Part shown: positions 1 to 64,000 of the stretch, piece after piece
Layout of the letters: the number at the start of each line of letters is the position of its first letter
How positions within the stretch are numbered: position 1 is the first letter of the stretch
Source: a virus
Lineage: Duplodnaviria > Heunggongvirae > Uroviricota > Caudoviricetes
Length of the DNA stretch: 64,000 nucleotides
Virus record (IMG/VR): IMGVR_UViG_2660238580_000002
Strand: one strand, 5' to 3'
Notes under the pieces: model-generated
Seen by the model: the letters and a program-made list of their open reading frames with translations, nothing else
The model's database searches: none
What the model was told of the DNA's origin: nothing
Position numbers and translations under genes: made by a program

Positions 1-20
1 ATTTCGTATAGAGTCTCACT

Positions 21-611
21 ATGTCTCGAATTTTTGCTTACTGTCGGATATCAACGCTGGATCAGACCACCGAAAATCAACGCCGGGAAATCGAAAGTGC
101 AGGTTTTAAAATCAAACCTCAGCAAATAATCGAAGAACACATTAGCGGCTCAGCAGCAACCAGTGAGCGTCCTGGTTTTAACCGGTTGCTTGCTCGCCTG
201 AAATGTGGTGATCAATTGATTGTGACAAAACTGGATCGCCTTGGTTGTAATGCAATGGATATCAGGAAAACAGTGGAACAACTGACCGAAACAGGTATCA
301 GAGTGCATTGCTTAGCATTGGGGGGCATTGACCTGACCAGTCCAACAGGAAAAATGATGATGCAAGTAATTTCAGCAGTCGCTGAATTTGAACGAGACCT
401 TTTACTTGAACGCACTCATTCCGGGATAGTAAGAGCCCGGGGCGCAGGGAAACGTTTTGGTCGACCACCTGTGTTAAATGAAGAACAGAAACAGGTGGTA
501 TTCGAACGAATTAAGTCAGGTGTAAGTATAAGTGCCATTGCCCGGGAATTCAAAACCTCGCGGCAAACCATTTTAAGAGCCAAAGCAAAACTTCAGACAC
601 CTGACATATAA
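21..611 (+). CDS. pin: Serine-recombinase DNA invertase (Pin/Gin/Hin family)
   Basis: 196-aa [18 protein letters not shown]... with catalytic-Ser N-terminus and C-terminal HTH; lies beside tfa/stf as in e14/Rac/Qin. Confidence 0.9.
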
Positions 612-708
612 AAAATAATCTCGGTGTGAGATGCTTTACGTCTTCCAAGCCACCTTCCTTGCCGTAAATGGAAAGATACATCTAATTATAGAATTTATAT
701 GTTTTACC

Positions 709-1284
709 CTACGGCAGTGCTGGCCATTCAATATCCTGTGCAGTTGACGTATCAACACGGTTCAGCAATACCCGATACTTTTTCCATGCTTCCAGCAACG
801 AGATTTCTTCCTCCGTTGCAATTTCCAGATCTGCAGCATCCTGAAGCGGCGCAATATGCTCACTGGCTACCTGCATCAGGCTGTTTTTTGTTTCTTCCGC
901 CTCCCGGATCCGGAACAGTTTTTCTGCTTCCGTATCCTTCACCCAGGCTGTGCCGTTCCACTTCTGATATTCCCCTCCCGGCGATAACCAGGTAACATTT
1001 TCCGGTAACGGACCGAGTTCAGAAATAAATAACGCGTCGCCGGAAGCCACGTCATAAACCGTTTTACCCCGATGATCTTCAACGAGATGCCACGATGCCT
1101 CATCACTGTTGAAAACAGCCACGAAGCCTGCCGGAATATCTGGCGGTGCAATATCGATACTGTTTGCTGGCAGACCTGTATGAGGCGGAATATATGCGTC
1201 ACCTTCACCAATAAATTCATTAGTTCCGGCCAGCAGATTATAAATTTTTATGGTCCGTGGTTGTTCACTCATTCTGAATGCCAT
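709..1284 (-). CDS. tfa: Tail fiber assembly protein
   Basis: 191-aa ORF directly downstream of stf, start overlapping stf stop; Tfa-like sequence. Confidence 0.8.
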
Positions 1285-4200
1285 TATGCAAGCCTCACAA
1301 TATAGTTAAATGCGATGTTTTTGACGGTGTTTTCCGCGTTACCAGCAGCGTTAACGGTGATGGTATGTCCATGTGAACCAATCGCAACGGAGTGCGTATG
1401 AGCACCAATACCGACAGTATGTGCGTGTGCACCTGCGCTTGCAGCAGTACCCGATACAGAGTGCGTATGAGCGCCTGCAGAAGAAGTGTTAACACTGTAT
1501 TTAGAGTAATCAGGTGATCCACTTCCCGGAGCACCACTGGAACCACCTGAAACAAATGTCATCGAATGGGTATGTGCACCGGCTGAAGCAGCCGTACCGC
1601 TAACACTATGGGTATGCGCACCAGTGTTATTCGTGGATTTAGTGCCGTAATCAAACGACGATGTGGTTTTCGTCCCCAAATCCGTACTGGATACGCTGGC
1701 GCTGTGGGTGTGTGATTTAATGCCGTCCTGTTCCTGAGACAATACGGCTCGATCACTGGCGGGCTTGCCCTTAATCGTCCAGCCACGCATATCAGGGATC
1801 ACGCCTGACGGATAAGCGGCTGCAAGTTTCGGGTAAGCAGATTTGTCAAAAGTCTGCCCCTGCATCAGGGCATAACCAGACGGAACGGTATCTGATGGCC
1901 ACGGGATTGGTGCACCGACTGGATAAAACTCTGCAGGAGGATGAGCCGAGGTGTAAAGCTGCGCCCACGGCGACCAGTTTGCGTCGGTCGTATCCCGTCG
2001 TGAACGAATAAATGCCGGAGCATGAGCACCGCTTGTACCACTCCAGCCGATGAGTAACTCACCTTCGCCAACGGCTGTCATCCCTTTCAGGTGAATGATA
2101 TTTCCATACGCTGTTGGATATCCGTTGTTATACACCTCGTATAACTCAAGACCTGTTGCCCCCTGCGTATTGTCTGTCAGCGCGGTTACCCGACCTTTTG
2201 AAGACAGATTAACTGATGATACTGCTGTTCCACCTGACGGTAACGCCCCGATCTCTGATGCCGTTGGCTTATTTCTGGAGTTATAGTCCCTTCGCCAGCC
2301 AGGTGAATAATCTGTTCCGTGATTAATATAGGTAAACTGGGCGTTAGTTGTTCCACCACCAGTGGAGGTGGTCGGTGTGGTAATGCGGATCGTCATCGCT
2401 GACTTTATCCCCATTACTTCAATGACAGCTCCGGCGAGATGAATATTACCGCAGCCAGTATCAGTAATGATTTTATTATTGCCATAAGACCAGGAACCCT
2501 TGCACATCCAGTATGGATGGTTAAATGCTCCCTGAGAATCCAGCCACTCGATAAACTGTGCAGTCGTCCAGTTTCCTGTTGTTGTGCTTACTGACCCACC
2601 GAAGGCACGGCAGGCACCAATATTTTTCGTAAAGGTGTCTTTGCCAGGGATATCCGCACCGTTCTGATCTTTCTGCAGACGTTTCTCAGCATTGTCATTG
2701 GCTGCTTTTACTGCCTTTGGCGTTGCCGCCAGCGTTTCAGACGTGCTGTTGGTCGCGCTGCTTAGCTGGATTATCCCTTTCTGTGCTGTCGTTGCATCCT
2801 GTGCGGTGTATTTCCCGTTAGCCAGGTCATACGCGGCCTTAACGGCTTTTGGCGTTGCCGCCAGTGACTCGGAAGTGCTGTTGGTCGCACTGCTGAGCTG
2901 TACTATCCCCTTTTTCGTCGTGCTCGCATCCTCAAGCGCCACGGCGGATGCAATATCCTCTGCCCGTTTTGCCGCTGTCTCAGCGCGCGTTGCTGCAGAT
3001 TCCGCCGTACTTTTGCTCTGAGCTGCTGCCGTCGCACTGCCAGCTGCCTCTGTCGCCTTCGTGGATGCCGTCGTGGCGCTACCCTTCGCTGCTGACGCCT
3101 GTCTGGTCGCCTCATCTTTTGAAGCAGACGCAGATGATGCCGATGACGACGCCGAACTGGCTGACGATGCGGCAGCCGTTTTTGAGGATTCTGCGCTGGT
3201 TTCCGACGCTTTCGCGTTCGTTTCGGATGTCTTCGCTGCGGAAGCAGACCTCGCTGCTGCGCTGGCCTGTTCAGTGGCTTCGCCAGCCTTCGTTGTGGCT
3301 GTTGAAGCAGACGATGCGGCGCTTTCTGCCGATTTTCCGGCGGCGGTGGCACTGGCTGAGGCCTGCCCGGCACTTGTTGACGCTGCACTGGCAGACGACG
3401 CAGCCGCTGTTTTTGAGCCTGCCGCAGCCGAGGCGCTCTGTCCCGCTGCCGTTTCAGAAGACCTGGCGTTCGTCTCTGACGTTTTTGCCGCCTTCGCGGA
3501 ATTTCCTGCCGCTGTTGCCGAGGAAGCTGCGCTACTGGCGCTCGAGGATGCGTTCGTTTCTGATGATTTTGCCGCCTCTTTTGAAGCCGCCGCATCCCGG
3601 GCTGAGGTGGCAGCTTCTGACGCTTTCGTAGTCGCGGTGGATGCAGAAGTGGCTGCTGATTGTTGTGACGCTGCAGCATTCGTTTCTGACGTTTTCGCGG
3701 CACTGGCACTGGTAGCTGCCGCGCTTTTTGAGGACTCTGCAGCGGCAGCACTTTTTGATGCTTCAGTGGCCTTTGTTGATGCCGTTCCTGCGCTGGAAGT
3801 CGCTGACTGAGCCGACGACGCGGCCTGTCCGGCTGACGTGCTGGCTGCGCGTGCTGAGCCTGCAGCATCAGTCGCATGGGTTGCCGCCTCACGGGCTGAT
3901 GTGCTGGCATCACTGGCTGACTTCTTCGCGGCTGCCGTGTTCTGTGCCACCACGGACGCGTTACGCGCCACCTCTTCCACCATCAGCTCAAAACGGCGCA
4001 GTGCCTCCGGACGGGCATCATCCTCCGTCATGGCACCGAGAAAATCATTCAGCGTACCGGGTCGGGAATCTTCATACACTGTGATGGTCCCGGCATGTGA
4101 CGGCGGGAATCCTTCCACCAACAGAATAACGCTGTACTGACCGTACTCAACGTCCATACTGTAACGCCCGGCTTCATCCGGATTTTCAGATGCCAGCGTG

Positions 4201-4313
4201 TTCACCACCACCGTGGTACTGTTACGTTTTGCTTTCAGCTGGATTGTGCAGTTCTGTACCGGTTTTCCTGTGCCGTCTTTCAGTACACCTGAAATTTTTA
4301 CTGCCATATTCAC
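1284..4313 (-). CDS. stf: Side tail fiber protein with Ala/Ser/Thr-rich central repeats and C-terminal GAHTHS repeats
   Basis: 1009-aa ORF; lambdoid Stf-like N-terminus, low-complexity repeat core. Confidence 0.85.
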
Positions 4314-4371
4314 CCCACAAAAAAGCCCGCCTGAACCGGCGGGCTGTCATAACACTGTGTTACCTGGCTAA

Positions 4372-4971
4372 TCAGAATTTATAACCAACACCCACGATGA
4401 ACCCGTCAGTGCGCCAGTCACCACTGCCGGAGCCTTCATAAGCGACATCAATGGCCACGGATTCGGTCGGGTTAAACTGCACGCCAGCTCCCCACGCCAG
4501 AGACGTGTTGCTGTGGCGACCGTCATCACTTCCGGTCAGCACGTCGTGCGTTTTCCCCTTGTTGTCAGTTACGCGGAGATAATCCCCGGAGAAAGTCGAC
4601 ACACGGCTGTAAGCCATACCCGCCATCGCATACGCGCTGAACCATTCATTCACGCGCACAGACGGCCCCGCCATCACGCTGAACCAGCGGTTACGCACGG
4701 AATCTTCATGCCAGCGGGTATCGCTGTAACGGGTAAGCTGGCGATTCTTGTCTCCTGCATAGCTGAATGACGTCACCAGCCCCAGTGTGTCCGTAAACTC
4801 ATAACGGTATTTCACGTTAATCCCGTTCAGATCATCGCTGCCGGGAACGTTCGTCGAGGCATGAAGATACCCCGCGCTCAGCGTGGACTGATGTTCAGAC
4901 GCCCATGCAGGCGCACCGGATACGGCCAGACAAATGGCTGCGGACAAAATGGCGGCATAAAGTTTACGCAT
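4372..4971 (-). CDS. lom: Lom-like outer membrane beta-barrel protein (Ail/Lom/OmpX family)
   Basis: 199-aa ORF with signal peptide and C-terminal ...GYKF; position between J and stf as in lambda. Confidence 0.85.
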
Positions 4972-5037
4972 AATTACCTCTCGCTTTTCTGCAATAAAAA
5001 AGGCGTCATTTCTGACGCCCGTTCTGGGTTATAAAAT

Positions 5038-8439
<3,402 letters not shown>

Positions 8440-8496
8440 TCACGCTCCATAAATGACAAAACCGCCCGCAGGCGGTTTCACATAAAACATTTTGCA

Positions 8497-9168
8497 TCAG
8501 CGACCAATCACCACAACCTGACCACCGTCCCCTTCGTCTGCCGTGCTGATCTCCTGAGAAACCACGCGTGACCCCACGCGCATTTCCCCGTACAGAACAG
8601 GCAGAACATTGCCCTGGGCAACCATGTTATCCAGTGAGGAGAAATAGGTGTTCTGCTTACCGTTATCCGTTGTCTGTGTACGGGGAGTTCTGGCTTTCGG
8701 TGCCAGCATCTGCGCCACACCACCGAACACCATACTGGCACCGAGAGAAAACAGGATGCCGGTCATACCACCGGCCCCAATGGCTGCCCCCCATGCTGCA
8801 AGGGTGGCTCCGGCGGTAAAGAATGATCCGGCAATGGCGGCAGCCCCCAGGACAATCTGGATTACGCCACCTGACTTGGCCCCGGCGACTCTGGGAACAA
8901 TATGAATCACAGCGCCATCAGGCAGAGTCTCATGTAACTGCGCCGTTAACCCGGACGTGCTGACGTCCCGCCCGGCAATCCGTACCTGATACCAGCCGTC
9001 GCTCAGTTTCTGACGAAACGCCGGGAGCTGTGTGGCCAGTGCCCGGATGGCTTCAGCCCCCGTTTTCACACGAAGGTCGATGCGGCGACCAAATCGTTGT
9101 AAATCCCCGTAAAGGCAGATGCGCGCCATGCCCGGTGACGCCAGAGGGAGTGTGTGCGTCGCTGCCAT
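8497..9168 (-). CDS. I: Tail assembly protein I
   Basis: 223-aa ORF, lambda gpI length and gene order. Confidence 0.9.
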   Translation of the reverse strand: MAATHTLPLASPGMARICLYGDLQRFGRRIDLRVKTGAEAIRALATQLPAFRQKLSDGWYQVRIAGRDVSTSGLTAQLHETLPDGAVIHIVPRVAGAKSGGVIQIVLGAAAIAGSFFTAGATLAAWGAAIGAGGMTGILFSLGASMVFGGVAQMLAPKARTPRTQTTDNGKQNTYFSSLDNMVAQGNVLPVLYGEMRVGSRVVSQEISTADEGDGGQVVVIGR

Positions 9169-9809
9169 TTGTCGGTGTACCTCTCTCGTTTGCTCAGTTG
9201 TTCAGGAATATGGTGCAGCAGCTCGCCGTCGCCGCAGTAAATTGCGGCGTGATTCGGCACCGATGAACCAAAACAGCACAGCAGCACATCGCCCGGCTGT
9301 GCCGCTGACAACGGCACCTGATACAGCCCCGTCGCCTCCAGATTATCCAGATAGAGATTCTGGCCGTTACGCCACCAGTCATCCTCACGATGAAAGTCCG
9401 GCATCTCAATCCCCGCCAGATGATAAGCATCCCGGAACAGTGTGTAACAGTCCGTCACACCGTGCTCAAAGCGCCGCCCGGTGAGATGCGGCACACAGCG
9501 GAACTTATGAATCGTCCCCCGGCAGACCAGCCACCACGGCAAATCACTCTGCACCTGCAGCCGCCGGTCGGCCTCACTCAGCCAGGGCAGACCACCGGGG
9601 TGGCTGTGGACCAGCGCCACAATCTCACCCTGCATTTCTGCCTGCAGCCAGTCTTCCGGCGACATACGGAAATACGCCTCCGGCTCACCGGAGATATTCA
9701 CGCAGGGGAAATATCTTTCCCCCTCCGGCGTGCTTACCACGAAGCCGCACGACTCCGCTGGCGCACATCGCCGGGCGTGCGCCAGAATCGCTGATTCTGT
9801 CTGTGTCAT
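9066..9809 (-). CDS. K: Tail assembly protein K (JAMM/MPN + NlpC/P60)
   Basis: ORF with HSHPGG JAMM-like motif; overlaps I as in lambda; true start may be internal. Confidence 0.85.
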   Translation of the reverse strand: MTQTESAILAHARRCAPAESCGFVVSTPEGERYFPCVNISGEPEAYFRMSPEDWLQAEMQGEIVALVHSHPGGLPWLSEADRRLQVQSDLPWWLVCRGTIHKFRCVPHLTGRRFEHGVTDCYTLFRDAYHLAGIEMPDFHREDDWWRNGQNLYLDNLEATGLYQVPLSAAQPGDVLLCCFGSSVPNHAAIYCGDGELLHHIPEQLSKRERYTDKWQRRTHSLWRHRAWRASAFTGIYNDLVAASTFV

Positions 9810-9814
9810 GGGAT

Positions 9815-10513
9815 TTACTGCGAAAGTTTGTTAATGGAAAGGAAGCCGCCAAAGTTGCCGACGTTATTGCGGAACTTACAACCGCTCAGGCATTTGCTGC
9901 ATTTATCCTTCGTGATATCGGACGTTGGCTGGTCATATTCATCCGCGACAGCCGGACCGCTATAACCGCACTCGTCACCGCGATAGGTCCAGGTGCAGGT
10001 GTTGGCCAGCATGATACGTCCCGGAAAAACAGCGCCATCCGTTTCCGTCGGCGTGGACAGTACAAAGGAGGCACTCACCGCGCTCAGTTCGCTGCACTGC
10101 TCAATGCGCCAGCGGCTGATCACCTCCTGCTCCGGATCGGCGTAACTGTTTCCGTTGACGAAGTTCACCGCATCCAGAAAACGGGCGTAAACCTTACGCC
10201 GGACCACCGTTCCGCCGACCAGACTCTGCATATCTTCCGCCATCCCGGTGACCATACCGTACAGGTTAGAAACCGTCAGCGTGGGGCGCGTACTGGTGCC
10301 TTTGCCATTCAGTTCAAAACCGCTCCCCTGAATGGGATACGGCTGATACTGTCGCCCCTGCCAGGTGACCGGCTCACCTTTTTCGTTCTGCTCATTACAG
10401 AAAAAATAACGTTCTCCACCGACCTCTGTCAGGTCGATTTCCCAGAGCACCACGCTGGCCGACTGCTCCGCACGGGTGCATTCATTCAGTGTTTCCTGCC
10501 GGATATCCTGCAT
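9815..10513 (-). CDS. L: Minor tail protein L
   Basis: 232-aa ORF, lambda gpL length and order. Confidence 0.9.
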   Translation of the reverse strand: MQDIRQETLNECTRAEQSASVVLWEIDLTEVGGERYFFCNEQNEKGEPVTWQGRQYQPYPIQGSGFELNGKGTSTRPTLTVSNLYGMVTGMAEDMQSLVGGTVVRRKVYARFLDAVNFVNGNSYADPEQEVISRWRIEQCSELSAVSASFVLSTPTETDGAVFPGRIMLANTCTWTYRGDECGYSGPAVADEYDQPTSDITKDKCSKCLSGCKFRNNVGNFGGFLSINKLSQ

Positions 10514-10842
10514 CAGTTCACCACCTGTTCAAACTCTGCGCTGAACTCAACACGCAGCATACTGACCCGCGACGACCATTTTGCGCAGGTCACCTTTATC
10601 TGCCGCCACTCATAAGGCGGCGTCCACAGAAAGGATTTCCAGCCCCCGTGCTCTTCCAGAAACGACTCCAGTACCGTGGCCTCCTCACGGGGGACAGAAA
10701 GCGTCACGCTGTACGTTTTCAGGTTGGCATTCAGCCCGGCAGGCGCTCGCTGAGAATAGCCATCACCAAAGCGCACCTTTCTTACAGAAGGGATCGAAGC
10801 CACATCCATACCGGGTTTCACTTTCCAGCGGAAGGTCTTCAT
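10513..10842 (-). CDS. M: Minor tail protein M
   Basis: 109-aa ORF, lambda gpM length and order. Confidence 0.9.
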   Translation of the reverse strand: MKTFRWKVKPGMDVASIPSVRKVRFGDGYSQRAPAGLNANLKTYSVTLSVPREEATVLESFLEEHGGWKSFLWTPPYEWRQIKVTCAKWSSRVSMLRVEFSAEFEQVVN

Positions 10843-13400
10843 CGTCCACCTCCGGAGAACAGGCCACCATCACGCATCTGTGTCTGAATTTCATCACGGG
10901 CACCCTTGCGGGCCATGTCATACACCGCCTTCAGAGCAGCCGGACCTATCTGCCCGTTCGTGCCGTCGTTGTTAATCACCACATGGTTATTCTGCTCAAA
11001 CGTCCCGGACGCCTGCGACCGGCTGTCTGCCATGCTGCCCGGTGTACCGACATAACCGCCGGTGGCATAGCCGCGCATCAGCCGGTAAAGATTCCCCACG
11101 CCAATCCGGCTGGTTGCCTCCTTCGTGAAGACAAACTCACCACGGTGAACAATCCCCGCTGGCTCATATTTGCCGCCGGTTCCCGTAAATCCTCCGGTTG
11201 CAAAATGGAATTTCGCCGCAGCGGCCTGAATGGCTGTACCGCCTGACGCGGATGCGCCGCCACCAACAGCCCCGCCAATGGCGCTGCCGATACTCCCGAC
11301 AATCCCCACCATTGCCTGCTTAAGCAGAATTTCTGTCATCATGGACAGCACGGAACGGGTGAAGCTGCGCCAGTTCTGCTCACTGCCGGTCAGCATCGCC
11401 GCCATATTCTGTGCAATACCATCAAAGGTCTGCGTGGCTGCACTTTTTACCTGCGACATACTGTCCGTGGCGCTCTCTTCCCACTCACTCCAGCCGGACT
11501 TCAGGCCTGCCATCCAGTTCCCGCGAAGCTGGTCTTCAGCCGCCCAGGTCTTTTTCTGCTCTGACATGACGTTATTCAGCGCCAGCGGATTATCGCCATA
11601 CTGTTCCTTCAGGCGCTGTTCCGTGGCTTCCCGTTCTGCCTGCCGGTCAGTCAGCCCCCGGCTTTTCGCATCAATGGCGGCCCGTTTTGCCCGTTGCTGC
11701 TGTGCGAATTTATCCGCCTGCTGCGCCAGCGCGTTCAGGCGCTCCTGATACGTAACCTTGTCGCCAAGTGCAGCCAGCTGGCGTTTGTACTCCAGCGTCT
11801 CATCTTTATGCGCCAGCAGGGATTTCTCCTGTGCAGACAGCTGGCGACGTTGCGCCGCCTCCTCCAGTACCGCGAACTGACTCTCCGCCTTCCACAAATC
11901 CCGGCGCTGCTGGCTGATTTTCTCATTTGCTCCGGCATGCTTCTCCAGCGTCCGGAGTTCTGCCTGAAGCGTCAGCAGGGCAGCATGAGCACTGTCTTCC
12001 TGACGATCGCCCGCAGACACCTTCACGCCGGACTGTTTCGGCTTTTTCAGCGTCGCTTCATAATCCTTTTTCGCCGCCGCCATCAGCGTGTTGTAATCCG
12101 CCTGCAGGATTTTCCCGTCTTTCAGTGCCTTGTTCAGTTCTTCCTGACGGGCGGTATATTTCTCCAGCGGCGTCTGCAGCCGTTCGTAAGCCTTCTGCGC
12201 CTCTTCGGTATATTTCAGCCGTGACGCTTCGGTATCGCTCTGCTGCTGCGCATTTTTGTCCTGTTGAGTCTGCTGCTCAGCCTTCTTTCGGGCGGCTTCA
12301 AGCGCAAGACGGGCCTTTTCACGATCATCCCAGTAACGCGCCCGCGCTTCATCGTTAACAAAATAATCATCCTTGCGCAGATTCCAGATGTCGTCTGCTT
12401 TCTTAAACGCAGCCTCTGCCTTAATCAGCATCTCCTGCGCGGTATCAGGACGACCAATATCCAGCACCGCATCCCACATGGATTTGAATGCCCGTGCTGT
12501 CCTGTCTGCCCAGGTCTCCAGCGTGCCCATGTTCTCTTTCAGGCGGCGGGTCTGGTCATCAAACCCTTTCGTTGCGGCCTCGTTCGCCGCCTGCAATGCC
12601 CCGGCTTCATCGCCGGAACGCTGCAACTGAGCAACATACGCAATCTGCTCCGCCGTCACGTTATGGAACTGGCGTGCCATCGCCGTCAGCCCCGACGTCG
12701 GGTCTGTGGTCAGCTTCCCGAAGGCTTCAGCGACCTTGTCCACCTCCACGCCGGATGCAGAGGAGAAACGCGCCACACTCTGGCTGATGGACGCAATCTG
12801 AGCCTCACCGCTTACCCCCGCCTTAACCAGTGCGCTGAGTGACTCGCTGGTCTGGTTAAACGTCAGCCCTGCCGCCTGCCCGGCTCTGGACAGGGCCAGA
12901 ATACGATCTGCCGTCAGTCCCGCCTGATTGCCGGAAAGGACCAGCGTTTTGTTGAAATCGGACAGGGTTGAGTTGCCCTGATACCAGGCATACGCCAGCG
13001 CACCGGTCGCCACCGCCAGCGAGGTGGCCCCCACCATCGGCAGGGTGATCGCACCGGCAAGCCCCCTGAACATGGGGATCATCCCGCCGAAGGAGTCCTT
13101 AACCTGACCACCCTGTTGCAGCAGGATCAGCCACGGACTTTGCCCGCCTGCAAGCTGCGTGGCCACGTCGGTGAACTGTGCAGGCAGCATACGCATGGCG
13201 GCTTTATACTGCCCGACGGAAATCCCCGCTTTCTGTGCAGCCAGCGCCTGTCGGCTCAGCGACTGTTCAACGACTGCCGCTGTTTTTTTCGCATCAGTTT
13301 CCGTACCGGAAAAATGACGCCTGACTCTGGCCATCTGCTCGTCAAATCTGGCCGCATCCAGACTTAAATCAACGACCAGATCGCCTACCGGTTCAGCCAT
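10839..13400 (-). CDS. H: Tail tape measure protein H
   Basis: 853-aa ORF, lambda gpH length, coiled-coil-rich. Confidence 0.95.
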   Translation of the reverse strand: MAEPVGDLVVDLSLDAARFDEQMARVRRHFSGTETDAKKTAAVVEQSLSRQALAAQKAGISVGQYKAAMRMLPAQFTDVATQLAGGQSPWLILLQQGGQVKDSFGGMIPMFRGLAGAITLPMVGATSLAVATGALAYAWYQGNSTLSDFNKTLVLSGNQAGLTADRILALSRAGQAAGLTFNQTSESLSALVKAGVSGEAQIASISQSVARFSSASGVEVDKVAEAFGKLTTDPTSGLTAMARQFHNVTAEQIAYVAQLQRSGDEAGALQAANEAATKGFDDQTRRLKENMGTLETWADRTARAFKSMWDAVLDIGRPDTAQEMLIKAEAAFKKADDIWNLRKDDYFVNDEARARYWDDREKARLALEAARKKAEQQTQQDKNAQQQSDTEASRLKYTEEAQKAYERLQTPLEKYTARQEELNKALKDGKILQADYNTLMAAAKKDYEATLKKPKQSGVKVSAGDRQEDSAHAALLTLQAELRTLEKHAGANEKISQQRRDLWKAESQFAVLEEAAQRRQLSAQEKSLLAHKDETLEYKRQLAALGDKVTYQERLNALAQQADKFAQQQRAKRAAIDAKSRGLTDRQAEREATEQRLKEQYGDNPLALNNVMSEQKKTWAAEDQLRGNWMAGLKSGWSEWEESATDSMSQVKSAATQTFDGIAQNMAAMLTGSEQNWRSFTRSVLSMMTEILLKQAMVGIVGSIGSAIGGAVGGGASASGGTAIQAAAAKFHFATGGFTGTGGKYEPAGIVHRGEFVFTKEATSRIGVGNLYRLMRGYATGGYVGTPGSMADSRSQASGTFEQNNHVVINNDGTNGQIGPAALKAVYDMARKGARDEIQTQMRDGGLFSGGGR

Positions 13401-13827
13401 ACCGGACTCCTCCTGCGATCCCTTCTGATACTGTCATCAGCATTACGTCATCCTCCGTCATGTCCGCCACATCCGGGGAAGCGGGGATAACTTCATTCCC
13501 GTCCGGGCCAAAACGAACGCCTCCGGCAAGCCCTGCCGCTTTCTGCATCAGCACATCATCTTCAGGCTCTTCGTCAGCCTCGCGCCGGTTCAGCAGACTG
13601 AAATCCAGCGGATGCATATCCGGATCGCTGAAAAACAGGCTGAGCACGGTGTACGTCAGCCCGGAAAAGTGCATATCCAGCAGAACATCATGAAAATAAT
13701 GGGTACTGTAAAAGCGGTGCCAGTCGGCATACTCCGTGGATGACATCCCGGCAAGCATGGCACGCCAGTCGGGTCGCCCCATCTCGCGCGCCAGTTTCAG
13801 GGCAAAACTCAGCTCACCGTCGAACAC
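13393..13827 (-). CDS. T: Tail assembly chaperone T segment (made as G-T fusion by -1 frameshift)
   Basis: ORF in -1 frame overlapping end of G; no ATG start. Confidence 0.8.
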   Translation of the reverse strand: MFDGELSFALKLAREMGRPDWRAMLAGMSSTEYADWHRFYSTHYFHDVLLDMHFSGLTYTVLSLFFSDPDMHPLDFSLLNRREADEEPEDDVLMQKAAGLAGGVRFGPDGNEVIPASPDVADMTEDDVMLMTVSEGIAGGVRYG

Positions 13828-14231
13828 TTTCCCGCAGAAACAGGCTCTGCAGGCCCGGCGTCCTCTGCCTGTTCAGGGGCATCATTCACCACAAACTCAT
13901 ACATACCAGACAGCCGGTACACCACGTTTTCAGCATGAGAAATTGCCTCCGTGGGCCAGGTGGTAAGCACTTCCTGCTCAATCTGTTTAACGGCTTCATT
14001 CATGGACGGCATCTGCGTCTTCTGCGGATGGTTATGCCACAGGGACATCGCCACCAGAAACGCGCCGGTTCTGATGGCGTCTTCCACAGTAAACTTCCGG
14101 TTGCTGTCTGACTCCGCCTGTTCTGCCTGCCGTTTCATCAGGGCGAGATGCTCAATGCGCTGCAGGGCTGACAGTTCAGAAAGCGTGACGGTCACACCGT
14201 TATGTTCAAATGATTCGGTTTTCAGGAACAT
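13809..14231 (-). CDS. G: Tail assembly chaperone G
   Basis: 140-aa ORF upstream of T, lambda order. Confidence 0.85.
   Translation of the reverse strand: MFLKTESFEHNGVTVTLSELSALQRIEHLALMKRQAEQAESDSNRKFTVEDAIRTGAFLVAMSLWHNHPQKTQMPSMNEAVKQIEQEVLTTWPTEAISHAENVVYRLSGMYEFVVNDAPEQAEDAGPAEPVSAGKCSTVS
13827..13833 (-). promoter_or_regulatory. Slippery heptamer GGGAAAG for the programmed -1 G-T frameshift
   Basis: GGGAAAG on minus strand in the G/T overlap; conserved lambda mechanism. Confidence 0.75.
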
Positions 14232-14246
14232 CGCTGACTCTCCGGA

Positions 14247-14987
14247 TTAACTGGCGGTGACGGTAATTTCTGCAACCGCAGCAAACTCACCATTACCGGA
14301 TACAACCGGAATGTTGACCTTGCCTGCAGCAACGCCGTTCACGGTGATGGTCATACCACTGACCGACACGGTGGCTTTTGTTTTATCCGCAGACACCGCA
14401 CGAAAGCTCTTGTCGGTTACGCCCTCCGGCTGGAAGGCCACGGTCAGCGTGGTGCTCTGCCCTTTCACCACCGAGGTGCTGGCAGGCGTCACGGTCATGC
14501 CGGTTGCCGCTGTTACCGTGCTGCGATCTTCTGCCATCGACGGACGTCCCACATTGGTGACTTTCACCGTGCGGGTGATCACTTCCTTCGCCGTCACCGC
14601 CTTACCGATACTGCTGACCCAGCCACGGAACACATCGACCGTGCCGTTCGGGAAGCGGATTTTATAGGCACGGGTATCGCCTTCATTAAACCACGCCAGC
14701 AGCGCCTGCTGCCCCTGCTCTCCGGGCATCCACGCCAGCGTGAAGCTGGTATCTCCGGCAGATTTCTGCCCCTGCCCGGTCGCAGTCCAGTCTGCATCTT
14801 CATCATCGAGATAGCTGTCGTCATAGGACTCAGCGGTCAGTTCGCCGGGCGTCAGGTCTTTAACTTTTGCCAGACGCGACCAGTCAACGTCTGAAAGCGG
14901 ATTCGCATAAGGGTCACCGCTCCCCTTATAAACCCACAGGGTGGTCCCGGCACCTTTCACCGGCATTGTAGGATTTGGTACAGGCAT
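14247..14987 (-). CDS. V: Major tail protein V
   Basis: lambda gpV sequence [16 protein letters not shown]...; C-terminal Ig-like domain. Confidence 0.9.
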
Positions 14988-14994
14988 AGCGTCC

Positions 14995-15390
14995 TCACAT
15001 TTCATAGGTAATGACATAAGTCAGATCGGCTGAACTCCACAGGCCCGCATCATCGTCGCGCCGGTAGTCATAGCCGCTGGCCACCATACTGGTGATCAAA
15101 TCTGACAGTGCCGGGATATCGCTCATCACCGGATAAATCCGGGACTCCATCCACGCATCCAGCTCTGAATCCGGCACCTGAGCAGGCAGGAAAACTTCGA
15201 TATGCAGCTCCGCCTGCCAGGTATCGCTGTCCAGCTCTTCGCCCGTGTATTCAGCGCCGGTGAGATAAACGGCAACTGCCGGAAAATCCGCCTCATCAAA
15301 AACAGCGGGGCGACCATCAAAAAACGTCGCCCCGGTGTCATGCTTCTCCAGTGCATCCAGTACGGCTGCACGGAGTTCAGTATGTTTCAT
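14995..15390 (-). CDS. U: Tail terminator protein U
   Basis: 131-aa ORF, lambda gpU length and order. Confidence 0.9.
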
Positions 15391-15965
15391 CGCTTTATTA
15401 CCATCCTCAGTTGATGCTGCAGCGCATAGCCCAGCTCTTTCGGAAGACGTTCACGCCGTATCCGCTCAATATTTTGTTTAAACGCCGTGGTCAGCGGCAC
15501 CGCCATCGGGATTTTCACCACATCAATGGGGTAACGGTTTTTCCCGGCCACACGCTGCATGACATGCCACCGGCCATTTTTCAGTTGCTGAATAAACGCG
15601 CCGGGAATACGACGGTTACCCACCACAAGCACGCTGCCGCCACCTTTCAGGGATGAACGCTGCCCCTTTTTACGACGCCTGCGGCGCGAAAGGACAACCC
15701 GCGCATTACCCAGCTTGATTACGGGCAAATCCCCCCGGTTAACTTTGATTCTGGCCTGCGGATTTTTGACCGTGGCCCTTTTCAGCCTGGCCCTTTCCTT
15801 TACCAGTTTCCGGCGTACCTTTGTCTCACGGGCAACTTGTGACGCCGACTGCGATATCGCGGATGAAGCAACGCGGTTAATGGCCATTGCGGCGGCACCA
15901 GGCACCGCCGTTTTGCTGATACGGCTGAGGTTTTCAACGGCCTGCTCAAGACCTTTTATGGCCAT
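15387..15965 (-). CDS. Z: Tail completion protein Z
   Basis: 192-aa ORF, lambda gpZ length and order. Confidence 0.85.
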   Translation of the reverse strand: MAIKGLEQAVENLSRISKTAVPGAAAMAINRVASSAISQSASQVARETKVRRKLVKERARLKRATVKNPQARIKVNRGDLPVIKLGNARVVLSRRRRRKKGQRSSLKGGGSVLVVGNRRIPGAFIQQLKNGRWHVMQRVAGKNRYPIDVVKIPMAVPLTTAFKQNIERIRRERLPKELGYALQHQLRMVIKR

Positions 15966-15976
15966 ACATCCCCCTT

Positions 15977-16330
15977 TCAGCGGCGACGGTTAACGGCAGG
16001 CGGTACGCCCCGTCCAAGCCAGAGATGACAACTTCCGCCATCATCCGGCGAAACCCGATCTACCCAGAAATTTTCCTCACCGATGGTCAGCGTGTCTCCA
16101 CGCCGCAGCTGCCGCACCTCATCAGTCCGGACAAACAGGGACGGGCTGGAGCCTTCAACGCGCACGCCCTGTCCGGCATAGCTGATATTTTCAGGGTCAT
16201 CAAAAACACCACGTATCACCGCACCTGACTGCTCACCGGATGTCATGGTGGCTGACGTTCCCATGTACCCGCGTATCGTTTCATCGGCGCGGGCAATGGC
16301 AGCATCGAACAGGTTATCGAAATCAGCCAC
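15977..16330 (-). CDS. FII: Head-tail joining protein FII
   Basis: 117-aa ORF, lambda gpFII length and order. Confidence 0.85.
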   Translation of the reverse strand: MADFDNLFDAAIARADETIRGYMGTSATMTSGEQSGAVIRGVFDDPENISYAGQGVRVEGSSPSLFVRTDEVRQLRRGDTLTIGEENFWVDRVSPDDGGSCHLWLGRGVPPAVNRRR

Positions 16331-16341
16331 AGCGCCTCCCG

Positions 16342-16740
16342 TTATTGCATTCTGGCCAGGCCGCGCTCTGTCATTTCGGCTGCCACACCGGCAGAGACAC
16401 GAAACGCCGTTCCCGGCAGCACAAATGCCACAGGTTCATCCCGCGTGGCGTGAAGTGCATCAGTATGCAGCTTCACCAGTGCCACGACCGTGACCAGTTC
16501 AGACGTATCCAGAATCACGGTATCCGGCTGCGCTGATCCCACCTCATTTTCATGTCCGGTCAGCACATTTTCCCGGCTGAGAGGGGTGTCCTGACCGGCA
16601 GTTTCATCCGTGTCATCAAGCTCCTCTTCCAGCTCTGCCACACGGAGCGCCAGTTCTTCTTTCGTCCCCGTCAGGCTGACATCACGGTTCAGTTGTTCAC
16701 CCAGCGAGCGGAGACGGGCAATCAGTTCATCTTTCGTCAT
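16342..16740 (-). CDS. FI: DNA packaging / head assembly protein FI
   Basis: MTKDELIARLRSLGEQ... 132 aa from internal Met of the 145-aa ORF. Confidence 0.8.
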   Translation of the reverse strand: MTKDELIARLRSLGEQLNRDVSLTGTKEELALRVAELEEELDDTDETAGQDTPLSRENVLTGHENEVGSAQPDTVILDTSELVTVVALVKLHTDALHATRDEPVAFVLPGTAFRVSAGVAAEMTERGLARMQ

Positions 16741-16781
16741 GGACTCCTCCACAGAGAAACAATGGCCCCGAAGGGCCATGA

Positions 16782-17572
16782 TTACGCCAGTTGTACGGAC
16801 ACGAACGCATCAGGGTCAGCCAGCAGCATCAGCGGTGCTGACTGAATCATGGTGAACTCACGCGCCGGATCGCCGGTGGTCACCCAGTTTTTCGGGTAAC
16901 GGGCAGAGGCGTTAATGCCTTCGCGCTGTGCGTCCGCATCCTGAATGCAGCCATAGGTGCGCAGACCGCGTGCCTGAGTGTTCCCCAGCACCATCGTGTT
17001 GTCCGGCAGGAAGTTCTTTTTGACGCCGTTTTCCACGTACTGTCCGGAATACACGACGATGGCCACATCGCCATACATCCCCTTATAGGACACCGCTTTG
17101 CCCAGGTCTTTCACCGCTGTCTCCAGCTCGGAATTAGAGCCACGACGGGTATCCAGCTTCTCCTTGACGGCTTTGAAGGAACGGAACAGCGCCCAGCCTT
17201 TCGGATCGAACACGATGATATTCACCACACCGCTGGCGTTCAGCGCGTAGGCTTCGATATCGTCGGTCGGGTCATACGTGGACTTGTCACGCTTGCTCCA
17301 CTCCGTGCCGCCGGACTGCGTGATGTTATTCTCCTCACTGCGGCCCATATCCACCTCAACCGGATCGAAGGCTTCACCGGTCATGGTGTATTTGCCCTTA
17401 AGCACGGCAGAAACTGCCTGCATCTCTTCGACCTGAGCAATGGCCAGCTCTTCGTCACGCATGTTCTGCATGATGATGCGACGGCGGCGGTAAGCCGGGT
17501 CCGCCAGATTCTGCGGATCTTCATCCGGCAGGCGACGCAGGGTCATCTGCGGATTCACTTCATGCTTCGGCT
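16782..17572 (-). pseudogene. E: Major capsid protein E, 3' fragment (from ...PKHEVNPQ to C-terminus), cut off from its 5' part by the satellite
   Basis: Reading frame continues lambda gpE from codon ~80 onward; no start codon or N-terminus here. Confidence 0.9.
17563..17572. repeat. Left junction direct repeat TGCTTCGGCT (att core within gene E)
   Basis: Identical 10-mer at 30000-30009; E-derived sequence stops being contiguous after it. Confidence 0.8.
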
Positions 17573-17706
17573 ACATGAGTCAAATATGAAAGGATGTGAA
17601 TGATTTGATTACGTTTTAGCTATAGAATTGAAATGGAAAATCCTTGAATGCAATACAACGTGCAATACATGGATGAAAACCATCACTCATTTAACAAGAG
17701 GAATCT

Positions 17707-18612
17707 ATGCGCTCACCCAACAGAATGCATGAACGCTCAACATTTTATAAGTATATGTCGTTGAATACCGCGAAGATTGTTCTTGATTCATGCAGCCTTA
17801 GATGGAGTTCTCCGGTCCTATTTAATGACCCTTTTGATGTTCCAAGAGAAGTTATGCCTGGTATTAACGAAATTAATATTGGCAAAGCTTTAGCCCGCAA
17901 GTTAATAGCGGAGTTGATTACCCCCAGAGAAGACATACAAAATTTAAACCCTAGAATTAGAACAATGCTAAGTGATTTCCAAAAGTCATTTCCTTTAGGC
18001 ATACCCGCAGGATTAATTGAAAGATTTCAAGAAATGGTAAACATTCCACCAGTTGGGATTGGCGCTCCTGCGGCAATACAAGAAATGAAAGATGTCTGGC
18101 GAGGAATGCTTAATAACAGAAGGATTTTGTGTTTATCTGAGAGCCCTATAATCACTCCTATGTGGAATCACTATGCCGATAAATATAAAGGTATAGTTAT
18201 CGAATTTGATTGTGTAGACTTTCTGGATAGCGCTTGGTTAATAGCCAAACCTATGAAATACACAGATAAAATGCCTCTAACTCACACTGCTGAAGGGATG
18301 GCCGAGTTGCTTTTCATGCCAGACAATAAGTCAATTGAATATATCAATAATGAGATAATATTCATAAAAACAGAAGAATGGGCATATGAAAGAGAGTGGA
18401 GAATTTCAACCTACGCTAGGCCAAATAGCACTGGTCAATATAGCGACTTAAAATTTCACCCTTTTGAGTTAAAATCTGTAATACTTGGTCCTCTTTTTGA
18501 TGCCAGCGAGTTCGATGAAGTCGCATCACTAGTTAAGATGTATCCAAGAGCGAAATTATTTAAAAGTTCATTTGGGAACGACAGAAAAATATCCATAGTA
18601 CCACTACCTTAA
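17707..18612 (+). CDS. DUF2971-like protein (uncharacterised satellite cargo)
   Basis: 301-aa ORF with motifs FYKYMS...LFNDPFD, YKGIVIEFD, EEWAYEREWR recalled as DUF2971 hallmarks; only plus-strand gene at this satellite end. Confidence 0.5.
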   Translation: MRSPNRMHERSTFYKYMSLNTAKIVLDSCSLRWSSPVLFNDPFDVPREVMPGINEINIGKALARKLIAELITPREDIQNLNPRIRTMLSDFQKSFPLGIPAGLIERFQEMVNIPPVGIGAPAAIQEMKDVWRGMLNNRRILCLSESPIITPMWNHYADKYKGIVIEFDCVDFLDSAWLIAKPMKYTDKMPLTHTAEGMAELLFMPDNKSIEYINNEIIFIKTEEWAYEREWRISTYARPNSTGQYSDLKFHPFELKSVILGPLFDASEFDEVASLVKMYPRAKLFKSSFGNDRKISIVPLP

Positions 18613-18718
18613 AAGGTCAAATGCTTTTGACAAATAAAATCTATCGCCAGTTTTACTGGCGACTTTTAAGCAACAAAGAACCACCTAAGCACTCTTCCTA
18701 CCTATGGTTTCATTTGTT

Positions 18719-19270
18719 TTAACTTCGCTGATTATCCTTGATATACCTTTCAGCCATATCTGGAATGTTATCTGAGATCTGGTAAGCTCGAATAAATGCT
18801 TTACTGACCTCCATCTTAATGAAGTCCTGATACCGTTTTTCCATGCCAGGAAACTGTCGACAGATCGCAAGTGGAAGACTATCAATGATTGCTCCAACTT
18901 CCCCAGTTAATTTCGACAAGGCATAAGTCGCAAATGCAGTGTCAATTACCTCACCTGTTTCGCTGGCATTCTTCAGTTCCTGTGCGTCGGCCTGCGCACG
19001 CGTAAGTCGATGGCGTTCGTACTCAATAGTCCCTGGCTGGAGATCTGCCTCGCTGGCCTGGCGCAGTTCTTCAACCTCCCGGCGCAGCTTTTCGTTCTCA
19101 ATTTCAGCATCCCTTTCGGCATACCATTTTATGACGGCGGCAGAGTCATAAAGCACCTCATTACCCTTGTCACCGCCTCGCAGAACGGGCATTCCCTGCT
19201 CCTGCTAGTTCTGAATGGTACGGATACTCGCACCGAAAATGTCAGCCAGCTGCTTTTTGTTGGCTTCCAT
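18719..19270 (-). pseudogene. Terminase small subunit Nu1 homologue with in-frame amber codon at codon 22
   Basis: ATG at 19270 reads MEANKKQLADIFGASIRTIQN then TAG (19205-19207) where helper Nu1 has TGG; ORF resumes at Met28. Confidence 0.8.
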
Positions 19271-19515
19271 TGTTCATTCCACGGACAAAACCAGAGAAAG
19301 GAAACGACAGAGGCCAAAAAGCCTGTTTTTAGCACCTGTCGTTTCCTTTCTTTTTAGGGGATGTTTTTAATAAAAACATTAAGTTACGGCGAAGAAGAAC
19401 GGAAACGCCTTAAACAGGAAAATTTTCACAAATAGCGAAAACCCGCGCGCCTGACGCCCCGTAGCCTGTCAGATCGCCGGAAAGGACCCGCCAGCCAGAG
19501 CGGGCCCTAATTTCA
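19271..19515 (-). promoter_or_regulatory. Satellite cos region (cosB-like conserved, cosN-equivalent divergent)
   Basis: Closely similar by eye to helper cos at 36190-36420, but the 12-mer at 19447-19458 differs from helper cosN at several positions. Confidence 0.6.
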
Positions 19516-19899
19516 TCAACCAATCAGCTTATAGCGACCATCCCGTGCATTGCGGCGTACACGCTCAATCTTGAGGCATAGCGCCGCATCTGGCTTTTTT
19601 GGGACAGGTACGCGGCAATATTCAGAAGCGCGAGGAATATTATTTATCCAGTCGATCACTTCACTTAAATACCAGGCCTTACGCCCTTCCGTAACCTGCA
19701 CACGCTCCGGGAACTCTCCACTAGCCTCAAGGTTTAGCAGTGTACGCCGACTCAGGGTTGTAATTTCCATCACCTGATTCATATCAACAAGGCGCTCGCT
19801 TAAACACATTTTGTCAGCGATAGCTTTTAATTCCTCTACAGCTGGATTCGGGTACATCATTTCGGCAATTGGCTTAAGGTCATTGTAATCATTCTGCAT
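19516..19899 (-). CDS. AlpA/excisionase-like HTH protein
   Basis: 127-aa ORF; C-terminal segment resembles AlpA-family HTH; lies next to satellite cos. Confidence 0.45.
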   Translation of the reverse strand: MQNDYNDLKPIAEMMYPNPAVEELKAIADKMCLSERLVDMNQVMEITTLSRRTLLNLEASGEFPERVQVTEGRKAWYLSEVIDWINNIPRASEYCRVPVPKKPDAALCLKIERVRRNARDGRYKLIG

Positions 19900-19910
19900 T
19901 GTATCCCCCT

Positions 19911-20252
19911 TTACACACGAGCCAGCGGCTGAACAGAAATACCTGAGCCAACAAACGCTGCAATCTTTACTGACAGTTCTTTTACAGACTCAGGCCAGTT
20001 CAGAGCATCAACATTTAAGACACCTGTCTTATAGACCTGAGCCCGTGTTTTTTTCGCGGTGTCGATTTGTACAGCGGAAACATAAACCGCTTTACCTACG
20101 CTCGAACCATCCCATACCACCAGTGCACCTGTTGCATCTTCCTGCATCAGTGGCGTAAATGCAGGAATTACCCCTTTATTAGCTGAAAATATCCCCAGCG
20201 TAGTCACCAGTGCTTCAGTGCCAGCCATGAGTTCAGTGTAATGAGTAGCCAT
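19911..20252 (-). CDS. Head decoration protein, gpD-like (satellite-encoded)
   Basis: 113 aa; aligns by eye with lambda gpD (PLM...WDG... core). Confidence 0.65.
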   Translation of the reverse strand: MATHYTELMAGTEALVTTLGIFSANKGVIPAFTPLMQEDATGALVVWDGSSVGKAVYVSAVQIDTAKKTRAQVYKTGVLNVDALNWPESVKELSVKIAAFVGSGISVQPLARV

Positions 20253-20261
20253 TGCTCCCCC

Positions 20262-21302
20262 TTAGCCAATGCGAACGGTAACAAAACGATTGATGCGGGC
20301 CGGTATTGGCTGTGGTGCTGAATGTGTCTGCACATATTCAATAGCCGGATCACCAGGTACAATATAGTTTTTCGGTGCAAGTTCGGCTTTAGTCAGCCCC
20401 ATTCGGATTAGCTCCGGATCCTGAATACCGCCATAGGCGACAATCCCCTGAAGAGCCGTATTGCCAAGCACCATCAAATCAGGATCAAGGAAATGTTTTT
20501 CTGTTCCGTCCTCGTCGGTATAACGCCCGCTGTAAACAACAATCGCAACATCGCCCATATACCCTTTAAAACTCACCGAATCACCAAGGTCTTTAAGGGC
20601 CGTTTCCAGTTCGGAATTAGAACCACGACGGGTATCCAAAGCCTCTTTTATCGCTCTGAATGAACGGTATTTCTTCCATACATTACCACCCATAATGATG
20701 ATATTAGTGACGCCCTCACTAAATTCTGCGTAGCTCTCAATATCATCATTTGGATCAAAAGTTTCTTTATCCTTACTTGACCACTCAGTACCGCCAGACT
20801 GAGTGATGATATTTTGTGGTTTTATATTCCAGTCCAGCTCATAACGTTCAATACCATCGCCCTCAATGATATTTTTCCCCGTTGTGATTGCCTGAACAGC
20901 AAGCCATTCAATACGTGCACGAATAGCTTTAGCTTGATTTACAATCGCCTGTTTAACTTTAATATTACGCGCCCCAAAAGCATTGTATTGCTCAGGTGAT
21001 ACACCAGCAGGGCGCACAGCTAACTTATTTGGATCAATGCTGCTTTTCGGCTTCATATAGCCTGGACGAATTGTTTTTGATTCGTACCCTTCGTCACGTG
21101 AAACTTTACTACCCACCATAGGAGAACAAAACGCTGCAATTGGGATATTTGGATCGTCGATTGTATCAAGAATAATATCGCGCGATTCAAACATTACCGA
21201 GCGAGTAAAAAACAAACTGGTAAACAACGCATTTAGTTGTTTTTGTACATCTACAGCATTAACCACCTGTACAAGCTGGGTAGGCGAATATAAATCAACC
21301 AT
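20262..21302 (-). CDS. Major capsid protein, gpE-like (satellite-encoded, divergent)
   Basis: ~347 aa from Met with AGAGGA RBS; C-terminal half close to lambda gpE (ITQSGGTEWS...DTRRGSNSELETA...), N-terminal half divergent. Confidence 0.75.
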   Translation of the reverse strand: MVDLYSPTQLVQVVNAVDVQKQLNALFTSLFFTRSVMFESRDIILDTIDDPNIPIAAFCSPMVGSKVSRDEGYESKTIRPGYMKPKSSIDPNKLAVRPAGVSPEQYNAFGARNIKVKQAIVNQAKAIRARIEWLAVQAITTGKNIIEGDGIERYELDWNIKPQNIITQSGGTEWSSKDKETFDPNDDIESYAEFSEGVTNIIIMGGNVWKKYRSFRAIKEALDTRRGSNSELETALKDLGDSVSFKGYMGDVAIVVYSGRYTDEDGTEKHFLDPDLMVLGNTALQGIVAYGGIQDPELIRMGLTKAELAPKNYIVPGDPAIEYVQTHSAPQPIPARINRFVTVRIG

Positions 21303-21587
21303 ACACATCCTCTTTGCATTCATTAAAAATAATTGTGGATATATGCTATCACCAATATTTGTCATGCGAATACATGCAACCGAGTGCAATGTTGTATAAA
21401 GTTTTGGGATGACAACTTCAGCGCGGATAATTAGTGTTAATATATTCACTCCCTTTGGTCGGGATTTATGTAGCATGCCGGAAAATTTATTTTTTCCGGC
21501 CTTTTTTATTGGCAATATTTAAAACGGAATATCATCTCCCCATTGCTCATTATCTCCCACTGGTGGATGGCTTCCTTGCTGATCTGC

Positions 21588-21968
21588 CTATTGTTTTGCT
21601 CTGTTCAGTGCGTCAGTAGCCTGACCCTGTTGACCTTTTTTGCCGCCCGGTCGCACCGTTCGCGCACTGATTACGCTGTCTGCGATAACCTGCCAGCCCT
21701 GCCGCGTTTCACCGTTCTGTCCAGTCCACTGGCTCACCTGCATGTTACCCGCCACGCTCAGGAGTTCGCCTTTGTGATGCTTTGCCAGCGCATCGGCTTG
21801 TCTGCCAAACGCCAGCACAGATAACCACATCGTCGCCGTTCCGTCATCTGCCTGGCTGCATGGCAAAGATACCGCCATCCGTGCCAGTGTCATGGGTGTT
21901 CCCTTGCTGGTATGTTTTACCTGTGGGTCGTCCACCAGCCGCCCGTAAGCTGCTATTTGCGCCGTCAT
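21588..21968 (-). CDS. SSB-like OB-fold protein
   Basis: 126-aa ORF with SSB-like pattern (W..VLAFGRQA..L.KG..L.V.G); weak. Confidence 0.4.
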   Translation of the reverse strand: MTAQIAAYGRLVDDPQVKHTSKGTPMTLARMAVSLPCSQADDGTATMWLSVLAFGRQADALAKHHKGELLSVAGNMQVSQWTGQNGETRQGWQVIADSVISARTVRPGGKKGQQGQATDALNRAKQ

Positions 21969-21979
21969 GCTGCCTGCTC

Positions 21980-22222
21980 TCAGGACTTAATATTGATGGT
22001 TGTCACTTCCTCCGCTTCGGCAATCTCCCGTTCGGTCAGCGTGGCAAAGTTTGCAGCCGCCGTTGTCATGAATGCGCTTATCAGTTCGGGATGTGCTTTC
22101 GCGTATCCTTCCCCGGCGTTGCGGTCTATTGCCTTAATCGCCACCCTTAGCCAGTGTTCAGCCATATCAAGGGCGCGGTAATGTGGCTTTATATGTTTGT
22201 TCAGTTTTCCTGATGTGTGCAT
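21980..22222 (-). CDS. Hypothetical protein
   Basis: 80-aa ORF between ori and SSB-like gene. Confidence 0.4.
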   Translation of the reverse strand: MHTSGKLNKHIKPHYRALDMAEHWLRVAIKAIDRNAGEGYAKAHPELISAFMTTAAANFATLTEREIAEAEEVTTINIKS

Positions 22223-22259
22223 TTTTATTTTTACCCCCTCGTTTAAAAAGTTTTTTGTG

Positions 22260-22500
22260 CACCACCACCTTGTCTACCTTGTCTACCTGATTAGTTATCA
22301 GGCCAGTAATGGCGCGGGTTTCAGAGAGGTAGACAGCCCCAAATAGCTGTCTACCTCATCTCTACCCGTCTCCTTACCTGTCTACAAAAATGGGTAGATA
22401 AGGTAGATAACAGGTAGACAGTGAAAAATAGTTATCTACCTGCATTAATACATTGAAATAAAAGTATTTTATTTCAGTCAGGTAGACAAGGTAGATAACC
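22260..22500. repeat. Satellite replication origin: ~12 iterons (GGTAGA[C/T]A core, both orientations) around an AT-rich tract
   Basis: Repeated gtctacc/ggtagac motifs directly upstream of pri-rep. Confidence 0.8.
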
Positions 22501-22511
22501 ATTGCCATTTT

Positions 22512-24263
22512 TTATAAAAACGCATCGCAATCATCAGTAGTCGTTGCGTTGGTCTGAGTGACTCCCTTAACTTTTCGCGTAATATATTCATATCCGTAAA
22601 CTTTCGCCGCTGACCTCATAGCCTTTCCGAACTCATTCACGCTCAAACATTTCCCCTTTCCTGTATATGCCATGAAGGCCATATAGACACGGTAAAGGCT
22701 GTTTCTGGTCGTGTACTTCACGGTGTCACCACCACCGCCCATCATTAGCCCACGAGCTTCCTCCAGAAACTCCAGCGCCGCGCAAAGCTCAACAACCGGA
22801 TCCGTTTGCTGCTTTATTGCCAGAGCTTCATCACCGTCACGCTGTTCCAGTAATAAAGCCCGTGCCTTTTCAGGGTCAGCAAAATTAGCCAGCAAGCGGC
22901 GGATAATTACGGGGATTTCTGCCGCTATCTTTTCCGGTAATTCCTTGTCTTTTTCGTCCTCCCTTACAATGTTGTCGAACCGGAAAATCACCCGACGGCG
23001 TGACACACCTCCGGCCCGTTCGGTAAAGATCATCGGGTCGTTATTGGTTGCCAGTACCACCGCCCTTATTATCGTCGTGAATCGCTTCTCATATTTCGGG
23101 TTAATTTCAACGGGATCGCCTCCCGTGATTTTCTTGATGCCCGTGCCTTCCCCCGTATATTTCGGCTGATCGGCAAGGACGATAAGACGACTCCCGACAA
23201 CCTGCGCGCGCCCTCCTGCATCATCGAGTGATGTCATCTCTGCGCTTACGGTGTTCTGTTTGCCAGCAAGCAGGGTGGCAATATGAGTAAATGTGCTCTT
23301 TCCGCTTCCCCCGTCTCCGGTGGCCTCAATGAACATCTGCCAGTCGTAGCGGTTCGCCATAATCATGTATAACGCGGCACATATACGCATCATCTTGCGC
23401 GGGTCTTTTCCTGCAGCATGTTCAAGCCATTTATGGAAATTTGGCGCATTATCGCGGATGTTTTCCCCTGCTACTGGTGGCGTGTACTCAATACCATTGT
23501 GCGTGGTGCTCCAGTGCTCCGGCGAGTGCGGAGAAAATTCCCCCGTTTTCAGATTAAGCACACCATTAGTGAACGGTAGCAAATCACCGGACGGCTCCCC
23601 CATGGGGGCGGCAATAACTTTTAACGCTTCCACGGCGTTATTGATTACGCGCTTGCTGAACGTGGCCCTGTGCTCTGAATAGATCGCCACCATTTCGCGG
23701 CTCAGCTCCATTGTGCTGACCGGACACCATACCCCGCCGCGCCATACGTGGACGATTTCACTTTCTGCATGAACACAAACACCATCAAAGCGATCGGCAA
23801 GTAGTTGTGCCCGCTCACTGTCTGCCATCTGTGAAAGTTGCGCCTTTTGCTTCGTCGGAAGATTAAGCACCAGGCTTTCCCCACGCTCGCATTCCTCTTT
23901 GAGTCGCGGCAACTGGTCGGATAAATCCACTGGGCTGGTGTCAGTAATCCCCGCGTATTCGTGTACGGTCTTCACTCCAGCCACAGCCAGTAACGTAACA
24001 ATCTGCGTCATGCTGTGCTCTGTGATATGTCCTGCGCGGTAAACACGCACACACTGACGATCTTCATCAATGATCCGGTAATCGGTGATGTTTTTCAGTT
24101 GCTCATCAGCCAACACGACAGGCGGCACATCGTCGGCGGCAATATGTTTACCCGCCCATTCCTGCCACTCTTTCGCATGGCTCCACGCATCACTACCTGC
24201 AAAGATGATTACCTCTGTCAGTCTGTCGCGTGGCTGTTTTTTTAAGTTCGGTGCCAGTTTCAT
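22512..24263 (-). CDS. Primase/helicase replication protein (Pri-Rep, P4-primase family)
   Basis: 583-aa ORF with P-loop GDGGSGKST and helicase-like C-terminus; adjacent iteron ori. Confidence 0.8.
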   Translation of the reverse strand: MKLAPNLKKQPRDRLTEVIIFAGSDAWSHAKEWQEWAGKHIAADDVPPVVLADEQLKNITDYRIIDEDRQCVRVYRAGHITEHSMTQIVTLLAVAGVKTVHEYAGITDTSPVDLSDQLPRLKEECERGESLVLNLPTKQKAQLSQMADSERAQLLADRFDGVCVHAESEIVHVWRGGVWCPVSTMELSREMVAIYSEHRATFSKRVINNAVEALKVIAAPMGEPSGDLLPFTNGVLNLKTGEFSPHSPEHWSTTHNGIEYTPPVAGENIRDNAPNFHKWLEHAAGKDPRKMMRICAALYMIMANRYDWQMFIEATGDGGSGKSTFTHIATLLAGKQNTVSAEMTSLDDAGGRAQVVGSRLIVLADQPKYTGEGTGIKKITGGDPVEINPKYEKRFTTIIRAVVLATNNDPMIFTERAGGVSRRRVIFRFDNIVREDEKDKELPEKIAAEIPVIIRRLLANFADPEKARALLLEQRDGDEALAIKQQTDPVVELCAALEFLEEARGLMMGGGGDTVKYTTRNSLYRVYMAFMAYTGKGKCLSVNEFGKAMRSAAKVYGYEYITRKVKGVTQTNATTTDDCDAFL

Positions 24264-24559
24264 TTTTTGCCCCTGAATGCGTTAATCATGCTTTTCATTT
24301 TCTGGATGTTTCCCCGCGCTTTTTCCCTGCTGATGGGCTTACTGCGGGGTGCGGCATATACCAGGGAAAAATCACGCCGGAACTGATAAACAGGCATCAC
24401 GCAGTCATAGCTATACCCCTCACGACGGTAAGTGATGCGCCGTTCTGCCACGCCTTTAATCGTTACCGTGCCGCCGTATTTATCGCGGTAAATATCGCCG
24501 TTCATAAATTCAGGCCGAGCGGGGCCGCTGGCAATAAAGCCAGAATTTTTCATTTCCAT
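24260..24559 (-). CDS. Hypothetical satellite protein
   Basis: 99-aa ORF, stop overlaps pri-rep start. Confidence 0.5.
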   Translation of the reverse strand: MEMKNSGFIASGPARPEFMNGDIYRDKYGGTVTIKGVAERRITYRREGYSYDCVMPVYQFRRDFSLVYAAPRSKPISREKARGNIQKMKSMINAFRGKK

Positions 24560-24576
24560 ATTATTTATTCCTCGAC

Positions 24577-24798
24577 TTAACTCGACTTATTTGATAGCAG
24601 GGCACTATTTATTGCGTCATTGAGTTTTTCTGCTGCTTCATCAATAAGTGACAACAGGCCATAAGCAATATTTGCATCTTCATTGTCATTTATGCAATCA
24701 AGCCACATATTTAATATTGCTTTTGCTGAATTATTTAAAGTTAATGAACTTTCTGCACATGCTAACAATTTAAAAAAGACTTCCCGTTCTGTATTCAT
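24577..24798 (-). CDS. Hypothetical satellite protein
   Basis: 73-aa ORF in minus-strand operon. Confidence 0.4.
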   Translation of the reverse strand: MNTEREVFFKLLACAESSLTLNNSAKAILNMWLDCINDNEDANIAYGLLSLIDEAAEKLNDAINSALLSNKSS

Positions 24799-24990
24799 TT
24801 AATCCCCCACCAGCTTACTTTCTTCCTCAATCAAAAAACTAGCGACACTTCCCGAAAGACGCGCCAGTAGGCTCGCCAGTGCGGATATATCAGCATCTGT
24901 AATTTTGTTCGGGTATACCTCAAGAAGGCGGCAAATAATTTCTGTCTGGTGCGCACGTTCAGCGGCTTCGTGTAATGTGATTTCCTGCAT
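24799..24990 (-). CDS. Hypothetical satellite protein
   Basis: 63-aa ORF in minus-strand operon. Confidence 0.4.
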   Translation of the reverse strand: MQEITLHEAAERAHQTEIICRLLEVYPNKITDADISALASLLARLSGSVASFLIEEESKLVGD

Positions 24991-25182
24991 TAATGCACCT
25001 CTTTTAATTCATACACTGCTGAAATAATGACTTGTGATAAGCCATATTCTGATGATTCGCTTCTCACCGCAGCAATAGCCGTCTGAACATTAACAGCCTT
25101 CACGTTCTGAGCGATACCAATTGTGTGGCCTAGTGGGTTAACCGCACGAGCAAATACACGGAAGGTTTTAAGCACGGCATAC
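24990..25182 (-). pseudogene. Satellite ORF body separated from its start by IS629
   Basis: Frame is open across the IS629 target site but has no ATG downstream of the insertion; the track ORF borrows IS sequence for its N-terminus. Confidence 0.4.
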
Positions 25183-25224
25183 TGAACCGCCCCGGGTTTC
25201 CTGGAGAGTGTTTTATCTGTGAAC

Positions 25225-26115
25225 TCAGGCTGCCAGATCATCGTTTCCGATGGAAGCATAATAAGCTTTTTCTGCTTCTGCCGGAGGAGTATGGCCCAGC
25301 CTTTCCAGCAATCGTCGATTGTTATACCAGTCCACCCACGTGAGTGTGGCCAGTTCCACTTCTGCACGGTTTTTCCAGCTCTTACGGTGTATTACCTCCG
25401 CTTTGTAAAGACCATTGATGCTCTCCGCCATCGCGTTGTCATACGAGTCGCCTGTACTTCCTGTTGATGCCAGTAATCCGGCTTCCTTAAGCCGCTGTGT
25501 GTAGGCCAGCGATACATACTGAGAACCTTTATCACTGTGATGGACCGTGCCGGACGGTCGACGGGCCCATAACGCCTGCTCCAGTGCATCCAGCACGAAT
25601 GTCGTTTCCATGGACGATGAGACCCGCCACCCCACGATGTATCCGGCAAACACATCAATGATGAACGCCACATAGACGAAGCCCCGCCATGTGCTGACGT
25701 AAGTAAAATCAGCCACCCACAGCTGGTCAGGTCGTTCTGCCACGAACTGACGGTTTACGCGGTCGCCTGCGGCAACGGCTTTCCGGCTGATGGTCGTACG
25801 GACCTTTTTACCCCGGAGAACACCGGCAAGTCCCATAACCGCCATGAGACGTGCCACAGTGCATCTGGCCACTCTGATACCTTCCCGTAACAACTGACGC
25901 CAGACTTTACGCACACCGTATACCTTGTGATTTTCATCGTATACGCGCTGTATCTCTTTCTTCAGCCAGTCATCGCGCTGCGCACGGGCACTGCGTTTAT
26001 CCGGATGATGTCGCTGTTGCTGACAGTGGTAATACGTTGACGGGGCAATATGCAGTTCGCTGCATAGCGGTCCGACCCCGTACTGCTCACGCAGCTTATC
26101 CAGCAGTGGCATCAT
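25225..26115 (-). CDS. IS629 transposase OrfB (DDE, made as OrfAB by frameshift)
   Basis: 296-aa [21 protein letters not shown]... Confidence 0.9.
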
Positions 26116-26438
26116 TTTTTCCAGAGGCGGTCGAACTCCGCCTTCGCAAAATAAGCGGAAGCCTGGCGAAGGATATCGTTACTGCGGCGCAGTTCACGAT
26201 TTTCACGTTCCAGCTCTTTCAGACGCTGACGTTCAGCGGTGGTGAGCCCTCCATCACCGCCCCCGGTATCCCGCTCATGCTGGCGAACCCAGACACGCAG
26301 AGTCTCCGGCGTACAGCCAATCTTTGGAGCAATGGAACAAATTGTCGCCCATTGTGAGTCATATTCGCTCTGACTTTCCAGAACCATACGGACTGCCCGT
26401 TGACGGACTTCGGGGGAAAAACGAGTATTTTTAGTCAT
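26112..26438 (-). CDS. IS629 OrfA
   Basis: 108-aa [22 protein letters not shown]... Confidence 0.9.
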
Positions 26439-26492
26439 CCTGTTTACCTCTTTCTCAGGAAGTTTAGTCTCCAGGATTCCCGGGGCGGTTCA

Positions 26493-26684
26493 TACCTCCT
26501 GACGAATACGGGCGGCAAATATCATCACGCAGCCAGTTGGGGATTGTTGGCGGGCTTCCTGTTCGCTGGCGGCCTCGATGTGTATTACGCGTGGTTGTGC
26601 GGTGCTCAGGGCGATAAAACGCCAGATGTATTTATTCAGGTTGTGCGGGTCCCGCCCTTGCGGGTGTGTGGTATGATTTCTCAT
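26493..26684 (-). CDS. Small satellite protein, last 3 codons replaced by IS629 end
   Basis: 64-aa ORF; stop codon supplied by the IS terminus. Confidence 0.45.
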
Positions 26685-26779
26685 AGCTATCTCGATACTG
26701 TTGCTATCGTTGGTGGTTAGAAGCCCGTTGGTGTTCCTAGCGCCTTCGGGCTTTGCTTTTTTAAGTGCCTCCGTGTTAA

Positions 26780-26823
26780 GGTGGTCACCTAACAGTAAAA
26801 AGGCTAATTCAATAGGTGGTCAC
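26780..26823 (+). promoter_or_regulatory. Two GGTGGTCAC direct repeats (operator-like) in the divergent promoter region
   Basis: Identical 9-mers at 26780-26788 and 26815-26823, 35 bp apart, upstream of the RHH gene. Confidence 0.35.
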
Positions 26824-27015
26824 TTGTCAACAATCAAACGCGATAAAAGTCCTAAGGGTGATGGGCAATCTCCACAATTCAGAATGCGAATTTCTCCAGA
26901 GCTAAAAGAGCAATTCGACAAAGAAGCGCAGAGCGACGGCATAAGCCTAGCCAACTGGCTTAAAGAATTAGGGCGCAAAGAGCTGCTACGGCGCGGTATT
27001 GAACCAAAAGGATAA
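26824..27015 (+). CDS. Ribbon-helix-helix (Arc/MetJ-like) DNA-binding protein, candidate satellite repressor
   Basis: RHH-like FRMRISPELKEQFDKEA...LANWLKELG; possible TTG start after AGGTGG (ATG alternative at 26884); divergent from leftward operon. Confidence 0.45.
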   Translation: MSTIKRDKSPKGDGQSPQFRMRISPELKEQFDKEAQSDGISLANWLKELGRKELLRRGIEPKG

Positions 27016-27042
27016 GAGTAATTGAAGTCAAGGAGCTAACAC

Positions 27043-27399
27043 ATGAAATACGAATTCTTCGCAACAAGTAGCAGTAGTTTGGATGTATACATAGTCACTG
27101 TATCAAACGATTCTAGCTCGCTAATCATGACTTGCAATTGTCCAGCAGGAAGTAAAGGTATTCTATGTAGACACCGTAAAGCTTTAATTACCGGAAAAAT
27201 CCGTGGTATATTCACTCCCCCAAGAAGGAATAATCCCGAAAAGTTACAAGAAGCTATAAATTTAATAACCACATATGGCATAGATAAAACATTAAAGTTG
27301 TACACTGATGAGTTAGAACGAGCAGAACAGACTTGGATAAGTGTTCGCGATAATTTGAGAGCAATGATAAACGCTCTTGTTGAACCACCTAAATATTGA
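27043..27399 (+). CDS. SWIM-zinc-finger-like small protein
   Basis: 118-aa ORF with CNCPAGSKGILCRH (CxCxnCxH). Confidence 0.4.
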   Translation: MKYEFFATSSSSLDVYIVTVSNDSSSLIMTCNCPAGSKGILCRHRKALITGKIRGIFTPPRRNNPEKLQEAINLITTYGIDKTLKLYTDELERAEQTWISVRDNLRAMINALVEPPKY

Positions 27400-27530
27400 A
27401 CTGTTCACATTGCCTATCAGTCGACAACCTCGTATTCTGATTAAGGCTAACTATATACTCACATTGGCGACCAATTCTGGTCGCCTTTATCCACCATTTT
27501 TATAACATCATAGATTAAAAGTGTTAATCC

Positions 27531-28361
27531 TTACCCCCTGAATGGAATTGATGAGGATTTAATTTCCACTGAACTAAATCCTTTTGAATCCAAGAACATT
27601 TTTATACCAGCCTCAATGAAATCATAATCGTTTGTCGGGCCAATAGTAATACTTTTAATTGGTAACTTCCTATGATCTTTATTACCAATGATGATATAAG
27701 GGATGACACCATTATTATTTATTCTGAATTGCACATCTGGTATTAGTATGCGCGGAGTAAATACCAATCTAAATTCATTTTCTTCGATAAAACTAGGATG
27801 TTTAAAAAATGGGATGTATTTAGATATAAATTGATACGTAGAGGCCATTGTTACAAAATGATCATTCTTTTCTTTAATATTAATACCATTACAAGAAAAA
27901 AACGCCCCCAACTCCTTACTCATCTTAGTAACATCGTTATTATTTGAATATATAACATCATGTGCAACACAATTTAAATAAATATTTTGAGAAAAGCTCA
28001 CAAGTTCATCCGCATCAAACTCAATGCAAACACCCTGTTTATTTCCGTAACCTCTCCACTGACTTAACTTATCGTTTTCCTTACAAAAAGAGATGCTATA
28101 AACATGTTTATCAATCCCTTTTTCTTTTTGTAACCTCCCTTTCTCATACATGTCAAGAGACTTGAGCAAAATAGTTTTCTTATCTTTTGGAATGATATTG
28201 TCATCAACTATTTTAATTGTATTTCGAAAGCATTCACATCCATGGTTAGACTCCTCTTTATCATTTAAGAAATATATGTTTGTAGCCCATAAAGAATTAG
28301 AGTCTAATATACCTTTCAAACCAAAAAGATCTGTATAATGAAATATAGCCACAATGCCCAC
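27531..28361 (-). CDS. DUF2971-like protein (second copy; cargo downstream of alpA)
   Basis: 276-aa ORF with FHYTDL...LWATNIYFLNDKEE, SQWRGYG..GVCIEFD, FIEENEFRL motifs. Confidence 0.5.
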   Translation of the reverse strand: MGIVAIFHYTDLFGLKGILDSNSLWATNIYFLNDKEESNHGCECFRNTIKIVDDNIIPKDKKTILLKSLDMYEKGRLQKEKGIDKHVYSISFCKENDKLSQWRGYGNKQGVCIEFDADELVSFSQNIYLNCVAHDVIYSNNNDVTKMSKELGAFFSCNGINIKEKNDHFVTMASTYQFISKYIPFFKHPSFIEENEFRLVFTPRILIPDVQFRINNNGVIPYIIIGNKDHRKLPIKSITIGPTNDYDFIEAGIKMFLDSKGFSSVEIKSSSIPFRG

Positions 28362-28368
28362 CTAATAG

Positions 28369-28599
28369 TTAAGTTGTTTCCCACTCACCTCGAATCCATG
28401 CCTGCACTTCTGAAAGACGATATGCAACAGCAGTGGAACCAATCTTGATCCGCTTAGGAAATTTTCCTTCCTTCTCCAGCTTCCAGCGTGTGCTGTTCGC
28501 AAGAGTGGTTAGCTCCCGACATTCTTTCTCACGGATCATTCGGTCAATGTTAGGAATGTACTCCAGACCCTTTTTATCAACAATTGCCATTTTTTTCAT
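28369..28599 (-). CDS. alpA: AlpA-family transcriptional regulator
   Basis: 76-aa ORF directly downstream of int, AlpA-like HTH. Confidence 0.75.
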   Translation of the reverse strand: MKKMAIVDKKGLEYIPNIDRMIREKECRELTTLANSTRWKLEKEGKFPKRIKIGSTAVAYRLSEVQAWIRGEWETT

Positions 28600-28600
28600 G

Positions 28601-29836
28601 TTAACCAGCCTTTTGTTTGAGGATTGTCACTTTTGAATCAGCACCTGCGATGCTATTGAGATATGTAGTCCAGAGTTCCAGAGCATCCAGTTTTTTAGCC
28701 ATAAACTTACTCCGGTTGTAAACACCTGCCACGCCAGGTAGCGCATGGCCTAACAGTTGTTCTACTACATAAAATTCAACACCGAGATCACTTAGATGAG
28801 TAGATAGCGTTCTTCTAAGGTCGTGTAGTGACCATTGTTTTTCATGGCCCAAACGTTTACCGATTTTCCCCCCAATCTTGCTTACGCTTTCTCTAATTCG
28901 CAGACTTCCCAGCACATAACCAGTATGTTTTGTCTCTTCGTGAACATCCGTTACCCACTGTCGTAGAATTTCAGGTACTGGTCTGACGATTTCAACACCG
29001 GTTTTTGAGTGTTCTTTTGGTACAGTCCAAACCCAACTTTCTAGATCCCATTCGCTCCATTCTGATAATCGGGCTTCACTCATTCGACATCCAAATACTG
29101 TACAAAGCACAAACATTTTTCGCGTGTATTCAGACATTAGTTTTAAATCAGGCTCGACAAAAATTGCCTTCCAGAGCTGGCCCAGTTCGGCTTCATCCAG
29201 AACCCGATCCCGCTTACCTGCAATCTGCCCCACATCACTCATGCGCAAATCCTTTAAAGCATCACACGTCGCGTACTGGCGTACCCGACAAAAACGAAGA
29301 GCTAATTTAGTGTCAGAAAAAACATACGCCGCCATAACTGGTGCATTACGTTTAATTCGGTCAAAACAGTCCAGCCATTCATATAGGTGAGTGTCATTTA
29401 CGGGCAAATGACCGATATAGGGAAAGATATGCTTTCGAAATCTGCCAAGCGTTACAGCATGAGTTTTACGACGCACCTTACAGTAATTTTCATACCAGTA
29501 ATTTAGTGCATCCTCCACTGTGACCGGCTTTAAGCGTTCTTCAGCCTGAATCTTAATCTGGATACGCGGATCACGTTTGTCAGCCAACCAACCACGGCAC
29601 TCGTCGCGCTTTTCTCTTGCCTGTTTGAGTGACATATCAGGATATTTACCCAACGTTAGCCAGACCGGAGCAGCCCGGCCACCTGCTAACCTGTAGAAGA
29701 AAACAAAGCTCACAGCCCCCTTAGTACTCACACGAATAGAAAGCCCCTTTCCATCAGCAATGGTGATCTGCTTTTCTCTGGGTTTCCCCAGATATCCTTT
29801 AAGCGCTTTGTCGCTCAGTTTGTTCTCGCCAGCCAT
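28601..29836 (-). CDS. int: Tyrosine integrase (P4-type)
   Basis: 411 aa from MAGENKLSDKALKGY; catalytic HDLRRT...LGH...Y region; adjacent to right att repeat. Confidence 0.9.
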   Translation of the reverse strand: MAGENKLSDKALKGYLGKPREKQITIADGKGLSIRVSTKGAVSFVFFYRLAGGRAAPVWLTLGKYPDMSLKQAREKRDECRGWLADKRDPRIQIKIQAEERLKPVTVEDALNYWYENYCKVRRKTHAVTLGRFRKHIFPYIGHLPVNDTHLYEWLDCFDRIKRNAPVMAAYVFSDTKLALRFCRVRQYATCDALKDLRMSDVGQIAGKRDRVLDEAELGQLWKAIFVEPDLKLMSEYTRKMFVLCTVFGCRMSEARLSEWSEWDLESWVWTVPKEHSKTGVEIVRPVPEILRQWVTDVHEETKHTGYVLGSLRIRESVSKIGGKIGKRLGHEKQWSLHDLRRTLSTHLSDLGVEFYVVEQLLGHALPGVAGVYNRSKFMAKKLDALELWTTYLNSIAGADSKVTILKQKAG

Positions 29837-29968
29837 TTTTAGCCCCAAAAAGCAATACAAGCTGCAATACAGAGATGATTGCAACACACAGATAACGAGG
29901 AAAATCCAGTGAAAGCGCCAGATAATCTTATTCTTTATTATCAAAGAATTAAGTGTAAAAACCAGCAA

Positions 29969-30244
29969 CTACACGAAAGCCTCAGAAAGCCATGCTAAGT
30001 GCTTCGGCTTGACATATCCCGGCGTAAATTCAGAGGTGGAGCCGCCACGGGAACGGATAACCTCACCGGAAACAATCGGCGAAACGTACAGCGCCATGTT
30101 TACCAGTCCCGGAATTTGTGAGAGATAGACTTTCTCCGTGGTGAAGGGATAGCTCTCACGGAAAAAGAGACACAGAAACAGCGGATCAAACTTAAATTTC
30201 TGCTCATTTGCCGCCAGCAGTTGGGCGGTTGTGTACATCGACAT
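29969..30244 (-). pseudogene. E: Major capsid protein E, 5' fragment (codons 1-82 fused to 9 satellite codons and a stop)
   Basis: MSMYTTAQLLAANEQKFKFDPLF...GYVKPKH then LAWLSEAFV*. Confidence 0.9.
30000..30009. repeat. Right junction direct repeat TGCTTCGGCT (att core within gene E)
   Basis: Identical to 17563-17572; E sequence resumes immediately after. Confidence 0.8.
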
Positions 30245-30299
30245 AAAAAAATCCCGTAAAAAAAGCCGCACAGGCGGCCTTTAGTGATGAAGGGTAAAG

Positions 30300-30632
30300 T
30301 TAAACGATGCTGATTGCCGTTCCGGCAAACGCGGTCCGTTTTTTCGTCTCGTCGCTGGCAGCCTCCGGCCAGAGCACATCCTCATAACGGAACGTGCCGG
30401 ACTTGTAGAACGTCAGCGTGGTGCTGGTCTGGTCAGCAGCAACCGCAAGAATGCCAACGGCAGCACCGTCGGTGGTGCCATCCCACGCAACCAGCTTACG
30501 GCTGGAGGTGTCCAGCATCAGCGGGGTCATTGCAGGCGCTTTCGCACTCAATCCGCCGGGCGCGGTTGCGGTATAAGCCGGGTCACTGTTGCCCAGCGGC
30601 TGGTAATGGGTAAAGGTTTCTTTGCTCGTCAT
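30300..30632 (-). CDS. D: Head decoration protein D
   Basis: [12 protein letters not shown]... 110 aa, lambda gpD. Confidence 0.95.
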
Positions 30633-30641
30633 AAACATCCC

Positions 30642-31941
30642 TTACACTGGTGTGTTCAGCAAATCGTTAACGGCATCAGATGCCGGGTTACCTGCAGCCA
30701 GCGGTGCCGGTGCCCCCTGCATCAGACGATCCAGCGCAGTGTCACTGCGCGCCTGTGCACTCTGTGGTGCTGCGGCCAGAATGCGGCGGGCCGTTTCCAC
30801 GGTCATACCGGGGGTTTCTGCCAGCACGCGTGCCTGTTCTTCGCGTCCGTGAGCCTCCTCACAGTTGAGGATCCCCATAATGCGGCTGTTTTCTGCCGCA
30901 ACCGCTGCGGTGATCTGCGCGTTCACGTCCGGCTGCGCCGCGCTGGCGTTTTCGCCCTCCGTCGCTGGCACCACGTCAGTAACGTCAGCCTGCGAAGCAG
31001 TGGCTGAAACAGTTGTTGATTGAGTCTCTTTGGTCATTCGCCCTCCTGAGAGACGGGATTTACGTGCATCCAGTGCATCACGCATGACGGTGATCGCATC
31101 GGTGCTGTTAACAAGTTCATCAGCCAGTCCGGCATCAATGGCCTCCTGACCGCTGTACACTGCAGCCTCGGTATCCAGCACAGCCTGCACGGACAGGCCG
31201 GTATATGCCGACACCTTCTGCGCAAACATCTGGCGGGTTGCGTCCATCCGGGACTGCAGTGTCTCCCGGACGTCATCCGGAAGATGGCTGTAGGGGTTGC
31301 CATCCACCTTATGGCTGCCGCTGTAAATCAGAGTGATTTCCACACCCTGTTTCTCCAGCGCAGCACCGTAATTACTGTGAGCCATCATGACGCCGATGGA
31401 GCCTGTCCGGGCGGTCTGCGTGACCAGACGCCGGGAGGCGGCACTGGCAAGCAGCTGACCTGCACTGCAGTTCATGTCGTTGGCCAGCGCCCATACCGGT
31501 TTTATGTCACGCACACGGGCGATGATGTCAGCGCAGTCAAATGCCCCCGCCACCATCCCTCCGGGCGTGTCCATATCGAGCAGAATGCCGTCCACCATCG
31601 GATCGCTGGCAGCCTGTTGCAGACGGGCGATAATGCCGTTGTAACCGGTCATCCCCGAATACGGCTGCAGCGCCCGCGTCCGGCTGACCAGCGTGCCGGA
31701 CACCGGCAGCACGGCGATGCCGTTCATGACCTGATAACTGCGGGCCTGTCGTGGTCCGTCATCATCAACGGATAACGCCAGCGCCGCGGGTGCCTCTCCG
31801 GCAGTCAGGCTGTCGCCGGACACCGCATCCGTCAGGCGGCTGATCCCAAGCTGGCCTGCAAGCGCACAAAAGAAAACCCGCGCATAGGCGGGTTCAAGCA
31901 TCAGCGGCTCATTAAAAGCCATGCTGGCAATATGCGGGAGA

Positions 31942-31961
<20 letters not shown>
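30642..31961 (-). CDS. C: Capsid assembly protease/scaffold C (Nu3 nested in frame), GTG start
   Basis: VTAELRNLPHIASMAFNEPLML...; first codon GTG where lambda has ATG (from memory). Confidence 0.85.
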
Positions 31962-33743
<1,782 letters not shown>

Positions 33744-33747
<4 letters not shown>

Positions 33748-35669
33748 TCATCCTCTCCGGATAAGGCACGGGCGTAATCTGCCAGTGTTTTCTTGTTGGT
33801 TGCTGCACCATCCTCTTCCTGCAGGCTCGCCAGCAGTGCACTGAGATCCAGCTGCCAGCGGGAAATACTGATGCGCAGCGCCGCCAGCGCATAAACGAAG
33901 CAGTCGAGTGCCTCATTGCGTCGCTTTTTGCTGTCCCACAGTATTTTTTTCCTGCCATCCACCCATTTTTCGACCTGCTCTTCAGCAGTCAGCTGCTGCG
34001 CTTCGGTCAGATCAAAAATATCCGGGTTATTCGGGAAGTGAACGGCACCGGGAAGCGGTTCATCCCCTTCCGGCGTCAGTGTGAAGCGGTTATAAATCTG
34101 CTCTTTCGCGGTATCCGTACCGATTTCGGTAAGGTAAACCCCGTTTTTGTTTCGCTTACGTGGCATGCTGGCCACCGGCTTTCCGTAGACGGATGCCCCT
34201 TTAATGGGGATCACCCGGAACAGCCCATGTTTTTTCGAGCGTTCATACACAATGGTCGGGTCAATCCCGCCAGTATCCCAGCAGATACGGGATACCGACA
34301 TTTCTGCACCATTCCGGCGGGTATAGGTTTTATTGATGGCCTCATCCACACGCAGCAGCGTCTGTTCATCGTCGTGGCGACCCATAATAATCTGCCGGTC
34401 AATCAGCCAGCTTTCCTCACCCGGCCCCCATCCCCATACGCGCATTTCGTAGCGGTCCAGCTGGGAGTCGATACCGGCGGTCAGGTAAGCCACACGGTCA
34501 GGAACGGGCGCTGAATAATGCTCTTTCCGCTCCGCCATCACCTCAGCATCCGGACGTTCGCCGATTTTCGCTTCCCATGTCTCACCGAGCGTGGTGTTCA
34601 CGAAGGTTTTACGTTTTCCCGTATCCCCTTTCGTCTTCATCCAGTCTTTGACAATCTGCACCCAGGTGGTGAACGGGCTGTACGCCGTCCAGATGTGAAA
34701 GGTCACACTGTCCGGCGGCTCAATCTCTTCACCGGATGACGAAAACCAGAGAATGCCATCACGGGTCCAGATCCCGGTCTTTTCGCAGATATAACGGGCA
34801 TCAGTAAAGTCCAGCTCCTGCTGGCGGATGACGCAGGCATTATGCTCGCAGAGATAAAACACGCTGGAGGGGTCATCCGGCGTCCATTTGAGGCCAAACG
34901 GCGTCTCTTTGTCGCCAAATTTAAGATACTGCTCCTCCCCGCAGTGCGGGCAGGCAACATGAAAACGCATAAAATGCAGGGATTCACTGGCTGCACGCTC
35001 AATCTGGCAGGTGCCTCTCACTTTGGGCGTGGAGCCACGGATGGACTTTGGCCAGACCGAGCCTTCAATACGTTTGTCGCCAAGGAACGTCGGAGAGCCT
35101 TCCTGTTCAATATCCTCATCAAAGGCAGCAAGTTCATCATAACCCGCCACATCCACCGACTTTTCACGGTAGTTTTTTGCCGCTTTACCGCCCAGGCACC
35201 AGAAGCCACGACCATTGGAAAAACGCTTCATAGTGAGCGTGTTATCCCGGTGCTTTTTGCCATACCACGGAGCCAGCGCCAGCAGCGACGGAATATCGCG
35301 GATGGTCGGCTCAACGTGGGTTTTCATAAAGTTCTCGGCATCACCATCCGTCGGCAACCAGATAAGGGTGTTGCGCTGCTTATGCTCTATAAAGTAGGCA
35401 TAAACACCCAGCAGCATTTTGGAATAACCGACACGGGCAGACTTCACCACATTCACCTCACGGATGTAGTCGCTGCCCATCGCATTCATGATGGCCCGCT
35501 GAAAGGGCAGTGTTTCCCAGCGCCCTTCCTGGTATGCGGATTCTTTCGGGAGATAGTAATTAGCATCCGCCCATTCAACGGCGGTCTGTGGCTCCGGCCT
35601 GAACAGTGAGCGAAGCCCGGCGCGGACAAAATGCCGCAGCCTGTTAACCTGACTGTTCGATATATTCAC
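33744..35669 (-). CDS. A: Terminase large subunit A
   Basis: 641-aa ORF MNISNSQVNRLRHFVRAG..., lambda gpA. Confidence 0.95.
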
Positions 35670-36189
35670 TCAGCAACCCCGGTATCAGTTCATCCAGCGC
35701 GGCTGCTTTGTTCATGGCTTTGATGATATCCCGTTTCAGGAAATCAACATGTCGGTTTTCCAGTTCCGGAAAACGCCGCTGCACCGACAGGGGGATCCCG
35801 TCGAGAATACTGGCAATTTCACCTGCGATCCGCGACAGCACGAAAGTACAGAATGCGGTTTCCACCACTTCAGCGGAGTCTCTGGCATTTTTCAGCTCCT
35901 GTGCGTCGGCCTGCGCACGCGTAAGTCGATGGCGTTCGTACTCAATAGTCCCTGGCTGGAGATCTGTCTCGCTGGCCTGCCGCAGTTCTTCAACTTCCCG
36001 GCGCAGCTTTTCGTTCTCAATTTCAGCATCCCTTTCGGCATACCATCTTATAACGGCGGCAGAGTCATAAAGCACCTCATTACCCTTGCCACCGCCTCGC
36101 AGAACGGGCATTCCCTGTTCCTGCCAGTTCTGAATGGTACGGATACTCGCACCGAAAATGTCAGCCAGCTGCTTTTTGTTGACTTCCAT
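35644..36189 (-). CDS. Nu1: Terminase small subunit Nu1
   Basis: 181-aa ORF MEVNKKQLADIFGASIRTIQNWQEQG..., lambda Nu1. Confidence 0.95.
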   Translation of the reverse strand: MEVNKKQLADIFGASIRTIQNWQEQGMPVLRGGGKGNEVLYDSAAVIRWYAERDAEIENEKLRREVEELRQASETDLQPGTIEYERHRLTRAQADAQELKNARDSAEVVETAFCTFVLSRIAGEIASILDGIPLSVQRRFPELENRHVDFLKRDIIKAMNKAAALDELIPGLLSEYIEQSG

Positions 36190-36420
36190 TGTTCATTCCA
36201 CGGCCAAAAACAGAGAAAGGAAACGACAGAGGCCCAAAAGCTCGTTTTCAGCACCTGTCGTTTCCTTTCTTTTCAGGGGGTATTTTAAATAAAAACATTA
36301 AGTTACGACGAAGAAGAACGGAAATGCCTTAAACCGGAAAATTTTCATAAATAGCGAAAACCCGCGAGGTCGCCGCCCCGTAACCTGTCGGATCACCGGA
36401 AAGGACCCGTAAAGTGATAA
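36190..36420 (-). promoter_or_regulatory. Prophage cos site (cosB/cosN/cosQ); cosN 12-mer at 36367-36378
   Basis: Reverse complement contains GGGCGGCGACCT flanked by lambda left/right end sequence. Confidence 0.85.
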
Positions 36421-36577
36421 TGATTATCATCTACATATCACAACGTGCGTGGAGGCCATCAAACCACGTCAAATAATCAATTATGACGCAGGTATCGTAT
36501 TAATTGATCTGCATCAACTTAACGTAAAAACAACTTCAGACAATACAAATCAGCGACACTGAATACGGGGCAACCTC

Positions 36578-36811
36578 ATGTCAACGAAGAACAGAACCCG
36601 CAGAACAACAACCCGCAACATCCGCTTTCCTAACCAAATGATTGAACAAATTAACATCGCTCTTGAGCAAAAAGGGTCCGGGAATTTCTCAGCCTGGGTC
36701 ATTGAAGCCTGCCGCCGGAGACTGTGCTCAGAAAAAAGAGTTTCTTCTGAAGCAAACAAAGAAAAGAGTGACATTACTGAATTGCTCAGAAAACAGGTCA
36801 GACCAGATTGA
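36578..36811 (+). CDS. Small lambdoid protein (YnfO-like)
   Basis: 77-aa ORF adjacent to cos, same position as Qin ynfO. Confidence 0.4.
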   Translation: MSTKNRTRRTTTRNIRFPNQMIEQINIALEQKGSGNFSAWVIEACRRRLCSEKRVSSEANKEKSDITELLRKQVRPD

Positions 36812-36868
36812 AGCAATTTAGATAATCGTGCAGACTACGCCCCCTCATATCACATGGAAGGTTTATCT

Positions 36869-37279
36869 ATGGATCAGGTAGTCATTTTTAAACAAATATT
36901 TGATAAAGTTCGAAACGATTTAAACTATCAATGGTTTTATTCTGAGCTAAAACGTCACAATGTCTCACATTACATTTACTATTTAGCCACAGAGAATGTT
37001 CATATTGTATTAAAAAATGATAATACAGTGTTATTAAAGGGCCTAAAAAACATTGTGTCTGTCAAATTTTCAAAGGATAGGCATCTTATAGAAACGACCT
37101 CTAATAAGCTGAAATCCAGAGAGATCACATTTCAGGAATACAGAAGAAACCTTGCTAAAGCAGGAGTTTTTCGGTGGGTTACAAATATCCACGAACAAAA
37201 AAGATATTACTATACCTTTGATAATTCATTACTATTTACTGAAAGCATCCAGAAAACTACACAGATCTTACCACGCTAA
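36869..37279 (+). CDS. ydfO: YdfO-like protein (DUF1398)
   Basis: [35 protein letters not shown]... resembles Qin YdfO. Confidence 0.6.
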
Positions 37280-37430
37280 ACCATAACGTCCGGCTTCTCT
37301 CACTCCTGAGCCGGACTGCATTGGTTTAATAAAAACCATCAACAATTGTGATTTAGATATTCGGAACCATTCAAATATAACAAAACCCCGTAAAAACGAG
37401 GTTTATGGATAAATTTTATTATTGAATACA

Positions 37431-37603
37431 TCAGATTAAATTAATCTTGACATCATAGCTTTCAAGACCCGTCATTTTTTCCCGTGCGGTAAACTGAATA
37501 CTGGTAACTTCTTTCCCGGTCTTTTTCTTAAGTTCAATAATTTTTTTGTTATATATTCAGAAATATCTGCTTCTGCTTTTGTTTTTAAGTTTTCAATATT
37601 CAT
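37431..37603 (-). pseudogene. gnsB: gnsB-like gene with apparent -1 frameshift in an A/T homopolymer
   Basis: 173 nt between GnsB-like start (MNIENLKTKAEADISEY) and GnsB-like end (FTAREKMTGLESYDVKIK); 174 nt would give an intact 57-aa ORF; T7 run at 37551-37557. Confidence 0.5.
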
Positions 37604-37774
37604 CATTTCCTCTTTTAGTCTGTTATGACTTTCCAGTTACACAGTAAGTCGATTATATGGTGCAAACGTGTAAAAGATAAGATGAAACATCGCAATAATC
37701 AACATACGATAGTCTAAATTTTACACAAACAGACAAAGAGAATTTTCCTGAATTATCAATGCAATAGCATCAAA

Positions 37775-38005
37775 TCAACTCAAGAGCCTTATTGCTGCTT
37801 CCAGAATTTCTTCTGAAGTAACATGTCGATCCGCGGCTACATAAATGACTTTATGATCTCCGGTCAGAGATGGAAACCCTGCGGCCATTACAGTAAGGTG
37901 TGTTTTTTCGCCATTTGGATATTCACGCATGATGGTGTTAACTCCAGTCATCGCTGGCACTACCACTGCTGGTTCAGAGTTAAAAAAAACTATGATTTTT
38001 TTCAT
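37775..38005 (-). CDS. Hypothetical small protein (gnsB/ynfN neighbourhood)
   Basis: 76 aa from MKKIIVFFNSEP...; ORF only. Confidence 0.35.
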   Translation of the reverse strand: MKKIIVFFNSEPAVVVPAMTGVNTIMREYPNGEKTHLTVMAAGFPSLTGDHKVIYVAADRHVTSEEILEAAIRLLS

Positions 38006-38276
38006 GATGTTACCGTAGTATGTGAGTATCCATCGAATAGACACCAAGCAAAAAAGCTCCCGAAGGAGCCTTCATTTTCACTTTTTTAAATCCAACGACA
38101 GACGGCTGGCATTTAAGTATTGTGAAATATTATCAAATGTAATCATCATTGATTTACAAAAGATACATTTTGCCCCGAAAGGATTCATGTCAGAAACATC
38201 AAAAGATGATGTTCTATACTGGGAACCATGACAACACGGGCATCTAAAGTGAATATGGTTTGTAATATTGTCTACC

Positions 38277-38489
38277 TCAAAGCGCCACTACATGAACAGC
38301 GGCAGGACCTTTAGGTCCGTTCTCAATACCAAATTCAACTTCCTGATTCTCAGTTAATGTTTTGAAATCGTTGCTCTGAATTGCTGAGAAATGGACAAAC
38401 ACATCTTTGCTGCCATCTTTCGGCGTGATGAAACCAAAACCTTTTTCAGGGTTAAACCATTTCACTAAACCAGTCATTTTGTTAGACAT
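38277..38489 (-). CDS. cspI: Cold-shock protein CspI-like
   Basis: 70-aa CspA-family [24 protein letters not shown]. Confidence 0.85.
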
Positions 38490-38851
38490 AATTATTACCT
38501 TTTGAAGAAATTAGCCCTTGGGCAGAATGGTCCGAAAAAAAATATCAGAGAGAAAAACCAACAAGGAAATCTCAAGAGGTACAAATAATAAAATTATAAC
38601 AATGACTGCTTCAGATAAATTTGTAACAAACCAGAACACCATTAACGCATGATTAACCACCCATAGCAAGGATTACTTTTGTAAAGAAAAACACAGCAAT
38701 GAAAGAATAGCTTTATTTATTAATAAAACGTGTCATTCTGATTAAGACCTTTTATCTTACCCTTAAGATTTCAGGAATTTTGGCTCATGGAAGAGTCCTT
38801 TTTATTTAAATTTTACATTCCGCGATGTAAATGTTCCGATTTAATATTACC

Positions 38852-39875
<1,024 letters not shown>

Positions 39876-39879
<4 letters not shown>

Positions 39880-40187
39880 AGATATTTATGATGAGGACGC
39901 TCGTGCTTATTGGCAGGATTTTCAATCTTAAAGGAGTACTGATGCTGCAGATAAGACTCAACTTTTTCTGACAATTTTTCTGCTACTTCCAGGAAGACTT
40001 GCCGGACGCTCCTTCTGGCTGCTGCCTCATAAAACTCCAGCGCAGCTCCTTCAACACGGTCCATGGCGACATCCAGGTCAAAAATTTCACCGTCAAAGCG
40101 TTCTTTGTCCTGTAAGGCTACAGTTACCGTAACTTTATTCTCAAAATTACGGACTCCTTTCACAACCAGTTCATAGTCTTGAGTCAT
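39876..40187 (-). CDS. ydfR: YdfR-like protein (DUF1327)
   Basis: 103-aa ORF between holin and endolysin as in Qin. Confidence 0.6.
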
Positions 40188-40191
40188 TGGA

Positions 40192-40407
40192 TTACTCTCC
40201 TCTCGCAGCCTTACGCCTGTCTTCTTTAATCTTGAAATAAAGATTTGTCAGATACGTCAGCAGGCCAAAAACCAGGCTACCCAGCACACCGATTGCAGCC
40301 CACTGTGACGGAGTTACTTTATCGAGTAACTGCAATGCCCAGAAACCAGCATTACCCGCCGATGTGCCATAGGCAACACCTGTTGTTAACTTATCCATTG
40401 ATTTCAT
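40192..40407 (-). CDS. essQ: Holin (EssQ-like)
   Basis: 71 aa from [14 protein letters not shown]... with TM segments. Confidence 0.8.
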
Positions 40408-40575
40408 ATCCTCACCCCGATGTACACGGATGGTGCAATATGTTTGAAAAGATCGGAGTCTACGGGGTAGTTTTGACAGCACACGTTGTTCTCAACGGCG
40501 CTAAAAAAACATACACATTAAAAATGTGGGTAATTATTTTGAAAGAAAGTCATATATAAAATAATAATACGAGAA

Positions 40576-40797
40576 ATGTTTTCATATTTAGTGTACTGTA
40601 TACGGCCATTTATACAGGAAAAGCCTATGTCAGAACGTAAAAACTCAAAATCACGCCGTAATTATCTCGTTAAATGTTCCTGCCCAAACTGCACCCAAGA
40701 GTCAGAACACAGTTTTTCAAGAGTACAAAAAGGTGCCCTTTTGATCTGCCCTCATTGCAACAAAGTATTCCAGACAAATCTTAAAGCTGTAGCCTGA
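40576..40797 (+). CDS. Zn-ribbon small protein (YdfK/YnaE-like)
   Basis: CSCPNC...CPHC motifs; start may be internal Met at 40627. Confidence 0.5.
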   Translation: MFSYLVYCIRPFIQEKPMSERKNSKSRRNYLVKCSCPNCTQESEHSFSRVQKGALLICPHCNKVFQTNLKAVA

Positions 40798-41160
40798 TTG
40801 ATTTTATTAGTAACAAGTATTTTTTATATTTTAATAATATATTTAAAGCAGATAATAAAAAACCCGCCTGAGCGGGTTTGAGATTGTGGTGCTTTTTGTG
40901 GGAGTCATCCACTTACGCACTTTGTTTTGCCATGCCAGCAGTTAGCTTCTGCTGTAAAACTATTCATGCAGCAAACCTGCACTTCACCACAATGGTTAGC
41001 ATACTTTTCCTGATTAATATTTTGCCAAATATGCTAGCCATTGTTTCATGTATTGGACCTCCTTACTTTTTATTAAAGAGATCCAATATTCACTACTCTG
41101 TCCGTATCTCTACTCAGGCATCAGCCTTCTTCGTTATCGTATACAGACGAGCGATGAATT

Positions 41161-41376
41161 TTAATCAGTAATGATGACATTTGCTGCTGCAGGACCTTTA
41201 GCACCACTCTCTATAGAGAAGGTAACCTTTTGACCTTCAAATAAGGTTCGATAATTATCATTCTGAATCGCAGAAAAATGCACAAACACATCTTTACTAC
41301 CATCAACAGGAGAAATAAAGCCGAAACCTTTATCAGCGTTAAACCATTTTACTAAACCAGTCATTTTATTTGACAT
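41161..41376 (-). CDS. cspB: Cold-shock protein CspB-like
   Basis: 71-aa CspA-family ORF. Confidence 0.85.
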
Positions 41377-41676
41377 TCTACATTCCTTAACTTGAGCCTT
41401 TCGGCATAAATGGTTTGCATAACAGAAACGACTTCGTACTTAATTGGAGAGACTCAAAGAAGGAATAAGTGAATAACACCTGAAATGAGAACTGCTTTAG
41501 TAAACTACTTCGTATATCGTCTGTTCTTCAAACCGACGCAATCATTAACGCATAGTTGAACATATGAAGCAATGTTTATTTTAGACATCCAGCCATCTTC
41601 AACCCCATCAAAAAACTATAGCTTTCTTCAGGAACGTGTGTATAGTGCGCCAAGTTATCAGTATTAAGGAATTTTT

Positions 41677-41889
41677 TTGTCCCGTAAAATGACAGGAATT
41701 GTCAAAACCTTTGACGGCAAAAGCGGCAAGGGTCTTATCACCCCATCCGATGGTCGTATCGATGTCCAGCTTCATGTTTCAGCGCTCAATCTCCGCGATG
41801 CAGAAGAAATTACCACCGGATTACGCGTGGAATTTTGCCGGATAAATGGTCTGCGTGGCCCTTCAGCTGCCAATGTTTACCTTTCATGA
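41677..41889 (+). CDS. cspF: Cold-shock-like protein CspF-like
   Basis: 70-aa [24 protein letters not shown]. Confidence 0.8.
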
Positions 41890-42181
41890 GCTATATTAAA
41901 GCTTTAATTTCAGGCCCCATCGGATCACACATGGAGAGTTTTTATGAATAACCCCGTCTGTCTTGATGACTGGTTGATTGGCTTTAAAAGCTTATGCTGT
42001 ACTTTGGCCGTAATAGCTCTGCTAATAATATAATAAGCAGACTCATTGTGTTTAGGGACATTGTACTGGAAGAAAACATTTTAAACATCAGGCAAATAAC
42101 CAAGTCACCAGCTAAATAATAAGTTAACAGACATGAGTCCCGGGATGAGATTCAACATTACCATTGCCCCATTTAAAGCAC

Positions 42182-42214
42182 AAAACCCGCTCATCAGCGG
42201 GTTTTCTACTTTTT
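42182..42214 (+). terminator. Rho-independent terminator-like hairpin with T tract
   Basis: AAAACCCGCTCATCAGCGGGTTTT followed by CTACTTTTT. Confidence 0.5.
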
Positions 42215-42310
42215 CTTAACGTCGGGTATACAAAGCCCATCGTTGAAAAAATTTTATCCATATTTTTTGAAAAATGCAAACATCATGTCGCCATCTTCAG
42301 CAAAAATCAT

Positions 42311-43063
42311 TTATCTCGTCACCTTCCTCAATTGCGCTTCCGCGTATGCTTCTTCCTGCCAGCACTTTGTTACCAGTTTACCAATGACGTCCGCATACCC
42401 CTTATACCACTGATAATCGGTCAGGTCTGGTACCAGCTTCTGGACATGACGTCGTGCCAGCGTGGTCGGTAAACGACTAAACCGGTTTCCATTACAACGC
42501 CCACAAATCTTATATACCGGTACGCCATGAAACCGGGTTCTTTTTTCATCCAGAACAATCCCTTTACCCTTACACCCTCTGCACGCTGTGCTGGCTTCGC
42601 CCTTACCATGGCAATGCTGACATAGTTCCTTCACCCATTCTTCCTTGATTACAGATTCCCCGCGTCTGTAGTGTTTCACCACTTCGCGCAATACATTATA
42701 AAATCCCGTACCTGAACAATGCTCACCGCGAGCCTTACTTGCCGCAGACCTGGAGTAATCAGCAAAGGCAAAACTCACGAGGTAAGGAATAATCTGTAAC
42801 CGGATTTCTTCACTCAATTTGTTCAATGTCGGGTTATCCAGTGCCATCGCGTAATTTAGCAGGCCTTCAATCGCAAACTGAGGGTCCTGAACACCAACTT
42901 TTGCCAGAAATAAGGCCAACCCAAGTGGTGCTTTCGACTGCACCATCCCCTGCGCTGCCATTACATCCGTAATTGTTAAACAACCGGTGCCTGTCGCTGG
43001 AGCGTCATCGCTCAATTTTGGAGATTTTGGGGAGTAATATTTTGGTAAGGCTTCAAGGTTCAT
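42311..43063 (-). CDS. quuQ: Late-gene antiterminator Q (QuuQ-like)
   Basis: 250 aa from MNLEALPKYY...; Cys-rich zinc-binding region; upstream of lysis genes. Confidence 0.8.
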   Translation of the reverse strand: MNLEALPKYYSPKSPKLSDDAPATGTGCLTITDVMAAQGMVQSKAPLGLALFLAKVGVQDPQFAIEGLLNYAMALDNPTLNKLSEEIRLQIIPYLVSFAFADYSRSAASKARGEHCSGTGFYNVLREVVKHYRRGESVIKEEWVKELCQHCHGKGEASTACRGCKGKGIVLDEKRTRFHGVPVYKICGRCNGNRFSRLPTTLARRHVQKLVPDLTDYQWYKGYADVIGKLVTKCWQEEAYAEAQLRKVTR

Positions 43064-43076
43064 GCTCGTTCTCCAC

Positions 43077-44165
43077 TTACGCCAGTACGCCAATTGCCAG
43101 CGCGCGATCGATAAAACGAAATATCAGCTCCAGTTGGGAGCCATACTTATCTTCAAATGCCACTGTATCCGTATGCAGCTCGTTGTGATGCTTTCTGCAC
43201 AAAGGCAACACAAAGAGATCATGTGCTTTTGTTCCCATTCCGCCCTGCCCGTGACCAATCAGATGATGCGGATCGTCGGCTGGCATACCGCAGCAAGCAC
43301 ACGGCTGTGTCTTAACCCAACGTGTGTATTTCTCCTTAACCCAGCGGCGACGTTTAGGCAGCTTCATGAAAGATTCCGGAGACTCTGGATCAACGGTGAT
43401 GCTTACCACCGTCTTTTCCTGTGGTGATTTTTGTTGCTGGTGGGCGTAAGGCAACGGTGCAAGATTTTTTGTGCGTTGTTTCAATATGCTGGTGGCGGTC
43501 TGCTCTCCCGGTACGATGTCGCTTTCGCGGTACACCGAGCAGATTTTTTCCGCTGGTAATCCCAGCGAACGACGCGATACAGCCTCAGGTAGTGCATCCA
43601 CCACCTGATTGCAGACCGCCCACCAGGATAATTCAGCCAAAGATAATTCCCGCTCCTGCGTACCGCTTATTGCGTGACGGATGACGTCAATCACCCATGC
43701 TGTCAGATTTTGTTGAGCAAGCAGCTCCAGTGATTCCGATGTCTGGTCACGCAGTTGGTTGTCGCAGTGCCAGCACAACACCATTGCGCCGGTACCATAA
43801 CGGTGAATGACTGTTTCAGTGTGATGGTAATCGCCATTAGGCCACTGGCAGGATGTAACATGACGTAATAGCCAGTCGGACAATGCGCCAACGCCGCCAG
43901 CAGCACGAATCACCCGTTCGTTACTAAAAAACGGCAGCAATGTTTTGTCTTCCGCCAGCGGCTGGCGAACGGCAGGAACGACTCCGGATGGCAGATTACG
44001 CATGCTTTTTGGTTCCGGTTCCACCAGCACTCGAGGATTATGAAATATCTGTATGGATTCACGGCCCGGCTTAAGGACCACCAGCCCAAGCTCAGGCACC
44101 AGAACAGGTCTAAGTAATACCCGCACGTTACCTCCAGATCCGTTGCTGGAAAGTGCGGGACGCAC
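43077..44165 (-). CDS. ydfU: YdfU-like protein (DUF968)
   Basis: Large ORF upstream of Q as in Qin; start codon uncertain. Confidence 0.6.
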   Translation of the reverse strand: MRPALSSNGSGGNVRVLLRPVLVPELGLVVLKPGRESIQIFHNPRVLVEPEPKSMRNLPSGVVPAVRQPLAEDKTLLPFFSNERVIRAAGGVGALSDWLLRHVTSCQWPNGDYHHTETVIHRYGTGAMVLCWHCDNQLRDQTSESLELLAQQNLTAWVIDVIRHAISGTQERELSLAELSWWAVCNQVVDALPEAVSRRSLGLPAEKICSVYRESDIVPGEQTATSILKQRTKNLAPLPYAHQQQKSPQEKTVVSITVDPESPESFMKLPKRRRWVKEKYTRWVKTQPCACCGMPADDPHHLIGHGQGGMGTKAHDLFVLPLCRKHHNELHTDTVAFEDKYGSQLELIFRFIDRALAIGVLA

Positions 44166-44472
44166 GTGGTGGGCGTTCGGAATAAGGCAGCCTGACAGAG
44201 ATTATCCAGTGCCGATAGTCGAGACTGAGAGCTTTCTTAACCTCGAACCCGCGCCTGCGGTAAGAATGAATCAGCCATTCGGCCTGTTCTGCAGTGCATG
44301 GAGGGTGCTGGAACCATTCAGACTTGAATGCGTGAGAATACCGCCCGTGCGTGCAGGCAAGAACGGGCGAATTATCAGAATTGTAATATTTTGCGTTGCG
44401 TGCCATCGGTTTTCTCCGGTGGCACGGTGTTACTCAGCGGGAGTTCAGCCCCGCGCAAGATTGTAGATGAGT

Positions 44473-44724
44473 TTATTCTCCTGAAAAAGCAGAAAAGCCA
44501 GCTTTTATTCCGATCTCTTTCAATGCCTGTAATGAAGTGACAAACTCACCTTCGCGCAAGATAAATCCGTCCGTGACCCGAGCATCCACAAAATTAATTA
44601 ACGCAGCCCCATTCTTTCGCAAACACATAATGCGGTAATGACTAACAAGATTTCCATTTTCAACGCACACAGCATAGAGGCCATCTTCACAAAAAATTTT
44701 ACGCAGTTCTTCGATGTTCATCAT
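44473..44724 (-). CDS. rem: Rem-like protein
   Basis: 83-aa ORF MMNIEELRKIFCEDGLYAV... Confidence 0.75.
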   Translation of the reverse strand: MMNIEELRKIFCEDGLYAVCVENGNLVSHYRIMCLRKNGAALINFVDARVTDGFILREGEFVTSLQALKEIGIKAGFSAFSGE

Positions 44725-44940
44725 CAGAATCCTTCCGGATAATTAGCTCTCCCCTTTAAGGGACCATCCCTCTTATCCCTGCGCGCTACTTAAGTATTTT
44801 TGATTCTATTCCGGCACCGTCCAGAACTTCAAACGCGTTGAAAATAAAAACAAAAACCCGCCGAAGCGGGTTAAGTGCGGGTGCGTTGAGGATGCCTGCC
44901 ACATCAGAGGTGGCGAGGGATTTCTCCCCCGCCGGGTCTC

Positions 44941-45096
44941 TTACTCCTCAGGTTCGTAAGCTGTGAAGACAGCGACCTCCGTCTGGCCGGTTCGGATTCG
45001 TACCTCGCAGAGGTCTTTCCTCGTTACCAGTGCCGTCACTATGACGGTTAAACAGATGACGATCAGGGCGATTAACATCGCCTTTTGCTGCTTCAT
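44941..45096 (-). CDS. hokD: Hok-family type I toxin (HokD/RelF-like)
   Basis: 51-aa ORF read from sequence: MKQQKAMLIALIVICLTVIVTALVTRKDLCEVRIRTGQTEVAVFTAYEPEE; not in ORF track (<60 aa). Confidence 0.85.
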   Translation of the reverse strand: MKQQKAMLIALIVICLTVIVTALVTRKDLCEVRIRTGQTEVAVFTAYEPEE

Positions 45097-45167
45097 AGCC
45101 TGCTTCTCCTGTCAACGCAAAGCAGAAGTGTCACCTTCGGTGCGAAACAGAGATGTCATGCTTTGGT

Positions 45168-45455
45168 TCAGAGAATGCGTTTGACCGCCTCGCTATATAC
45201 TTCCGAGCGTTCTCTTTTCCCAACAGAAATCACGAAAACGACAACTTTCTCGTCTATAACCTGGTATACAAGGCGATAGCCTGAAGACCGGAGCTTAATC
45301 TTGTAACAATCAGGCATACCACGGAGCTTGTTTGCTTCAATCCGGGGTGACTCAAGTACTTCAACCAGCTTCTTTTTCAACTGTTCACGTACCGTCGAGC
45401 CCAGCTTTCGCCATTCCTTTAGTGCCCGCTCGTCAAAATCCAGAAAATACGCCAT
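45168..45455 (-). CDS. relE: RelE toxin (mRNA interferase)
   Basis: 95-aa ORF MAYFLDFDERALKEWRKL... Confidence 0.9.
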   Translation of the reverse strand: MAYFLDFDERALKEWRKLGSTVREQLKKKLVEVLESPRIEANKLRGMPDCYKIKLRSSGYRLVYQVIDEKVVVFVISVGKRERSEVYSEAVKRIL

Positions 45456-45694
45456 CAGAGTTCATCCAGCGTCACACGTACTGGCTTAGGATTACGAAGC
45501 CGTTCTTTCACTATCTCCACAAGTTCAGCATCTTCATCACTCAGGAGTGTCTGTTTGAACGGCAAGCGTTCATTGTCAGCGATATACTCGAGCATGAGAC
45601 GAAGCGCTTCAGAAGGAGTTACACCCATTTTTTCAAGCGCGGCGTAAGAACGCGCTTTAAGTTCATCGTCAATACGCAGGTTAATGCTACCCAT
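45455..45694 (-). CDS. relB: RelB antitoxin
   Basis: 79-aa ORF MGSINLRIDDELKARSYAALEKMGV...; stop/start overlap with relE. Confidence 0.9.
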   Translation of the reverse strand: MGSINLRIDDELKARSYAALEKMGVTPSEALRLMLEYIADNERLPFKQTLLSDEDAELVEIVKERLRNPKPVRVTLDEL

Positions 45695-45718
45695 GTCTTA
45701 CACCTCTTGTAATTACAA

Positions 45719-46024
45719 ATGTCATTACAAGTATCGCACTACAACATGCTTAGGGCAAGTCACGAAGGAAGTCAGAAAGTAGTCGTAAGAACGGTGATCA
45801 CTGTCCGCTTTGTGCCAGGAGCAGCCATTGCTAAGTCCATCCTGTATTGTGCAGGTCAGCTCGTTTTTAAAGAGTCCGGCCATCATCTTACTGGTACAGA
45901 CACCATATACTTTGTGACGGTCAGGCTACATATGCACAACTCAACTTATTCATCTATTTTTTGCTTTAGCATGTCAGTGTTGCTTTCTCGTCGGCGGGTG
46001 AGCGGTGACCTGACCTGTCGATAA
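45719..46024 (+). CDS. YdfV-like hypothetical protein
   Basis: 101-aa ORF at Qin ydfV position; weak. Confidence 0.35.
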   Translation: MSLQVSHYNMLRASHEGSQKVVVRTVITVRFVPGAAIAKSILYCAGQLVFKESGHHLTGTDTIYFVTVRLHMHNSTYSSIFCFSMSVLLSRRRVSGDLTCR

Positions 46025-46226
46025 AGGAACGTAACACGTTTTATGCAACACCCGCATGCGGCAGAAAATTATTGCCGAACGTTTACCCCTGTCAACAAGC
46101 TTTACTTTCTGAGGCGCGCCAGCCCGCGAGGAAAACAATCTGAACATCAAACAATTAATGACACAAGAAATACGATTAAAGATTTTTTTGTGCATGCCGA
46201 TAGTGCTTTTTTAAAAGGAGAAATCT

Positions 46227-46559
46227 ATGTCTGTCACAATTCAGGGAAATACCTCAACCGTTATTTCAAACAACTCCGCCCCGGAAGGAACATCAGAAAT
46301 AGCCAAAATCACAAGACAAATTCAGGTGCTGACTGAAAAGCTTGGGAAAATCTCATCGGAAGAGGGGATGACGACACAGCAGAAAAAAGAAATGGCTGCA
46401 TTGGTACAGAAGCAAATTGAAAGCCTCTGGGCTCAACTGGAGCAGTTGTTAAGGCAGCAGGCAGAGAAAAAGAATGAAGACGCGACAGTTCAGCCTGATA
46501 AAAAAGAAGAGAAAAAAGACGATACAAATACCGCTGGCACCATTGATATTTACGTCTAA
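46227..46559 (+). CDS. flxA: FlxA-like protein
   Basis: 110-aa ORF MSVTIQGNTSTVISNNSAPEG... Confidence 0.8.
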   Translation: MSVTIQGNTSTVISNNSAPEGTSEIAKITRQIQVLTEKLGKISSEEGMTTQQKKEMAALVQKQIESLWAQLEQLLRQQAEKKNEDATVQPDKKEEKKDDTNTAGTIDIYV

Positions 46560-46995
46560 GTGACAGCCGTATTGTGGCCCTCATCGGGCCACTTTTCGCC
46601 ATCAGCCTTTTCTTTAAAGACATATTATCTTTGTATCATTTCTGATAGTTAACATTACAAGATATAAGTAATGGACGCACTCCCAATTAGTCTATTTAAA
46701 TCGCCACGAGTTTAACTGACAACCCATGATCAATTATGAATTGCAACTATTTCTGTAGTCACTTTTGTGGGGACAGTCCACAAAACTGCCAACTTCCGCT
46801 TCTTGCTCTTAGCGGACATTAGCATAGGCTATTTACCATAACGCCTCATTACGCGCACCGCCCAGACTGACTCAGCGCGTTTCTGGCATATCCCCGGTAA
46901 AACAAGTAACAAACCACCCGAAAATGAACACCAGAAACGCGACTTAAGAATCTACCCTATGAATGGATATGCACTCAACCGAATCGATCTTGGTT

Positions 46996-48309
46996 TCAAT
47001 CTTTTTTATCGGGATCAGGCTTCTTTTTAGGTAACTTCGGGGGCTTAACTTGCTGATGACTTTGCGTTCGGCGCGTAAGCCAGGGATGGTCAGCTTTAGG
47101 TTTAACATAGTATTTTGAGCGTAAATCAATACGGGCATTATCCACTCGTTCATGGACACTCTTTTCATCATCCAGTGGTATAGGCTCCGGGCCATCAACA
47201 TACTTTTCCCAGCCCAGCGCTTTCCCGTCATACAGAACGTTAATTTCACCGTCAAAGTTCTCGCATACAGTAACAACCGAATGCCTAAGTCGATATCCCC
47301 GGCCCTCACTGCGTACCTGAAACGCACTGCTTTTGTACTGGAAAGTGAGATTTTTAGACAGAACGCGCTTCGCCTGTAGGCTGAAGATATAACCCAGTTC
47401 CTCTTCAGAATGGTGCACATCAAGATGAGCATTATCAGTAGTACGAGGCGACGTAGCGAACCGGTTGTTATAGGCTTCAATAAAGGTCGGCAACCATGCA
47501 TTTGCTGTTTCAATATCACTGATATTCTGAAGCCGCATTTCTTTGACCAGCCTGTCCTGTAGTGTCTGATTGGCGCGCTCTACCCGCCCTTTTGCCTGCG
47601 GGCTGTTGGCATGGATTGGCTCGATGCCCAGTGTCTTTATCGCACGAGTGAACTGGGTCAGCTCACCTTCCCGCTCTGGGTTATTTACCCTGAATATACT
47701 GTGTCTATCAGAGTAGAGAGCGAGCGGTACGCCATGATCATTAAGGTAACCCCGGAGGGTTTCCATGTAAGCCCGGGTTGTTTCAGCAGGCACAAAACGC
47801 AACGCCATCAACGCACTGGTGGCATCATCAATGAAAACGATCAGTGTACATCTGGGGCCTCGATTTTCAAACCAGTCATGAGGTGAGCCATCAATCTGGA
47901 TCAGTTCACCGTAAGATGGTCGTCGCATGCGGCGTTGATATATACGGGCAATTTTACGACGGCGTTCACGCCATAACCCCTCTTCTATCATCCACTTTCT
48001 GAGGGTTTCAACGGATAAAGATAAACCGTGTATCTCGCGCAATTTTTCGCACGCAAACGTAGGTCCAAAATCAGCGTAACGGCCTTTGAGGAGTGAAATT
48101 ACTGTTGCTCTGAATTCAGTAGAAAAGGAATTATTAGGACGCTTTCCACGTCGGTGGGAAACCAGACCAGAAGGCCCTTCATTTCTATACCGTTGCACCA
48201 GACGTTTAACCTGCCGAATAGAAATGCCAATGCGTGCCGCAGCTTGTTCCTGAATAATCTGAAGTCGGTGGAGTTCCTTATGACTCATCGTAACAGTCTC
48301 TTTGATCAT
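46996..48309 (-). CDS. DDE transposase (HTH + rve integrase core; IS481/ISNCY-like)
   Basis: 437-aa ORF with N-terminal HTH and integrase-core-like middle region; element boundaries not resolved. Confidence 0.6.
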   Translation of the reverse strand: MIKETVTMSHKELHRLQIIQEQAAARIGISIRQVKRLVQRYRNEGPSGLVSHRRGKRPNNSFSTEFRATVISLLKGRYADFGPTFACEKLREIHGLSLSVETLRKWMIEEGLWRERRRKIARIYQRRMRRPSYGELIQIDGSPHDWFENRGPRCTLIVFIDDATSALMALRFVPAETTRAYMETLRGYLNDHGVPLALYSDRHSIFRVNNPEREGELTQFTRAIKTLGIEPIHANSPQAKGRVERANQTLQDRLVKEMRLQNISDIETANAWLPTFIEAYNNRFATSPRTTDNAHLDVHHSEEELGYIFSLQAKRVLSKNLTFQYKSSAFQVRSEGRGYRLRHSVVTVCENFDGEINVLYDGKALGWEKYVDGPEPIPLDDEKSVHERVDNARIDLRSKYYVKPKADHPWLTRRTQSHQQVKPPKLPKKKPDPDKKD

Positions 48310-49862
48310 GAAAAATCCCCCAGAGAATTGTCTGGGGACATTTTAGAATGGTTCAAAGGGGACATTACAGCTTGGTGTTAACAATAGCCTGCTTCTCCGT
48401 GCCTTTCGGCACGTAAGAGGCTAACCTACATGTGTCTAGCATGAAATTGGCCTCAGATTAATGTTAAGCGTCTTGCAGGACGCGTAATGTTAACTGGGGC
48501 TTTTCTCTATCTGCCGTTGGTGTCCATGCCCGAGGCAGATAGCCTCAAGCACCCGCAGTCATTCTACTTAACTAAGATTTCCCCGCAAACCGTTTTTGTC
48601 CAGCACAGTAAATATCCAACTAAACCAATGGAGTTCGCTGTATTTACCGCCAGTATTCAATGCACATGACCGCCATGAACACCCCTAAAAAAAGGGCATT
48701 TATATATCCAAATATTAATATCAAAACATCAACTTTTTCCATATACCTTGCTGTGAAGATGATGGGCATACATGATGCGAACAACCAGAACGCAACAAAC
48801 AAAAACTGCAATGCGTTTTTCATTATTCCTCCTACAATCAATGTGCAATTACATTTAAACACACCTCAATTTGGCCGGACATATAAATATCTAAACCAGA
48901 AAAAATCACTTACATAGCGTTACAAACTCTTTAGTCTAAAGGTTCATCGTAAAACATTCCCCATACTTATCAGTCCGTTCCGCGCCAGGTAGCTCATTGC
49001 CTTATCTGGCAACCTGTAATCAGGTTTCCGCTTTTTCAGTTGGCTGGTCGTTTAACCGACATAGTTAATCCATTAATCTAGTTGCCGGATGTTGGTGGAT
49101 TTTCGCGTTTTAGTTGTTCATAAAAGTGCACAGCTTTAACCAGTTCTTCTGATGTAACTGGGACTGGTGAGGCAGTGAATAAGGCCTGAATTTGATAGTT
49201 CGGCCTGTCGTTACAATCCTCTTTTTTCGGTACATATTTCCAGTCACCAGACCACTACTTCCCCTGAAAGTCCGTAACGCCTTTTTTCACGTAGCGATAT
49301 CGCCATGCCACTGGTTTTGCTTGCCCCGCCGTTTCATGCCCTTCCTGATAATTAATCTCGCTCATTCATCGCCCCACTCATCACAATATGCTTCGACCGG
49401 AGTTTTTCCCGCTTCATAGTCATCACGCTAGGATTCGACATCAGCAGCACTTCCACCGCGTAACTCACCATAGTCCATTAATAGTTCATCCCGCTCTTCA
49501 AAACTGATGTTATATTTAGCTGAACAAAAATCAGCCACTTTGTTCTTCCTCATCGTCTTTTATTTCGTGGTATGAGTAATTGCAGTAGTTAAAGAAAATT
49601 TCTTATGCTCCGTCATGAATTTCCGTAAGCGTAAACTGACCGCCGTATGTAGCCATCAGACGAGAATTGGTAACTTAGACGCCCATCTGATATAGACGGA
49701 CATCTAAGTATGGAATTACAGGACTGGCGAAAAGAACCTCGTAAAAACTATTCGAATGAATTCAAACTTCGTAGACTGGCCCCCTGAATCTCCAGACAAC
49801 CAATATCACTTAAATAAGTGATAGTCTTAATACTAGTTTTTAGACTAGTCATTGGAGAGCAG

Positions 49863-50228
49863 ATGATTGATGTCTTAGGACCGGAGAAACGCAGACGGCG
49901 TACTACACAGGAAAAGATCGCTATTGTTCAGCAGAGTTTTGAACCGGGAATGACGGTCTCCCTTGTTGCCCGGCAACACGGTGTGGCAGCCAGCCAGTTA
50001 TTTCTCTGGCGCAAGCAATACCAGGAGGGAAGTCTTACTGCTGTGGCCGCAGGAGAGCAGGTCGTTCCTGCCTCTGAACTTGCTGCTGCCATGAAGCAGA
50101 TTAAAGAACTCCAGCGCCTGCTCGGCAAAAAAACGATGGAAAATGAACTCCTTAAAGAAGCCGTTGAATACGGGCGTGCAAAAAAGTGGATAGCGCACGC
50201 GCCCTTATTGCCCGGGGATGGGGAGTAA
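49863..50228 (+). CDS. insC: IS2 InsC (OrfA)
   Basis: [26 protein letters not shown]... Confidence 0.9.
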
Positions 50229-51091
50229 GCTTAGTCAGCCGTTGTCTCCGGGTGTCGCGTGCGCAGTTGCACGTAATTCTCAGACGAACCGATGACTGGA
50301 AAGATGGTCGCCGCAGCCGTCACTCAGATGATACGGATGTGCTTCTCCGTATACACCATGTTATCGGAGAGCTGCCCACGTATGGTTATCGTCGGGTATG
50401 GGCGCTGCTTCGCAGACAGGCCGAACTTGATGGTATGCCTGCGATCAATGCCAAACGTGTTTACCGGATCATGCGACAGAATGCGCTGTTGCTTGAGCGA
50501 AAAACCGCTGTACCGCCATCGAAACGGGCACATACTGGCAAAGTGGCCGTGAAAGAAAGCAATCAACGATGGTGCTCTGACGGGTTCGAGTTCCGCTGTG
50601 ATAACGGAGAAAAACTGCGAGTCACGTTCGCGCTGGACTGCTGTGACCGTGAGGCACTGCACTGGGCAGTCACTACGGGCGGCTTCGACAGTGAAACAGT
50701 ACAGGACGTCATGCTGGGAGCGGTGGAACGCCGCTTCGGCAACGAGCTTCCGGCGTCTCCAGTAGAGTGGCTGACGGATAATGGTTCATGCTACCGGGCT
50801 AATGAAACACGGCAGTTTGCCCGGATGTTGGGGCTTGAACCGAAGAACACGGCGGTGCGGAGTCCGGAGAGTAACGGCATAGCAGAGAGCTTCGTGAAAA
50901 CGATAAAGCGTGACTACATCAGTATCATGCCTAAACCAGACGGGTTAACGGCAGCAAAGAACCTTGCAGAGGCGTTCGAGCATTATAACGAATGGCATCC
51001 GCATAGTGCACTGGGTTATCGCTCGCCACGGGAATATCTGCGGCAGCAGGCCAGTAATGGGTTAAGTGATAACAGGTGTCTGGAAATATAG
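50186..51091 (+). CDS. insD: IS2 InsD transposase (OrfB)
   Basis: 301-aa [24 protein letters not shown]... Confidence 0.9.
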
Positions 51092-51103
51092 GGGCAAATC
51101 CAC

Positions 51104-51471
51104 TTCGTATGGTGGAACTGGCATCACAACCTGGAGCTTGTGTTGCACAGATTGCACGTGAAAATGGCGTCAATGATAATGTTATTTTCAAATGGCTCAG
51201 GCTCTGGCAGAACGAAGGGCGTGTTTCGCGGCGTCTTCCGGTAACGACCTCTTCTGACACTGGCGTTGAATTATTACCTGTAGAAATAACGCCGGATGAG
51301 CAGAAAGAACCTGTGGCGGCCATTGCGCCGTCTTTATCCACTTCCACTCAGACCAGAGTCAGTGCCAGTTCCTGCAAGGTGGAATTCCGTCACGGTAACA
51401 TGACGCTGGAAAATCCATCGCCAGAGCTGCTCACAGTGTTGATCCGTGAACTGACCGGGAGGGGAAGATGA
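51104..51471 (+). pseudogene. IS66-family TnpA, 3' portion (5' 21 codons lie at 49710-49772 upstream of IS2)
   Basis: Frame reads [21 protein letters not shown] | IS2 | MVELASQPGACVAQIARENG... Confidence 0.75.
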
Positions 51472-51818
51472 TCTCACTCCCATCAGGTACCCGTATCTGG
51501 CTCGTTGCCGGCGTTACCGATATGCGTAAATCCTTCAACGGACTGGGAGAACAGGTACAACATGTGCTGAATGATAATCCCTTCTCCGGTCACCTGTTTA
51601 TCTTCCGTGGCCGACGGGGTGACACCGTCAAAATTCTTTGGGCTGATGCTGATGGTCTGTGCCTGTTCACCAAACGCCTGGAGGAAGGCCAGTTTATCTG
51701 GCCTGCGGTACGTGACGGCAAGGTATCCATTACCCGCTCGCAACTGGCAATGCTCCTCGATAAGCTGGACTGGCGTCAGCCAAAAACATCCAGCCGTAAC
51801 TCACTGACAATGTTGTAA
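51468..51818 (+). CDS. IS66-family TnpB
   Basis: 116-aa ORF MISLPSGTRIWLVAGVTDMRKSFNGL... Confidence 0.85.
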   Translation: MISLPSGTRIWLVAGVTDMRKSFNGLGEQVQHVLNDNPFSGHLFIFRGRRGDTVKILWADADGLCLFTKRLEEGQFIWPAVRDGKVSITRSQLAMLLDKLDWRQPKTSSRNSLTML

Positions 51819-51848
51819 AAAACTCCTGACCGCATTATAAAAACGGTC

Positions 51849-53462
51849 ATGAGTCAGAAATACCTCATTCGCATCGCAGAGCTGGAAAGGTTGCTCTCTG
51901 AGCAGGCTGAAGCCCTCCGTCAGAAAGACCAGCAACTGAGTCTGGTTGAAGAGACGGAAGCCTTCCTGCGCTCTGCACTGACACGTGTCGAAGAAAAGAT
52001 CGAAGAAGATGAACGGGAAATAGAACATCTGCGGGCTCAGATAGAAAAACTGCGCCGGATGCTGTTCGGTACCCGTTCTGAAAAACTGCGTCGTGAAGTT
52101 GAACTGGCTGAGGCTCTGCTGAAACAACGTGAACAGGACAGCGATCGTTACAGTGGGCGGGAAGACGATCCTCAGGTTCCCCGCCAGTTGCGACAGTCGC
52201 GCCATCGTCGTCCGTTACCGGCACACCTTCCCCGTGAAATACACCGCCTGGAGCCAGAAGAAAGCTGTTGCCCGGAGTGTGGCGGTGAGCTGGATTATCT
52301 GGGGGAAGTCAGCGCTGAACAGCTGGAACTGGTGAGCAGTGCCCTGAAAGTGATCCGCACAGAACGGGTAAAAAAAGCCTGTACAAAATGTGACTGTATT
52401 GTTGAAGCACCGGCGCCGTCCCGCCCGGTAGAGCGTGGTATCGCGGGCCCCGGATTACTTGCCCGCGTGTTAACGGGAAAATACTGCGAACATCTGCCAC
52501 TGTATCGTCAGAGTGAAATCTTTGCCCGCCAGGGTGTCGAACTGAGCCGGGCCTTACTCTCCAACTGGGTTGACGCGTGCTGCCAGTTAATGACACCGGT
52601 GAATGATGCCCTGTACCGTTATGTAATGAACACCCGCAAGGTTCACACTGATGACACACCGGTAAAGGTACTGGCACCGGGTCAGAAAAAGGCGAAAACA
52701 GGGCGTATCTGGACGTATGTCCGGGATGATCGCAATGTGGGTTCGTCATCTCCTCCAGCGGTCTGGTTCGCGTACTCGCCGAACCGGCAGGGGAAACACC
52801 CGGAGCAACACCTCCGCCCCTTCCGGGGTATCCTGCAGGCGGATGCGTTCACAGGTTACGACAGGTTGTTCAGTGCAGAACGTGAAGGTGGTGCACTGAC
52901 AGAAGTTGCGTGCTGGGCCCATGCCCGGCGAAAAATCCACGATGTATACATCAGCAGCAAAAGTGCGACGGCAGAAGAAGCCCTGAAGCGAATCAGTGAA
53001 CTGTACGCCATCGAGGATGAAATACGGGGATTACCGGAGTCAGAGCGTCTTGCCGTCAGGCAGCAGCGAAGCAAAGTGTTACTGACGTCGCTGCATGAAT
53101 GGATGGTGGAGAAGAATGGTACGCTGTCGAAAAAATCCAGACTGGGCGAAGCGTTCAGCTATGTACTGAATCAGTGGGATGCCCTCTGTTATTACAGTGA
53201 TGACGGTCTGGCGGAGGCGGATAATAATGCTGCGGAAAGAGCGCTTCGTGCAGTCTGTCTCGGAAAGAAAAACTTTATGTTCTTTGGCAGCGATCACGGC
53301 GGCGAGCGTGGAGCACTGTTGTACGGGCTGATCGGCACCTGCCGTCTGAACGGTATCGATCCGGAAGCGTATCTGCGCCATATCCTGAGCGTACTGCCGG
53401 AATGGCCTTCCAACCGAGTTGATGAACTCCTGCCATGGAACGTAGTACTCACCAATAAATAA
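51849..53462 (+). CDS. IS66-family transposase TnpC
   Basis: 537-aa ORF with N-terminal coiled coil, Cys zinc motif and DDE region. Confidence 0.85.
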   Translation: MSQKYLIRIAELERLLSEQAEALRQKDQQLSLVEETEAFLRSALTRVEEKIEEDEREIEHLRAQIEKLRRMLFGTRSEKLRREVELAEALLKQREQDSDRYSGREDDPQVPRQLRQSRHRRPLPAHLPREIHRLEPEESCCPECGGELDYLGEVSAEQLELVSSALKVIRTERVKKACTKCDCIVEAPAPSRPVERGIAGPGLLARVLTGKYCEHLPLYRQSEIFARQGVELSRALLSNWVDACCQLMTPVNDALYRYVMNTRKVHTDDTPVKVLAPGQKKAKTGRIWTYVRDDRNVGSSSPPAVWFAYSPNRQGKHPEQHLRPFRGILQADAFTGYDRLFSAEREGGALTEVACWAHARRKIHDVYISSKSATAEEALKRISELYAIEDEIRGLPESERLAVRQQRSKVLLTSLHEWMVEKNGTLSKKSRLGEAFSYVLNQWDALCYYSDDGLAEADNNAAERALRAVCLGKKNFMFFGSDHGGERGALLYGLIGTCRLNGIDPEAYLRHILSVLPEWPSNRVDELLPWNVVLTNK

Positions 53463-53851
53463 GCGTCAATACGGTGCTCCGTTGACGCTTACGAATTTCC
53501 TCAGGTGTTGCGTCATCGTCCACTTCGAATACATCCTCAAAATCTCCACCAGCTATTCCCGTTTCAATAATAATTTTGAACTTTCGCATTTCACTACCGC
53601 CCTTTCGGGCGGCCTCCTGATGTTCTGAGGGTGCAGAAATCCATCCGGTTAAGGATTAAATTTTATTTACAGAACTGAATTTAATTATTCAGATATACGT
53701 ATCTGTAGCCTTACGAATCTACTCACTGGATGCCTCTTTCATAAAAATAATCCAGTGGGTTTTATCGTTTTTTCCCTGTTCGTTGACAGATAACAGGTTT
53801 TCTGTCTGTCAGTGCCAGAATCTGGCTTACCGGTATTTGCGTTTCATTCCA

Positions 53852-54208
53852 TTAAAAAATCAGAACGCCGTGCGGCCTCAACACCCGAAAGGCTTCTTTA
53901 AATCTCTGTCGCGAATCATCACGCCAGGCATCTTTATTCAGCCGTCCATATTTCTTTCCCATCCAGGCGTTATCACCAACACTCTCAAGATGCGGAGGGT
54001 CTAATACAACCATCGAAAAAGATGCGTCTGCAAATGATAATGCACGAAAATCTGCGATAATGTCAGGGCTGATAATCAAGCGTCTCCCATTGCGTAATGT
54101 GTATCCTTCTTTTCTGATATCGCTGAATATCGCCCGTTCGTCAGACTTATCGAACCAGAACATGCGGCTGCCACAGCACATATCAAGAATGGTTGCCGGT
54201 GCACTCAC
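53852..54208 (-). CDS. DNA methyltransferase-like fragment (SAM-binding + DPPH motif), possibly truncated
   Basis: 118-aa ORF with DMCCGSRMF and VVLDPPH; too short for a complete MTase. Confidence 0.35.
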   Translation of the reverse strand: MSAPATILDMCCGSRMFWFDKSDERAIFSDIRKEGYTLRNGRRLIISPDIIADFRALSFADASFSMVVLDPPHLESVGDNAWMGKKYGRLNKDAWRDDSRQRFKEAFRVLRPHGVLIF

Positions 54209-54627
54209 TGCGCCACGTCCTGAAAATTACCCTGATAGAAAGCCAGTATGCGCTGCATAACTTCGCTCTTCCGGCACTCGCGACAGATTATGTTTAGGCG
54301 ACTGTCGTAGCGACGTATTTCTCCGTCAGGTGATGACCAGATAAGGTCCGGATCAACCACAGCAGGTTTCTTCACCTTTGCCCTCGAGAGTTTTTTGCGG
54401 GCGTTTTGCCAGTCCTTACGCGCCTGTTCAGAGGGGAATAACCCGTAGCCGGAGTTGTATACATCGCCACTGGCTACCAGCTCTCTGGCAAGAACGCTCA
54501 TCAGATATCTAGTCGCACCTGTTTTAGCTTCCAGTTGCCGTAACGTCTCACGGCCGCTCTGGCGCACGAGTTCCACCACCTGCCATTTAATTTTTTCCCG
54601 CTCTTCTTGTGTAAAAACTTTTGCCAC
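54205..54627 (-). CDS. Hypothetical phage protein (replication-region)
   Basis: 140-aa ORF, stop overlaps start of downstream ORF. Confidence 0.4.
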   Translation of the reverse strand: MAKVFTQEEREKIKWQVVELVRQSGRETLRQLEAKTGATRYLMSVLARELVASGDVYNSGYGLFPSEQARKDWQNARKKLSRAKVKKPAVVDPDLIWSSPDGEIRRYDSRLNIICRECRKSEVMQRILAFYQGNFQDVAQ

Positions 54628-54667
54628 AAGTCCCCCTTAAAATTACCTCATGACCTGAAATCAACAC

Positions 54668-55687
54668 TTATCCTCTGAAACCAGGCGGAATTTCTGTATC
54701 CGGTTCAGAAATATGATTAACACAACGCTGTACAGGTGAACGTCCCAGGCGGATGACCAGTTCGTCCCATTTTTCGCGGAGCTTTGACGGGCTCATGATG
54801 TTTTTTACCCAGAATGGATCTCGCTGAACCCGACCAAACATTTCGCAAATTTGTCTGTGGCTTCTGCCATCCAGCATCCGCATTGTGCGCACGTCATTGG
54901 CCCAGGCAGTCCAGTTAGGCTCTTTTGGTCGCATGATCTCGCCATCATCACTGGCTGCCTGTTCGTAGAGACCCACGATCCGCCCCCAGATCCACTGCGC
55001 ACACGCCAAATCCTCCCTGCTACCCCACTGGCGTTTTTTCGCACTAAACACAACCGCGTCGGAGTTCCGGGTTAAAAAATCCTGTTCAGTCGTCTGCGGG
55101 TCCGGTTGCGAAGCTTCCGGACGAAAAGTGTTTTTATTCTCTGTAGTAATCTCTGTTGTATTCTCTGTAAGATCATCAGGCCATTTTGACCCGATGACAT
55201 TGGGTCGTTTTGAACCAATGGAGCGTTTCATTTTGACCTCTTCCATCGTGTCATTTTGACCTGATGGAGCGGCGCATTTTGAACCGATGGATTCGCTCAA
55301 TTTGCCACCATCTAAAAGCTCGCTCCCATAGTTGATCGTGTAGAAATTGGTCATATCGCGCTTTGATTTATTGAGCTTTTCACAACGCAAAAGCCCCAGC
55401 GTTTTCAGACTTGCAAACGCGCGCTTTAACGTTGACTCTGACCAGAATGGGAACTGTTCCAGCCATTGTTCCGTTGTGTTATAAATCCAGCGAACACCAT
55501 CACATTCCATGCCGGAGTTGGTATCTCTCAACCAGTAGTGCAGTTGTTGCAAAACAATGGCTTCGTTTAAGCCAATTTTCATTGCCAGCTGCGTGTTTAT
55601 AACCAGTGGGCGTTCAGCAAAAAGAAGGCTCATAATTCCATCCAGCTTTTTGTTGGTATTGCTGTCGATACGCAAGTTTGAAAGCAA
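54668..55687 (-). CDS. Replication initiator (O-like replisome organiser) with internal iterons
   Basis: 339-aa ORF; coding region contains ori-type direct repeats. Confidence 0.65.
   Translation of the reverse strand: MLSNLRIDSNTNKKLDGIMSLLFAERPLVINTQLAMKIGLNEAIVLQQLHYWLRDTNSGMECDGVRWIYNTTEQWLEQFPFWSESTLKRAFASLKTLGLLRCEKLNKSKRDMTNFYTINYGSELLDGGKLSESIGSKCAAPSGQNDTMEEVKMKRSIGSKRPNVIGSKWPDDLTENTTEITTENKNTFRPEASQPDPQTTEQDFLTRNSDAVVFSAKKRQWGSREDLACAQWIWGRIVGLYEQAASDDGEIMRPKEPNWTAWANDVRTMRMLDGRSHRQICEMFGRVQRDPFWVKNIMSPSKLREKWDELVIRLGRSPVQRCVNHISEPDTEIPPGFRG
55182..55285. repeat. Five CATTTTGA(A)CC iterons inside the O-like gene (prophage ori)
   Basis: Direct repeats spaced ~22-25 bp. Confidence 0.7.
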
Positions 55688-56135
55688 TTGCTTTTTCTAT
55701 AAGTTCGTCAGTTTCACGATCCACTACGGCAGGATCAGCAAAAAGCAGTCCGGACTCCACCACATCGCCATATTCTTTGTTTAACCCGGCGATCATGCAC
55801 GTGATGCTTTTTCCGTCAGTAATTTCACGATACAACCTGAAATCATTAATCCGGATAGCCTCCATAATTGCAGGCACTAGCGCCGTGAACTTTTCACGCT
55901 TATCCCTGGTGTCGATAGCCTTCCAGCGTTCAAATATCTTCACTCGATTAACGCCAAGCGCTCGCTGATCAATCGCGCCACCTTCATATGTGACACGCTG
56001 AACATCGATGTTCGGGCGCTCTTTCAAAGCCCAGAATGCTTCAGTGATTAATATCGTCGCCTGCTCCTGTGTCATTCCTGGTCGACATATCCAGGCATCC
56101 AGAGCCTCACGAGCCTGTTCAGGAGTGATTTTCAT
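55614..56135 (-). CDS. YdaT-like protein
   Basis: 173-aa ORF; central region resembles remembered Rac YdaT; overlaps O-like ORF start. Confidence 0.45.
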   Translation of the reverse strand: MKITPEQAREALDAWICRPGMTQEQATILITEAFWALKERPNIDVQRVTYEGGAIDQRALGVNRVKIFERWKAIDTRDKREKFTALVPAIMEAIRINDFRLYREITDGKSITCMIAGLNKEYGDVVESGLLFADPAVVDRETDELIEKAIAFKLAYRQQYQQKAGWNYEPSFC

Positions 56136-56349
56136 TGTTCAACCGCCCCGCCCGCTTCGTCTTACGATATTCATCATAAACTTTGGGATCATACTGAAGC
56201 TCCCCGCCAGATGCCTCCTGTAGACGCATCGCGCGACCTTCGGGAACTAAATCCCCTTTCCAGCTATAAAGCGAAGCCAAACGAATACCTGCTGCTTGTG
56301 CAAGTTTTGTTTTTGAACCGAAATACAAAAGAGCGTCAGTTTTAAGCAT
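56119..56349 (-). CDS. dicC: DicC (Cro-like regulator)
   Basis: 76-aa ORF MLKTDALLYFGSKTKLAQAAGIRLASLYSWKGD...; divergent from dicA. Confidence 0.85.
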   Translation of the reverse strand: MLKTDALLYFGSKTKLAQAAGIRLASLYSWKGDLVPEGRAMRLQEASGGELQYDPKVYDEYRKTKRAGRLNNENHS

Positions 56350-56432
56350 TTAAAACACCTTTATTGTTAGTCATAACTAACAAGATAGATGTTAACAAAA
56401 ACATAGTCAATACGATTTAGCATTAGCTAACT

Positions 56433-56840
56433 ATGGAAACAAAAAATTTAACTATCGGCGAACGCATCAGGTATCGTCGGAAAAACCTCAAACACACCCA
56501 AAGGTCTCTTGCTAAAGCCCTGAAAATCTCCCATGTGTCTGTATCACAATGGGAACGGGGTGATAGTGAACCTACAGGGAAGAACCTTTTTGCCCTCAGC
56601 AAAGTATTGCAATGCTCACCAACATGGATTCTATTTGGCGATGAAGACAAGCAACCAACACCACCTGTTGAGAAGCCAGTTGCCTTATCCCCCAAAGAAC
56701 TAGAGCTCCTTGAGCTGTTTAATGCACTGCCAGAATCAGAACAGGATACCCAGCTCGCCGAAATGCGAGCTCGAGTAAAAAACTTCAATAAACTCTTTGA
56801 AGAATTACTAAAAGCCCGTCAGCGGACAAATAAAAGATAA
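56433..56840 (+). CDS. dicA: DicA repressor (HTH-XRE)
   Basis: 135-aa ORF METKNLTIGERIRYRRKNLKHTQRSLAKAL... Confidence 0.9.
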   Translation: METKNLTIGERIRYRRKNLKHTQRSLAKALKISHVSVSQWERGDSEPTGKNLFALSKVLQCSPTWILFGDEDKQPTPPVEKPVALSPKELELLELFNALPESEQDTQLAEMRARVKNFNKLFEELLKARQRTNKR

Positions 56841-57006
56841 CATCATCAATGAGTTATCTTTTACCACATCAATTATGTTAGCTATAGCATACAAAATCAC
56901 TTGACCGATATGTTAGTCATGGCTAATCTTGTTTGCATCAACACACCGCACGGTGTTCTCAGCAAACAGTTCCGCTACCCCAGCGTTAAGGGGAAATGAG
57001 GTCAGC

Positions 57007-57162
57007 ATGGATACTATCGATCTTGGCAACAACGAATCTCTGGTGTACGGCGTGTTTCCAAACCAGGACGGCACGTTCACCGCAATGACGTATACCAAAA
57101 GCAAAACGTTTAAAACCGAAAATGGTGCCCGTCGCTGGCTGGAAAGAAACTCAGGTGAGTGA
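57007..57162 (+). CDS. ydfA: YdfA
   Basis: 51 aa MDTIDLGNNESLVYGVFPNQDG... Confidence 0.8.
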   Translation: MDTIDLGNNESLVYGVFPNQDGTFTAMTYTKSKTFKTENGARRWLERNSGE

Positions 57163-57163
57163 T

Positions 57164-57292
57164 ATGGATTTCGACACAATCATGGAAAAGGCTTACGAAG
57201 AATACTTCGAAGGCCTTGCCGAAGGCGAAGAAGCTCTCAGCTTCAGTGAGTTTAAACAGGCGCTTTCCAGTTCGGCAAAATCTAACGGCTGA
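57164..57292 (+). CDS. ydfB: YdfB
   Basis: 42 aa MDFDTIMEKAYEEYFEGLAEGEEALSFSEFKQALSSSAKSNG, read from sequence. Confidence 0.75.
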   Translation: MDFDTIMEKAYEEYFEGLAEGEEALSFSEFKQALSSSAKSNG

Positions 57293-57321
57293 TAAGCGAA
57301 ACAGCACCGCGAGGAATCAGT

Positions 57322-57540
57322 ATGCAGAAACGAGAACCCGTCATCATCGCGCCAGACTATACCGATGATGAACTTTATGAGTGGATGCGCCAGAAAATTA
57401 ATGCAGCGCAGGATCTGAAATGGGCTAATGAAGCCAGGGCTAAGCAGGCTGAAAATCTGTCCGCTCTGGAGCAGGATATCACCAATCTGGAAAAAGCAGC
57501 GGCATTAAGCATTGCCAGAATGATTACATACCCGCGTTAG
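57322..57540 (+). CDS. ydfC: YdfC
   Basis: 72-aa ORF MQKREPVIIAPDYTDDELYEWMRQ... Confidence 0.8.
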   Translation: MQKREPVIIAPDYTDDELYEWMRQKINAAQDLKWANEARAKQAENLSALEQDITNLEKAAALSIARMITYPR

Positions 57541-57880
57541 TAGCTAATCAACAAAGCTAAGGTTAGTAATTAAGGAGTTCTCCACGGGTGAGGTGGAGTG
57601 CGTGCGCCGGACACGGGTGCGCATCCGGAACTGACAGTTTACTGAAAGGATATTTCCCTGAAAAGTCAGACCATAACGCGAAAGCGCACGGCGAGGTAGC
57701 TGGTTCATAGATAGCCTGTCGTTAAATTTTCGTCGACCGTGCGCTTCCGGTTGTGGCAACCCGCGAAATGGCGCGGCGGTAAGTATGGCGGGGTTATTCC
57801 TTCCCCGTTGAGGACACCGGGTTGTCAGGTTGACCATACGCTTAAGTGACAACCCCGCTGCAACGCCCTCTGTTATCAAT

Positions 57881-57933
57881 TTTCTGGTGACGTTTGGCGG
57901 TATCAGTTTTACTCCGTGACTGCTCTGCCGCCC
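57881..57933 (+). ncRNA. dicF: DicF small regulatory RNA (ftsZ-targeting)
   Basis: TTTCTGGTGACGTTTGGCGGTATCAGTTTTACTCCGTGACTGCTCTGCCGCCC then T tract; between ydfC and dicB. Confidence 0.85.
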
Positions 57934-58107
57934 TTTTTAAAGTGAATTTTGTGATGTGGTGAATGCGGCTGAGCGCACGCGGAACAGTTAAAACCCAAAA
58001 CAGTGTTATGGGTGGATTCTCTGTATCCGGCGTTAATTGTTAACTGGTTAACGTCACCTGGAGGCACCAGGCACTGCATCACAAAATTCATTGTTGAGGA
58101 CGCGATA

Positions 58108-58296
58108 ATGAAAACGTTATTACCAAACGTTAATACGTCTGAAGGTTGTTTTGAAATTGGTGTCACTATCAGTAACCCAGTATTTACTGAAGATGCCATT
58201 AACAAGAGAAAACAAGAACGGGAGCTATTAAATAAAATATGCATTGTTTCAATGCTGGCTCGTTTACGTCTGATGCCAAAAGGATGTGCACAATGA
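58108..58296 (+). CDS. dicB: DicB cell-division inhibitor
   Basis: 62 aa MKTLLPNVNTSEGCFEIGVTISNPVFTEDAINKRK... Confidence 0.9.
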   Translation: MKTLLPNVNTSEGCFEIGVTISNPVFTEDAINKRKQERELLNKICIVSMLARLRLMPKGCAQ

Positions 58297-58390
58297 ATTC
58301 AGCATTTGTGCTTGTTCTGACAGTTTTTCTTGTTTCCGGAGAGCCAGTTGAACCGCCCCGGGTTTCCTGGAGAGTGTTTTATCTGTGAAC

Positions 58391-59281
58391 TCAGGCTGCC
58401 AGATCATCGTTTCCGATGGAAGCATAATAAGCTTTTTCTGCTTCTGCCGGAGGAGTATGGCCCAGCCTTTCCAGCAATCGTCGATTGTTATACCAGTCCA
58501 CCCACGTGAGTGTGGCCAGTTCCACTTCTGCACGGTTTTTCCAGCTCTTACGGTGTATTACCTCCGCTTTGTAAAGACCATTGATGCTCTCCGCCATCGC
58601 GTTGTCATACGAGTCGCCTGTACTTCCTGTTGATGCCAGTAATCCGGCTTCCTTAAGCCGCTGTGTGTAGGCCAGCGATACATACTGAGAACCTTTATCA
58701 CTGTGATGGACCGTGCCGGACGGTCGACGGGCCCATAACGCCTGCTCCAGTGCATCCAGCACGAATGTCGTTTCCATGGACGATGAGACCCGCCACCCCA
58801 CGATGTATCCGGCAAACACATCAATGATGAACGCCACATAGACGAAGCCCCGCCATGTGCTGACGTAAGTAAAATCAGCCACCCACAGCTGGTCAGGTCG
58901 TTCTGCCACGAACTGACGGTTTACGCGGTCGCCTGCGGCAACGGCTTTCCGGCTGATGGTCGTACGGACCTTTTTACCCCGGAGAACACCGGCAAGTCCC
59001 ATAACCGCCATGAGACGTGCCACAGTGCATCTGGCCACTCTGATACCTTCCCGTAACAACTGACGCCAGACTTTACGCACACCGTATACCTTGTGATTTT
59101 CATCGTATACGCGCTGTATCTCTTTCTTCAGCCAGTCATCGCGCTGCGCACGGGCACTGCGTTTATCCGGATGATGTCGCTGTTGCTGACAGTGGTAATA
59201 CGTTGACGGGGCAATATGCAGTTCGCTGCATAGCGGTCCGACCCCGTACTGCTCACGCAGCTTATCCAGCAGTGGCATCAT
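58391..59281 (-). CDS. IS629 transposase OrfB
   Basis: Translation identical to copy 1 OrfB. Confidence 0.9.
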
Positions 59282-59604
59282 TTTTTCCAGAGGCGGTCGA
59301 ACTCCGCCTTCGCAAAATAAGCGGAAGCCTGGCGAAGGATATCGTTACTGCGGCGCAGTTCACGATTTTCACGTTCCAGCTCTTTCAGACGCTGACGTTC
59401 AGCGGTGGTGAGCCCTCCATCACCGCCCCCGGTATCCCGCTCATGCTGGCGAACCCAGACACGCAGAGTCTCCGGCGTACAGCCAATCTTTGGAGCAATG
59501 GAACAAATTGTCGCCCATTGTGAGTCATATTCGCTCTGACTTTCCAGAACCATACGGACTGCCCGTTGACGGACTTCGGGGGAAAAACGAGTATTTTTAG
59601 TCAT
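59278..59604 (-). CDS. IS629 OrfA
   Basis: Translation identical to copy 1 OrfA. Confidence 0.9.
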
Positions 59605-59889
59605 CCTGTTTACCTCTTTCTCAGGAAGTTTAGTCTCCAGGATTCCCGGGGCGGTTCAAGTTGATATTGCAGTCAGTGTTCACAGGACAATGCAGGAGTG
59701 TATGACTGCAGCAACCGAACAGAAAATTCCCGGTAACTGTTACCCGGTCGATAAAGTTATTCACCAGGATAATATCGAAATCCCGGCAGGTCTTTAAAAC
59801 AGTTCCGTAATAAATATCCGGTTTCATTCTTATATGCCAGCAATGGCAGGGATTTGTTCATCCTTAAATCTGTCATGAGGTTAAAACAA

Positions 59890-62361
59890 ATGAGTAAAGT
59901 CTTTATTTGCGCCGCTATTCCTGACGAACTGGCAACAAGGGAAGAAGGCGCTGTGGCTGTAGCCACAGCCATTGAAGCTGGCGACGAACGCCGTGCTCGA
60001 GCAAAATTTCACTGGCAATTCCTGGAACATTATCCGGCTGCTCAGGACTGCGCTTATAAATTTATTGTCTGCGAGGATAAACCTGGCATACCCCGCCCTG
60101 CCCTCGATTCATGGGATGCTGAATATATGCAGGAAAACCGCTGGGATGAGGAGTCTGCTTCTTTTGTCCCGGTTGAGACTGAATCCGATCCGATGAACGT
60201 CACTTTTGACAAGCTGGCCCCTGAAGTACAGAACGCTGTCATGGTTAAGTTCGACACATGTGAAAACATCACCGTTGATATGGTTATTAGCGCACAGGAA
60301 TTGTTGCAGGAAGACATGGCAACATTCGACGGACATATCGTTGAAGCGTTGATGAAAATGCCAGAAGTTAACGCCATGTATCCGGAGCTTAAGTTGCACG
60401 CCATTGGGTGGGTTAAGCATAAATGTATTCCTGGTGCTAAATGGCCCGAAATTCAGGCAGAGATGCGCATCTGGAAAAAACGTCGCGAAGGTGAACGCAA
60501 GGAAACCGGAAAATACACGTCTGTTGTTGATCTCGCCCGCGCCAGAGCCAATCAACAGTACACTGAAAATTCAACAGGAAAAATCAGCCCGGTCATTGCT
60601 GCCATTCATCGCGAATACAAGCAGACATGGAAAACACTGGATGACGAACTGGCCTACGCTCTCTGGCCTAGTGATGTGGATGCCGGAAACATTGACGGCA
60701 GCATCCATCGCTGGGCAAAAAAAGAAGTTATCGACAACGACCGCGAAGACTGGAAGCGTATCTCGGCATCAATGCGCAAACAGCCTGATGCCCTTCGCTA
60801 CGACCGCCAAACTATTTTTGGCCTTGTCCGTGAGCGTCCGATCGACATTCACAAAGATCCCGTAGCACTGAACAAATATATCTGCGAATACCTGACGACA
60901 AAGGGCGTGTTTGAGAATGAAGAAACAGACCTGGGCACTGTTGATGTTCTCCAGTCATCAGAAACACAAACTGATGCAGTGGAAACTGAGGTATCTGATA
61001 TCCCAAAAAATGAAACCGCGCCGGAAGCTGAACCATCTGTAGAGCGTGAGGGGCCGTTCTATTTCCTCTTCGCAGATAAGGACGGAGAAAAATACGGTCG
61101 CGCAAACAAACTCTCTGGTCTGGATAAGGCACTGGCTGCTGGCGCCACTGAAATCACAAAAGAAGAATATTTTGCCCGAAAAAATGGCACATACACGGGC
61201 TTACCGCAAAATGTAGATACCGCTGAAGATTCAGAACAACCAGAGCCGATAAAAGTTACCGCTGACGAAGTAAACAAAATTATGCAGGCAGCCAATATCA
61301 GCCAGCCTGACGCCGATAAGTTGCTTGCTGCATCACGTGGTGAATTTGTTGAAGGGATTAGTGACCCGAATGATCCGAAATGGGTTAAGGGGCTCCAGAC
61401 CCGCGATTCTGTGAACCAGAACCAGCATGAATCGGAACGGAACTACCAAAAAGCGGAACAAAACAGTCCAAATGCGTTACAAAACGAGCCAGAAACGAAA
61501 CAGCCTGAACCAGTAGCGCAACAGGAAGTGGAAAAAGTCTGCACCGCCTGCGGTCAGACCGGCGGCGGCAACCGCCCTGATTGTGGCGCGGTGATGGGCG
61601 ACGCAACATACCAAGAAACATTCGATGAAGAGTATCAGGTTGAAGTTCAGGAAGATGATCCGGAGGAAATGGAAGGCGCTGAACATCCACACAAGGAGAA
61701 CACTGGCGGCAATCAGCATCACAATAGCGATAATGAAACTGGCGAGACGGCAGATCACCCAATTAAGGTGAACGGTCATCACGAAATCACATCCACCAGC
61801 AGGACGTGTGACCATCTAATGATCGACCTTGAAACCATGGGAAAAAATCCTGATGCCCCGATCATCTCAATAGGTGCAATATTTTTCGATCCGCAAACCG
61901 GAGATATGGGACCGGAATTTAGTAAGACTATCGATCTGGAAACTGCTGGCGGAGTCATTGATCGGGACACCATTAAATGGTGGCTTAAGCAATCACGCGA
62001 AGCGCAATCTGCCATTATGACCGATGAAATCCCGTTAGATGATGCACTGTTACAATTGCGAGAATTTATCGACGAAAACTCCGGTGAATTTTTTGTTCAG
62101 GTTTGGGGAAATGGAGCCAACTTCGACAACACGATTTTGCGCCGTTCATACGAACGGCAGGGGATCCCCTGCCCGTGGCGTTACTACAACGATCGCGATG
62201 TACGCACAATCGTTGAGCTGGGGAAAGCCATAGACTTCGATGCCAGAACGGCTATTCCATTCGAAGGTGAGCGCCATAATGCACTTGATGACGCCCGTTA
62301 CCAGGCAAAATACGTTTCAGTTATCTGGCAAAAACTGATCCCGAGTCAGGCTGATTCTTAA
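59890..62361 (+). CDS. Large YdfE-like early protein with C-terminal DEDDh 3'-5' exonuclease domain
   Basis: C-terminus HLMIDLETMG...WGNGANFD...HNALDD is DnaQ-like; start taken at Met with GAGG RBS; in-frame ATG at 59854 possible. Confidence 0.6.
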   Translation: MSKVFICAAIPDELATREEGAVAVATAIEAGDERRARAKFHWQFLEHYPAAQDCAYKFIVCEDKPGIPRPALDSWDAEYMQENRWDEESASFVPVETESDPMNVTFDKLAPEVQNAVMVKFDTCENITVDMVISAQELLQEDMATFDGHIVEALMKMPEVNAMYPELKLHAIGWVKHKCIPGAKWPEIQAEMRIWKKRREGERKETGKYTSVVDLARARANQQYTENSTGKISPVIAAIHREYKQTWKTLDDELAYALWPSDVDAGNIDGSIHRWAKKEVIDNDREDWKRISASMRKQPDALRYDRQTIFGLVRERPIDIHKDPVALNKYICEYLTTKGVFENEETDLGTVDVLQSSETQTDAVETEVSDIPKNETAPEAEPSVEREGPFYFLFADKDGEKYGRANKLSGLDKALAAGATEITKEEYFARKNGTYTGLPQNVDTAEDSEQPEPIKVTADEVNKIMQAANISQPDADKLLAASRGEFVEGISDPNDPKWVKGLQTRDSVNQNQHESERNYQKAEQNSPNALQNEPETKQPEPVAQQEVEKVCTACGQTGGGNRPDCGAVMGDATYQETFDEEYQVEVQEDDPEEMEGAEHPHKENTGGNQHHNSDNETGETADHPIKVNGHHEITSTSRTCDHLMIDLETMGKNPDAPIISIGAIFFDPQTGDMGPEFSKTIDLETAGGVIDRDTIKWWLKQSREAQSAIMTDEIPLDDALLQLREFIDENSGEFFVQVWGNGANFDNTILRRSYERQGIPCPWRYYNDRDVRTIVELGKAIDFDARTAIPFEGERHNALDDARYQAKYVSVIWQKLIPSQADS

Positions 62362-62433
62362 TGTTCAACTGTCGCCGGTTGTGACTGGTATTCTGCAACC
62401 GGCGCTCGTCTGATGTAAGAGATAAAGAAATCG

Positions 62434-62685
62434 ATGAGCGAAGTAATCATGATTGTCTCTCCCGGCAAATGGGTATCCGAAGAGCAGTTAATTGCGCTGA
62501 AAGGAATAAAAAAAGGTACGTTAAAAAAGGCCCGGGAAAAATCGTTTATGGAAGGAAGGGAATATAAGCATGTCGCTCATGACGGTATGCCATGGGATAA
62601 CAGTCCATGCTTTTACAACCTGGAAGAAATTGATCGCTGGATTGAGCGCCAGGCATCAGCGAGACCAAGACGTCATCTTACTTGA
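62434..62685 (+). CDS. xis: Excisionase-like protein
   Basis: 83-aa ORF directly upstream of int. Confidence 0.5.
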   Translation: MSEVIMIVSPGKWVSEEQLIALKGIKKGTLKKAREKSFMEGREYKHVAHDGMPWDNSPCFYNLEEIDRWIERQASARPRRHLT

Positions 62686-62719
62686 CTAAAAGCCACACTA
62701 ACTAATGAGAGAAGTTGAA

Positions 62720-64000
62720 ATGAAATATCCGACAGGCGTGGAAAACCATGGAGGGAAATTACGTATCTGGTTTGTTTATAAAGACGTAAGAGTCAGGGAA
62801 AATCTGGGGGTTCCTGACACAGCAAAAAACAGGCGCGTTGCAGGTGAACTACGCTCCTCTGTTTGTTACGCAATAAAAACTGGTGTTTTCGACTATGCAA
62901 AACAGTTTCCCTCCTCACGCAATCTGGAAAAATTTGGTGAGGCCCGACAAGATTTAACCATAAAAGAACTGGCTGAAAAATTTCTGGCACTGAAAGAAAC
63001 TGAAGTCGCCAAAACATCACTCAACACATACCGTGCCGTCATCAAAAATATCCTGAGCATAATCGGTGAAAAAAATCTTGCCTCATCGATTAATAAAGAA
63101 AAATTACTGGAGGTTCGTAAAGAGTTACTGACTGGATACCAGATCCCCAAAAGTAACTATATTGTTACACAACCAGGGAGATCGGCTGTAACTGTAAATA
63201 ATTACATGACAAATCTTAACGCCGTGTTCCAGTTTGGTGTTGATAACGGTTACCTGGCAGATAATCCGTTTAAGGGGATCTCGCCATTAAAGGAATCAAG
63301 AACCATTCCGGATCCTCTTTCGCGGGAAGAATTTATCCGTCTTATCGATGCGTGCAGAAATCAGCAAGCAAAAAATTTATGGTGTGTTTCTGTTTATACT
63401 GGAGTTCGCCCTGGTGAGCTGTGTGCACTTGGATGGGAGGACATAGATCTGAAAAATGGAACAATGATGATCAGGAGAAATTTAGCAAAAGACCGTTTCA
63501 CGGTACCAAAAACACAGGCGGGAACCAATCGGGTCATTCATCTTATTAAGCCAGCAATCGACGCTCTCCGGAGTCAGATGACATTAACGAGACTGAGCAA
63601 AGAGCATATCATTGATGTTCACCTCAGAGAGTATGGCAGAACAGAAAAACAAAAATGCACCTTTGTTTTTCAACCTGAAGTGTCAGCGAGAGTAAAAAAT
63701 TATGGTGACCATTTTACCGTTGACTCAATAAGGCAGATGTGGGACGCAGCGATAAAACGTGCCGGACTCCGCCATCGAAAATCATATCAGTCGAGACATA
63801 CTTATGCCTGCTGGTCGCTGACAGCTGGTGCTAACCCGGCATTTATAGCAAACCAGATGGGCCATGCAGATGCGCAAATGGTATTTCAGGTATACGGAAA
63901 ATGGATGTCTGAAAACAATAATGCACAGGTAGCTTTGTTAAATACACAGTTAAGCGAGTTTGCCCCAACCATGCCCCATAACGAAGCAATGAAAAATTAA
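62720..64000 (+). CDS. int: Prophage tyrosine integrase (IntQ-like)
   Basis: MKYPTGVENHGGKLRIWF...; catalytic R..HxxR..Y region; stop TAA at window end. Confidence 0.85.
   Translation: MKYPTGVENHGGKLRIWFVYKDVRVRENLGVPDTAKNRRVAGELRSSVCYAIKTGVFDYAKQFPSSRNLEKFGEARQDLTIKELAEKFLALKETEVAKTSLNTYRAVIKNILSIIGEKNLASSINKEKLLEVRKELLTGYQIPKSNYIVTQPGRSAVTVNNYMTNLNAVFQFGVDNGYLADNPFKGISPLKESRTIPDPLSREEFIRLIDACRNQQAKNLWCVSVYTGVRPGELCALGWEDIDLKNGTMMIRRNLAKDRFTVPKTQAGTNRVIHLIKPAIDALRSQMTLTRLSKEHIIDVHLREYGRTEKQKCTFVFQPEVSARVKNYGDHFTVDSIRQMWDAAIKRAGLRHRKSYQSRHTYACWSLTAGANPAFIANQMGHADAQMVFQVYGKWMSENNNAQVALLNTQLSEFAPTMPHNEAMKN

Follow-up and report, generated by a model that had tools for sequence, protein, structure and literature searches.

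The 12.4-kb insert that splits a capsid gene in the window, by which we mean the whole 64,000-nucleotide stretch of DNA analyzed, is with a probability of about 0.93 a Gram-negative phage-inducible chromosomal island (HE-PICI) integrated in gene E of a lambda-like prophage. Judged by its sequence, the satellite belongs to the HE-PICI class E:Phage_cap_E:80 of Tommasini, Mageeney and Williams (2023, NAR Genom Bioinform 5:lqad036, PMC10111431), who surveyed 201 instances at the gene E site. The sequence-only reading had proposed a PICI-type satellite that inserted site specifically in E of a lambdoid prophage and that is nested in, and inactivates, its probable helper; this is supported, and core, integrase and arm-type motifs all match the published class. 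A satellite nested in a capsid gene is an arrangement already known, and because it was published in 2023, that reading had overrated its novelty. What the window adds, modestly, is one more case, now decayed, in a Qin-type prophage, along with the frequency of the junction among complete E. coli genomes and a consistent difference between satellite and carrier cosN which, together with TerS variants, bears on how such satellites are packaged.

Translation of both flanks showed that the lambda-type gene E of the carrier prophage is interrupted after codon 82. The junctions and their surroundings comprise the following features.

30000 to 30244, minus strand: E 5' fragment of the carrier major capsid gene, codons 1 to 82, with the 10-bp core at its end (translation; PGAP "major capsid protein," incomplete, same fragment in LST200A)
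16782 to 17572, minus strand: E 3' part, codon 80 to stop, beginning PKHEVNPQMTLRR (translation and in silico join)
30000 to 30009: core or identity block at the integrase-side junction, AGCCGAAGCA in gene orientation (repeat search; Supp File 1 of PMC10111431 gives the same core for E_Phage_cap_E_80 HE-PICIs)
17563 to 17572: core or identity block at the far-side junction (repeat search)
29852 to 29871, minus strand: doubled arm-type motif TGTATTGCnnnnTGTATTGC, 131 bp downstream of the att center (motif search; published spacing, 132 ± 2)
17650 to 17669, minus strand: doubled arm-type motif, 81 bp upstream of the att center (motif search; published spacing, 81 ± 2)

Read from 30244 down to 30000, the 5' fragment ends in GYVKPKH and runs on into nine foreign codons (LAWLSEAFV) and a stop, and E resumes at 17572; coordinates and translations thus agree with the split as first described. 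When the junctions were compared with intact lambda E, joining the flanks in silico restored an uninterrupted 341-aa E ORF, identical to lambda gpE at 339 of 341 residues (99.4%). The perfect 10-bp direct repeat that had been noticed, TGCTTCGGCT, has exactly two copies in the 64-kb window, one at each junction; the chance expectation is about 0.15 matches, and two copies were obtained in 0 of 100 shuffles. The imperfect similarity claimed for the flanks did not hold up, as outside the core attP and attB share just 2 to 3 of 10 bases per side. The insert between the cores measures 12,427 bp, with a G+C content of 0.31 to 0.55 compared to about 0.58 in the flanks. The genes int, alpA and pri, the satellite capsid gene and E all lie on the minus strand, and the gene strand showed no terminator-like site in the interval from the E fragment to int.

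We propose that the tyrosine integrase recombines the 10-bp identity block, which encodes K-P-K-H (gpE codons 79 to 82), between attP and the prophage E gene. Of the two doubled TGTATTGC motifs in attP, one lies 81 bp upstream of the center and the other about 132 bp downstream. In the published class, these doubled motifs are co-oriented, at distances from the att center of 81 ± 2 bp on the upstream side and 132 ± 2 bp on the downstream side (PMC10111431), and the window holds exactly two matches to the doubled motif, at 81 and 131 bp. Residence in the capsid gene of a helper would tie excision of the satellite to helper late transcription and would delay helper capsid production. In the founder of the class, the composite excises and replicates after mitomycin C, and then the satellite excises and E is restored; precise excision with restored attB was detected in the founder strain, and experimental excision is known for the founder only (PMC10111431).

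The element closely resembles this founder, 11capE of NRG857c. Both occupy the same target codon in a lambda-type E with the same allele of the identity block, their integrases are identical at 409 of 411 aa (99.5%), and identity is likewise high for the capsid protein (99.4%), the gpD-like protein (99.1%) and AlpA (96%). Co-orientation with the late operon and gene order are those of the class, int and the late modules are 97 to 99% identical to those of the published HE-PICI, and the table of PMC10111431 contains two elements, Eco2660.12 and Eco485.12 (prophages "66.proP" and "64.proP"), which at exactly 12,437 bp match the length of the one in the window. In contrast, the primase is just 46.8% identical to that of the founder, indicating that the replication module is mosaic. 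The cargo also differs, being HEPN plus DUF262 in the founder and DUF2971 here, and the founder, described as lacking terS, has a 64-aa stub where the window's element has a full-length Nu1-like terS with an amber codon. Moreover, IS629 is inserted in the window's copy, and the founder's carrier sits at icd while the present carrier is a Qin-type prophage at ydfJ.

The satellite genes outside the packaging region are given below in the order int-alpA, accessory and icd-like genes, pri-ori-ssb, and capsid-D, the last module being continued by cos and terS.

28601 to 29836, minus strand: tyrosine integrase, 411 aa (Pfam Arm-DNA-bind_3, Phage_int_SAM_3, Phage_integrase)
28369 to 28599, minus strand: AlpA, excisionase or regulator (Pfam Phage_AlpA, E 3e-15)
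27531 to 28361, minus strand: DUF2971 accessory gene, first cargo hot spot (Pfam DUF2971; weak PADLOC PDC-S31 match)
27043 to 27399, plus strand: SWIM zinc-finger family protein, accessory (PGAP in LST200A; phrog_13130)
26490 to 26684, minus strand: Icd-like or repressor-like gene, 3' end struck by IS629 (phrog_6196; PGAP "host cell division inhibitor Icd-like" in LST200A; insertion point mapped)
22512 to 24263, minus strand: primase/helicase (Pfam D5_N, DUF5906, Pox_D5)
22271 to 22497: iteron-type origin just downstream of pri, 10 TRTCTACC copies around an AT-rich stretch (motif count)
21588 to 21968, minus strand: ssb with premature stop (Pfam SSB; comparison with intact NRG857c ssb; PGAP "internal stop" in LST200A)
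20262 to 21302, minus strand: the satellite's own lambda-E-family major capsid gene, 346 aa (Pfam Phage_cap_E, E 3e-42)
19911 to 20252, minus strand: gpD-like head decoration protein (Pfam HDPD, E 6.7e-15)
19516 to 19899, minus strand: second AlpA-family HTH protein, 127 aa (Pfam Phage_AlpA; phrog_2790; PDB 8c3t AlpA)
17707 to 18612, plus strand: DUF2971 accessory gene, candidate defense family PDC-S31, second cargo hot spot (PADLOC E 2e-32)

These assignments bear out the P4-type integrase and alpA at the right junction, the primase/helicase with its iteron origin, and the cos site that had been read from the letters. Ten of the 11 TRTCTACC matches in the window fall inside 22271 to 22497, where about 2 would be expected by chance, and replication of the satellite would be driven by its own primase and this origin. 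As in other Gram-negative PICIs, int, alpA, pri-rep with an origin and cos are assembled within 10 to 20 kb, and genes for lysis or tails are absent. In relatives, the first hot spot is occupied by Abi or TIR genes and the second by HEPN plus DUF262 or Abi genes. Both sites may hold defense-type cargo. The published class has four zones in the order integration, Bro or dynamic, replication, and late, and the gene order of the satellite follows this sequence. PMC10111431 describes a "Bro zone"; no Bro-N domain was found in the Pfam scan of 10 selected satellite ORFs. The satellite capsid protein is 42% identical to the carrier E, and the 10-bp core is absent from the corresponding codons of its gene. 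The sequence-only reading was silent on the E-like capsid, gpD-like and Nu1-like terS genes of the insert, and on IS629.

Packaging involves three further features.

19271 to 19490, minus strand: satellite cos region (cosQ-cosN-cosB), with the cosN 12-mer GGGCGTCAGGCG at 19448 to 19459 (similarity to carrier cos/nohA)
18719 to 19270, minus strand: Nu1-like terS pseudogene, amber codon at 19205 to 19207 (Pfam; comparison with relatives)
36367 to 36378, minus strand: carrier cosN, lambda-type GGGCGGCGACCT, upstream of nohA/Nu1 at 35644 to 36189 (cos comparison)

The helper terminase would package the satellite via its lambda-type cos, possibly helped or redirected by the satellite's own Nu1-like TerS. 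The 558-bp segment from 18933 to 19490, which includes the cos region, shares 92% identity with the cos/nohA region of the carrier (35852 to 36409), and cosQ and cosB are about 92 to 95% identical to those of the carrier. The cosN sites, however, differ at 5 of 12 bases, and this difference was present in all eight satellite/carrier pairs examined, so that packaging compatibility is an assumption. The difference is unmentioned in PMC10111431. Many members of the HE-PICI lineage encode their own TerS, and relatives have intact 183-aa versions. In the window's subtype, the DNA-binding half is of the helper Nu1 type, with one difference from helper Nu1 in residues 1 to 102, while the C-terminal, TerL-binding half is divergent; a comparison of the satellite TerS with RppC gave a marginal match (E 0.04).

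The carrier prophage could be only a landing pad and induction sensor, the satellite being packaged by another lambdoid lineage with an equal cosN allele. The GGGCGTCAGGCG allele is also found in true lambda-like prophage contigs (L005, L013 and L019), followed by a Nu1 98 to 99% identical to that of lambda, and in L005 by Nu1, A (99.4%), B and an intact E. It also fits that no virions of the founder helper or satellite could be recovered (PMC10111431). We nevertheless consider this unlikely, given the close match of the satellite cosQ and cosB to those of the carrier and the fact that lambda TerL is little sequence specific, its position being set by cosB-bound TerS (PMC9026076, Feiss review). 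Since gpA of the variant-cosN phages is 99.4% identical to that of lambda, the same terminase probably cuts both alleles. We would put forward, tentatively and as less likely than not, that the HE-PICI lineage may maintain a private cosN and its own TerS as a mechanism of packaging redirection or end incompatibility distinct from Rpp. If so, annealing between the cohesive ends of satellite and helper would be impossible, and no viable hybrid genomes could arise from a cos that still sits inside the unexcised composite.

The Gram-negative PICIs typified by EcCICFT073 (Fillol-Salom 2018 ISME J; 2019 Mol Cell) share with the window's satellite int-alpA, an origin downstream of pri, a cos of the lambda type, lambdoid helpers, a size of 10 to 20 kb and, optionally, an E-family capsid gene. 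Unlike it, they insert into chromosomal genes, their interaction with the helper is solely in trans, and they redirect packaging by Rpp and a private cosB with a near-lambda cosN, whereas here cosB and the TerS DNA-binding domain are of the helper type and cosN is private.

The presence of a major capsid protein, a decoration protein and TerS could also point to a capsid-forming PICI (cf-PICI), which makes heads of its own and takes just the tails from a helper. This is very improbable, because the 12.4 kb contain no portal, prohead protease or scaffold, head-tail connector, or TerL/HNH; in place of a complete head module there are just the capsid and decoration genes and a terS pseudogene. 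In addition, PMC10111431, with reference to Fillol-Salom 2018, describes PICI capsid genes of this kind as dispensable for transfer. Even less credible is that a satellite of the P4 type, dependent on a P2-type helper, landed by chance in a lambdoid capsid gene. P4 does resemble the element in its integrase architecture, AlpA-type regulator, D5_N/P4-alpha-like primase, Icd-like gene and cos-dependent packaging. However, the cos is of the lambda type and not the 19-nt P2/P4 type, the genes for capsid, decoration protein and TerS belong to the lambda E/D/Nu1 family, and over int and the late modules the element is 97 to 99% identical to the published HE-PICI. No Rfam match to C4/isrK (P4 CI RNA) was obtained at E ≤ 0.1, and no Pfam match to sid, psu or delta among the 10 satellite ORFs scanned. 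The P2-type cos, Sid capsid-size factor, CI RNA and tRNA-gene integration of P4 were not found in the window's satellite, and a P4-like identity is effectively refuted by the lambda-type cos, the late genes and these negative searches.

Site-specific integration was further supported by recurrence, and the conditions that the sequence-only reading had named as able to refute it turned out to speak for integration. The int-E junction is present in 170 of 5,426 complete E. coli genomes (about 3%), and the empty site, an intact E attB, in 3,158 of them. DNA of int/alpA was detected in 179 genomes, full-length in 175, and among the 60 matches listed, all 58 that were full-length adjoin a capsid-gene fragment. 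Carrier prophages of several kinds, located at icd, ybhC and ydfJ, share the junction along with its core and arm motifs. An illegitimate rearrangement or assembly artefact, for which nothing speaks except that the window is a single sequence, is refuted by this recurrence in independent genomes and carriers, and by the precise restoration of E from the joined flanks.

The copy in the window is damaged by the amber codon in terS, a truncated ssb and the following insertion.

25183 to 26492, minus strand: IS629, 1,310 bp, with a TAC target duplication (absent from the LST200A copy; ALIL pseudoknot found; flanks inspected)

Located upstream of the replication genes, it strikes the 3' end of the icd-like gene, and the LST200A satellite, which lacks it, is otherwise 99.9% identical. 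The truncated ssb has lost its C-terminal 23 aa, acidic tip included, relative to the intact NRG857c ssb. Autonomous replication and transfer of this copy are probably impaired, while excision may still be possible, since the integrase, AlpA and the two att sites have remained intact. IS66-family, ISNCY, IS3-family and IS629 elements have inserted into the early region of the Qin-type carrier, which lies at rspB/ydfJ. With both copy and carrier IS-ridden and partly pseudogenized, the "helper" may be merely historical here. An identical copy of IS629 lies at 58349 to 59658 in the window.

The minus-strand ORF that begins at 30244 codes for residues 1 to 82 of lambda gpE (…TPGYVKPKH), followed by nine unrelated codons (LAWLSEAFV) and a stop, and the remainder of E, PKHEVNPQMTLRR… as far as the C-terminus, occupies 17572 down to 16782. 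The split that the sequence-only reading had described was thus borne out by the translations, and joining the flanks by in silico deletion of 17573-30009 restored an ORF of 341 aa, two residues off lambda gpE. The perfect 10-bp direct repeat claimed for the two junctions also held: the 64-kb window has just two copies of the 10-mer TGCTTCGGCT, one at 17563-17572 and the other at 30000-30009, where about 0.15 matches were expected by chance and 0 of 100 shuffles gave two. The imperfect similarity reported in the flanks was not recovered, attP and attB agreeing beyond this core at 2 to 3 of 10 bases on each side, which is chance level. The G+C content of the insert (0.31-0.55) was below that of the prophage flanks (~0.58), and no tRNA or tmRNA gene that could serve as a target was found in the window. 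In L029, a relative from E. coli ST69 O15:H18, the junction cores are unequal, with AACCCAAGCA on the int side and AGCCGAAGCA on the far side, suggesting strand exchange within the common 3' AAGCA.

We then surveyed 5,426 complete E. coli genomes. The int-E junction was present at a coverage of at least 80% in 170 of them, and the 60 matches listed were all full-length, with at least 98.9% identity. DNA of int/alpA was found in 179 genomes, full-length in 175, and a capsid-gene fragment adjoined it in all 58 full-length matches of a 60-row sample. Uninterrupted attB, searched for as the reconstructed E, was present in 3,158 of the 5,426 genomes. The recurrent junction, its capsid-fragment neighbor and the many empty sites all argue for the site-specific integration that had been proposed from the sequence. 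The far end of the element is variable, since the DUF2971 cargo of the window was detected in only 32 genomes, and in others the match extends over no more than the first ~34 bp of the arm. In the sampled relatives, the two cargo positions are occupied by Abi, TIR or HEPN+DUF262 genes, as is typical of satellite defense hot spots.

This arrangement corresponds to a published class of satellites. Its founder, 11capE, is an 11-kb PICI in capsid gene E of prophage 50icd of E. coli NRG857c, with a 10-bp identity block and a capsid gene of its own; the site, E:Phage_cap_E:80, accounts for 201 instances among 491 additional HE-PICIs at 14 late-gene sites, and upon mitomycin C treatment of the founder strain the composite excised and replicated before the satellite itself excised, the predicted attB and attP both being seen (PMC10111431). 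The core listed in the supplementary table of that paper, 'agccgaagca', is the reverse complement of the window repeat, and the int-adjacent satellite arm is identical to the published one. There are exactly two copies of the doubled motif TGTATTGCnnnnTGTATTGC (doubled TGTATTGC) in the window. Both lie on the gene strand, one 81 bp upstream of the att center and the other 131 bp downstream of it, compared to published distances of 81±2 and 132±2 (PMC10111431). Identity to 11capE reached 99.5% for the integrase, 96% for AlpA, 99.4% for the capsid protein and 99.1% for the gpD-like protein, but only 46.8% for the primase, indicating that the element is mosaic, as stated for the HE-PICI family (PMC10111431). 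Together with one core, the element measures 12,437 bp, the exact size of Eco2660.12 and Eco485.12, which lie in prophages labeled '66.proP' and '64.proP' (PMC10111431 table); the same mapping gave the published sizes for NRG857c, MDR_56 and 13E0767. Overall, the observation is confirmed and its reading as a nested satellite is supported; both the phenomenon and the exact site are already in the literature, as is, very probably, the element of the window itself. What remains new concerns cosN and TerS.

The main genes of the insert lie on the minus strand, in the same direction as E, and its content in gene order is as follows.

17573-29999: insert
minus strand: integrase of 411 aa (Arm-DNA-bind_3, SAM-like domain and catalytic domain)
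minus strand: AlpA, after the integrase
27531-28361, minus strand: DUF2971 protein at a cargo hot spot
plus strand: SWIM protein
minus strand: Icd-like/repressor-like gene and small conserved ORFs, including DUF4222
minus strand: D5_N/DUF5906 primase-helicase (pri)
directly downstream of pri: origin with ten TRTCTACC iterons within 227 bp
21588-21968, minus strand: ssb
minus strand: satellite major capsid gene of the lambda-E family, 346 aa, 42% identical to carrier E
minus strand: gpD-like decoration gene
minus strand: second AlpA-family HTH protein
minus strand: cos region, then Nu1-like terS (18719-19270)
17707-18612, plus strand: DUF2971 protein at the other cargo hot spot, matching PADLOC candidate defense family PDC-S31 (E 2e-32)

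At the codons homologous to the core, the satellite capsid gene reads AGCCGAAAAG in place of AGCCGAAGCA; it therefore lacks the 10-bp core and offers no target for self-integration. An Rfam scan of the element revealed none of the P4-type CI/C4/isrK immunity RNAs, the sole match being the ALIL pseudoknot of IS629.

Site-specific integration at the core, with E restored on excision, has been shown in the window analysis or in PMC10111431, and in the founder strain the satellite excises late after induction (PMC10111431). A scan for promoters and terminators between the E fragment and int gave nothing above chance, and the gene strand has no terminator-like site there; late transcription of the carrier would read through the E fragment into int-alpA. 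The satellite would replicate from its own origin and be packaged via its cos by the helper terminase.

Over the 558 bp of satellite segment 18933-19490, which takes in cos and codons 1 to 102 of terS, identity to the carrier segment is 92%, and the cosQ and cosB flanking the satellite cosN are 92 to 95% identical to those of the carrier. In contrast, cosN itself reads GGGCGTCAGGCG in the satellite (19448-19459) and GGGCGGCGACCT in the lambda-type site of the carrier (36367-36378), a difference at 5 of 12 bases of which the HE-PICI paper makes no mention (PMC10111431). We compared the window with seven other satellite/carrier sequences, including the founder (L001, L022 and L027-L031), and the same contrast was found in all eight pairs. 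The sequence GGGCGTCAGGCG was also identical in 15 IMG/VR contigs, some of them real lambda-like prophages: in contig L005 (IMGVR_UViG_2913112809_000002), where it lies at position 1261, the genes after it are Nu1, A (99.4% identical to lambda gpA), B and an intact E, and in L013 and L019 Nu1 comes next. This recurrence, in satellites and real prophages alike, rules out mutational decay as the origin of the variant. As lambda TerL shows little specificity for sequence and takes its position from cosB-bound TerS (Feiss review, PMC9026076), the carrier terminase would probably cut the satellite cos as well. A third allele, GGGCGGAAGGCG, was seen in phages PhiR46_1 and YDC107_1 (L020/L021, position ~3048), so that three or more cosN alleles exist among lambda-like prophages and phages whose terminases are nearly identical.

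The satellite terS (18719-19270, minus strand) is chimeric, residues 1 to 102 being near-identical to carrier/lambda Nu1 and residues 103 to 183 divergent (~35% identical). Intact homologues lie at 3320-3871 of relatives L023-L025, and the DNA-binding half (residues 1 to 102) of an intact relative's TerS shows a single difference from carrier/lambda Nu1. The gene downstream of cos varied among relatives: some encode a chimeric TerS like that of the window, helper-type in the DNA-binding half and divergent at the C-terminus, others a fully divergent Nu1-like protein, with no sequence match in the PDB, beside a different cosB, and the founder has only a 64-aa stub. An identity as Rpp was rejected, since TerS gave strong matches to lambda Nu1 structures and no more than a marginal one to RppC (E 0.04).

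The window copy of the satellite is damaged. In terS, codon 22 (19205-19207) is changed from TGG to an amber TAG; a conserved role for this stop, such as an internal restart, was ruled out by the intact 183-aa gene in three of four sampled relatives. The acidic tip of SSB binds partner proteins, and the window ssb stops 23 codons early, without its acidic C-terminal tip (…DDIPF); the same stop is flagged in the near-identical E. coli strain LST200A. A copy of IS629 (25183-26492, TAC duplication), missing from LST200A, has landed in the final codons of the icd-like gene, a short way upstream of the small-ORF/DUF4222/pri genes. As int and alpA remain intact, along with the two cores and the two arm motifs, the copy may still be able to excise, but its replication and transfer would be impaired.

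The window is colinear with LST200A at 99.8 to 100% identity, and according to the PGAP annotation of that strain the carrier is a Qin-type lambdoid prophage of full length, flanked by rspB and a truncated ydfJ. The latter encodes an MFS transporter, presumably the reason for the 'proP' in the published site label. The carrier early region holds an IS66-family element and an ISNCY fragment, and the window has three further insertions, two IS629 and one IS3-family element. Judged from its sequence, the carrier is probably defective, and it is doubtful that it can still act as a helper. Its annotated genes in LST200A and the insertions carried by the window copy are as follows.

carrier genes: int, xis, exo, dicB, dicA/dicC
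carrier genes: relBE, hokD, Q, lysis genes, cspI
carrier late genes: nohA(Nu1)-A-W-B-C-D-E…J-stf-tfaQ-pinQ
58349-59658: second IS629, in ydfD of the early region, AGT duplication, 100% identical to the satellite IS629 and missing from LST200A
~49774-51101: IS3-family element of 1.3 kb, ORFs of 136 and 301 aa (HTH_Tnp_1 and rve), inserted relative to LST200A

The IS3-family element, possibly IS2, adjoins the IS66-family/ISNCY remnants in the carrier early region.

Follow-up and report, generated by a model that had tools for sequence, protein, structure and literature searches.

The window analyzed here, a stretch of 64,000 nucleotides, contains a phage satellite in which, at one end, a single gene runs against all of its neighbors, raising the question of what this gene encodes and why the satellite carries it. 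An earlier note, made from the sequence alone, had read it as an undescribed accessory or defense gene of the DUF2971 family, a one-gene system of unknown mechanism possibly acting against competing phages. On balance, we favor the reading that the gene is a stand-alone DUF2971 defense of the Aristaios/PDC-S31 type that would abort infection and that forms the exchangeable content of the 3' hotspot in a helper-embedded PICI (HE-PICI).

The open reading frame is real: it starts with ATG, occupies positions 17707–18612 on the plus strand and encodes 301 residues (34.7 kDa, pI 6.9) with a predicted ADP-ribosyltransferase (ART) fold. It is the sole plus-strand gene at this satellite end, with the truncated capsid gene E, FI and tail genes on the minus strand to one side and the Nu1-like small-terminase (terS), AlpA, decoration and capsid genes on the minus strand to the other; its orientation opposite to the neighbors had thus been read correctly. 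The flanks measure 134 bp and 106 bp. The upstream region credited to the gene does exist as the 134 bp, of which 17605–17706 (plus strand, read directly) is cargo-specific, but a promoter scan found no consensus sigma-70 promoter upstream of the gene, where there is at best a putative weak promoter-like site on the plus strand (ATGATT at 17600–17605, a 17-nt spacer and TAGAAT at 17623–17628). A Shine-Dalgarno sequence, AAGAGGA (17696–17702, plus strand), ends 4 nt before the ATG. The RefSeq/PGAP model of the same gene is shorter (252 aa, WP_237709600.1), and we rejected it because homologs align from residue 1 and the extra N-terminus contains the invariant K15 and D41 and the highly conserved N40; together with the Shine-Dalgarno sequence, this indicates that the 301-residue start is correct.

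The gene has a low GC content and is under purifying selection, with a dN/dS of ~0.14 against an 88%-identical and a 62%-identical ortholog alike. It is intact; nearby satellite genes have decayed, including a terS with an amber codon, a truncated SSB gene and an IS insertion. Downstream, a terminator scan called a GC-rich hairpin on the minus strand (18643–18663; 9-bp stem with 5 GC pairs) that has T/A runs on both sides and is followed on the plus strand by CTTTT. From its sequence, this hairpin probably serves as a terminator in both directions, placed between the DUF2971 and Nu1-like genes that converge on it.

The family assignment, made from motifs in the earlier note, proved right. All four quoted motifs are present (FYKYMS at aa 13–18, FNDPFD at aa 39–44, YKGIVIEFD at aa 160–168 and EEWAYEREWR at aa 223–232), and a profile search matched Pfam DUF2971 (PF11185) at E=1e-9, with 40 bits against a curated gathering cutoff of 22, over aa 152–233, i.e. 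positions 1–89 of the 89-position profile; the same family was matched by 114/114 diverse relatives. PADLOC model PDLC04990 (PDC-S31) matched aa 9–289 at E=2e-32, as did four more PDC-S31 models (PDLC04994, 04991, 04992 and 04993). At E≤1e-3 there are 479 homologs, nearly all of ~300 aa and with a query coverage of 98–100%, and these, taken with the above-cutoff Pfam match and the dN/dS ratio, place the ORF far from a chance reading frame. DUF2971 comprises ~20,000 clusters at 50% identity, and the clade to which the ORF belongs, distinguished by a lysine in motif I (Lys-type, see below), 648 clusters at E≤1e-30. In E. coli, the ORF was found in 33 of 5,426 complete genomes, all copies being nearly identical; the host strains are of mixed origin (human, bird, frog and water isolates). 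A tblastn search of phage genomes yielded only 12 matches, weak and partial, so this is not a typical phage gene.

A second, divergent DUF2971 gene (27531–28361, minus strand; PF11185 E=1e-11) lies in the integrase-proximal (5') cargo hotspot of the same satellite and has a motif I of the His type (FHYT). The two genes are only 21% identical over 167 aa, on which ground we rejected a recent duplication.

The AF2 model of the ORF product (pLDDT 94.5, pTM 0.86) confirms, at the level of prediction, a split β-sheet ART core fold, which is broken by large helical inserts (aa 55–137 and ~176–228) and extended by an additional C-terminal β region. We looked for the ART catalytic motifs, namely I (H or R on β1), II (Y or S-T-S) and III (E or ExE before β5), scoring conservation over 114 representatives that are 22–38% identical to the query. 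Invariant among them are K15, D41, W153, Y156, K221, E230, R232 and G261, and at least 90% conserved are Y16, R32-W33-S34, N40, D44 and E228. Of these residues, a predicted conserved pocket would comprise K15-Y16 where motif I usually has His, W153/Y156 from motif II and E228-x-E230-W-R232 from motif III. Residues of motifs II (Y156) and III (E228-x-E230) are conserved or invariant; at motif I, the whole subfamily has an unvarying Lys where His/Arg would be canonical, and NAD+ chemistry is on that account not guaranteed. An hhalign comparison with the His-type paralog aligned motifs II and III, and in an alignment of the N-terminal motif K15 fell opposite its His. Permissive Pfam scans of the ORF and the 114 relatives gave no sub-threshold link to the DarT, AbiGi or Tox-ART families; the one weak match, to Tox-ART-HYD1 (E=0.05), came from the His-type paralog. 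When the family alignment was used as a profile against PDB sequences, only chance helical matches came up, Foldseek against the PDB gave nothing significant, with DarT appearing only at E=0.2–1.1, and Foldseek against viral structures (BFVD) gave nothing at E≤0.001.

The carrier is, by its sequence features, a helper-embedded PICI at site E:Phage_cap_E:80, a published type. Its helper is the lambdoid prophage at the Qin site, within whose capsid gene E the satellite sits. Two identical 10-mers form the att cores: one copy of TGCTTCGGCT (17563–17572, direct reading) at the cargo end, within codons ~79–82 (KPKH) of the lambda-type gene E, and a second copy of TGCTTCGGCT (30000–30009) beside the integrase end, where the N-terminal piece of gene E also lies (ORF 29969–30271), so that gene E is split at KPKH. 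The identity of 100% to phage lambda gene E stops at 17572, and the left boundary drawn in the earlier note (17573) coincides exactly with this end. The core matches the 10-bp identity block published for the site (PMC10111431), and the element also shows the other marks of the class, integration in a lambdoid late gene and int/alpA/pri co-oriented with the late genes. Of the two kinds of satellite mentioned in the earlier note, PICIs and P4-like satellites, the carrier belongs to the first by its int/alpA/pri genes, its lambda-type cos and the HE-PICI class match, and for the same reasons a P4-like carrier was rejected.

The ORF had been placed between the att repeat and cos. It does lie between the att core and terS/cos, but it is not directly adjacent to cos, since a Nu1-like terS pseudogene intervenes (18719–19270, minus strand; Pfam Phage_Nu1 E=4e-64). 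This pseudogene has an in-frame amber TAG at codon 22 (19205–19207), which RefSeq notes as an "internal stop", and is a chimera: its N-terminal part and cos are 92–94% identical to nohA/cos of the resident prophage, and its C-terminal part resembles the PICI TerS of an Enterobacter element. It belongs to the same swapped module as the DUF2971 gene. The lambda-type cos region lies at approximately 19380–19470, where the sequence, read as its reverse complement, corresponds to the left end of lambda (CGCGGGTTTTCGCTATTT...), in a 531-bp block (18960–19490) that is 93.6% identical to the cos/nohA region of the resident prophage. An Rfam scan of the whole element detected an IS3-type frameshift pseudoknot only.

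The accessory nature of the gene, as cargo of a satellite end that varies, is borne out by sister elements at the identical site, which hold other genes in the slot. They share the conserved att arm (17573–17604, blastn) irrespective of cargo, and similarity extends only to ~17604 and resumes from ~19233 or 19419; in blastn, it ends at 17604 for L004 and at 17583 for L002, with divergence beyond. In place of DUF2971, the 3' slot of sister elements contains an AbiJ-like gene (E=2e-21) or NsnA/PD-T4-2-like plus HEPN genes, which identifies it as a defense hotspot, and it is empty in 6/10 sampled relatives; the other satellite end carries DUF2971, TIR (PDC-S35) or BRO-N. Position between packaging module and att, variability among similar elements and the presence of defense genes are the features of a 3'-end PICI immune hotspot, and the slot shows all three. 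Immune systems are known from both the 5' and the 3' end of PICIs (Fillol-Salom 2022, cited through PMC11364771). In the literature searched, we found no mention of DUF2971 as satellite-hotspot cargo.

Homologs are not confined to housekeeping contexts; those checked were in hotspots of integration, in moron regions of prophages and on plasmids, next to HEPN_AbiV, SIR2/HD, HipA, YjhX and CbtA genes. Homologs of 47–62% identity occur outside satellites with no packaging genes near, in thrW islands, a prophage moron region and a HipA islet, and tblastn located remoter ones (≤30% identical) on 510 plasmids. Neither flank (134 bp and 106 bp) contains a partner ORF, and across the 8 homolog contexts sampled no neighbor gene is conserved, which agrees with the proposal of a single-gene system. 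On the same grounds, the gene was rejected as one half of a toxin-antitoxin (TA) pair.

We take the integrity of the gene and the selection on it, its family membership, the ART fold, the hotspot location and the lack of a partner gene as shown, whereas we infer an anti-phage phenotype for the ORF product, as well as its dependence on NAD+, its target and its trigger. According to the model that we favor, the gene would be expressed in the lysogen from its own weak promoter, and the protein would stay inactive until triggered by an infecting phage. It may then ADP-ribosylate, with NAD+, a target needed for phage gene expression, most probably a nucleic acid, given the similarity in fold to DarT and Tpt1, or alternatively a component of the transcription or translation machinery. 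Phage transcription would halt and the infection abort, protecting the clone together with the satellite-prophage composite. Counting against this model are the motif-I Lys, the missing antitoxin or immunity gene, the lack of a clear promoter and the rarity of the gene in E. coli.

The location of the gene also invites the reading that it serves the life cycle of the satellite as a weapon against the helper or other elements, for instance by modifying helper DNA, terminase or capsid proteins so that packaging is biased toward the satellite, and does not provide general immunity to unrelated phages. The packaging module is its neighbor, the Nu1-like terS allele changes together with it in both the E. 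coli and the Enterobacter element, the satellite is physically embedded in its helper, and PICIs are known to interfere with helpers (PMC10111431). We nevertheless regard such a role as quite unlikely, as most of the satellite family lacks the gene (the module is present in 394 genomes, the gene in 33), generic defense genes of the AbiJ-like and PD-T4-2-like kinds fill the same slot in sister elements, the homologs of 47–62% identity outside satellites do without packaging genes nearby, and remoter ones are on plasmids. Alternatively, the shared fold could do another job, as in a Tpt1-like RNA 2'-phosphotransferase, a nucleic-acid-end modifier or repair enzyme, or a catalytically dead pseudo-ART acting through binding, and the protein might even be a counter-defense factor and not a toxin. 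Tpt1 has a tetrad of Arg-His-Arg-Arg, and this tetrad is not evident among the residues conserved in the 114 representatives, all or nearly all of which keep the E-x-E motif characteristic of ADP-ribosylating toxins. As, in addition, the genomic neighbors are defense and toxin genes and the validated DUF2971 member is an Abi system (PMC11381338), we consider this alternative unlikely.

A selfish function, in which the protein is an addiction or stabilization toxin securing the chromosomal maintenance of the satellite-prophage composite without any part in phage defense, would fit its toxin-type fold, related to that of the TA toxin DarT, the proximity of homologs to TA toxins (YjhX, CbtA and HipA) in islands, and the retention of the gene while the satellite decays. 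Yet a stable lone toxin cannot act as an addiction module, and the flanks contain no antitoxin candidate, be it a macrodomain or a small partner ORF, nor is any neighbor conserved across the sampled homolog contexts, which makes this very unlikely. Hardly credible, finally, is a secreted ART effector or virulence factor of the kind suggested in Legionella for a small share of DUF2971 proteins: ~18% of DUF2971 proteins are predicted effectors, including lpg1268 (PMC12522546), but the ORF product has a neutral pI and no N-terminal hydrophobic signal, it is encoded in a satellite defense hotspot, and its E. coli hosts come from mixed sources.

Abortive defense by a lone DUF2971 protein thus remains our preferred reading. 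A more far-reaching version of it, possible although we would not expect it, is that the Lys-type clade comprises antitoxin-free nucleic-acid ARTs in which the helical inserts would sense a phage cue, keeping the protein auto-inhibited until then, and which would shut down phage transcription; in HE-PICIs, the 3' cargo would moreover be antisense to the Q-antiterminated late transcript of the helper, and transcriptional interference could hence silence the defense gene at just the time at which the resident helper and satellite have to replicate. If true, antisense silencing would provide a built-in avoidance of self-targeting. The gene is most likely a one-gene anti-phage defense of a kind already validated in Lactococcus, and so a sound discovery that is not a new kind of system. 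DUF2971 is a very large family with one validated anti-phage member, and the E. coli representative lies in a natural, well-delimited cargo module of a satellite embedded in a lambda-like prophage, the best-equipped phage genetic system, making ART activity, targets, antitoxin-free harmlessness and triggers directly testable. DUF2971 also joins the known cargo of PICI end hotspots, and HE-PICIs, whose published analysis left out cargo and defense genes (PMC10111431), turn out to carry two defense slots.

Among known systems, the closest in kind is Aristaios, a lactococcal DUF2971 protein of 316 aa encoded by a single gene on plasmid pUCCL641_199, with an experimentally validated Abi phenotype that acts after DNA injection (Grafakou et al. 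2024, PMC11381338). The reported effect of Aristaios is that phage transcription and protein production are blocked (PMC13064643, PMC12967558). With this system validated and PDC-S31 listed by PADLOC, "undescribed" does not hold for the gene and "unknown mechanism" is outdated. Both proteins have ~300 aa (316 vs. 301), the Pfam DUF2971 domain and a predicted ART fold, and both are encoded by one mobile-element-borne gene with no partner, the link between them being shared Pfam family membership only; no Lactococcus record was among the 40 listed of the 510 plasmid tblastn matches. The ORF matches PDC-S31 as a single gene and near full length, PDC-S31 itself being a computational candidate of which we found no mention in the literature searched. 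An earlier analysis predicted that DUF2971 is a DarT-like ART (PMC12522546). For our ORF the resemblance to DarT is structural only, with no HMM-level similarity and no DarT match in Pfam or PADLOC even at permissive E-values, and the product differs in its Lys for the motif-I His, its large helical inserts and its extra C-terminal β region. The process that is blocked differs as well, being DNA replication in the case of DarT and, according to the reports, transcription in that of Aristaios, the DUF2971 member. Neither a DarG macrodomain antitoxin nor any other partner gene is present in the flanks; for a toxic ART, it is unusual to have neither an antitoxin nor an immunity gene. Tpt1/KptA is 14% identical to the ORF product and occurs in another genomic context, and its N-terminal RNA-binding lobe was not recognized in our protein.

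The carrier corresponds to HE-PICI 11capE (PMC10111431) in its integration at gene E codon ~80, the 10-bp identity block, co-orientation with the helper late genes and a common gene set of int, an AlpA-type HTH, primase, its own capsid E and decoration D homologs and terS. Unlike that description, the copy studied here has two DUF2971 genes, a chimeric amber terS, a truncated SSB gene and an IS. As in the PICI 5'/3' hotspots discussed in PMC11364771 and the cos-proximal hotspots of P4 (Rousset 2022, PMC9122126), the end slots are variable and defense-rich and cargo is swapped between otherwise near-identical elements; unlike them, this satellite is nested in a prophage, with its 3' cargo antisense to helper late transcription.

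The 301-aa ORF described in the earlier note is present at 17707–18612 on the + strand, with an ATG start and every motif quoted for it, and this gene, DUF2971 #1, is indeed the sole + strand gene in its neighbourhood. A good Shine-Dalgarno match, AAGAGGA, ends 4 nt 5′ of the ATG. The RefSeq/PGAP model (WP_237709600.1; 17854–18612) begins at Met50 and comprises 252 aa, without the first β-strand, the invariant K15 and D41, and N40; it is almost certainly too short, as homologues and the ribosome-binding site favour the 301-aa start. A database search at E ≤ 1e-3 returned 479 homologues, of which nearly all are ~300 aa long with query coverage of 98–100%, and a profile search against 1.84 billion cluster representatives assigned 20,274 members to the DUF2971 family at the same threshold, a full-length architecture being common to the 648 at E ≤ 1e-30. 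Further, dN/dS was ~0.14 (0.061/0.427) against an 88%-identical Enterobacter orthologue, and the same value was obtained against a 62%-identical one. On this sequence evidence, DUF2971 #1 is a real, functional gene. Its GC content (37.7% vs. 45.3% for the element and ~57% for prophage structural genes) follows a pattern typical of imported cargo. A promoter scan found no consensus promoter upstream, and the best candidate read by eye was a weak ATGATT-17-TAGAAT at 17600–17628. The terminator scan revealed a GC-rich hairpin at 18643–18663, between the convergent DUF2971 #1 and small terminase genes, that looks like a bidirectional terminator.

The genes that flank DUF2971 #1 on either side are all on the − strand: to the left, a truncated major capsid gene (16782–17558), whose Pfam Phage_cap_E match starts at profile position 94, and beyond it FI and tail genes; to the right, a Nu1-like small terminase gene (terS), an AlpA-type regulator and a lambda D-like decoration gene, then another E-like capsid gene and genes for an SSB-like protein and a D5/primase. 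Nucleotides 17000–17572 are 100% identical to lambda gene E (lambda 6370–6942), and this identity stops exactly at the left boundary of the segment under study (17573–18718). The postulated left att repeat proved real, because the 10-mer TGCTTCGGCT at this junction (17563–17572) recurs at 30000–30009, adjoining the integrase gene and an N-terminal fragment of gene E. The satellite spans 17573–30009 (~12.4 kb, or ~11.1 kb without its IS), encodes a capsid protein (E-like) and a decoration protein (D-like) of its own, and is inserted at codon ~80 of capsid gene E, which it splits, in a lambdoid prophage at the Qin site. E. coli LST200A carries a copy 100% identical over the 2.4-kb query (17000–19400); in RefSeq annotation this ~11-kb element, likewise within gene E of a lambdoid prophage at the Qin site, reads int, HTH, DUF2971 #2, SWIM, icd-like, DUF4222, primase, SSB, capsid, decoration, AlpA, terS and DUF2971 #1. 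Near-identical backbones with other integrases occur in E. coli CFSAN018748 (L003), by a short portal gene in another lambdoid prophage's head-gene region, and in relatives L005 and L018–L021, at the chromosomal sites clpS, phoQ, smrA and yejO.

A lambda-like satellite cos lies at ~19380–19470, between the terS and AlpA genes; DUF2971 #1 is near it, as had been claimed, but not directly adjacent, since terS (18719–19270, − strand) intervenes. This terS is a chimera: its N-terminal DNA-binding part, together with cos, shares 92–94% identity with nohA/cos of the resident prophage, and its C-terminal part is similar to a TerS of PICI type from an Enterobacter element. An in-frame TAG (19205–19207) at codon 22, which is Trp in lambda, makes it a probable pseudogene. 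The SSB-like gene (21588–21968, − strand) ends prematurely, at 126 aa vs. 149 aa in a sister element, without the acidic C-terminal tail, and RefSeq flags an internal stop. Near the icd-like gene, a 1.3-kb IS3-family IS (25183–26490) has two overlapping transposase ORFs and an ALIL frameshift pseudoknot (26041–26157); it is missing from the LST200A copy, which is otherwise 99.98% identical. The SSB truncation, the terS amber and the IS suggest ongoing decay of this satellite copy, both DUF2971 genes having stayed intact. Shortly after the 3′ end of the primase gene come two copies of GGTAGA(T/C)AAGGTAGATAAC (22393–22411 and 22481–22499, 88 bp apart), which probably represent iterons of the origin from which the satellite replicates.

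The satellite AlpA-D-E module was found in 394 of 5,426 complete E. coli genomes and DUF2971 #1 in 33 of them, all copies being chromosomal and at least 99.6% identical. Similarity to sister elements stops at ~17604 and restarts at 19233 or 19419, and the exchanged module is therefore DUF2971 #1 plus the terS allele. Among ten sampled relatives, a filled 3′ (terS/cos-end) slot was seen only in gene-E-embedded copies, where sisters at the identical site have, on the same opposite strand as DUF2971 #1, an AbiJ-like gene (PADLOC AbiJ, E = 2e-21) or else genes for a DUF262 protein resembling NsnA/PD-T4-2_A and for a HEPN protein; the slot was empty in six others, five chromosomal and one elsewhere in a lambdoid prophage head region. 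Comparison of these elements indicates that the satellite backbone switches between an embedded and a chromosomal lifestyle. At the integrase end, the cargo slot is filled by DUF2971, a TIR protein (PDC-S35, E = 7e-67) or a BRO-N protein. Here it contains DUF2971 #2 (27531–28361, − strand), with a His-type motif I (FHYT) and only 21% identity to DUF2971 #1, so that the family fills both end slots, with members that have diverged from each other. A small SWIM zinc-finger gene (27043–27399, + strand) lies on the opposite strand between DUF2971 #2 and the icd-like region; it is conserved in sister elements and weakly matches PADLOC PDC-S62 (E = 3e-5). In its broad reading, as accessory defence cargo, the original proposal is well supported by genomic context.

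The DUF2971 likeness proposed in the earlier note was borne out by a PF11185 match (40 bits vs. a gathering score of 22). DUF2971 #1 also matched phrog_1762 (function unknown, E = 1e-68) and five models of PDC-S31, a PADLOC candidate single-gene defence (best E = 2e-32, aa 9–289). "Undescribed" and "unknown mechanism" are outdated descriptions, given this PADLOC candidate, a validated member and a published ADP-ribosyltransferase (ART) prediction. The member is Aristaios, a 316-aa DUF2971 protein of a Lactococcus plasmid, an experimentally validated single-gene system that works once phage DNA has been injected, gives an abortive-infection phenotype and has an AlphaFold model resembling an ART (PMC11381338); in later papers it is reported to block phage transcription and, as a consequence, the production of structural proteins (PMC13064643, PMC12967558). 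A survey of ART families classed DUF2971 as DarT/AbiGi/Tox-ART-HYD1-like; it described large helical inserts and, among the motifs, a His at I that is poorly conserved, a Tyr at II that is strictly conserved and an ExE at III (PMC12522546).

Structure prediction, as the earlier note had advised, gave a confident AlphaFold2 model (pLDDT 94.5, pTM 0.86; 58-sequence alignment), ordered β1 (12–17), helix, β2 (30–34), a four-helix insert (55–137), β (138–144), helix (150–156), β (163–168), a second helical insert and β (230–236). A PDB sequence-profile search with the family found nothing, and Foldseek gave no significant match, DarT structures recurring among the weak ones. Across 114 representatives only 22–38% identical to DUF2971 #1, K15, D41, W153, Y156, K221, E230, R232 and G261 are invariant, and Y16, R32-W33-S34, N40, D44 and E228 are at least 90% conserved; Y156 fits motif II and E228-x-E230 motif III. 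In this Lys-type clade motif I is the invariant K15, which aligns with the His of DUF2971 #2 (local alignment score 40; shuffled controls 20.8 ± 4.0, with 40 reached by 4 of 2000), and hhalign aligned the core motifs of both proteins. No HMMER-level bridge to ART families was found from the query and its 114 relatives, and the ART assignment consequently rests on fold and published profile work. Catalytic competence despite the His-to-Lys change is plausible.

In Enterobacter sichuanensis, an 88%-identical orthologue fills the corresponding slot of a related satellite. More distant homologues were found at proBA/thrW, an integration hotspot, where their neighbours are integrase fragments and HEPN_AbiV, YjhX and CbtA genes; in a prophage of Pantoea, next to SIR2_2 and HD genes; in a P2-like Ogr region; in an islet with HipA alongside; and on 510 plasmids. 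One sampled context was ambiguous. No neighbour was conserved across the sampled contexts, which argues that the gene works alone. Weak DUF2971-like matches in satellite-sized (13.6–14.8 kb) Vibrio cyclitrophicus elements deposited as phages (H135–H138, 'PE003/PE004') hint at such cargo on marine satellites also.

The best-supported reading is that DUF2971 #1 is an Aristaios-type stand-alone abortive-infection protein. The ART-fold enzyme would be held inactive in the lysogen with no antitoxin, the two helical inserts serving as a candidate auto-inhibitory or sensor module, and infection would activate it to modify a target needed for phage gene expression. Fold proximity to DarT, Tpt1 and Scabin makes a nucleic acid the most likely target, and the Aristaios transcription block would be equally compatible with modification of template or transcript and of RNA polymerase. 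The 3′-slot cargo genes are, moreover, all antisense to the helper late operon, which reads through the satellite on the − strand, and Q-antiterminated read-through could for this reason silence the defence gene during helper induction.

That the fold serves another activity, with Tpt1-like chemistry or as a pseudoenzyme, is unlikely, and interference with the helper is a slightly fainter prospect. That DUF2971 #1 is an addiction toxin we regard as improbable, the gene apparently working alone, and that it is a secreted effector as very improbable beside its place among satellite defence cargo.

Novelty is modest, as carrier type and hotspot concept are already published: an enterobacterial, satellite-borne, Lys-type DUF2971 member is added, with the predicted fold confirmed for the same protein, and helper-embedded PICIs are recognised as having two defence slots, here both with divergent DUF2971 genes. 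Its value is as a tractable E. coli entry into the mechanism of a very large family. The satellite belongs to the published helper-embedded PICI class, type element 11capE, which integrates at E:Phage_cap_E:80 via a 10-bp identity block, in a study whose scope excluded cargo (PMC10111431). Its slot pattern agrees with the immune systems that PICIs carry at their 5′ and 3′ ends (PMC11364771), and the modelled secondary-structure order of DUF2971 #1 is that of the published DUF2971 description (PMC12522546).

Follow-up and report, generated by a model that had tools for sequence, protein, structure and literature searches.

A lambda-type cos site and an amber-interrupted small-terminase gene form a common natural variant among helper-embedded PICIs of the 11capE type

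The satellite described here carries a packaging module that consists of a complete lambda-type cos site followed by its own small-terminase gene (terS), interrupted in this copy by an amber codon. As a natural variant, this combination is common in a satellite family already known, the helper-embedded PICIs of the published 11capE type, and it is not a new packaging system. Judged from its sequence, the cos is functional in design. We consider it probable, with real room for doubt, that the cos does function and that terS is a redundant gene on its way to being lost, the Nu1 of the helper having the same DNA-binding domain.

The window (the whole stretch of DNA analysed, 64,000 nucleotides of the IMG/VR record IMGVR_UViG_2660238580_000002) contains a lambda-like prophage lying on the minus strand, with its tail genes at low coordinates and its head and packaging genes in the order D, C, B, W, A and Nu1 (35644-36189), followed by cos near 36367. 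The satellite splits gene E of this helper, is flanked by a 10-bp core and has the integrase and the gene order of 11capE from E. coli NRG857c, the prototype of the family of helper-embedded PICIs reported in 2023 by Tommasini, Mageeney and Williams (PMC10111431). Excision of such elements has been shown for the prototype only, the virions of which were not detectable by the describing authors, and the embedded satellite is co-oriented with the late genes of the helper (PMC10111431). Near-identical elements were found at the gene E insertion sites of other E. coli genomes. The annotated gene content of the related elements comprises an integrase, an HTH gene, DUF2971, an Icd-like gene, a primase and SSB, and in addition their own capsid and decoration genes, a 127-aa HTH, a "terminase small subunit (internal stop)" and a second DUF2971. 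The annotations of ES10 and NRG857c showed a matching architecture and gene order. The location of all the features is given in Table 1.

Table 1 Features of the satellite, of its cos-terS region and of the corresponding helper copy (positions in the window)
Feature	Position	Strand	Remarks
Satellite (helper-embedded PICI, 11capE type)	17573-29999	-	Inserted in helper gene E; 12.4 kb
att core AGCCGAAGCA, 10-bp direct repeat flanking the satellite	17563-17572 and 30000-30009		
Helper gene E (major capsid), split	N part 29969-30271; C part 16782-17558		
IS629 inside the satellite	about 25225-26438		
Terminator-like hairpin just 3' of terS	18643-18663	-	Between the convergent terS and DUF2971 genes
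Satellite terS, Nu1 family, 183 codons, W22amber	18719-19270	-	Translation; PDB 6HN7/1J9I (lambda TerS); Pfam Phage_Nu1
157-aa ORF restarting at Met27	18719-19192	-	ORF list and sequence
AGGAG, Shine-Dalgarno-like motif	19199-19203	-	6 nt before the Met27 ATG, 1 nt after TAG; read from TAGCAGGAGCAGGGAATG; AGGAA in helper
Amber codon 22 (TAG; CTA on the plus strand)	19205-19207	-	TGG in helper and intact satellite alleles; single G65A change on the core haplotype
cosB R1 TGTCGTTTCCTTTCTC	19294-19309	-	Identical to helper R1 36213-36228
cosB R2, inverted, AGAAAGGAAACGACAG	19336-19351	-	Identical to helper R2 36255-36270
I1-like IHF-site region (putative) between R3 and R2	19369-19385	-	Identical 17-mer in helper 36288-36304
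cosB R3 GGCGTTTCCGTTCTTC	19394-19409	-	Helper R3 36313-36328, one difference (GGCATTTCC...)
cosN cohesive-end 12-mer GGGCGTCAGGCG	19448-19459	-	Helper GGGCGGCGACCT at 36367-36378
cosQ GGGTCCT, 7 bp	19483-19489	-	Helper copy 36402-36408; distance to cosN equal in both
AlpA-family wHTH gene, 127 aa	19516-19899	-	Conserved neighbour directly upstream of cos; PDB 8C3T AlpA, E 2e-9; Pfam Phage_AlpA
Helper comparison copy	35644-36408	-	Nu1 35644-36189, cosN GGGCGGCGACCT 36367-36378, cosQ 36402-36408

All the parts of a lambda-type cos could be identified in the satellite: cosQ, a 12-mer with the conserved left half, and R3, the IHF-like site, R2 and R1 at the spacing found in lambda. Homology with the helper starts exactly at cosQ, an element highly conserved among lambda-like phages (PMC4669245), and continues through cosN and cosB into the first 103 codons of terS (96% at the nucleotide level); immediately upstream of cosQ, 13 of 50 bases match. 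The satellite and helper sequences are 90% identical from cosQ to the ATG, and in both of them 178 nt separate cosN from this codon. The two 12-mers differ at five of the 12 positions (6, 8, 9, 10 and 12). Positions 1-5 and the flanks, in the context ACG-GGGCGTCAGGCG-CGC, are as in lambda. A preliminary description of this region had noticed a cos closely similar to the helper cosB, with a cosN that differed at about 5 of 12 positions, and both statements hold, the R boxes being present and the number of differences exactly five. It had located the satellite 12-mer at 19447-19458, one base away from its actual position, and had regarded the cosQ side as divergent. This last claim is valid only directly upstream of cosQ, where homology ends, since cosQ itself and the spacer between cosQ and cosN are conserved with respect to the helper.

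The cosN 12-mer was invariant in all of the satellite copies aligned (30/30), across which the cosQ-cosN spacer and the bases just to the right of cosN vary. It was also found in 16 IMG/VR contigs. The exact site is present in nine contigs of PICIs that encode a TerS, and in IMG/VR contigs with a phage context (L003, L013 and L006/L017) that contain phage right-end sequence upstream of cosN and intact Nu1 and gpA genes downstream. About 119 E. coli records have the satellite cosN or a very close allele beside a lambda-type cosB, and about 3,960 have the lambda-type 12-mer. Diverged satellites contain intermediate alleles (GGGCGTCGACCT and GGGCGGCAACCT) and the N15-like telomere phage PhiR46_1 a third one (GGGCGGAAGGCG). 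The gpA of PhiR46_1 differs at 7 of 641 residues from that of the window helper and at 2 from that of the ES10 helper, whose cosN is AGGCGGCGACCT. Among the named-phage matches examined, of which PhiR46_1 (equalled in score by YDC107_1) was the best, none had the exact satellite cosN, so that in a phage context this allele was seen in the IMG/VR prophage contigs L003, L013 and L017 alone. A search of a paper library for the exact 12-mer retrieved unrelated papers only.

Lambda-like phages often differ from one another at bp 7-12, and the lambda TerL nicks sites of this kind efficiently (Feiss et al. 2015, PMC4669245). According to Feiss and co-workers cosN is functionally asymmetric, TerL being positioned mainly by the TerS bound at R3 (PMC4669245, PMC9026076). 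The satellite cosN is five changes away from lambda and the tested N15 case two. Its changes fit this tolerated right-half variation except for G6T at the centre, and the site is thus a natural variant of an ordinary kind, though an extreme one. The work on EcCICFT073 was considered as experimental cover for a variant cosN and discarded, since cos1, cos2 and the helper prophage all have the canonical lambda 12-mer. The altered cleavage site put forward in the preliminary description is not specific to the satellite, the same allele being present in other PICIs and in lambdoid prophage contigs, and changes at bp 7-12 are tolerated by the lambda TerL (PMC4669245).

Behind this cos, translation of the minus strand confirmed that the satellite has a second gene of the Nu1 family in which codon 22 is TAG instead of the TGG of the helper, so that the frame is not uninterrupted in the window; the NCBI annotation pipeline labels the gene "internal stop". 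The product matched lambda TerS in the PDB (6HN7 and 1J9I, E values of 6e-58 and 5e-38). The match at 6e-58 spans residues 1-98, which are nearly identical to the lambda TerS in 6HN7, and the 157-aa part gave a match to Pfam Phage_Nu1 (PF07471) with an E value of 4e-64. Compared with the helper Nu1, 97 of 103 residues are identical at 1-103 (96.1% of the nucleotides) and 30 of 80 at 104-183, much as had been described before (about 100 nearly identical residues followed by a divergent C-terminal part). We also considered whether this copy could be an Rpp and rejected it: the match to RppC covers the wHTH alone (E 0.008), and the product has the full length of a TerS, a C-terminus of TerS type and a lambda-type cosB. 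The neighbouring 127-aa ORF was rejected for the same role, as it belongs to the AlpA family.

A protein search with the 157-aa ORF retrieved full-length proteins of 183 aa sharing the C-terminal half, together with more distant terS relatives (64-72% identical). Diverged satellites (L020, L058/L059 and L061) have intact orthologues of 182-184 aa at the same position. In every case, the contigs of the relatives had the order capsid (MCP), decoration protein (gpD), AlpA-like gene, cos, intact terS and accessory genes on the other strand. The gene order around terS is kept even where the replication module differs, as in L020, L058/L059 and L061. Among the orthologues synonymous sites are saturated with a dN of about 0.2, and dN/dS, where measurable, ranges from 0.04 to 0.30, the C-terminal half included. 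These values indicate that terS is a selected core gene and not the debris of a recent capture; on sequence grounds we regard it as a conserved core gene of this satellite class under purifying selection.

The gene is also a chimera, which joins a helper-like DNA-binding half to a C-terminal half whose type was encountered here in satellites alone. In the comparison with the resident helper, dS was 0.09 for codons 1-100 and saturated in the C-terminal half, and cos and the DNA-binding half are therefore being homogenised with helper sequences by recombination. Direct evidence of this comes from some satellite alleles, which have patches of helper-type synonymous changes. The alternative of a decaying captured cos and terS, raised in the preliminary description, is therefore only partly sustained: there is a nonsense codon in terS and the gene has been lost repeatedly and independently in the family, but the cos is intact, with its cosN conserved in 30 of 30 copies, and the capture is not recent.

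The C-terminal type of this terS was found in 32 of the 5,426 complete genomes of E. coli. In 17 of the 32 the TAG 58-mer was matched exactly, the other 15 being intact, and the identical TAG is also present in several IMG/VR contigs; TAG is thus a segregating single-base allele at about half frequency. The 12 non-TAG loci that were fetched represent the 15 non-TAG genomes (three were near-duplicate records), and all 12 have an annotated intact terS of 552 nt, either in the same satellite context or beside the same DUF2971 and gene-E fragment. The nine TAG loci fetched are all annotated as "internal stop". The commonest TAG haplotype and the commonest intact haplotype differ by G65A alone. Furthermore, TAG was found on at least five flanking haplotypes and four cos haplotypes, and several TAG/TGG pairs have identical flanks, which points to a single origin of TAG followed by recombination. 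One intact allele (L039) resembles a TAG allele (of the L001 type, with which it shares S73C) repaired by a short helper-type patch. TAG carriers were isolated from a frog farm, a swan, a frigatebird and human hosts of several continents, indicating that the allele is not confined to one clone. Private non-synonymous changes amounted to about 5-6 on TAG and 3-4 on intact backgrounds, and private synonymous changes to 0 in both, numbers too small for a test of relaxed constraint. The change G34D of the window copy could be discarded as decay after inactivation, since D34 is also found on an intact allele (P0127).

Close relatives have lost the gene by other routes. In L063 a frameshift deletion of 80 nt removes codons 21-47, Met27 included. 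In the prototype 11capE of NRG857c, an identical cosQ and cosN and a lambda-type cosB precede what is left of Nu1, only about 12 codons, beyond which come unrelated sequence and HEPN/DUF262 genes; with so few codons remaining, its authors described it as lacking terS (PMC10111431). In L014 the same cos stands without any terS; complete absence of this kind is not the common state, being found in 1 of 5,426 genomes. A related terS of PICI type carries E93amber in L033 and is intact in L032. Such repeated and different lesions behind a conserved cos form the pattern of a dispensable gene.

The explanation that we prefer starts from the similarity of the two cosB sites. With R boxes of lambda type and a TerS DNA-binding domain close to those of lambda and of the helper, the helper Nu1 is expected to recognise the satellite cosB. 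The helper TerS would bind the R3, R2 and R1 boxes of the satellite, and the helper TerL (gpA) would nick its cosN, most changes of which fall in the right half, where variation is tolerated. In this view terS is an ancestral and conserved gene of the satellite, with its DNA-binding half kept near the helper Nu1 by recombination. Once cosB and this half had been swapped for helper-type sequence, the satellite TerS would no longer discriminate satellite from helper DNA. In the lambda-cosB lineage terS would thus be redundant with the helper Nu1 and would have been lost repeatedly, in the window through the G-to-A change giving W22amber. The anatomy of the region, the polymorphism, the conservation of terS across the family, the independent lesions and the distribution of the cosN allele were all observed directly; from them we infer that the helper terminase cuts the satellite cos, that redundancy explains the tolerated loss and that the amber allele is a null.

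Some observations count against this explanation. The frequency of TAG (17/32, on at least five haplotypes) exceeds what a null with mildly harmful effects should reach and would be compatible with selection for it. In none of the TAG copies is the ORF after Met27 interrupted, and a good ribosome-binding motif precedes it. Finally, cosN has five changes against two in the tested N15, and 11capE virions went undetected (PMC10111431).

A different possibility, to which we give a minor share of the probability, is that the amber allele encodes a functional truncation. Translation would stop at codon 22 and restart at Met27 (and not at Met28, as had been indicated), and the resulting TerS without HTH would oligomerise with Nu1 and/or bind gpA, acting as a poison or modulating subunit (packaging interference) kept by selection. 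A restart at this point is plausible from the arrangement TAG-C-AGGAG-CAGGGA-ATG, in which 6 nt separate the AGGAG motif from the ATG and 1 nt separates it from the stop. The predicted product would be without both helices of the wHTH, keeping the wing, the alpha3/coiled coil (dimer helix) and the C-terminal domain; the recognition helix has been placed at residues 17-24 and the wing at residues 31-39 (PMC9026076). Every TAG copy has an intact 157-aa ORF, and the allele has reached 17 of 32 genomes and no fewer than five flanking haplotypes. Mixed oligomers are plausible in view of the near identity of residues 27-100 to the helper Nu1. There is also a precedent, the satellite protein Rpp, that binds the helper TerS (PMC6739421). 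However, satellite and helper share a lambda-type cosB, and a subunit without the DNA-binding domain should harm both equally. The family manages without the product as well, L063 having lost Met27 by frameshift and NRG857c and L014 being without the C-terminal part. Moreover, the GAG that forms AGGAG is also found in intact alleles and in phage L013, so that the motif has not co-evolved with TAG, and the C-terminal TerL-binding region contains four of the amino-acid changes that are private to TAG backgrounds.

The loss of terS could instead be advantageous, which we judge improbable. An intact TerS with a non-helper C-terminal domain would compete with Nu1 for cosB and gpA and reduce the output of the helper-satellite composite, and null alleles would be favoured and spread by recombination. 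The finding of at least four independent lesions in close relatives, the presence of TAG on many backgrounds and a C-terminal domain with only 30 of 80 residues identical to the helper Nu1 would all agree with this, and the satellite being co-oriented with the helper late genes, terS would be read along with them (PMC10111431). Yet intact alleles persist in about half of the genomes and are strongly conserved in diverged satellites, and in L039 a conversion patch derived from the helper seems to have repaired a TAG allele.

Also improbable is a combination of the truncation with the cosN allele, in which the Met27 TerS, with no DNA-binding helices and a satellite-specific TerL-binding tail, would tune or sabotage the helper terminase, and the fixed difference at 5 of 12 cosN positions would act as an incompatibility barrier. 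If this were true, packaging of the unexcised composite from the satellite cos to the helper cos would yield chromosomes whose cohesive ends do not match and which would be unable to circularise. Lastly, a stop that is not real in vivo, either a sequencing error or one read through by an amber suppressor, is effectively refuted: the identical TAG 58-mer recurs in 17 complete E. coli genomes independent of one another, several IMG/VR contigs have the TAG as well, and no tRNA gene was found within the window.

The published helper-embedded prototype is said to lack terS, whereas many members of the lineage do encode a TerS, and the gene has been caught here during its loss by several routes. Behind one invariant cos, nature has thus supplied a series of terS states (intact, amber, frameshift deletion, 3' replacement and absent), and this series provides a handle on what the satellite TerS contributes when cosB matches that of the helper. 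In addition, a well-sampled natural cosN allele, fixed in the satellite lineage, is added to the known tolerance of the right half. These findings do not overturn the current understanding of satellite packaging.

One of the closest known systems is 11capE of NRG857c, with which the window element shares the gene E site and the 10-bp core, the genes int, AlpA, primase, SSB, capsid, gpD and AlpA-127, an identical cosQ and cosN (GGGCGTCAGGCG) and a lambda-type cosB. Unlike the prototype, it retains terS at full length, interrupted by a single nonsense codon, and has DUF2971 as the next gene, plus the IS629. With phage lambda it has in common the cosQ GGGTCCT, the order R3-I1-R2-R1, the 178 nt from cosN to the ATG, TerS residues 1-98 and the Pfam Phage_Nu1 family; it departs from lambda in the 12-mer (positions 6, 8, 9, 10 and 12), in TerS residues 104-183 (30/80), in the amber at codon 22 and in having no adjacent terL. 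The natural cosN variants of N15, Gifsy-1 and phiD326 (PMC4669245) similarly vary at bp 7-12 with the left half GGGCG, the flanks and cosQ conserved, but the satellite has five changes, bp 6 among them.

EcCICFT073, with its cos1 and RppA (Fillol-Salom et al. 2018, 2019), also has a satellite cos with conserved cosQ and cosN, a wHTH gene directly downstream of cos in the position of the phage terS, and dependence on the helper TerL, which we infer for our element too. There, however, cosN is the canonical lambda one and cosB is not of lambda type, whereas here a lambda-type cosB is followed by a full TerS of the Nu1 family. Rpp proteins are moreover shorter (144-153 aa), are without the TerL-binding C-terminus and heterodimerise with the helper TerS. 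Finally, Gram-negative PICIs that encode a TerS (L002, L004, L005, L008, L009, L011, L012, L015 and L016, and also L032) resemble the window element in the end of the AlpA-127 gene, in cosQ, in the cosN allele and in the position of terS, and in L032 and L033 the C-terminal domain of TerS is related as well. They differ in having an N-terminal TerS domain and a cosB that are not of lambda type (about 36% identity overall), and with these their TerS can give satellite-specific packaging.

The TerS proteins of the satellites are modular. The C-terminal half of the 11capE type occurs together with N-terminal DNA-binding halves of the lambda, phage 21 or PICI type (comparison loci L032:3752-4264 and L019:1497-2048 and comparison protein P0075), and a second C-terminal type of satellite TerS was found with N-termini of both lambda and PICI type. 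The satellites of L039 (CP072858.1) and of ES10 (L001), which carries the TAG allele, are identical apart from differences in terS. The L039 gene has TGG at codon 22 plus two helper-type synonymous changes, all within nt 65-138; its S73C marker is also found in the ES10 gene with TAG. It looks as if the amber codon had been repaired in L039 through gene conversion from the helper Nu1.

The whole of L019 and positions 2063-5261 of L025 bring the right end of the helper, a cos of helper type with the lambda cosN and a hybrid Nu1, with the N-half from the helper and the C-half from the satellite, into direct contact with DUF2971. This gene is followed by the C-fragment of gene E in L025 and by the end of the contig in L019. 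Both arrangements look like deletions that arose when the two cos/Nu1 segments of a helper-satellite composite, which are direct repeats, recombined with each other; such an event would take out most of the satellite together with A to E'. Positions 1-560 of L050 (AP027632.1, strain PSJ-16) show a putative further deletion inside such a composite: Nu1 of the helper, with a terminase large-subunit gene that is truncated, is fused directly to a satellite decoration-protein gene, truncated as well.

Which accessory genes lie directly 3' of terS, on the other strand, varies between satellites, and this slot seems to be a swappable cargo position, possibly a place for defence genes. In NRG857c, the strain of the prototype 11capE, the cargo swap took away most of terS. 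The window satellite has two distinct DUF2971 genes on opposite strands, one at the terS end and another (27531-28361) near the integrase end.

Genes in the slot 3' of the satellite terS
Satellite	Coordinates	Strand	Content
Window	17707-18612	opposite to terS	DUF2971
NRG857c	L062:13536-15252		HEPN + DUF262
L020	L020:8001-9355		FRG + DUF3892
L058	L058:9594-10790		398-aa gene of unknown kind

The window also contains two IS629/IS3-family copies, at 25225-26438 and 58391-59604, with ORFs of 296 and 108 aa. Inside the satellite there is one copy, whose neighbours are an Icd-like gene and the small genes lying upstream of the primase. IS629 is absent from most related satellites (query coverage without IS629, 90%).

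Variation is present in the helper cos sites as well. The cohesive-end sequence of the ES10 helper cos (L001:26476-26720) begins AGGCGG (G1A), and R3 of the window helper (36313-36328) reads GGCATTTCC instead of the GGCGTTTCC that lambda and the satellite share.

Follow-up and report, generated by a model that had tools for sequence, protein, structure and literature searches.

The window, that is, the whole 64-kb stretch of DNA that was analysed, carries a lambda-like prophage. Its major capsid gene E is interrupted by a 12.4-kb PICI satellite, with the N-terminal part of the gene at 29969-30271 and the C-terminal part at 16782-17558. The satellite lies inside the helper capsid gene and is co-oriented with it. 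A 10-bp identity block, AGCCGAAGCA, is found at both junctions (attR 17563-17572 and attL 30000-30009), and a doubled attP arm motif, TGTATTGC, is present at both arms (17650-17669 and 29852-29871). In minus-strand order, the insert holds int, alpA, a DUF2971 gene, an IS3 element, the primase and SSB, and then an E-like capsid gene, a D-like decoration gene, the gene of a 127-aa protein that is the subject here, cos, Nu1 and a second DUF2971 gene. The features are as follows.

17563-30009, minus strand: helper-embedded PICI satellite in helper gene E, delimited by the split gene and the identity block
18719-19270, minus strand: satellite Nu1 (TerS) homologue (PF07471, E 3.8e-64), in the Rpp position of classical PICIs
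about 19290-19447, minus strand: lambda-type cosB (R3, I1, R2, R1), nearly identical to that of the helper in alignment
19448-19489, minus strand: satellite cosQ (19477-19489) and 12-nt cohesive end GGGCGTCAGGCG (19448-19459), placed by alignment with the helper cos
19516-19899, minus strand: 127-aa AlpA-family gene, last of the capsid cassette, from its ORF, Pfam and PHROG matches, homologues and dN/dS
19645-19794, minus strand: winged helix-turn-helix (wHTH), residues 36-85 of the 127-aa protein, with recognition helix at about 51-60 and wing at 67-77
19911-20252, minus strand: satellite decoration gene, gpD-like, 113 aa (PF02924, E 6.7e-15)
20262-21302, minus strand: gpE-like gene for the satellite major capsid protein, 346 aa if translation begins at the ATG at 21302, as in its homologues (PF03864, E 5.7e-42)
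21343-21351, minus strand: extended -10 TGATAGCAT of the capsid-operon promoter, conserved in alignment
21374-21400, minus strand: three direct repeats (TTTATAC, ATTGCAC, GTTGCAT) at 10-bp spacing, a candidate site at about -65 to -38
28369-28599, minus strand: canonical alpA, 76 aa, next to the integrase gene (PF05930, E 3e-15)
about 28601-29836, minus strand: integrase gene, 411 aa (the program-listed ORF, 28601-29968, overextends upstream)

By the description of Tommasini, Mageeney and Williams (PMC10111431), the element is a helper-embedded PICI (HE-PICI) of the published 11capE type, with integration site E:Phage_cap_E:80. It matches that type in every respect examined: the site in gene E of a lambda-like prophage, the 10-bp identity block, the doubled attP arm motif, and the order int, alpA, primase, SSB, capsid and cos. 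The IS3-family element (25225-26438, minus strand) has two ORFs and lies between the integration and replication zones; its ALIL frameshift pseudoknot (26041-26157) was the only hit in an Rfam scan of the satellite. A near-identical satellite in strain WP7-S17-ESBL-04 carries an IS1 inside the primase gene instead of the IS3. The two DUF2971 proteins, encoded at 17707-18612 (plus strand) near attR and at 27531-28361 (minus strand) near alpA, are different from each other. Related satellites hold Abi_C or putAbiC genes at these two spots, which suggests that the spots are hotspots for anti-phage cargo.

The preliminary description of this DNA had placed an ORF at 19516-19899, between the capsid genes and cos/Nu1, and a canonical alpA at 28369-28599, and all three statements were borne out: the ORF is on the minus strand, with the E-like and D-like genes on its 5' side and cosQ, cosB and Nu1 on its 3' side. 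Its start follows the decoration-gene stop at a distance of 11 nt, and a strong Shine-Dalgarno sequence, GGGGGA (19904-19909), precedes it. The encoded protein matches PF05930 (Phage_AlpA) with an E of 7.6e-9 and 35.8 bits, above the curated cut-off of 21, besides two sub-threshold HTH-type Pfam matches, and its match to PHROG 2790 extends along the entire protein (E 1e-49). The PF05930 match covers residues 36-85, corresponding to profile positions 2-51 of 51. The nearest solved structure by sequence is an AlpA-family excisionase, PDB 8c3t, with an E of 2e-9. The canonical AlpA of the same satellite is just 32-36% identical to it, approximately.

Homologues of the 127-aa protein fall into 98 clusters, almost every one of them exactly 127 aa long, and come from Escherichia, Enterobacter, Citrobacter, Klebsiella, Salmonella, Pluralibacter, Trabulsiella, Buttiauxella and Scandinavium. 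Among E. coli copies the dN/dS of the gene is ~0.07, and between genera the synonymous sites are saturated while the protein is still ~70% identical. Given the 98 clusters of nearly constant length and the low dN/dS, the ORF is not a chance one; it is a real gene under strong purifying selection. The region is held by 365 of 5426 complete E. coli genomes (~7%). A one-genome-per-species scan for the gene returned five loci, and a scan of IMG/VR returned 80 near-identical E. coli copies, which were used for cos-type and Nu1 statistics only. The family is narrow. A HMMER search of 1.84 billion cluster representatives gave 793 matches to the wHTH alone, with the N- and C-terminal extensions also present in just a handful of 50%-identity clusters; a search with the 61-aa core alone gave few matches, and 50,697 phage records contained no close homologue. 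Wherever the surroundings of a copy were inspected, they were those of a satellite cassette. A literature search found no study that describes or mentions the gene.

An AlphaFold model of the protein built with a 92-sequence alignment averages a pLDDT of 79.8, with the wHTH predicted confidently, whereas a first AF2 model from 17 sequences (pLDDT 56) was too poor for use. The wHTH consists of a strand (37-38), helices at 40-47 and 51-60, a wing (67-77) and a further helix (78-86). Outside it, helices are predicted at 8-15, 19-32 and 105-119: the N-terminal 35 residues form the first two, and the last lies in a family-specific tail made up of the C-terminal 40 residues. The HTH had previously been described as of AlpA/excisionase type and C-terminal; the type holds, but the position is central, at residues 36-85. 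Comparison with known structures gave the highest figure for 8c3t (9.4), followed by the RdfS excisionase (7.9), Pukovnik Xis (6.1), BldC (6.0), lambda-like TerS DNA-binding domains (5.5) and RppC (5.4), so that the fold is that of the excisionase-type winged helix-turn-helix. The wHTH is nearly invariant across genera, which implies a conserved DNA target.

Ten diverse loci from several enterobacterial genera were compared (the window and loci L002, L006, L007, L011 to L014, L096 and L097). All ten share one fixed order: a hairpin, the repeat promoter, capE (346 aa), HDPD (113 aa), the 127-aa gene and cosQ-cosN. The decoration gene adjoins the 127-aa gene, and a 346-aa capsid homologue is present, in every related locus. 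Around this constant cassette the other modules vary, namely the integrase (E-site, fis or other), the regulator beside int (a PF05930 AlpA, an HTH_17 protein in L012 or an Xis-like protein in L006), the primase (D5/DUF5906, AAA_25, DUF927 or Toprim) and the cosB/TerS type. The 127-aa gene, which lies ~9 kb from int, co-segregates with the capsid genes and not with the integrase. In Buttiauxella (L006) and Scandinavium (L096) the same cassette is found in satellites inserted in a gene-E homologue, and the genes called in these prophages beyond the interrupted capsid gene and FI include some of P2 type, for the baseplate and tail fibre (Baseplate_J, Tail_P2_I, Phage_tail_fib). If these prophages are the helpers, the helpers of this satellite type are not just lambda-like siphoviruses.

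In the ~250 bp upstream of capE on the capsid strand there is no canonical sigma-70 promoter and no -35 consensus. Upstream of the conserved extended -10, the loci carry three or four direct repeats of the form TT(G/A)(C/T)AC, 10-11 bp apart and conserved in position in 10/10 loci, with ~22 bp between the end of the final repeat and the TG of the extended -10. The array at 21374-21400 is the sole tandem match on either strand of the 64-kb window, against a chance expectation for a triple repeat of about 0.015 by our own estimate; no second cluster of the motif was found in the helper prophage, near cos or in the rest of the window. The repeats also co-vary with the recognition helix of the 127-aa protein across three lineages only: RRTLLNLEAR goes with TTGCAC repeats, RGTLLNLEKR (L014, L097) with TTGTAC, and RRTLLDMEER, together with an altered wing (L006, L096), with TTATAC. 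In EcCICFT073, a single element, both the 127-aa gene and the repeats are absent.

Two other readings of the array were considered. Replication-origin iterons were rejected, since the repeats stay constant while the primase changes among D5/DUF5906, AAA_25, DUF927 and Toprim types. Canonical AlpA is an unlikely binder: tblastn with five AlpA/Xis queries against the 8-10 kb fetched upstream detected no canonical AlpA in L006, L012 (which has HTH_17 instead) or L013, and all three loci keep the repeats.

Taken with the fold, these sequence comparisons lead us to propose, tentatively, that the 127-aa protein may well bind the direct-repeat array of the capsid promoter and control the capsid operon. 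As a winged-helix protein of the AlpA/excisionase class, the protein would recognise specific DNA sequences and regulate, from within, the self-contained capsid-cos cassette that enterobacterial PICIs and HE-PICIs carry. The cassette promoter would consist of an extended -10 alone, without a -35, and of the upstream array of three to four TT(G/A)(C/T)AC repeats, one helical turn apart, at about -75 to -38, which is where the site of an activator would be expected. Xis, RdfS and BldC, the types of protein that gave the best structural matches, assemble head-to-tail on direct repeats, and this fits the promoter array; several copies of the 127-aa protein could line up on it in the same manner. 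The N-terminal helices and the C-terminal helix might then serve cooperativity, contact with RNA polymerase, or both. Binding would control, and most likely activate, transcription of the genes for the capsid protein, the decoration protein and the regulator itself. A regulator encoded at the end of the operon that it activates needs basal or read-through expression at the start. Of the two roles that the preliminary description had offered, a second regulator is the one that fits, with a wHTH protein fixed in the capsid cassette, an activator-type promoter and repeats that co-vary with the recognition helix.

The excisionase-like fold also brings up a role in recombination, in which the protein would be a second directionality factor or an architectural protein that aids Int at the attP arms. 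Excisionases are its nearest structural relatives, and the doubled arm motif TGTATTGCA (17650-17669 and 29852-29871) shares the core ATTGCA with the promoter repeats. Because of this shared core it is in doubt which AlpA-type or Int domain reads which site, and another AlpA-type protein or the Int arm domain could recognise DNA similar to the promoter repeats. We nevertheless consider the recombination role quite unlikely: it is the canonical alpA that abuts int, the 127-aa gene being ~9 kb away and co-segregating with the capsid genes, and the gene is kept with unrelated integrases, including those of fis-site PICIs, whose attP is described without the arm motif in PMC10111431.

In a further reading, the protein acts in trans on the helper or host, as a regulator or as a modulator that binds other proteins, for example by repressing helper genes or in a TorI-like protein-protein role, and the promoter repeats have another binder. 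A factor of the host or the helper could occupy them in place of the 127-aa protein. Contacts with other proteins could be made through the family-specific N- and C-terminal extensions, and EcCICFT073 has an unrelated accessory gene in the same slot. This reading is unlikely in our judgement, as the helper prophage and the rest of the window hold no further cluster of the motif, and as the wHTH is nearly invariant even though the helpers vary by host, from lambda-like prophages to the prophages with P2-type genes in L006 and L096.

The end of the 127-aa gene brings it close to cos. In the window, 26 nt separate its stop codon from cosQ; the distance is 22-53 nt in the related loci in which cosQ was located. 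The gene would be expressed with the capsid genes and takes the slot after them that in lambda belongs to the packaging catalyst FI. On these grounds the protein could be a packaging factor that, like Rpp, favours the satellite, through contact with the satellite cos or with the helper TerS; this was the other role offered by the preliminary description. The helper cos is found at about 36190-36400, and the satellite cosQ and cosB are nearly identical to their helper counterparts, so that redirection would be unnecessary for recognition. As cosQ and cosN are common to satellite and helper, binding them would not discriminate between the two. The stretch between the stop codon and cosQ shows no conservation among related loci, and a hairpin 3' of the stop, overlapping cosQ, is not significant against shuffled sequences (z -1.26). 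The repeat motif, too, does not occur near cos.

Among the related loci, similarity breaks just after cosN. Across ~90 loci, copies that are 95-100% identical to the 127-aa protein of the window stand beside the lambda-type cosB, the TGGTGGTGG-type and a third type, and a 72%-identical copy (L007/L008) stands beside an Rpp-type cos region. A factor that recognised cosB or TerS should co-vary with them, and the 127-aa protein does not; on these comparisons a specificity for the cosB/TerS type is excluded. Furthermore, Rpp or Nu1 is a distinct gene on the opposite side of cos, and the protein has no sequence similarity to Rpp. The packaging option was therefore not upheld, and we regard it as decidedly improbable. 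A packaging role tied to the capsid or to the vicinity of cosQ escapes the argument from cosB types, and one such variant is that of a head-module matchmaker, which would mark satellite genomes for packaging whatever their cosB/TerS type, with the wHTH on satellite DNA and the N- and C-terminal helices on parts of the satellite capsid or terminase, by analogy with lambda FI, whose slot the gene occupies. This is a long shot at best.

The cos region has further peculiarities of its own. The helper cohesive end, GGGCGGCGACCT (about 36367-36378), differs from the satellite GGGCGTCAGGCG at five positions, and hence satellite and helper ends could not anneal together. In ~90 related satellites GGGCGTCAGGCG is the commonest variant, the others being GGGCGGAAGGCG, GGGCGGCAGACT, GGGCGTCGACCT and GGGATGTATACC; the terminase must accordingly tolerate varied cosN cores. 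The satellite Nu1 carries a TGG-to-TAG nonsense change at codon 22 (19205-19207), within its DNA-binding wHTH, and RefSeq records an identical 'internal stop' in the Nu1 of a near-identical strain. Among nine readable fetched genes of the lambda-type satellite Nu1, the stop was seen in four and an intact 183-aa frame in five. The C-terminal third of the satellite Nu1 differs from that of the helper.

The model PICI EcCICFT073 of E. coli CFT073 (L010) carries capsid and decoration genes. There, c1501 (22084-22497 of L010) encodes a 137-aa protein between the decoration gene and cos; homology with the 127-aa gene was rejected, as no BLASTP alignment was obtained and c1501 has no Pfam family. Fillol-Salom et al. 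(PMC6092414) inserted a tetA marker in c1501, and the c1501::tetA island transferred at 8e3 per ml, compared to 1e5 for c1499::cat (their Table 1). The lower transfer could reflect a role of the gene in the slot, polarity on rppA or the marker itself. In the same study, deletion of the EcCICFT073 capsid and decoration genes left transfer and interference unchanged (PMC6092414).

The 127-aa gene provides a starting point for work on the capsid genes that Gram-negative PICIs carry. Capsid and decoration genes are very frequent in these elements, and in this widespread lineage they form a mobile cassette with its own promoter and its own AlpA-type protein, the proposed regulator. One protein and one candidate site of ~30 bp provide a handle for asking when and why satellites express capsid proteins of their own. 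For annotation, a Phage_AlpA match in a satellite is not always the AlpA of the integration module. In the accessible part of the HE-PICI paper all Phage_AlpA matches are placed in the 'integration' category, and the late-zone copy is not singled out there (PMC10111431). The AlpA family itself was already known; the novelty probably lies in the added helices of this member and in its late-module role.

Among known systems, the AlpA/excisionase family (PF05930) is the nearest, with the canonical PICI AlpA, P4 AlpA/Vis and the GIsul2 excisionase (PDB 8c3t) as examples. Its typical members are about 60-85 aa long, are encoded beside the integrase and act as directionality factors or activators of int. 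The 127-aa protein is about double the common length and has, in addition to the wHTH, two N-terminal helices and a C-terminal tail that is conserved, and its gene lies at the end of the capsid operon beside cos, not beside the integrase. The P. aeruginosa 'AlpA' antiterminator was rejected as a model, since it is Q-like, has another fold and a C-terminal HTH, and has only the name in common.

Rpp, the known packaging redirector of the EcCICFT073-type PICIs (PDB 6hlk/6hn7; PMC6739421), is likewise a small satellite wHTH protein encoded beside cos, and the two proteins share the broad MerR/Xis/TerS fold. In Rpp the wHTH is N-terminal and followed by a long coiled coil, whereas that of the 127-aa protein is central, and no RppA, RppB or RppC chain appears among its PDB sequence matches up to an E of 10. 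In classical PICIs, Rpp is encoded directly downstream of cos, in the terS position (PMC6739421, PMC9026076). The 127-aa gene precedes cosQ and lies across cos from the terS position, which is filled by Rpp or by Nu1 homologues, the latter of several types in HE elements. In the fis-site PICI L007 the two coexist: after the gene of the 127-aa homologue comes cos, and beyond cos the gene of a 143-aa protein with a match to RppC (E 1.3e-15), a true Rpp homologue. The specificity of Rpp for its cognate cosB is not found in the 127-aa protein.

Proteins of the Xis, RdfS and BldC type bend attachment-site DNA or act at developmental promoters, and for the 127-aa protein a similar oligomerisation and binding are putative. 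In genetic organisation, the nearest parallel is P4. P4 delta is an Ogr-type zinc-finger protein (PF04606), and the P4 late promoters have a dyad site and not a direct-repeat array. PF04606 (Ogr/Delta) is not among the Pfam matches of the 127-aa protein, and the folds are unrelated. The gene of the activator delta forms part of the sid-delta-psu late operon, which adjoins the P4 cos region (PMC8628076), and the logic proposed for the capsid cassette would be the same, the operon likewise abutting the cos region. In both satellites the gene of a transcription factor, putative in the case of the 127-aa protein, sits within an operon with genes for capsid-related and decoration proteins that evolves as a unit; the likeness is one of operon logic, not of family.

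Follow-up and report, generated by a model that had tools for sequence, protein, structure and literature searches.

[quoted passage not shown] The whole is very probably best explained as this known kind of element together with a conserved late-zone pair of capsid and decoration genes whose function may be conditional. The arrangement itself is already known, as HE-PICIs were described in 2023 (Tommasini et al.) and the capsid and decoration genes of PICIs in 2018. Figure 1 of Tommasini, Mageeney and Williams 2023 (PMC10111431) shows just such a satellite, lying within E and carrying an E homologue of its own, and the same study counts 201 instances at the E site and reports that 21 of the 29 reference PICIs of Gram-negative bacteria have a capsid gene.

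The satellite within the helper E gene

The satellite is flanked by 10-bp repeats and spans 12,437 bp between the cores and about 11.1 kb when an IS3 insertion is subtracted. The element, its insertion site and the helper head genes are as follows.

17573..29999 (-), satellite (helper-embedded PICI, 11capE type), delimited by the flanking 10-bp repeats and by Pfam/PHROG gene content
30000..30009 (-), attL core AGCCGAAGCA, inside helper E, codons 79-82
17563..17572 (-), attR core AGCCGAAGCA, the 10-bp direct repeat
30010..30244 (-), N-terminal fragment of helper E, approximately the first 78 codons (Phage_cap_E, 2.3e-14, profile positions 1-78)
16782..17562 (-), C-terminal fragment of helper E (Phage_cap_E, 6.1e-51, profile positions 94-328)
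28601..29836 (-), satellite tyrosine integrase, 99.5% identical to 11capE Int
28369..28599 (-), AlpA, excision and regulation (Pfam Phage_AlpA, 3e-15)
25180..26490 (-), IS3-family insertion with an ALIL frameshift pseudoknot, missing from the ES10 copy
22512..24263 (-), primase-helicase (D5_N, DUF5906, Pox_D5 by Pfam/PHROG), 47% identical to the NRG857c primase
21588..21968 (-), single-strand DNA-binding protein (Pfam SSB, 4.8e-15)
19516..19899 (-), late-zone HTH protein of the AlpA type (Phage_AlpA, 7.6e-09; PHROG 2790; PDB 8C3T)
30300..30632 (-), helper decoration gene D, intact (Pfam HDPD, 4.6e-21)
30642..36189 (-), helper C (S49 protease/scaffold), B (portal), W, A and Nu1, all intact

Fusion of the two E fragments at the core gives an uninterrupted 1026-nt ORF for an intact 341-aa E. 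The first-pass annotation was thus right that the satellite splits the helper E gene, and also that the helper keeps its own D, portal B, protease C and terminase, all of which are intact by Pfam, as is FI. Its larger claim, that the satellite brings its own E and D while knocking out the E of the helper, stands only in part. The split is real, the knockout is reversible by excision, and the coupling of the two does not hold, because the same module is found at sites other than E.

The annotated core genes of the satellite are all co-oriented with the helper late operon, in the order int, alpA, accessory genes, primase, SSB, capsid, decoration, HTH, cos and Nu1-like. The accessory cargo consists of two DUF2971/PDC-S31 genes, and the IS3 insertion lies about 10 nt ahead of the stop of an Icd-like gene. 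With int, alpA and a primase-ori region, a length in the range of about 10 to 15 kb, a mostly unidirectional gene arrangement and no lysis or tail genes, the element has the makeup by which Gram-negative PICIs were defined (Fillol-Salom 2018), and its integrase falls in the E:Phage_cap_E_80 subclade of HE-PICIs. The twin element in ES10 (L001), which has no IS, is 98% identical over the aligned stretches, which cover 89% of the query.

Portal, protease, head-tail connector and TerL genes were found neither among the satellite ORFs nor in the RefSeq annotation of the ES10 twin, and the same is true of scaffold-like or Sid/CpmB-like genes (Pfam/PHROG, twin annotation) and of the P4-like Sid, Psu and Delta families (scanned ORFs, twin annotation). 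A tblastn search of the window with RppA gave a best E value of 0.21, inside an IS, and the other late-zone proteins of EcCICFT073 were not found in the window. The HTH protein resembles none of the CFT073 late-zone proteins and has no PDB match to Rpp. In an Rfam scan of the satellite, P4-type CI/seqA (C4, isrK) immunity RNAs were absent and the IS3 ALIL pseudoknot was the sole match. These results agree with the earlier description of the element as a satellite that differs from Rpp-type redirection, from P4 with its Sid and Psu, and from capsid-forming PICIs. The latter (EcCIEDL933; Alqurainy et al., bioRxiv 10.1101/2022.09.08.507074) likewise combine a PICI backbone with their own capsid protein, but they add portal, protease, head-tail connectors, HNH, TerS and TerL, whereas the window element has only a TerS pseudogene. 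The further statement that it is unlike known Escherichia coli PICIs has to be withdrawn, as EcCICFT073 carries the same pair and the NRG857c element has the same configuration.

The NRG857c element, HE-PICI Eco567.11capE, resembles that of the window in its insertion site in a lambda-type E, its orientation and its gene order. The two are 97 to 99% identical over the integration and late modules (Int 99.5%, capsid 99.4%, decoration 99.1% and HTH 100% at the protein level) and have the same variant cosN 12-mer. They differ in the replication module, where the primases are 47% identical, in cargo (HEPN and DUF262 in NRG857c in place of the DUF2971/PDC-S31 genes), and in the IS3 insertion of the window copy. 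The att core is AGCCGAAGCA in the window and AACCCAAGCA in NRG857c, each matching the E allele of its own helper.

The late end of the satellite holds a packaging region.

19271..19500 (-), satellite lambda-like cos region, with cosB nearly as in lambda
18719..19270 (-), pseudogene for a Nu1-like small terminase subunit, stopped in frame at codon 22 (19205-19207)
36367..36378 (-), helper cosN, canonical GGGCGGCGACCT

The satellite cosN 12-mer, at 19448-19459, reads GGGCGTCAGGCG in place of GGGCGGCGACCT. The N-terminal approximately 100 residues of the Nu1-like pseudogene product are nearly those of lambda Nu1 and the C-terminal part is divergent; in ES10 the gene is annotated as "terminase small subunit, internal stop." The cos and Nu1 segment as a whole is 93% identical to that of the helper and is decaying. 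The altered cosN 12-mer and the Nu1-like pseudogene are traits of the E-embedded lineage, a new observation of the present analysis. Because of the IS3 insertion, the pseudogene and the noncanonical cosN, the copy in the window may not be fully mobile.

The capsid and decoration proteins

The two genes on which the first-pass annotation had focused are adjacent, with the decoration gene always directly 3' of the capsid gene.

20262..21302 (-), satellite major capsid protein gene, 346 aa, lambda-E family, HK97 fold, satellite-specific clade
19911..20252 (-), satellite head decoration protein gene, 113 aa, gpD/SHP family

The product of the capsid gene matches Pfam Phage_cap_E (PF03864) at 3e-42 over profile positions 4 to 327 of 329, with 145.3 bits against a gathering cutoff of 22.9, and is therefore a full-length member of the family; it also belongs to PHROG 29, "major head protein" (1e-89). 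Among PDB entries it matches 3BQW (1.5e-121) and lambda gpE (7VI9/7SJ5, approximately 1e-77). An AlphaFold2 model (pLDDT 79, pTM 0.80) gave TM scores of 0.91 against 3BQW and of 0.84 to 0.87 against lambda gpE (7VI9/7SJ5), and confirms a predicted HK97 fold that can be superposed on the solved gpE. The decoration protein matches Pfam HDPD (PF02924) at 6.7e-15, with 55.7 bits against a gathering cutoff of 29.1, PHROG 49, "head decoration" (1.3e-25), and the structures 1TD0, a head decoration protein (5.9e-16), and lambda gpD (approximately 1e-11; 7VII_H, 9.5e-12). The earlier assignments of a complete gpE-like gene and a gpD-like neighbor, for which a profile and structure comparison with the lambda proteins had been proposed as the check, are therefore upheld for both families. 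Named NCBIfam families were found for none of the capsid, decoration, HTH and DUF2971 proteins, and a scan for promoters and terminators around the capsid gene gave counts at or below the shuffled expectation.

Overall, the satellite capsid protein and the reconstructed helper E are 42% identical. By alignment columns, identity is 22 to 35% in columns 1 to 160 and 57 to 65% in columns 161 to 280, in agreement with the first impression of a divergent N-terminal and a close C-terminal half. In the model, the divergence from E lies mainly before the long spine helix (108-141) and includes a low-confidence loop (56-74). The corresponding parts of HK97-fold proteins, the N-arm and E-loop, generally make intercapsomer and scaffold contacts. 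The decoration protein shares 34% identity with helper D, and its clade has its own conserved N terminus, 5 aa shorter than that of gpD, and a conserved C-terminal SVQPL extension, both unlike gpD. Divergence of the capsid protein within its first approximately 160 residues, together with the distinct termini of the decoration protein, fits a coadapted pair. The pair shares its folds and families (PF03864, PF02924) and its gene adjacency with lambda gpE/gpD and 1TD0; the capsid gene precedes the decoration gene in the satellite, whereas D precedes E in lambda.

The prototype Gram-negative PICI, EcCICFT073 (Fillol-Salom 2018, PMC6092414), has adjacent genes, c1499 and c1500, downstream of its replication module, as in the window. 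Their products share 55% and 54% identity with the window proteins, compared with only 42% and 34% for lambda E and D, and 3BQW is the crystal structure of the EcCICFT073 capsid protein. EcCICFT073 is chromosomal, adjoins phoQ and is not prophage embedded, whereas the window element is embedded. EcCICFT073 has Rpp (c1503) and a lambda-like cosN and no cosB, in contrast to the window element with its lambda-like cosB, its Nu1-like pseudogene and no Rpp.

Distribution and selection

Of 5426 complete E. coli genomes, 173 contain the attL junction and 395 the capsid-decoration module. The capsid-decoration(-HTH-TerS) block occurs in satellites within the portal gene B (L002, L006), at clpS-cspD (L003, L004), adjoining fis (L008, L011), at a different chromosomal site in Salmonella (L010) and adjoining phoQ in EcCICFT073 (L005). 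These portal, clpS-cspD, fis, Salmonella and phoQ contexts rule out that carriage of E and D homologues is coupled to insertion in E. In all contexts examined, in at least five genera, the pair was linked to satellites.

A search of 50,697 phage records with the satellite capsid protein gave lambda E as the best match, at 42.3% identity, and none reached 60%. Identities to the satellite capsid protein are bimodal, with 45 sequences at 50 to 100% (the window protein counted) and 63 at 38 to 42%, and four members of the capsid clade (51 to 74% identity) were all in int-alpA-primase contexts. From these comparisons, and as a new observation, the pair forms a satellite-only clade, to which sequenced phages are at most approximately 42% identical. 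A recent capture from a phage head module is ruled out, as no phage record exceeds approximately 42% protein identity and likeness to lambda-type E at the DNA level is limited to about 100 bp at 78 to 80%.

In five E. coli copies the ORFs are intact and identical in length, and dN/dS was 0.07 to 0.10 for the capsid gene and 0.05 to 0.17 for the decoration gene. These ratios (approximately 0.08) place the pair under strong purifying selection, also a new observation of the present analysis. Purifying selection speaks for the existence of a function and is silent on which function it is.

A metagenome scaffold (L012) encodes a hybrid (P0043) of E (1-228) and satellite capsid protein (229-342), with the crossover in 16 nt of exact identity. 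Its junction was found in 0 of 5426 complete E. coli genomes, and the hybrid, an assembly artifact or a rare recombinant, was set aside as evidence.

Possible roles of the pair

The pair is the conserved "late zone" module of enterobacterial PICIs, homologous to c1499/c1500, and would consist of a cognate shell subunit and its cementing protein. As the satellite has no portal, protease/scaffold, terminase or tail of its own, the pair could work only with those of the helper. As the same module is present in satellites outside E, it did not evolve as a device to replace a knocked-out E. In the life cycle described for such composites, induction leads to excision and replication of the whole composite, and late transcripts of the helper are proposed to extend into int and alpA. 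The satellite then leaves E, which is thereby restored, and replicates with its own primase and origin; virions built by the helper are presumed to take up its DNA through the cos packaging system of the helper (PMC10111431). For the published NRG857c element, excision was 42 to 98% by 2 to 3 h after induction, and particles and plaques of the composite were not recovered by Tommasini et al. (PMC10111431).

Strong purifying selection and the satellite-only clade argue for a benefit that is real and probably conditional. The functional reading that we prefer, at a probability approaching even, is that the proteins enter or form procapsids that serve the satellite with some natural helpers and are dispensable in the laboratory with lambda, phi80 and the CFT073 prophage. 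In EcCICFT073, deletion of c1499 or c1500 changed neither transfer nor lambda interference, and the packaged DNA was all phage sized. A stronger form, "partial capsid autonomy," suggested by a clade that is conserved across Enterobacterales under strong purifying selection with neither a phage counterpart nor a laboratory phenotype, is unlikely as a whole: the pair would, given the right natural helper, assemble shells reserved for the satellite, possibly small ones, on the helper portal and scaffold, and in an E-embedded satellite its coat protein, being the only one until excision, would have first claim on procapsids.

The first-pass annotation had suggested capsids sized for a 12 kb genome. 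Such size redirection, in which shells of T=3 or T=4, made of the satellite capsid protein by itself or together with helper E, would hold one 11 kb satellite genome and shut out the 48 kb helper genome, is in our judgment quite improbable. By analogy, it could resemble the case of SaPIbov5 Ccm (Carpena 2016; Hawkins 2021, PMC8569155), likewise a homologue of the helper HK97-fold capsid protein encoded by a cos-packaged satellite, which sits in the pentamers of T=4 procapsids and turns prolate phi12 heads into T=4 heads (PMC8569155), and that of PmCI172, which carries a capsid homologue and makes small heads. However, Ccm has no sequence relationship to the E. coli pair and no decoration partner, and it converts head size, whereas the E. 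coli pair is not known to do so and the homologous EcCICFT073 packages phage-sized DNA. The divergence from E, most of which falls in the N-terminal portion of the fold and which includes loop 56-74, would suit redirection, as would the satellite sizes, which cluster at approximately 10.3 to 11.1 kb (estimates from gene tables). Unit size does not discriminate, because four copies of 10.3 to 11.1 kb also fill a lambda head (41 to 45 kb); by a volume-scaling estimate, one hypothetical T=3 head could hold such a length as well, and unit length was discarded as a test between small capsids and multimers. The phage-sized DNA of EcCICFT073 with lambda, the only homologue assayed, and the phenotype-free deletions are indirect evidence against 12 kb-sized capsids, and the failure to find a scaffold-like or Sid/CpmB-like gene in the satellite also counts against redirection.

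Similarly improbable is a backup role, suggested in the discussion of PMC10111431, in which the satellite capsid protein would stand in for the split helper E before excision. Until then its gene, co-oriented with the late operon, is the one E-family member left intact among the late-transcribed genes of the composite. However, the module is equally conserved where E is uninterrupted, nonembedded satellites included, and the protein has only 42% identity to E, diverges from it in the N-terminal half and comes with a decoration partner of its own; moreover, helper E is back in 42 to 98% of copies by 2 to 3 h (PMC10111431).

We regard as very unlikely that one or both proteins are poison subunits that co-assemble with helper E or D and spoil its capsids. 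PICIs generally interfere with their helpers, and the conservation with E in the central and C-terminal parts (57 to 65%, columns 161 to 280) could permit co-assembly, but interference with lambda was unrelieved by deletion of c1499 or c1500 and is due to Rpp (c1503), and the PADLOC defense models match neither protein.

That the pair is a functionless passenger, the recombined fragment of a prophage head module that had been named beforehand as the outcome that would refute the proposal, is hardly credible: helper late genes do get captured by PICI late zones, and the neighboring cos and Nu1 segment is 93% identical to the helper and decaying, but a dN/dS of about 0.08, intact ORFs of equal length in five E. 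coli copies, the absence of closer relatives among 50,697 phage records and the tie to satellites in every context examined, in at least five genera, contradict it.

The conditional role in satellite-serving procapsids that we favor concerns a pair retained in hundreds of enterobacterial satellites, under strong purifying selection, despite phenotype-free deletions. Solving its role would tell whether classical PICIs stand midway between satellites that take every capsid part from a helper and those that make their own heads, and could bear on engineered PICI-based delivery particles.

The split E gene and its satellite

A lambda-like prophage lies on the minus strand of the window; its head and packaging genes are all intact by Pfam except for E, which is split by a satellite. 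The N-terminal fragment of E starts at 30244 and is interrupted after ...PGYVKPKH, and the C-terminal fragment picks up at about 17560 with EVNPQMTL... and runs to 16782. The 10-bp repeat AGCCGAAGCA lies at both junctions (30000-30009 and 17563-17572), and joining the fragments at this repeat gives an uninterrupted 1026-nt ORF encoding a lambda-type E. The insert between the fragments is 12,437 bp long and lower in G+C. Our results thus bear out the first-pass annotation of a disrupted E beside retained helper D, portal B, protease C and terminase.

Features of the helper prophage and the satellite (window coordinates, strand)
36367-36378 (-), helper canonical cosN, GGGCGGCGACCT
35644-36189 (-), helper Nu1, intact (Pfam)
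33744-35669 (-), helper A, intact (Pfam)
31942-33543 (-), helper portal B, intact (Pfam)
30642-32096 (-), helper S49 protease/scaffold C, intact (Pfam)
30300-30632 (-), helper D, intact (Pfam)
satellite (-), tyrosine integrase and AlpA
27531-28361 (-), DUF2971 protein
satellite (+), small SWIM-type ORF
25180-26490 (-), IS3 element
satellite (-), DUF4222 protein, D5_N/DUF5906 primase and SSB
20262-21302 (-), satellite capsid gene
19911-20252 (-), satellite decoration gene
satellite (-), AlpA-like HTH protein, cos-like region and Nu1-like gene
17707-18612 (+), second DUF2971 protein

A satellite in E that bears capsid and decoration genes is an already known feature. Tommasini, Mageeney and Williams (2023) described Eco567.11capE (11capE) of E. 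coli NRG857c, an 11-kb phage-inducible chromosomal island (PICI) with a 10-bp att identity block that is integrated in the E-type capsid gene of 50icd, a lambdoid prophage, and "bears its own capsid gene"; for this arrangement they coined the term helper-embedded PICI (HE-PICI), and they counted 201 instances at the E site and 290 at 13 other prophage late-gene sites (PMC10111431). The disruption of E is reversible, as 42-98% of copies in NRG857c had excised by 2-3 h (PMC10111431). We retrieved the NRG857c locus and compared it with the window: Int (99.5%), capsid (99.4%), decoration (99.1%) and HTH (100%) proteins are nearly or fully identical, whereas identity drops to only 47% in the primase module, and the two elements carry different accessory genes. 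Among 5426 complete E. coli genomes, 173 have the attL junction of the satellite with E and 395 have the capsid-decoration module.

The identity block reads AGCCGAAGCA in the window and AACCCAAGCA in NRG857c (about 9330 and 20410 in the retrieved locus), differing at two positions; attL equals attR within each strain, and the block matches the synonymous codon choice of its own helper's E allele. The two DUF2971 proteins (17707-18612 and 27531-28361), at opposite ends of the satellite, both hit PDC-S31, a candidate defence family of PADLOC (2e-32 and 1.3e-05), and HEPN and DUF262 genes occupy the equivalent right-end position in NRG857c. These slots seem to house variable cargo, accessory or defensive. 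The IS3-family insertion, which has an ALIL frameshift pseudoknot, lies some 10 nt ahead of the stop codon of an Icd-like gene of the satellite and is missing from the otherwise 98% identical copy in ES10; tblastn matches suggest a second identical IS copy near 58,400-59,700 of the window.

The capsid and decoration proteins

The satellite capsid protein (346 aa) matches Pfam Phage_cap_E (3e-42), PHROG 29 (1e-89) and, by sequence, lambda gpE structures (about 1e-77), and its AlphaFold2 model (pLDDT 79, pTM 0.80) superposes on gpE with a TM of 0.84-0.87. The decoration protein (113 aa) matches Pfam HDPD (6.7e-15), and its PDB matches are the head decoration protein 1TD0 and lambda gpD. Identity to the helper proteins is 42% overall for capsid and E and 34% for decoration and D. 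Along the capsid alignment it is 22-35% in columns 1-160 and 57-65% in columns 161-280, in agreement with the earlier description of gpE-like and gpD-like genes, the former with a divergent N-terminal and a close C-terminal half. In the model, divergence falls mainly before and within the long helix 108-141, including the low-confidence loop 56-74, regions that we take to be the N-arm, E-loop and spine helix of the HK97 fold. In that fold these elements contact neighbouring capsomers, scaffold and decoration protein. The pattern is compatible with a capsid-decoration pair that may have co-adapted. In every satellite examined the capsid gene precedes the decoration gene, the inverse of the D-then-E order of lambda-type phages.

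The best match to the satellite capsid among 50,697 phage records was lambda E (42.3%, tblastn), and none of these records reached 60% identity. Identities in a search of 5.8 billion proteins were bimodal, with 45 full-length sequences (the window protein included) 50-100% identical to the satellite capsid and only 40-47% identical to helper E, and a lower mode of 63 sequences at 38-42%. All four clade members examined (51-74% identity) have an int-alpA-primase context with a decoration gene immediately after the capsid gene. For the decoration protein the pattern repeats in at least ten genera; its clade conserves an N-terminus and a C-terminal SVQPL tail that set it apart from gpD. By these searches the pair constitutes a clade specific to satellites. 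Purifying selection on both genes is strong, with dN/dS of 0.07-0.10 for capsid (pairs spanning dS 0.03 to 1.4) and 0.05-0.17 for decoration, leaving out one nearly identical pair with three substitutions only. The genes are intact in all five copies compared, without any difference in length.

A metagenome scaffold (L012, 2801-3829) encodes a hybrid capsid protein, P0043, which matches lambda E in residues 1-228 and the satellite capsid in 229-342, followed by a satellite decoration gene, with the crossover in a 16-nt stretch that is the longest exact identity between the two genes. Its junction occurs in none of the 5426 complete E. coli genomes and is therefore an artefact or a rare recombinant.

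Distribution of the pair and the packaging module

The capsid-decoration-HTH-TerS block occurs in satellites that sit within portal genes of lambdoid prophages (L002 of E. coli STEC316; one in Edwardsiella), between clpS and cspD away from any prophage (L003, L004), adjoining fis (Serratia and Lelliottia), at another chromosomal site in Salmonella, and adjoining phoQ in the prototype EcCICFT073. The window capsid and decoration proteins share 55% and 54% identity with c1499 and c1500 of EcCICFT073; PDB 3BQW is the crystallised c1499 protein. This distribution contradicts the view in the first-pass annotation that the element is unlike known E. coli PICIs, and also its coupling of the pair to the knockout of E; that reading was partly right on anatomy and wrong on novelty and coupling. 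The pair is a general PICI module rather than a response to E knockout, and its link to E disruption is incidental. In the Lelliottia satellite (L011), an S49 protease gene directly follows the pair and a Phage_HCP gene lies near alpA (11409-12752 and 5117-5518), so its head module is larger than usual; this satellite may represent an intermediate between classical PICIs and capsid-forming ones.

In satellites L002 to L004 the cosN is the canonical GGGCGGCGACCT, the cosB is specific to satellites and the TerS, of the Nu1 family, is intact. All three E-embedded copies examined (window, 19448-19459, minus strand; ES10; NRG857c) instead have the 12-mer GGGCGTCAGGCG. This variant could mean that the cos is dead, that the cohesive end has changed, or that the composite escapes cutting as long as the satellite is embedded. 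In the window and ES10, the copies compared with flanks, a lambda-like cosB follows the 12-mer, and this cosB and the likewise lambda-like Nu1 5' end are about 93% identical to the own helper. For 11capE, only a 258-bp cos-like similarity was reported and terS was stated to be absent (PMC10111431). The window Nu1-like gene (18719-19270, minus strand) is nearly identical to lambda Nu1 over its N-terminal ~100 aa and divergent over its C-terminal ~80 aa, and its reading frame is broken at codon 22, where a W codon has become a stop; an internal stop is annotated in ES10 too, whereas sister satellites encode the full 180 aa. Translation restarting at Met27 would yield a protein that lacks part of the DNA-binding HTH.

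Possible roles of the pair

As shown here or in the cited papers, insertion in E is site-specific and reversible, and the satellite has its own replication module; having no genes for portal, protease/scaffold, large terminase or tail, it relies on the helper for them. Late transcription from the helper would read through int, alpA and the late zone, and the capsid and decoration proteins would be made late and would work together as cognate shell and cement on assembly machinery supplied by the helper.

The analogy with Ccm, the SaPIbov5 capsid homologue, was explicitly tested in EcCICFT073 by Fillol-Salom et al. (2018): transfer of the island and interference with lambda were both unaffected when c1499 or c1500 was deleted, and all packaged DNA was phage-sized (PMC6092414). 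Since none of lambda, phi80 and the resident prophage revealed a phenotype for these deletions, the benefit of the pair must be conditional. Redirection to small capsids by the satellite capsid is unsupported, with counter-evidence that is indirect. The idea that the satellite capsid stands in for helper E is weakened by a module distribution independent of insertion site, and the idea that either protein spoils helper assembly as a poison subunit is weakened by the deletion data. Selection and distribution exclude a relic. What remains of interest is a strongly conserved clade of satellite capsid and decoration proteins.

Follow-up and report, generated by a model that had tools for sequence, protein, structure and literature searches.

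The stretch of DNA analysed here (64 kb, in the following called the window) contains a dense cluster of short repeats next to a gene annotated as primase/helicase. The question is whether this cluster is the replication origin of a satellite element and, if so, which protein recognises it. The first-pass annotation had placed the cluster directly upstream of the primase/helicase gene. The two are indeed adjacent, but rep is encoded on the minus strand and the array starts 14 bp past its stop codon, on the 3' side; it is the next gene of the operon (22222..21980, minus strand) that has the array upstream. The features concerned are:

22512..24263, minus strand: rep ('pri-rep'), 583 aa, intact
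22271..22497, both strands: whole iteron array, 11 conserved GGTAGA-core iterons plus 1 degenerate copy, centre near 22384
21980..22222, minus strand: next operon gene after the array, 80 aa, phrog_1231

The number of about 12 copies of GGTAGA(C/T)A given earlier is right. Ten exact copies of GGTAGAYA were counted inside 22271-22497, and two more carry one mismatch (GGTAGAGA at 22359-22366 and TGTAGACA at 22379-22386). The complete window contains 11 exact copies compared to 1.97 expected, a number reached by none of 100 shuffles, and the sole copy outside the array is found at 38269. For the 6-bp core GGTAGA, 11 of the 16 occurrences in the window fall in the array; the remainder of the island contains none, and every other 300-bp window of the 64-kb scan holds at most one. 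The array is genuine and not a chance clustering. As had also been proposed, the copies stand in direct and inverted arrangement, six on the plus and six on the minus strand, with centre-to-centre spacings of 9, 48, 20, 11, 20, 14, 9, 11, 20, 48 and 9. The forms found in the window are TGTCTACC and GGTAGACA. Together the copies form a quasi-palindrome of about 227 bp, whose outer doublets (22270-22290 and 22478-22498) provide 21-nt arms that are 95% complementary and 187 nt apart; the fold z-score of the single-stranded array (-9.3) results from these inverted repeats. From the rep-proximal to the rep-distal side, the region is built up as follows:

22481..22497, plus strand: rep-proximal iteron doublet, GGTAGACAA GGTAGATAA, 9-bp period
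22441..22480: AT-rich spacer of 40 bp, candidate DNA-unwinding element, with a 30-nt window reaching 87% AT
22412..22441: palindromic unit P1, 30 bp, with head-to-head iterons at 22413-22420 (plus) and 22433-22440 (minus)
22393..22409, plus strand: inner iteron doublet, GGTAGATAA GGTAGATAA
22379..22386, minus strand: degenerate iteron copy, TGTAGACA, not kept as an iteron in relatives
22348..22366, minus strand: inner iteron doublet, GGTAGACA plus GGTAGAGA, 11-bp period, inverted match to 22402-22421
22327..22356: palindromic unit P2, 30 bp, with iterons at 22328-22335 (plus) and 22348-22355 (minus), 12/12 complementary
22301..22326: iteron-free conserved block, GGCCAGTAATGGCGCGGGTTTCAGAG, lying in the GC-rich spacer, the mirror counterpart of the AT-rich one
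22271..22287, minus strand: rep-distal iteron doublet, 9-bp period, inverted partner of 22481-22497
22241..22259: conserved A/T tract, AAAAAACTTTTTAAAC in rep orientation, directly after the distal doublet and followed by the ribosome-binding site and start of the next gene

P1 and P2 are direct repeats of each other, 85 bp apart and 80% identical. The AT-rich tract described earlier as flanked by the repeats corresponds to 22441-22480 and has iterons on both sides, although off-centre: the two iterons of the doublet 22481-22497 stand on the rep-proximal side, against 9-10 copies on the rep-distal one. With a summed nearest-neighbour free energy of -28.5 kcal/mol, compared to a window mean of -41.1 (sd 3.9), the stretch 22444-22473 within it is the least stable 30-bp duplex between 20 and 25 kb; over all 64 kb it belongs to the top 0.07%. 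In all relatives, also those of other iteron classes, the spacer is rich in A and T, and the rep-proximal doublet occupies the equivalent position in every relative examined. Across 49 distinct aligned origins the columns of the block at 22301-22326 are near-invariant. The A/T tract at 22241-22259 is kept in the origins of the GGTAGA type, and tracts resembling it also come after the distal doublet in other iteron classes and in the crr region of phage P4. The counterpart of the copy at 22379-22386 in the related island EcCICFT073 reads CAGACAGG, and the degenerate copy is possibly non-functional. The stretch 22271..22497 is the proposed core of the origin.

The gene next to the array encodes a protein composed of four parts:

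Rep residues about 1-130: Toprim-like domain
Rep residues 152-282: D5_N domain
Rep residues 315-416: SF3 helicase/DUF5906
Rep residues 487-578: C-terminal winged-helix origin-binding domain

The helicase part is well supported by Pfam (D5_N 6e-16, DUF5906 6e-10), by a Walker A motif GDGGSGKST and by the match of residues 225-441 to the helicase of SaPI5 PriRep (PDB 7OLA, 7e-15). The similarity to the NCBIfam model TIGR01613 (P4-family primase C-terminal domain, 5.5e-30) amounts to 104.3 bits, just under the curated cut-off of 108.7 bits. Residues 487-578 match the origin-binding winged-helix domain of P4 alpha (PDB 1KA8, 2.3e-7). For the N-terminus, sequence searches for a primase domain in residues 1-161 returned noise only (DUF4332 with E = 0.049 and designed 'Pizza' repeat proteins), and the one lead, Toprim, came from the fold search. 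Neither canonical Toprim acidic residues nor a P4-type primase domain are evident in Rep. As read from the alignment, the position of the Toprim catalytic Glu appears to be occupied by a nearly invariant Ala (A22), and the DxD motif after the third strand appears to be absent. No catalytic motif was detected that would support the 'primase' half of the name Pri-Rep. Helicases of the DUF927 type and the AAA_25/RepA type carry this N-terminal module as well.

We consider it very likely that the array serves a helper-embedded phage-inducible chromosomal island (PICI) as its replication origin, located immediately 3' of the island's rep gene. Three lines of comparative evidence lead to this reading, namely the homology in position and sequence to the tested rep-ori module of EcCICFT073, the selective conservation of the iteron cores in 49 distinct relatives, and the covariation of the iteron sequence with the class of the C-terminal origin-binding domain of Rep. 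They equally support the earlier proposal of an origin that is bound by the adjacent Rep and constitutes the satellite's own replicon.

EcCICFT073 is the model Gram-negative PICI (Fillol-Salom et al. 2018, PMC6092414). After cloning of its rep and ori region in a temperature-sensitive plasmid, the formation of colonies at 44 °C required both rep and ori; the plasmid with pri and ori persisted at the restrictive temperature, whereas the derivatives with deletions of ori or pri did not (PMC6092414). In this element two iteron sets flank an AT-rich region immediately 3' of rep (PMC6092414, Fig. 2a legend). For comparison with the window, EcCICFT073 was located in the CFT073 chromosome. The two Rep proteins exhibit 80% amino acid identity, which is distributed unevenly over the N-terminal domain (48%), D5_N (93%), the helicase (95%) and the origin-binding domain (83.5%). 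The 288-bp region 3' of the EcCICFT073 rep gene shows 75% DNA identity to the putative origin of the window, and the GGTAGA cores occupy the same 11 positions, within 1 nt, in both. The AT-rich spacer, the conserved GC block and the A/T tract are all shared, as is the gene order DUF4222, rep, ori, small ORF, SSB, capsid, decoration protein. In contrast to EcCICFT073, which occupies a chromosomal site, the island of the window lies inside a prophage capsid gene and contains an IS3 and two nonsense mutations. On account of the homology of both Rep and origin, the array can be regarded as the orthologue of an experimentally supported origin. It shares with this tested element the location directly 3' of the initiator gene and the two iteron sets flanking an AT-rich region, and comparative evidence indicates that its iteron class is cognate to its Rep.

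To extend the comparison we used 80 relatives from IMG/VR together with loci from E. coli, Shigella, Serratia, Morganella and E. albertii; the breadth of relatives stems from the scan of viral contigs, and the scan of genome contigs gave four loci. All 49 distinct downstream regions accompanying a Rep at least 71% identical to that of the window carry 7-12 GGTAGA cores, with 9-12 cores in 47 of them. In an alignment of 49 distinct origins with pairwise identities of 0.44-1.0 (median 0.68), the mean entropy was 0.42 bit in iteron-core columns vs 1.04 bit in spacers (Mann-Whitney p = 1.4e-13), meaning that the iteron cores stay conserved in spite of drift in the spacers. The iteron consensus of the family is R-GGTAGA-N-R-R.

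Indications of what the repeats belong to come from islands in which Rep and the remaining genes differ in their relatedness to the window. One helper-embedded PICI in a capsid gene E (locus L010) is nearly identical to the island of the window in its integrase (99.5%), AlpA (98.6%), capsid (99.4%), decoration protein (98.2%) and second HTH protein HTH2 (100%), yet the identity of the Reps drops to 48% and the array consists of CTGTTCACC iterons. Judging from this pattern, L010 represents a natural swap of the rep-ori module. The converse is found in L002, where integrase and capsid show only 45% and 55% identity, yet Rep is 80% identical and GGTAGA is kept. When the last 110 residues of 89 Reps were clustered at 70% identity, seven clusters were obtained, each with one set of related iteron words. 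Reps with an overall identity of 51-55% (L005 from Serratia, L006 from Morganella, and L081-L092) are accompanied by arrays of TGTTCA(C/T) or GGTATACA words, in the same layout as in the window, i.e. doublet, AT spacer, inverted pair, doublets and inverted terminal doublet. DUF927-type Reps (L007, L009) carry TTGTCCCA arrays. A link to P4 is also apparent, as the origin-binding domains of the TGTTCA-type Reps are 44-52% identical to that of P4 alpha, compared to about 32% for the GGTAGA type. Sorted by Rep, the iterons are GGTGAACA in P4 and some PICIs, GGTAGACA in the window and EcCICFT073, and TTGTCCCA with DUF927-type Reps. Finally, L083 and L084 encode Reps of about 97% identity whose differences cluster in the last 80 residues, and the two loci carry GGTATACA and GGTGTTCA iterons, respectively. 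The module swap in L010, the converse case L002, the seven clusters, the P4 link and the pair L083/L084 together indicate that the repeats are tied to the C-terminal domain of Rep and to nothing else in the element.

A third locus, L089, has an array in which the words GGTATACA and GGTGTTCA of L083 and L084 are mixed. Comparison of these three arrays looks like a natural specificity switch in progress. The rep-ori type of the window was also observed in other targets: in L003 (E. coli Q5) the element splits a prophage portal gene, and in L002 (E. coli SW4848) the chromosomal tqsA gene, which suggests that the replicon module travels with different integrases.

At its borders the island itself has a 10-bp direct repeat, TGCTTCGGCT, which forms the att cores at 17563-17572 and 30000-30009, and the island splits a lambda-like major capsid gene E into an N-terminal fragment (30271..29969) and a C-terminal fragment (17558..16782). 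Without IS3 it comprises about 11 kb, is co-oriented with the late genes and has its own E and D homologues. All its PICI-type genes, i.e. integrase, AlpA-like HTH, DUF4222, rep, SSB and the E, D and Nu1 homologues, are located on the minus strand within 17563-30009. Their order is integrase, AlpA-like HTH, IS3, small ORFs and DUF4222, Rep, the 80-aa ORF and the SSB homologue, followed by the capsid E homologue, the decoration D homologue, a second AlpA-family HTH and the Nu1 homologue. Two genes not yet placed are:

29968..28601, minus strand: tyrosine integrase
21588..21968, minus strand: SSB-like gene (Pfam SSB 4.8e-15), in-frame stop before the DDIPF tail

By its borders and gene content, we assign the island to the helper-embedded PICIs of the published 11capE type, residing in a lambda-like prophage, and the RefSeq annotation of an identical locus (L001) agrees with this layout. 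The configuration has been described for Eco567.11capE, whose published copy is that of NRG857c and for which PMC10111431 states an origin downstream of pri. Eco567.11capE resembles the island of the window in its insertion in the capsid gene E and in having its own capsid gene, a primase-family gene and an origin. Two DUF2971-family genes at the ends of the island (17707-18612, plus strand, and 27531-28361, minus strand) are apparently accessory cargo; a search for NCBIfam matches to them gave none.

Several genes of the island are damaged. In the SSB-like region (21480-21968, minus strand) a stop follows codon 126 and the continuation encodes ...GDDIPF, so that the copy is left without the acidic C-terminal tip; the gene is annotated as a pseudogene in L001. 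SSBs bind their partners through this acidic C-terminal tip. The homologue of Nu1, the small terminase (18719-19330, minus strand), contains an in-frame stop in the N-terminal DNA-binding region (IRTIQN*QEQG), and what remains of the ORF corresponds to the Pfam model from residue 27 onwards. IS3 occurs twice in the window, in identical copies (25183-26492 and 58349-59658), the first with an ALIL frameshift pseudoknot at 26041-26157. This first copy is located between alpA and the genes of the rep operon, near the site of an Icd-like gene in the IS-free locus L001, and may uncouple rep from its inducible promoter. We also observed that 18933-19490 of the island is a 92% identical copy of the Nu1/cos region of the helper (35852-36409) with a diverged cosN core (GAGGTCGCCGCCC in the helper, GCGCCTGACGCCC in the island), which could bear on satellite-specific packaging.

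With an IS3 between alpA and rep and nonsense mutations in two further genes (SSB-like and Nu1-like), the origin may be silent in this strain. The array could then be an origin by descent and a dead relic in this copy of a decaying island, to which the IS1 found inside rep of the identical locus L001 would add. We regard this as rather unlikely, since rep is full-length with all invariant helicase residues present, and comparison with the 49 relatives shows neither the 11 conserved iteron positions nor the AT tract to be damaged. Furthermore, a relic would concern the activity in this strain and not the identity of the sequence.

The comparison with P4 leads to a different explanation. P4 alpha has a homologous helicase of the P4/D5-family SF3 type and a C-terminal winged-helix origin-binding domain, and P4, too, has 8-bp iterons in mixed orientation. 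According to the GenBank annotation NC_001609, from which the P4 repeats were taken, crr lies 46 bp 3' of the alpha gene, the very position of the array in the window, and the annotated ori is 4.5 kb away. As crr is a cis-required region annotated apart from the start site, the array might by analogy be a crr-like cis-acting replication enhancer that is bound by Rep while synthesis starts elsewhere in the island. In addition, the TGTTCACC-type PICI arrays of E. coli share a 'TGAA(A)TTAAAAGAGAAAA' segment with the units of P4 crr. There are, however, clear differences. P4 alpha comprises 777 aa compared to 583 aa in the window Rep, and the annotated type-1 iteron of P4 (TGTTCACC) differs from TGTCTACC at two adjacent bases and is not used in the array of the window. 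P4 also has two iteron clusters (ori and crr) kilobases apart, plus type-2 repeats, whereas the island has a single one and hence no other recognisable target of Rep. As the array also has its own strongly unstable AT tract, and cloned rep with the adjacent array was sufficient for maintenance of the EcCICFT073 plasmid (PMC6092414), we hold a crr-like enhancer to be very improbable.

An origin at this position corresponds well to the origins of SaPIs, which comprise 6-12 short iterons immediately downstream of rep, opposed around an AT-rich region, and are used by Reps that are self-loading helicase-initiators with a C-terminal winged-helix domain (PMC9371898). The array of the window is likewise situated downstream of rep, in addition to the match between the ATPase region of Rep and SaPI5 PriRep mentioned above. 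The SaPI iterons differ in being unrelated in sequence, only 5-6 nt long and arranged around a roughly central AT region, compared to the off-centre AT tract and the long quasi-palindrome of the window.

The iteron plasmids pPS10, RK2, R6K and F (Rep_3/TrfA) have tandem direct repeats of 17-22 bp and a winged-helix Rep that is not a helicase, and they depend on DnaA boxes and DnaB/DnaC loading. Common to these plasmids and the window are initiator-binding repeats next to an AT-rich unwinding element. Unlike in the plasmids, the repeats of the window are 8-9 bp long and found in both orientations, and an SF3 helicase serves as the initiator. We detected no DnaA box with up to one mismatch in 22200-22520 and no IHF consensus in the array, so that a DnaA-dependent origin of the plasmid type was dropped. 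Neither a sigma-70 promoter nor an intrinsic terminator was found in a scan of 21900-22700, which gives no support to a promoter or terminator reading of the array. The lack of all four in the places searched fits a self-loading, self-contained initiator.

Repeats that fill the one larger gap between the genes of a unidirectional operon, just before the ribosome-binding site of the next gene, with palindromic units typical of operators and no terminator between rep and the downstream genes, could also be operators for a transcription regulator of the capsid/packaging operon and have nothing to do with replication, but we give this next to no credence, as they follow the class of the Rep origin-binding domain and not AlpA/HTH regulators or downstream genes, differ in L010 in spite of identical regulators, have no promoter-like site in or beside them, and correspond to an ori in EcCICFT073 whose deletion impaired plasmid maintenance (PMC6092414). 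Rep binding may nevertheless have a secondary regulatory effect. Other assignments were rejected on positional grounds or by database search: the cos-like region of the island (18933-19490) is outside the array, ruling out a cos/packaging site; the att cores at 17563-17572 and 30000-30009 are 5-8 kb distant, which speaks against integrase arm sites; and an Rfam scan of 17000-30500 for known RNA elements matched only the ALIL frameshift pseudoknot of IS3.

Taking the array as the origin used by Rep, and by homology with the SaPI Reps, initiation might proceed as follows. Rep would act as a self-loading SF3 (D5-like) helicase whose C-terminal winged helix recognises the 8-9-bp iteron RGGTAGAYAR. 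The 11 or 12 iterons form two opposed sets, each arm being composed of a doublet, a 48-bp spacer, a head-to-head pair and a second doublet. Rep protomers on opposed iterons are expected to distort the DNA and to melt the AT-rich spacer of about 40 bp at 22441-22480, after which Rep hexamers could form around the separated strands and proceed outwards with unwinding, the DNA then being copied by polymerase III of the host. Priming is most likely performed by host DnaG, our preferred guess because no catalytic primase motif is evident in Rep. Binding, melting site, bidirectionality and primer source are all inferred, and bidirectional theta replication is plausible.

The type of origin, its position 3' of rep, the iteron/AT architecture and its function are already published for this family (PMC6092414). 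Apart from the one error of orientation, the array had been identified correctly as a known element, and the correct polarity is rep, then origin. Matches to the origin region were obtained in 569 of 5426 complete E. coli genomes; they cover at least 80% of the array in 509 genomes and reach an identity of at least 99% in 68. The matches in E. coli are always chromosomal, and the features listed under them are the two flanking genes only. Recognising the array marks the island as a self-replicating satellite instead of a prophage remnant, which matters mainly for annotation. An active origin in a helper-embedded island could amplify the surrounding late region of the prophage, a possibility already raised in PMC10111431.

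The specificity switches among PICIs and P4 (GGTGAACA, GGTAGACA, GGTATACA/GGTGTTCA and TTGTCCCA) might be a graded natural series and define orthogonal replicon groups, with the Toprim-like N-terminus of Rep, a domain shuffled among three classes of helicase, serving as a docking module and not as a primase; we propose this tentatively, as a real possibility to which we do not quite incline. If true, mutually orthogonal replicon groups would allow several satellites to live and replicate side by side in the same cell. The pairs of Rep domain and iteron described here provide a ready-made set for studying how origin specificity changes in satellites.
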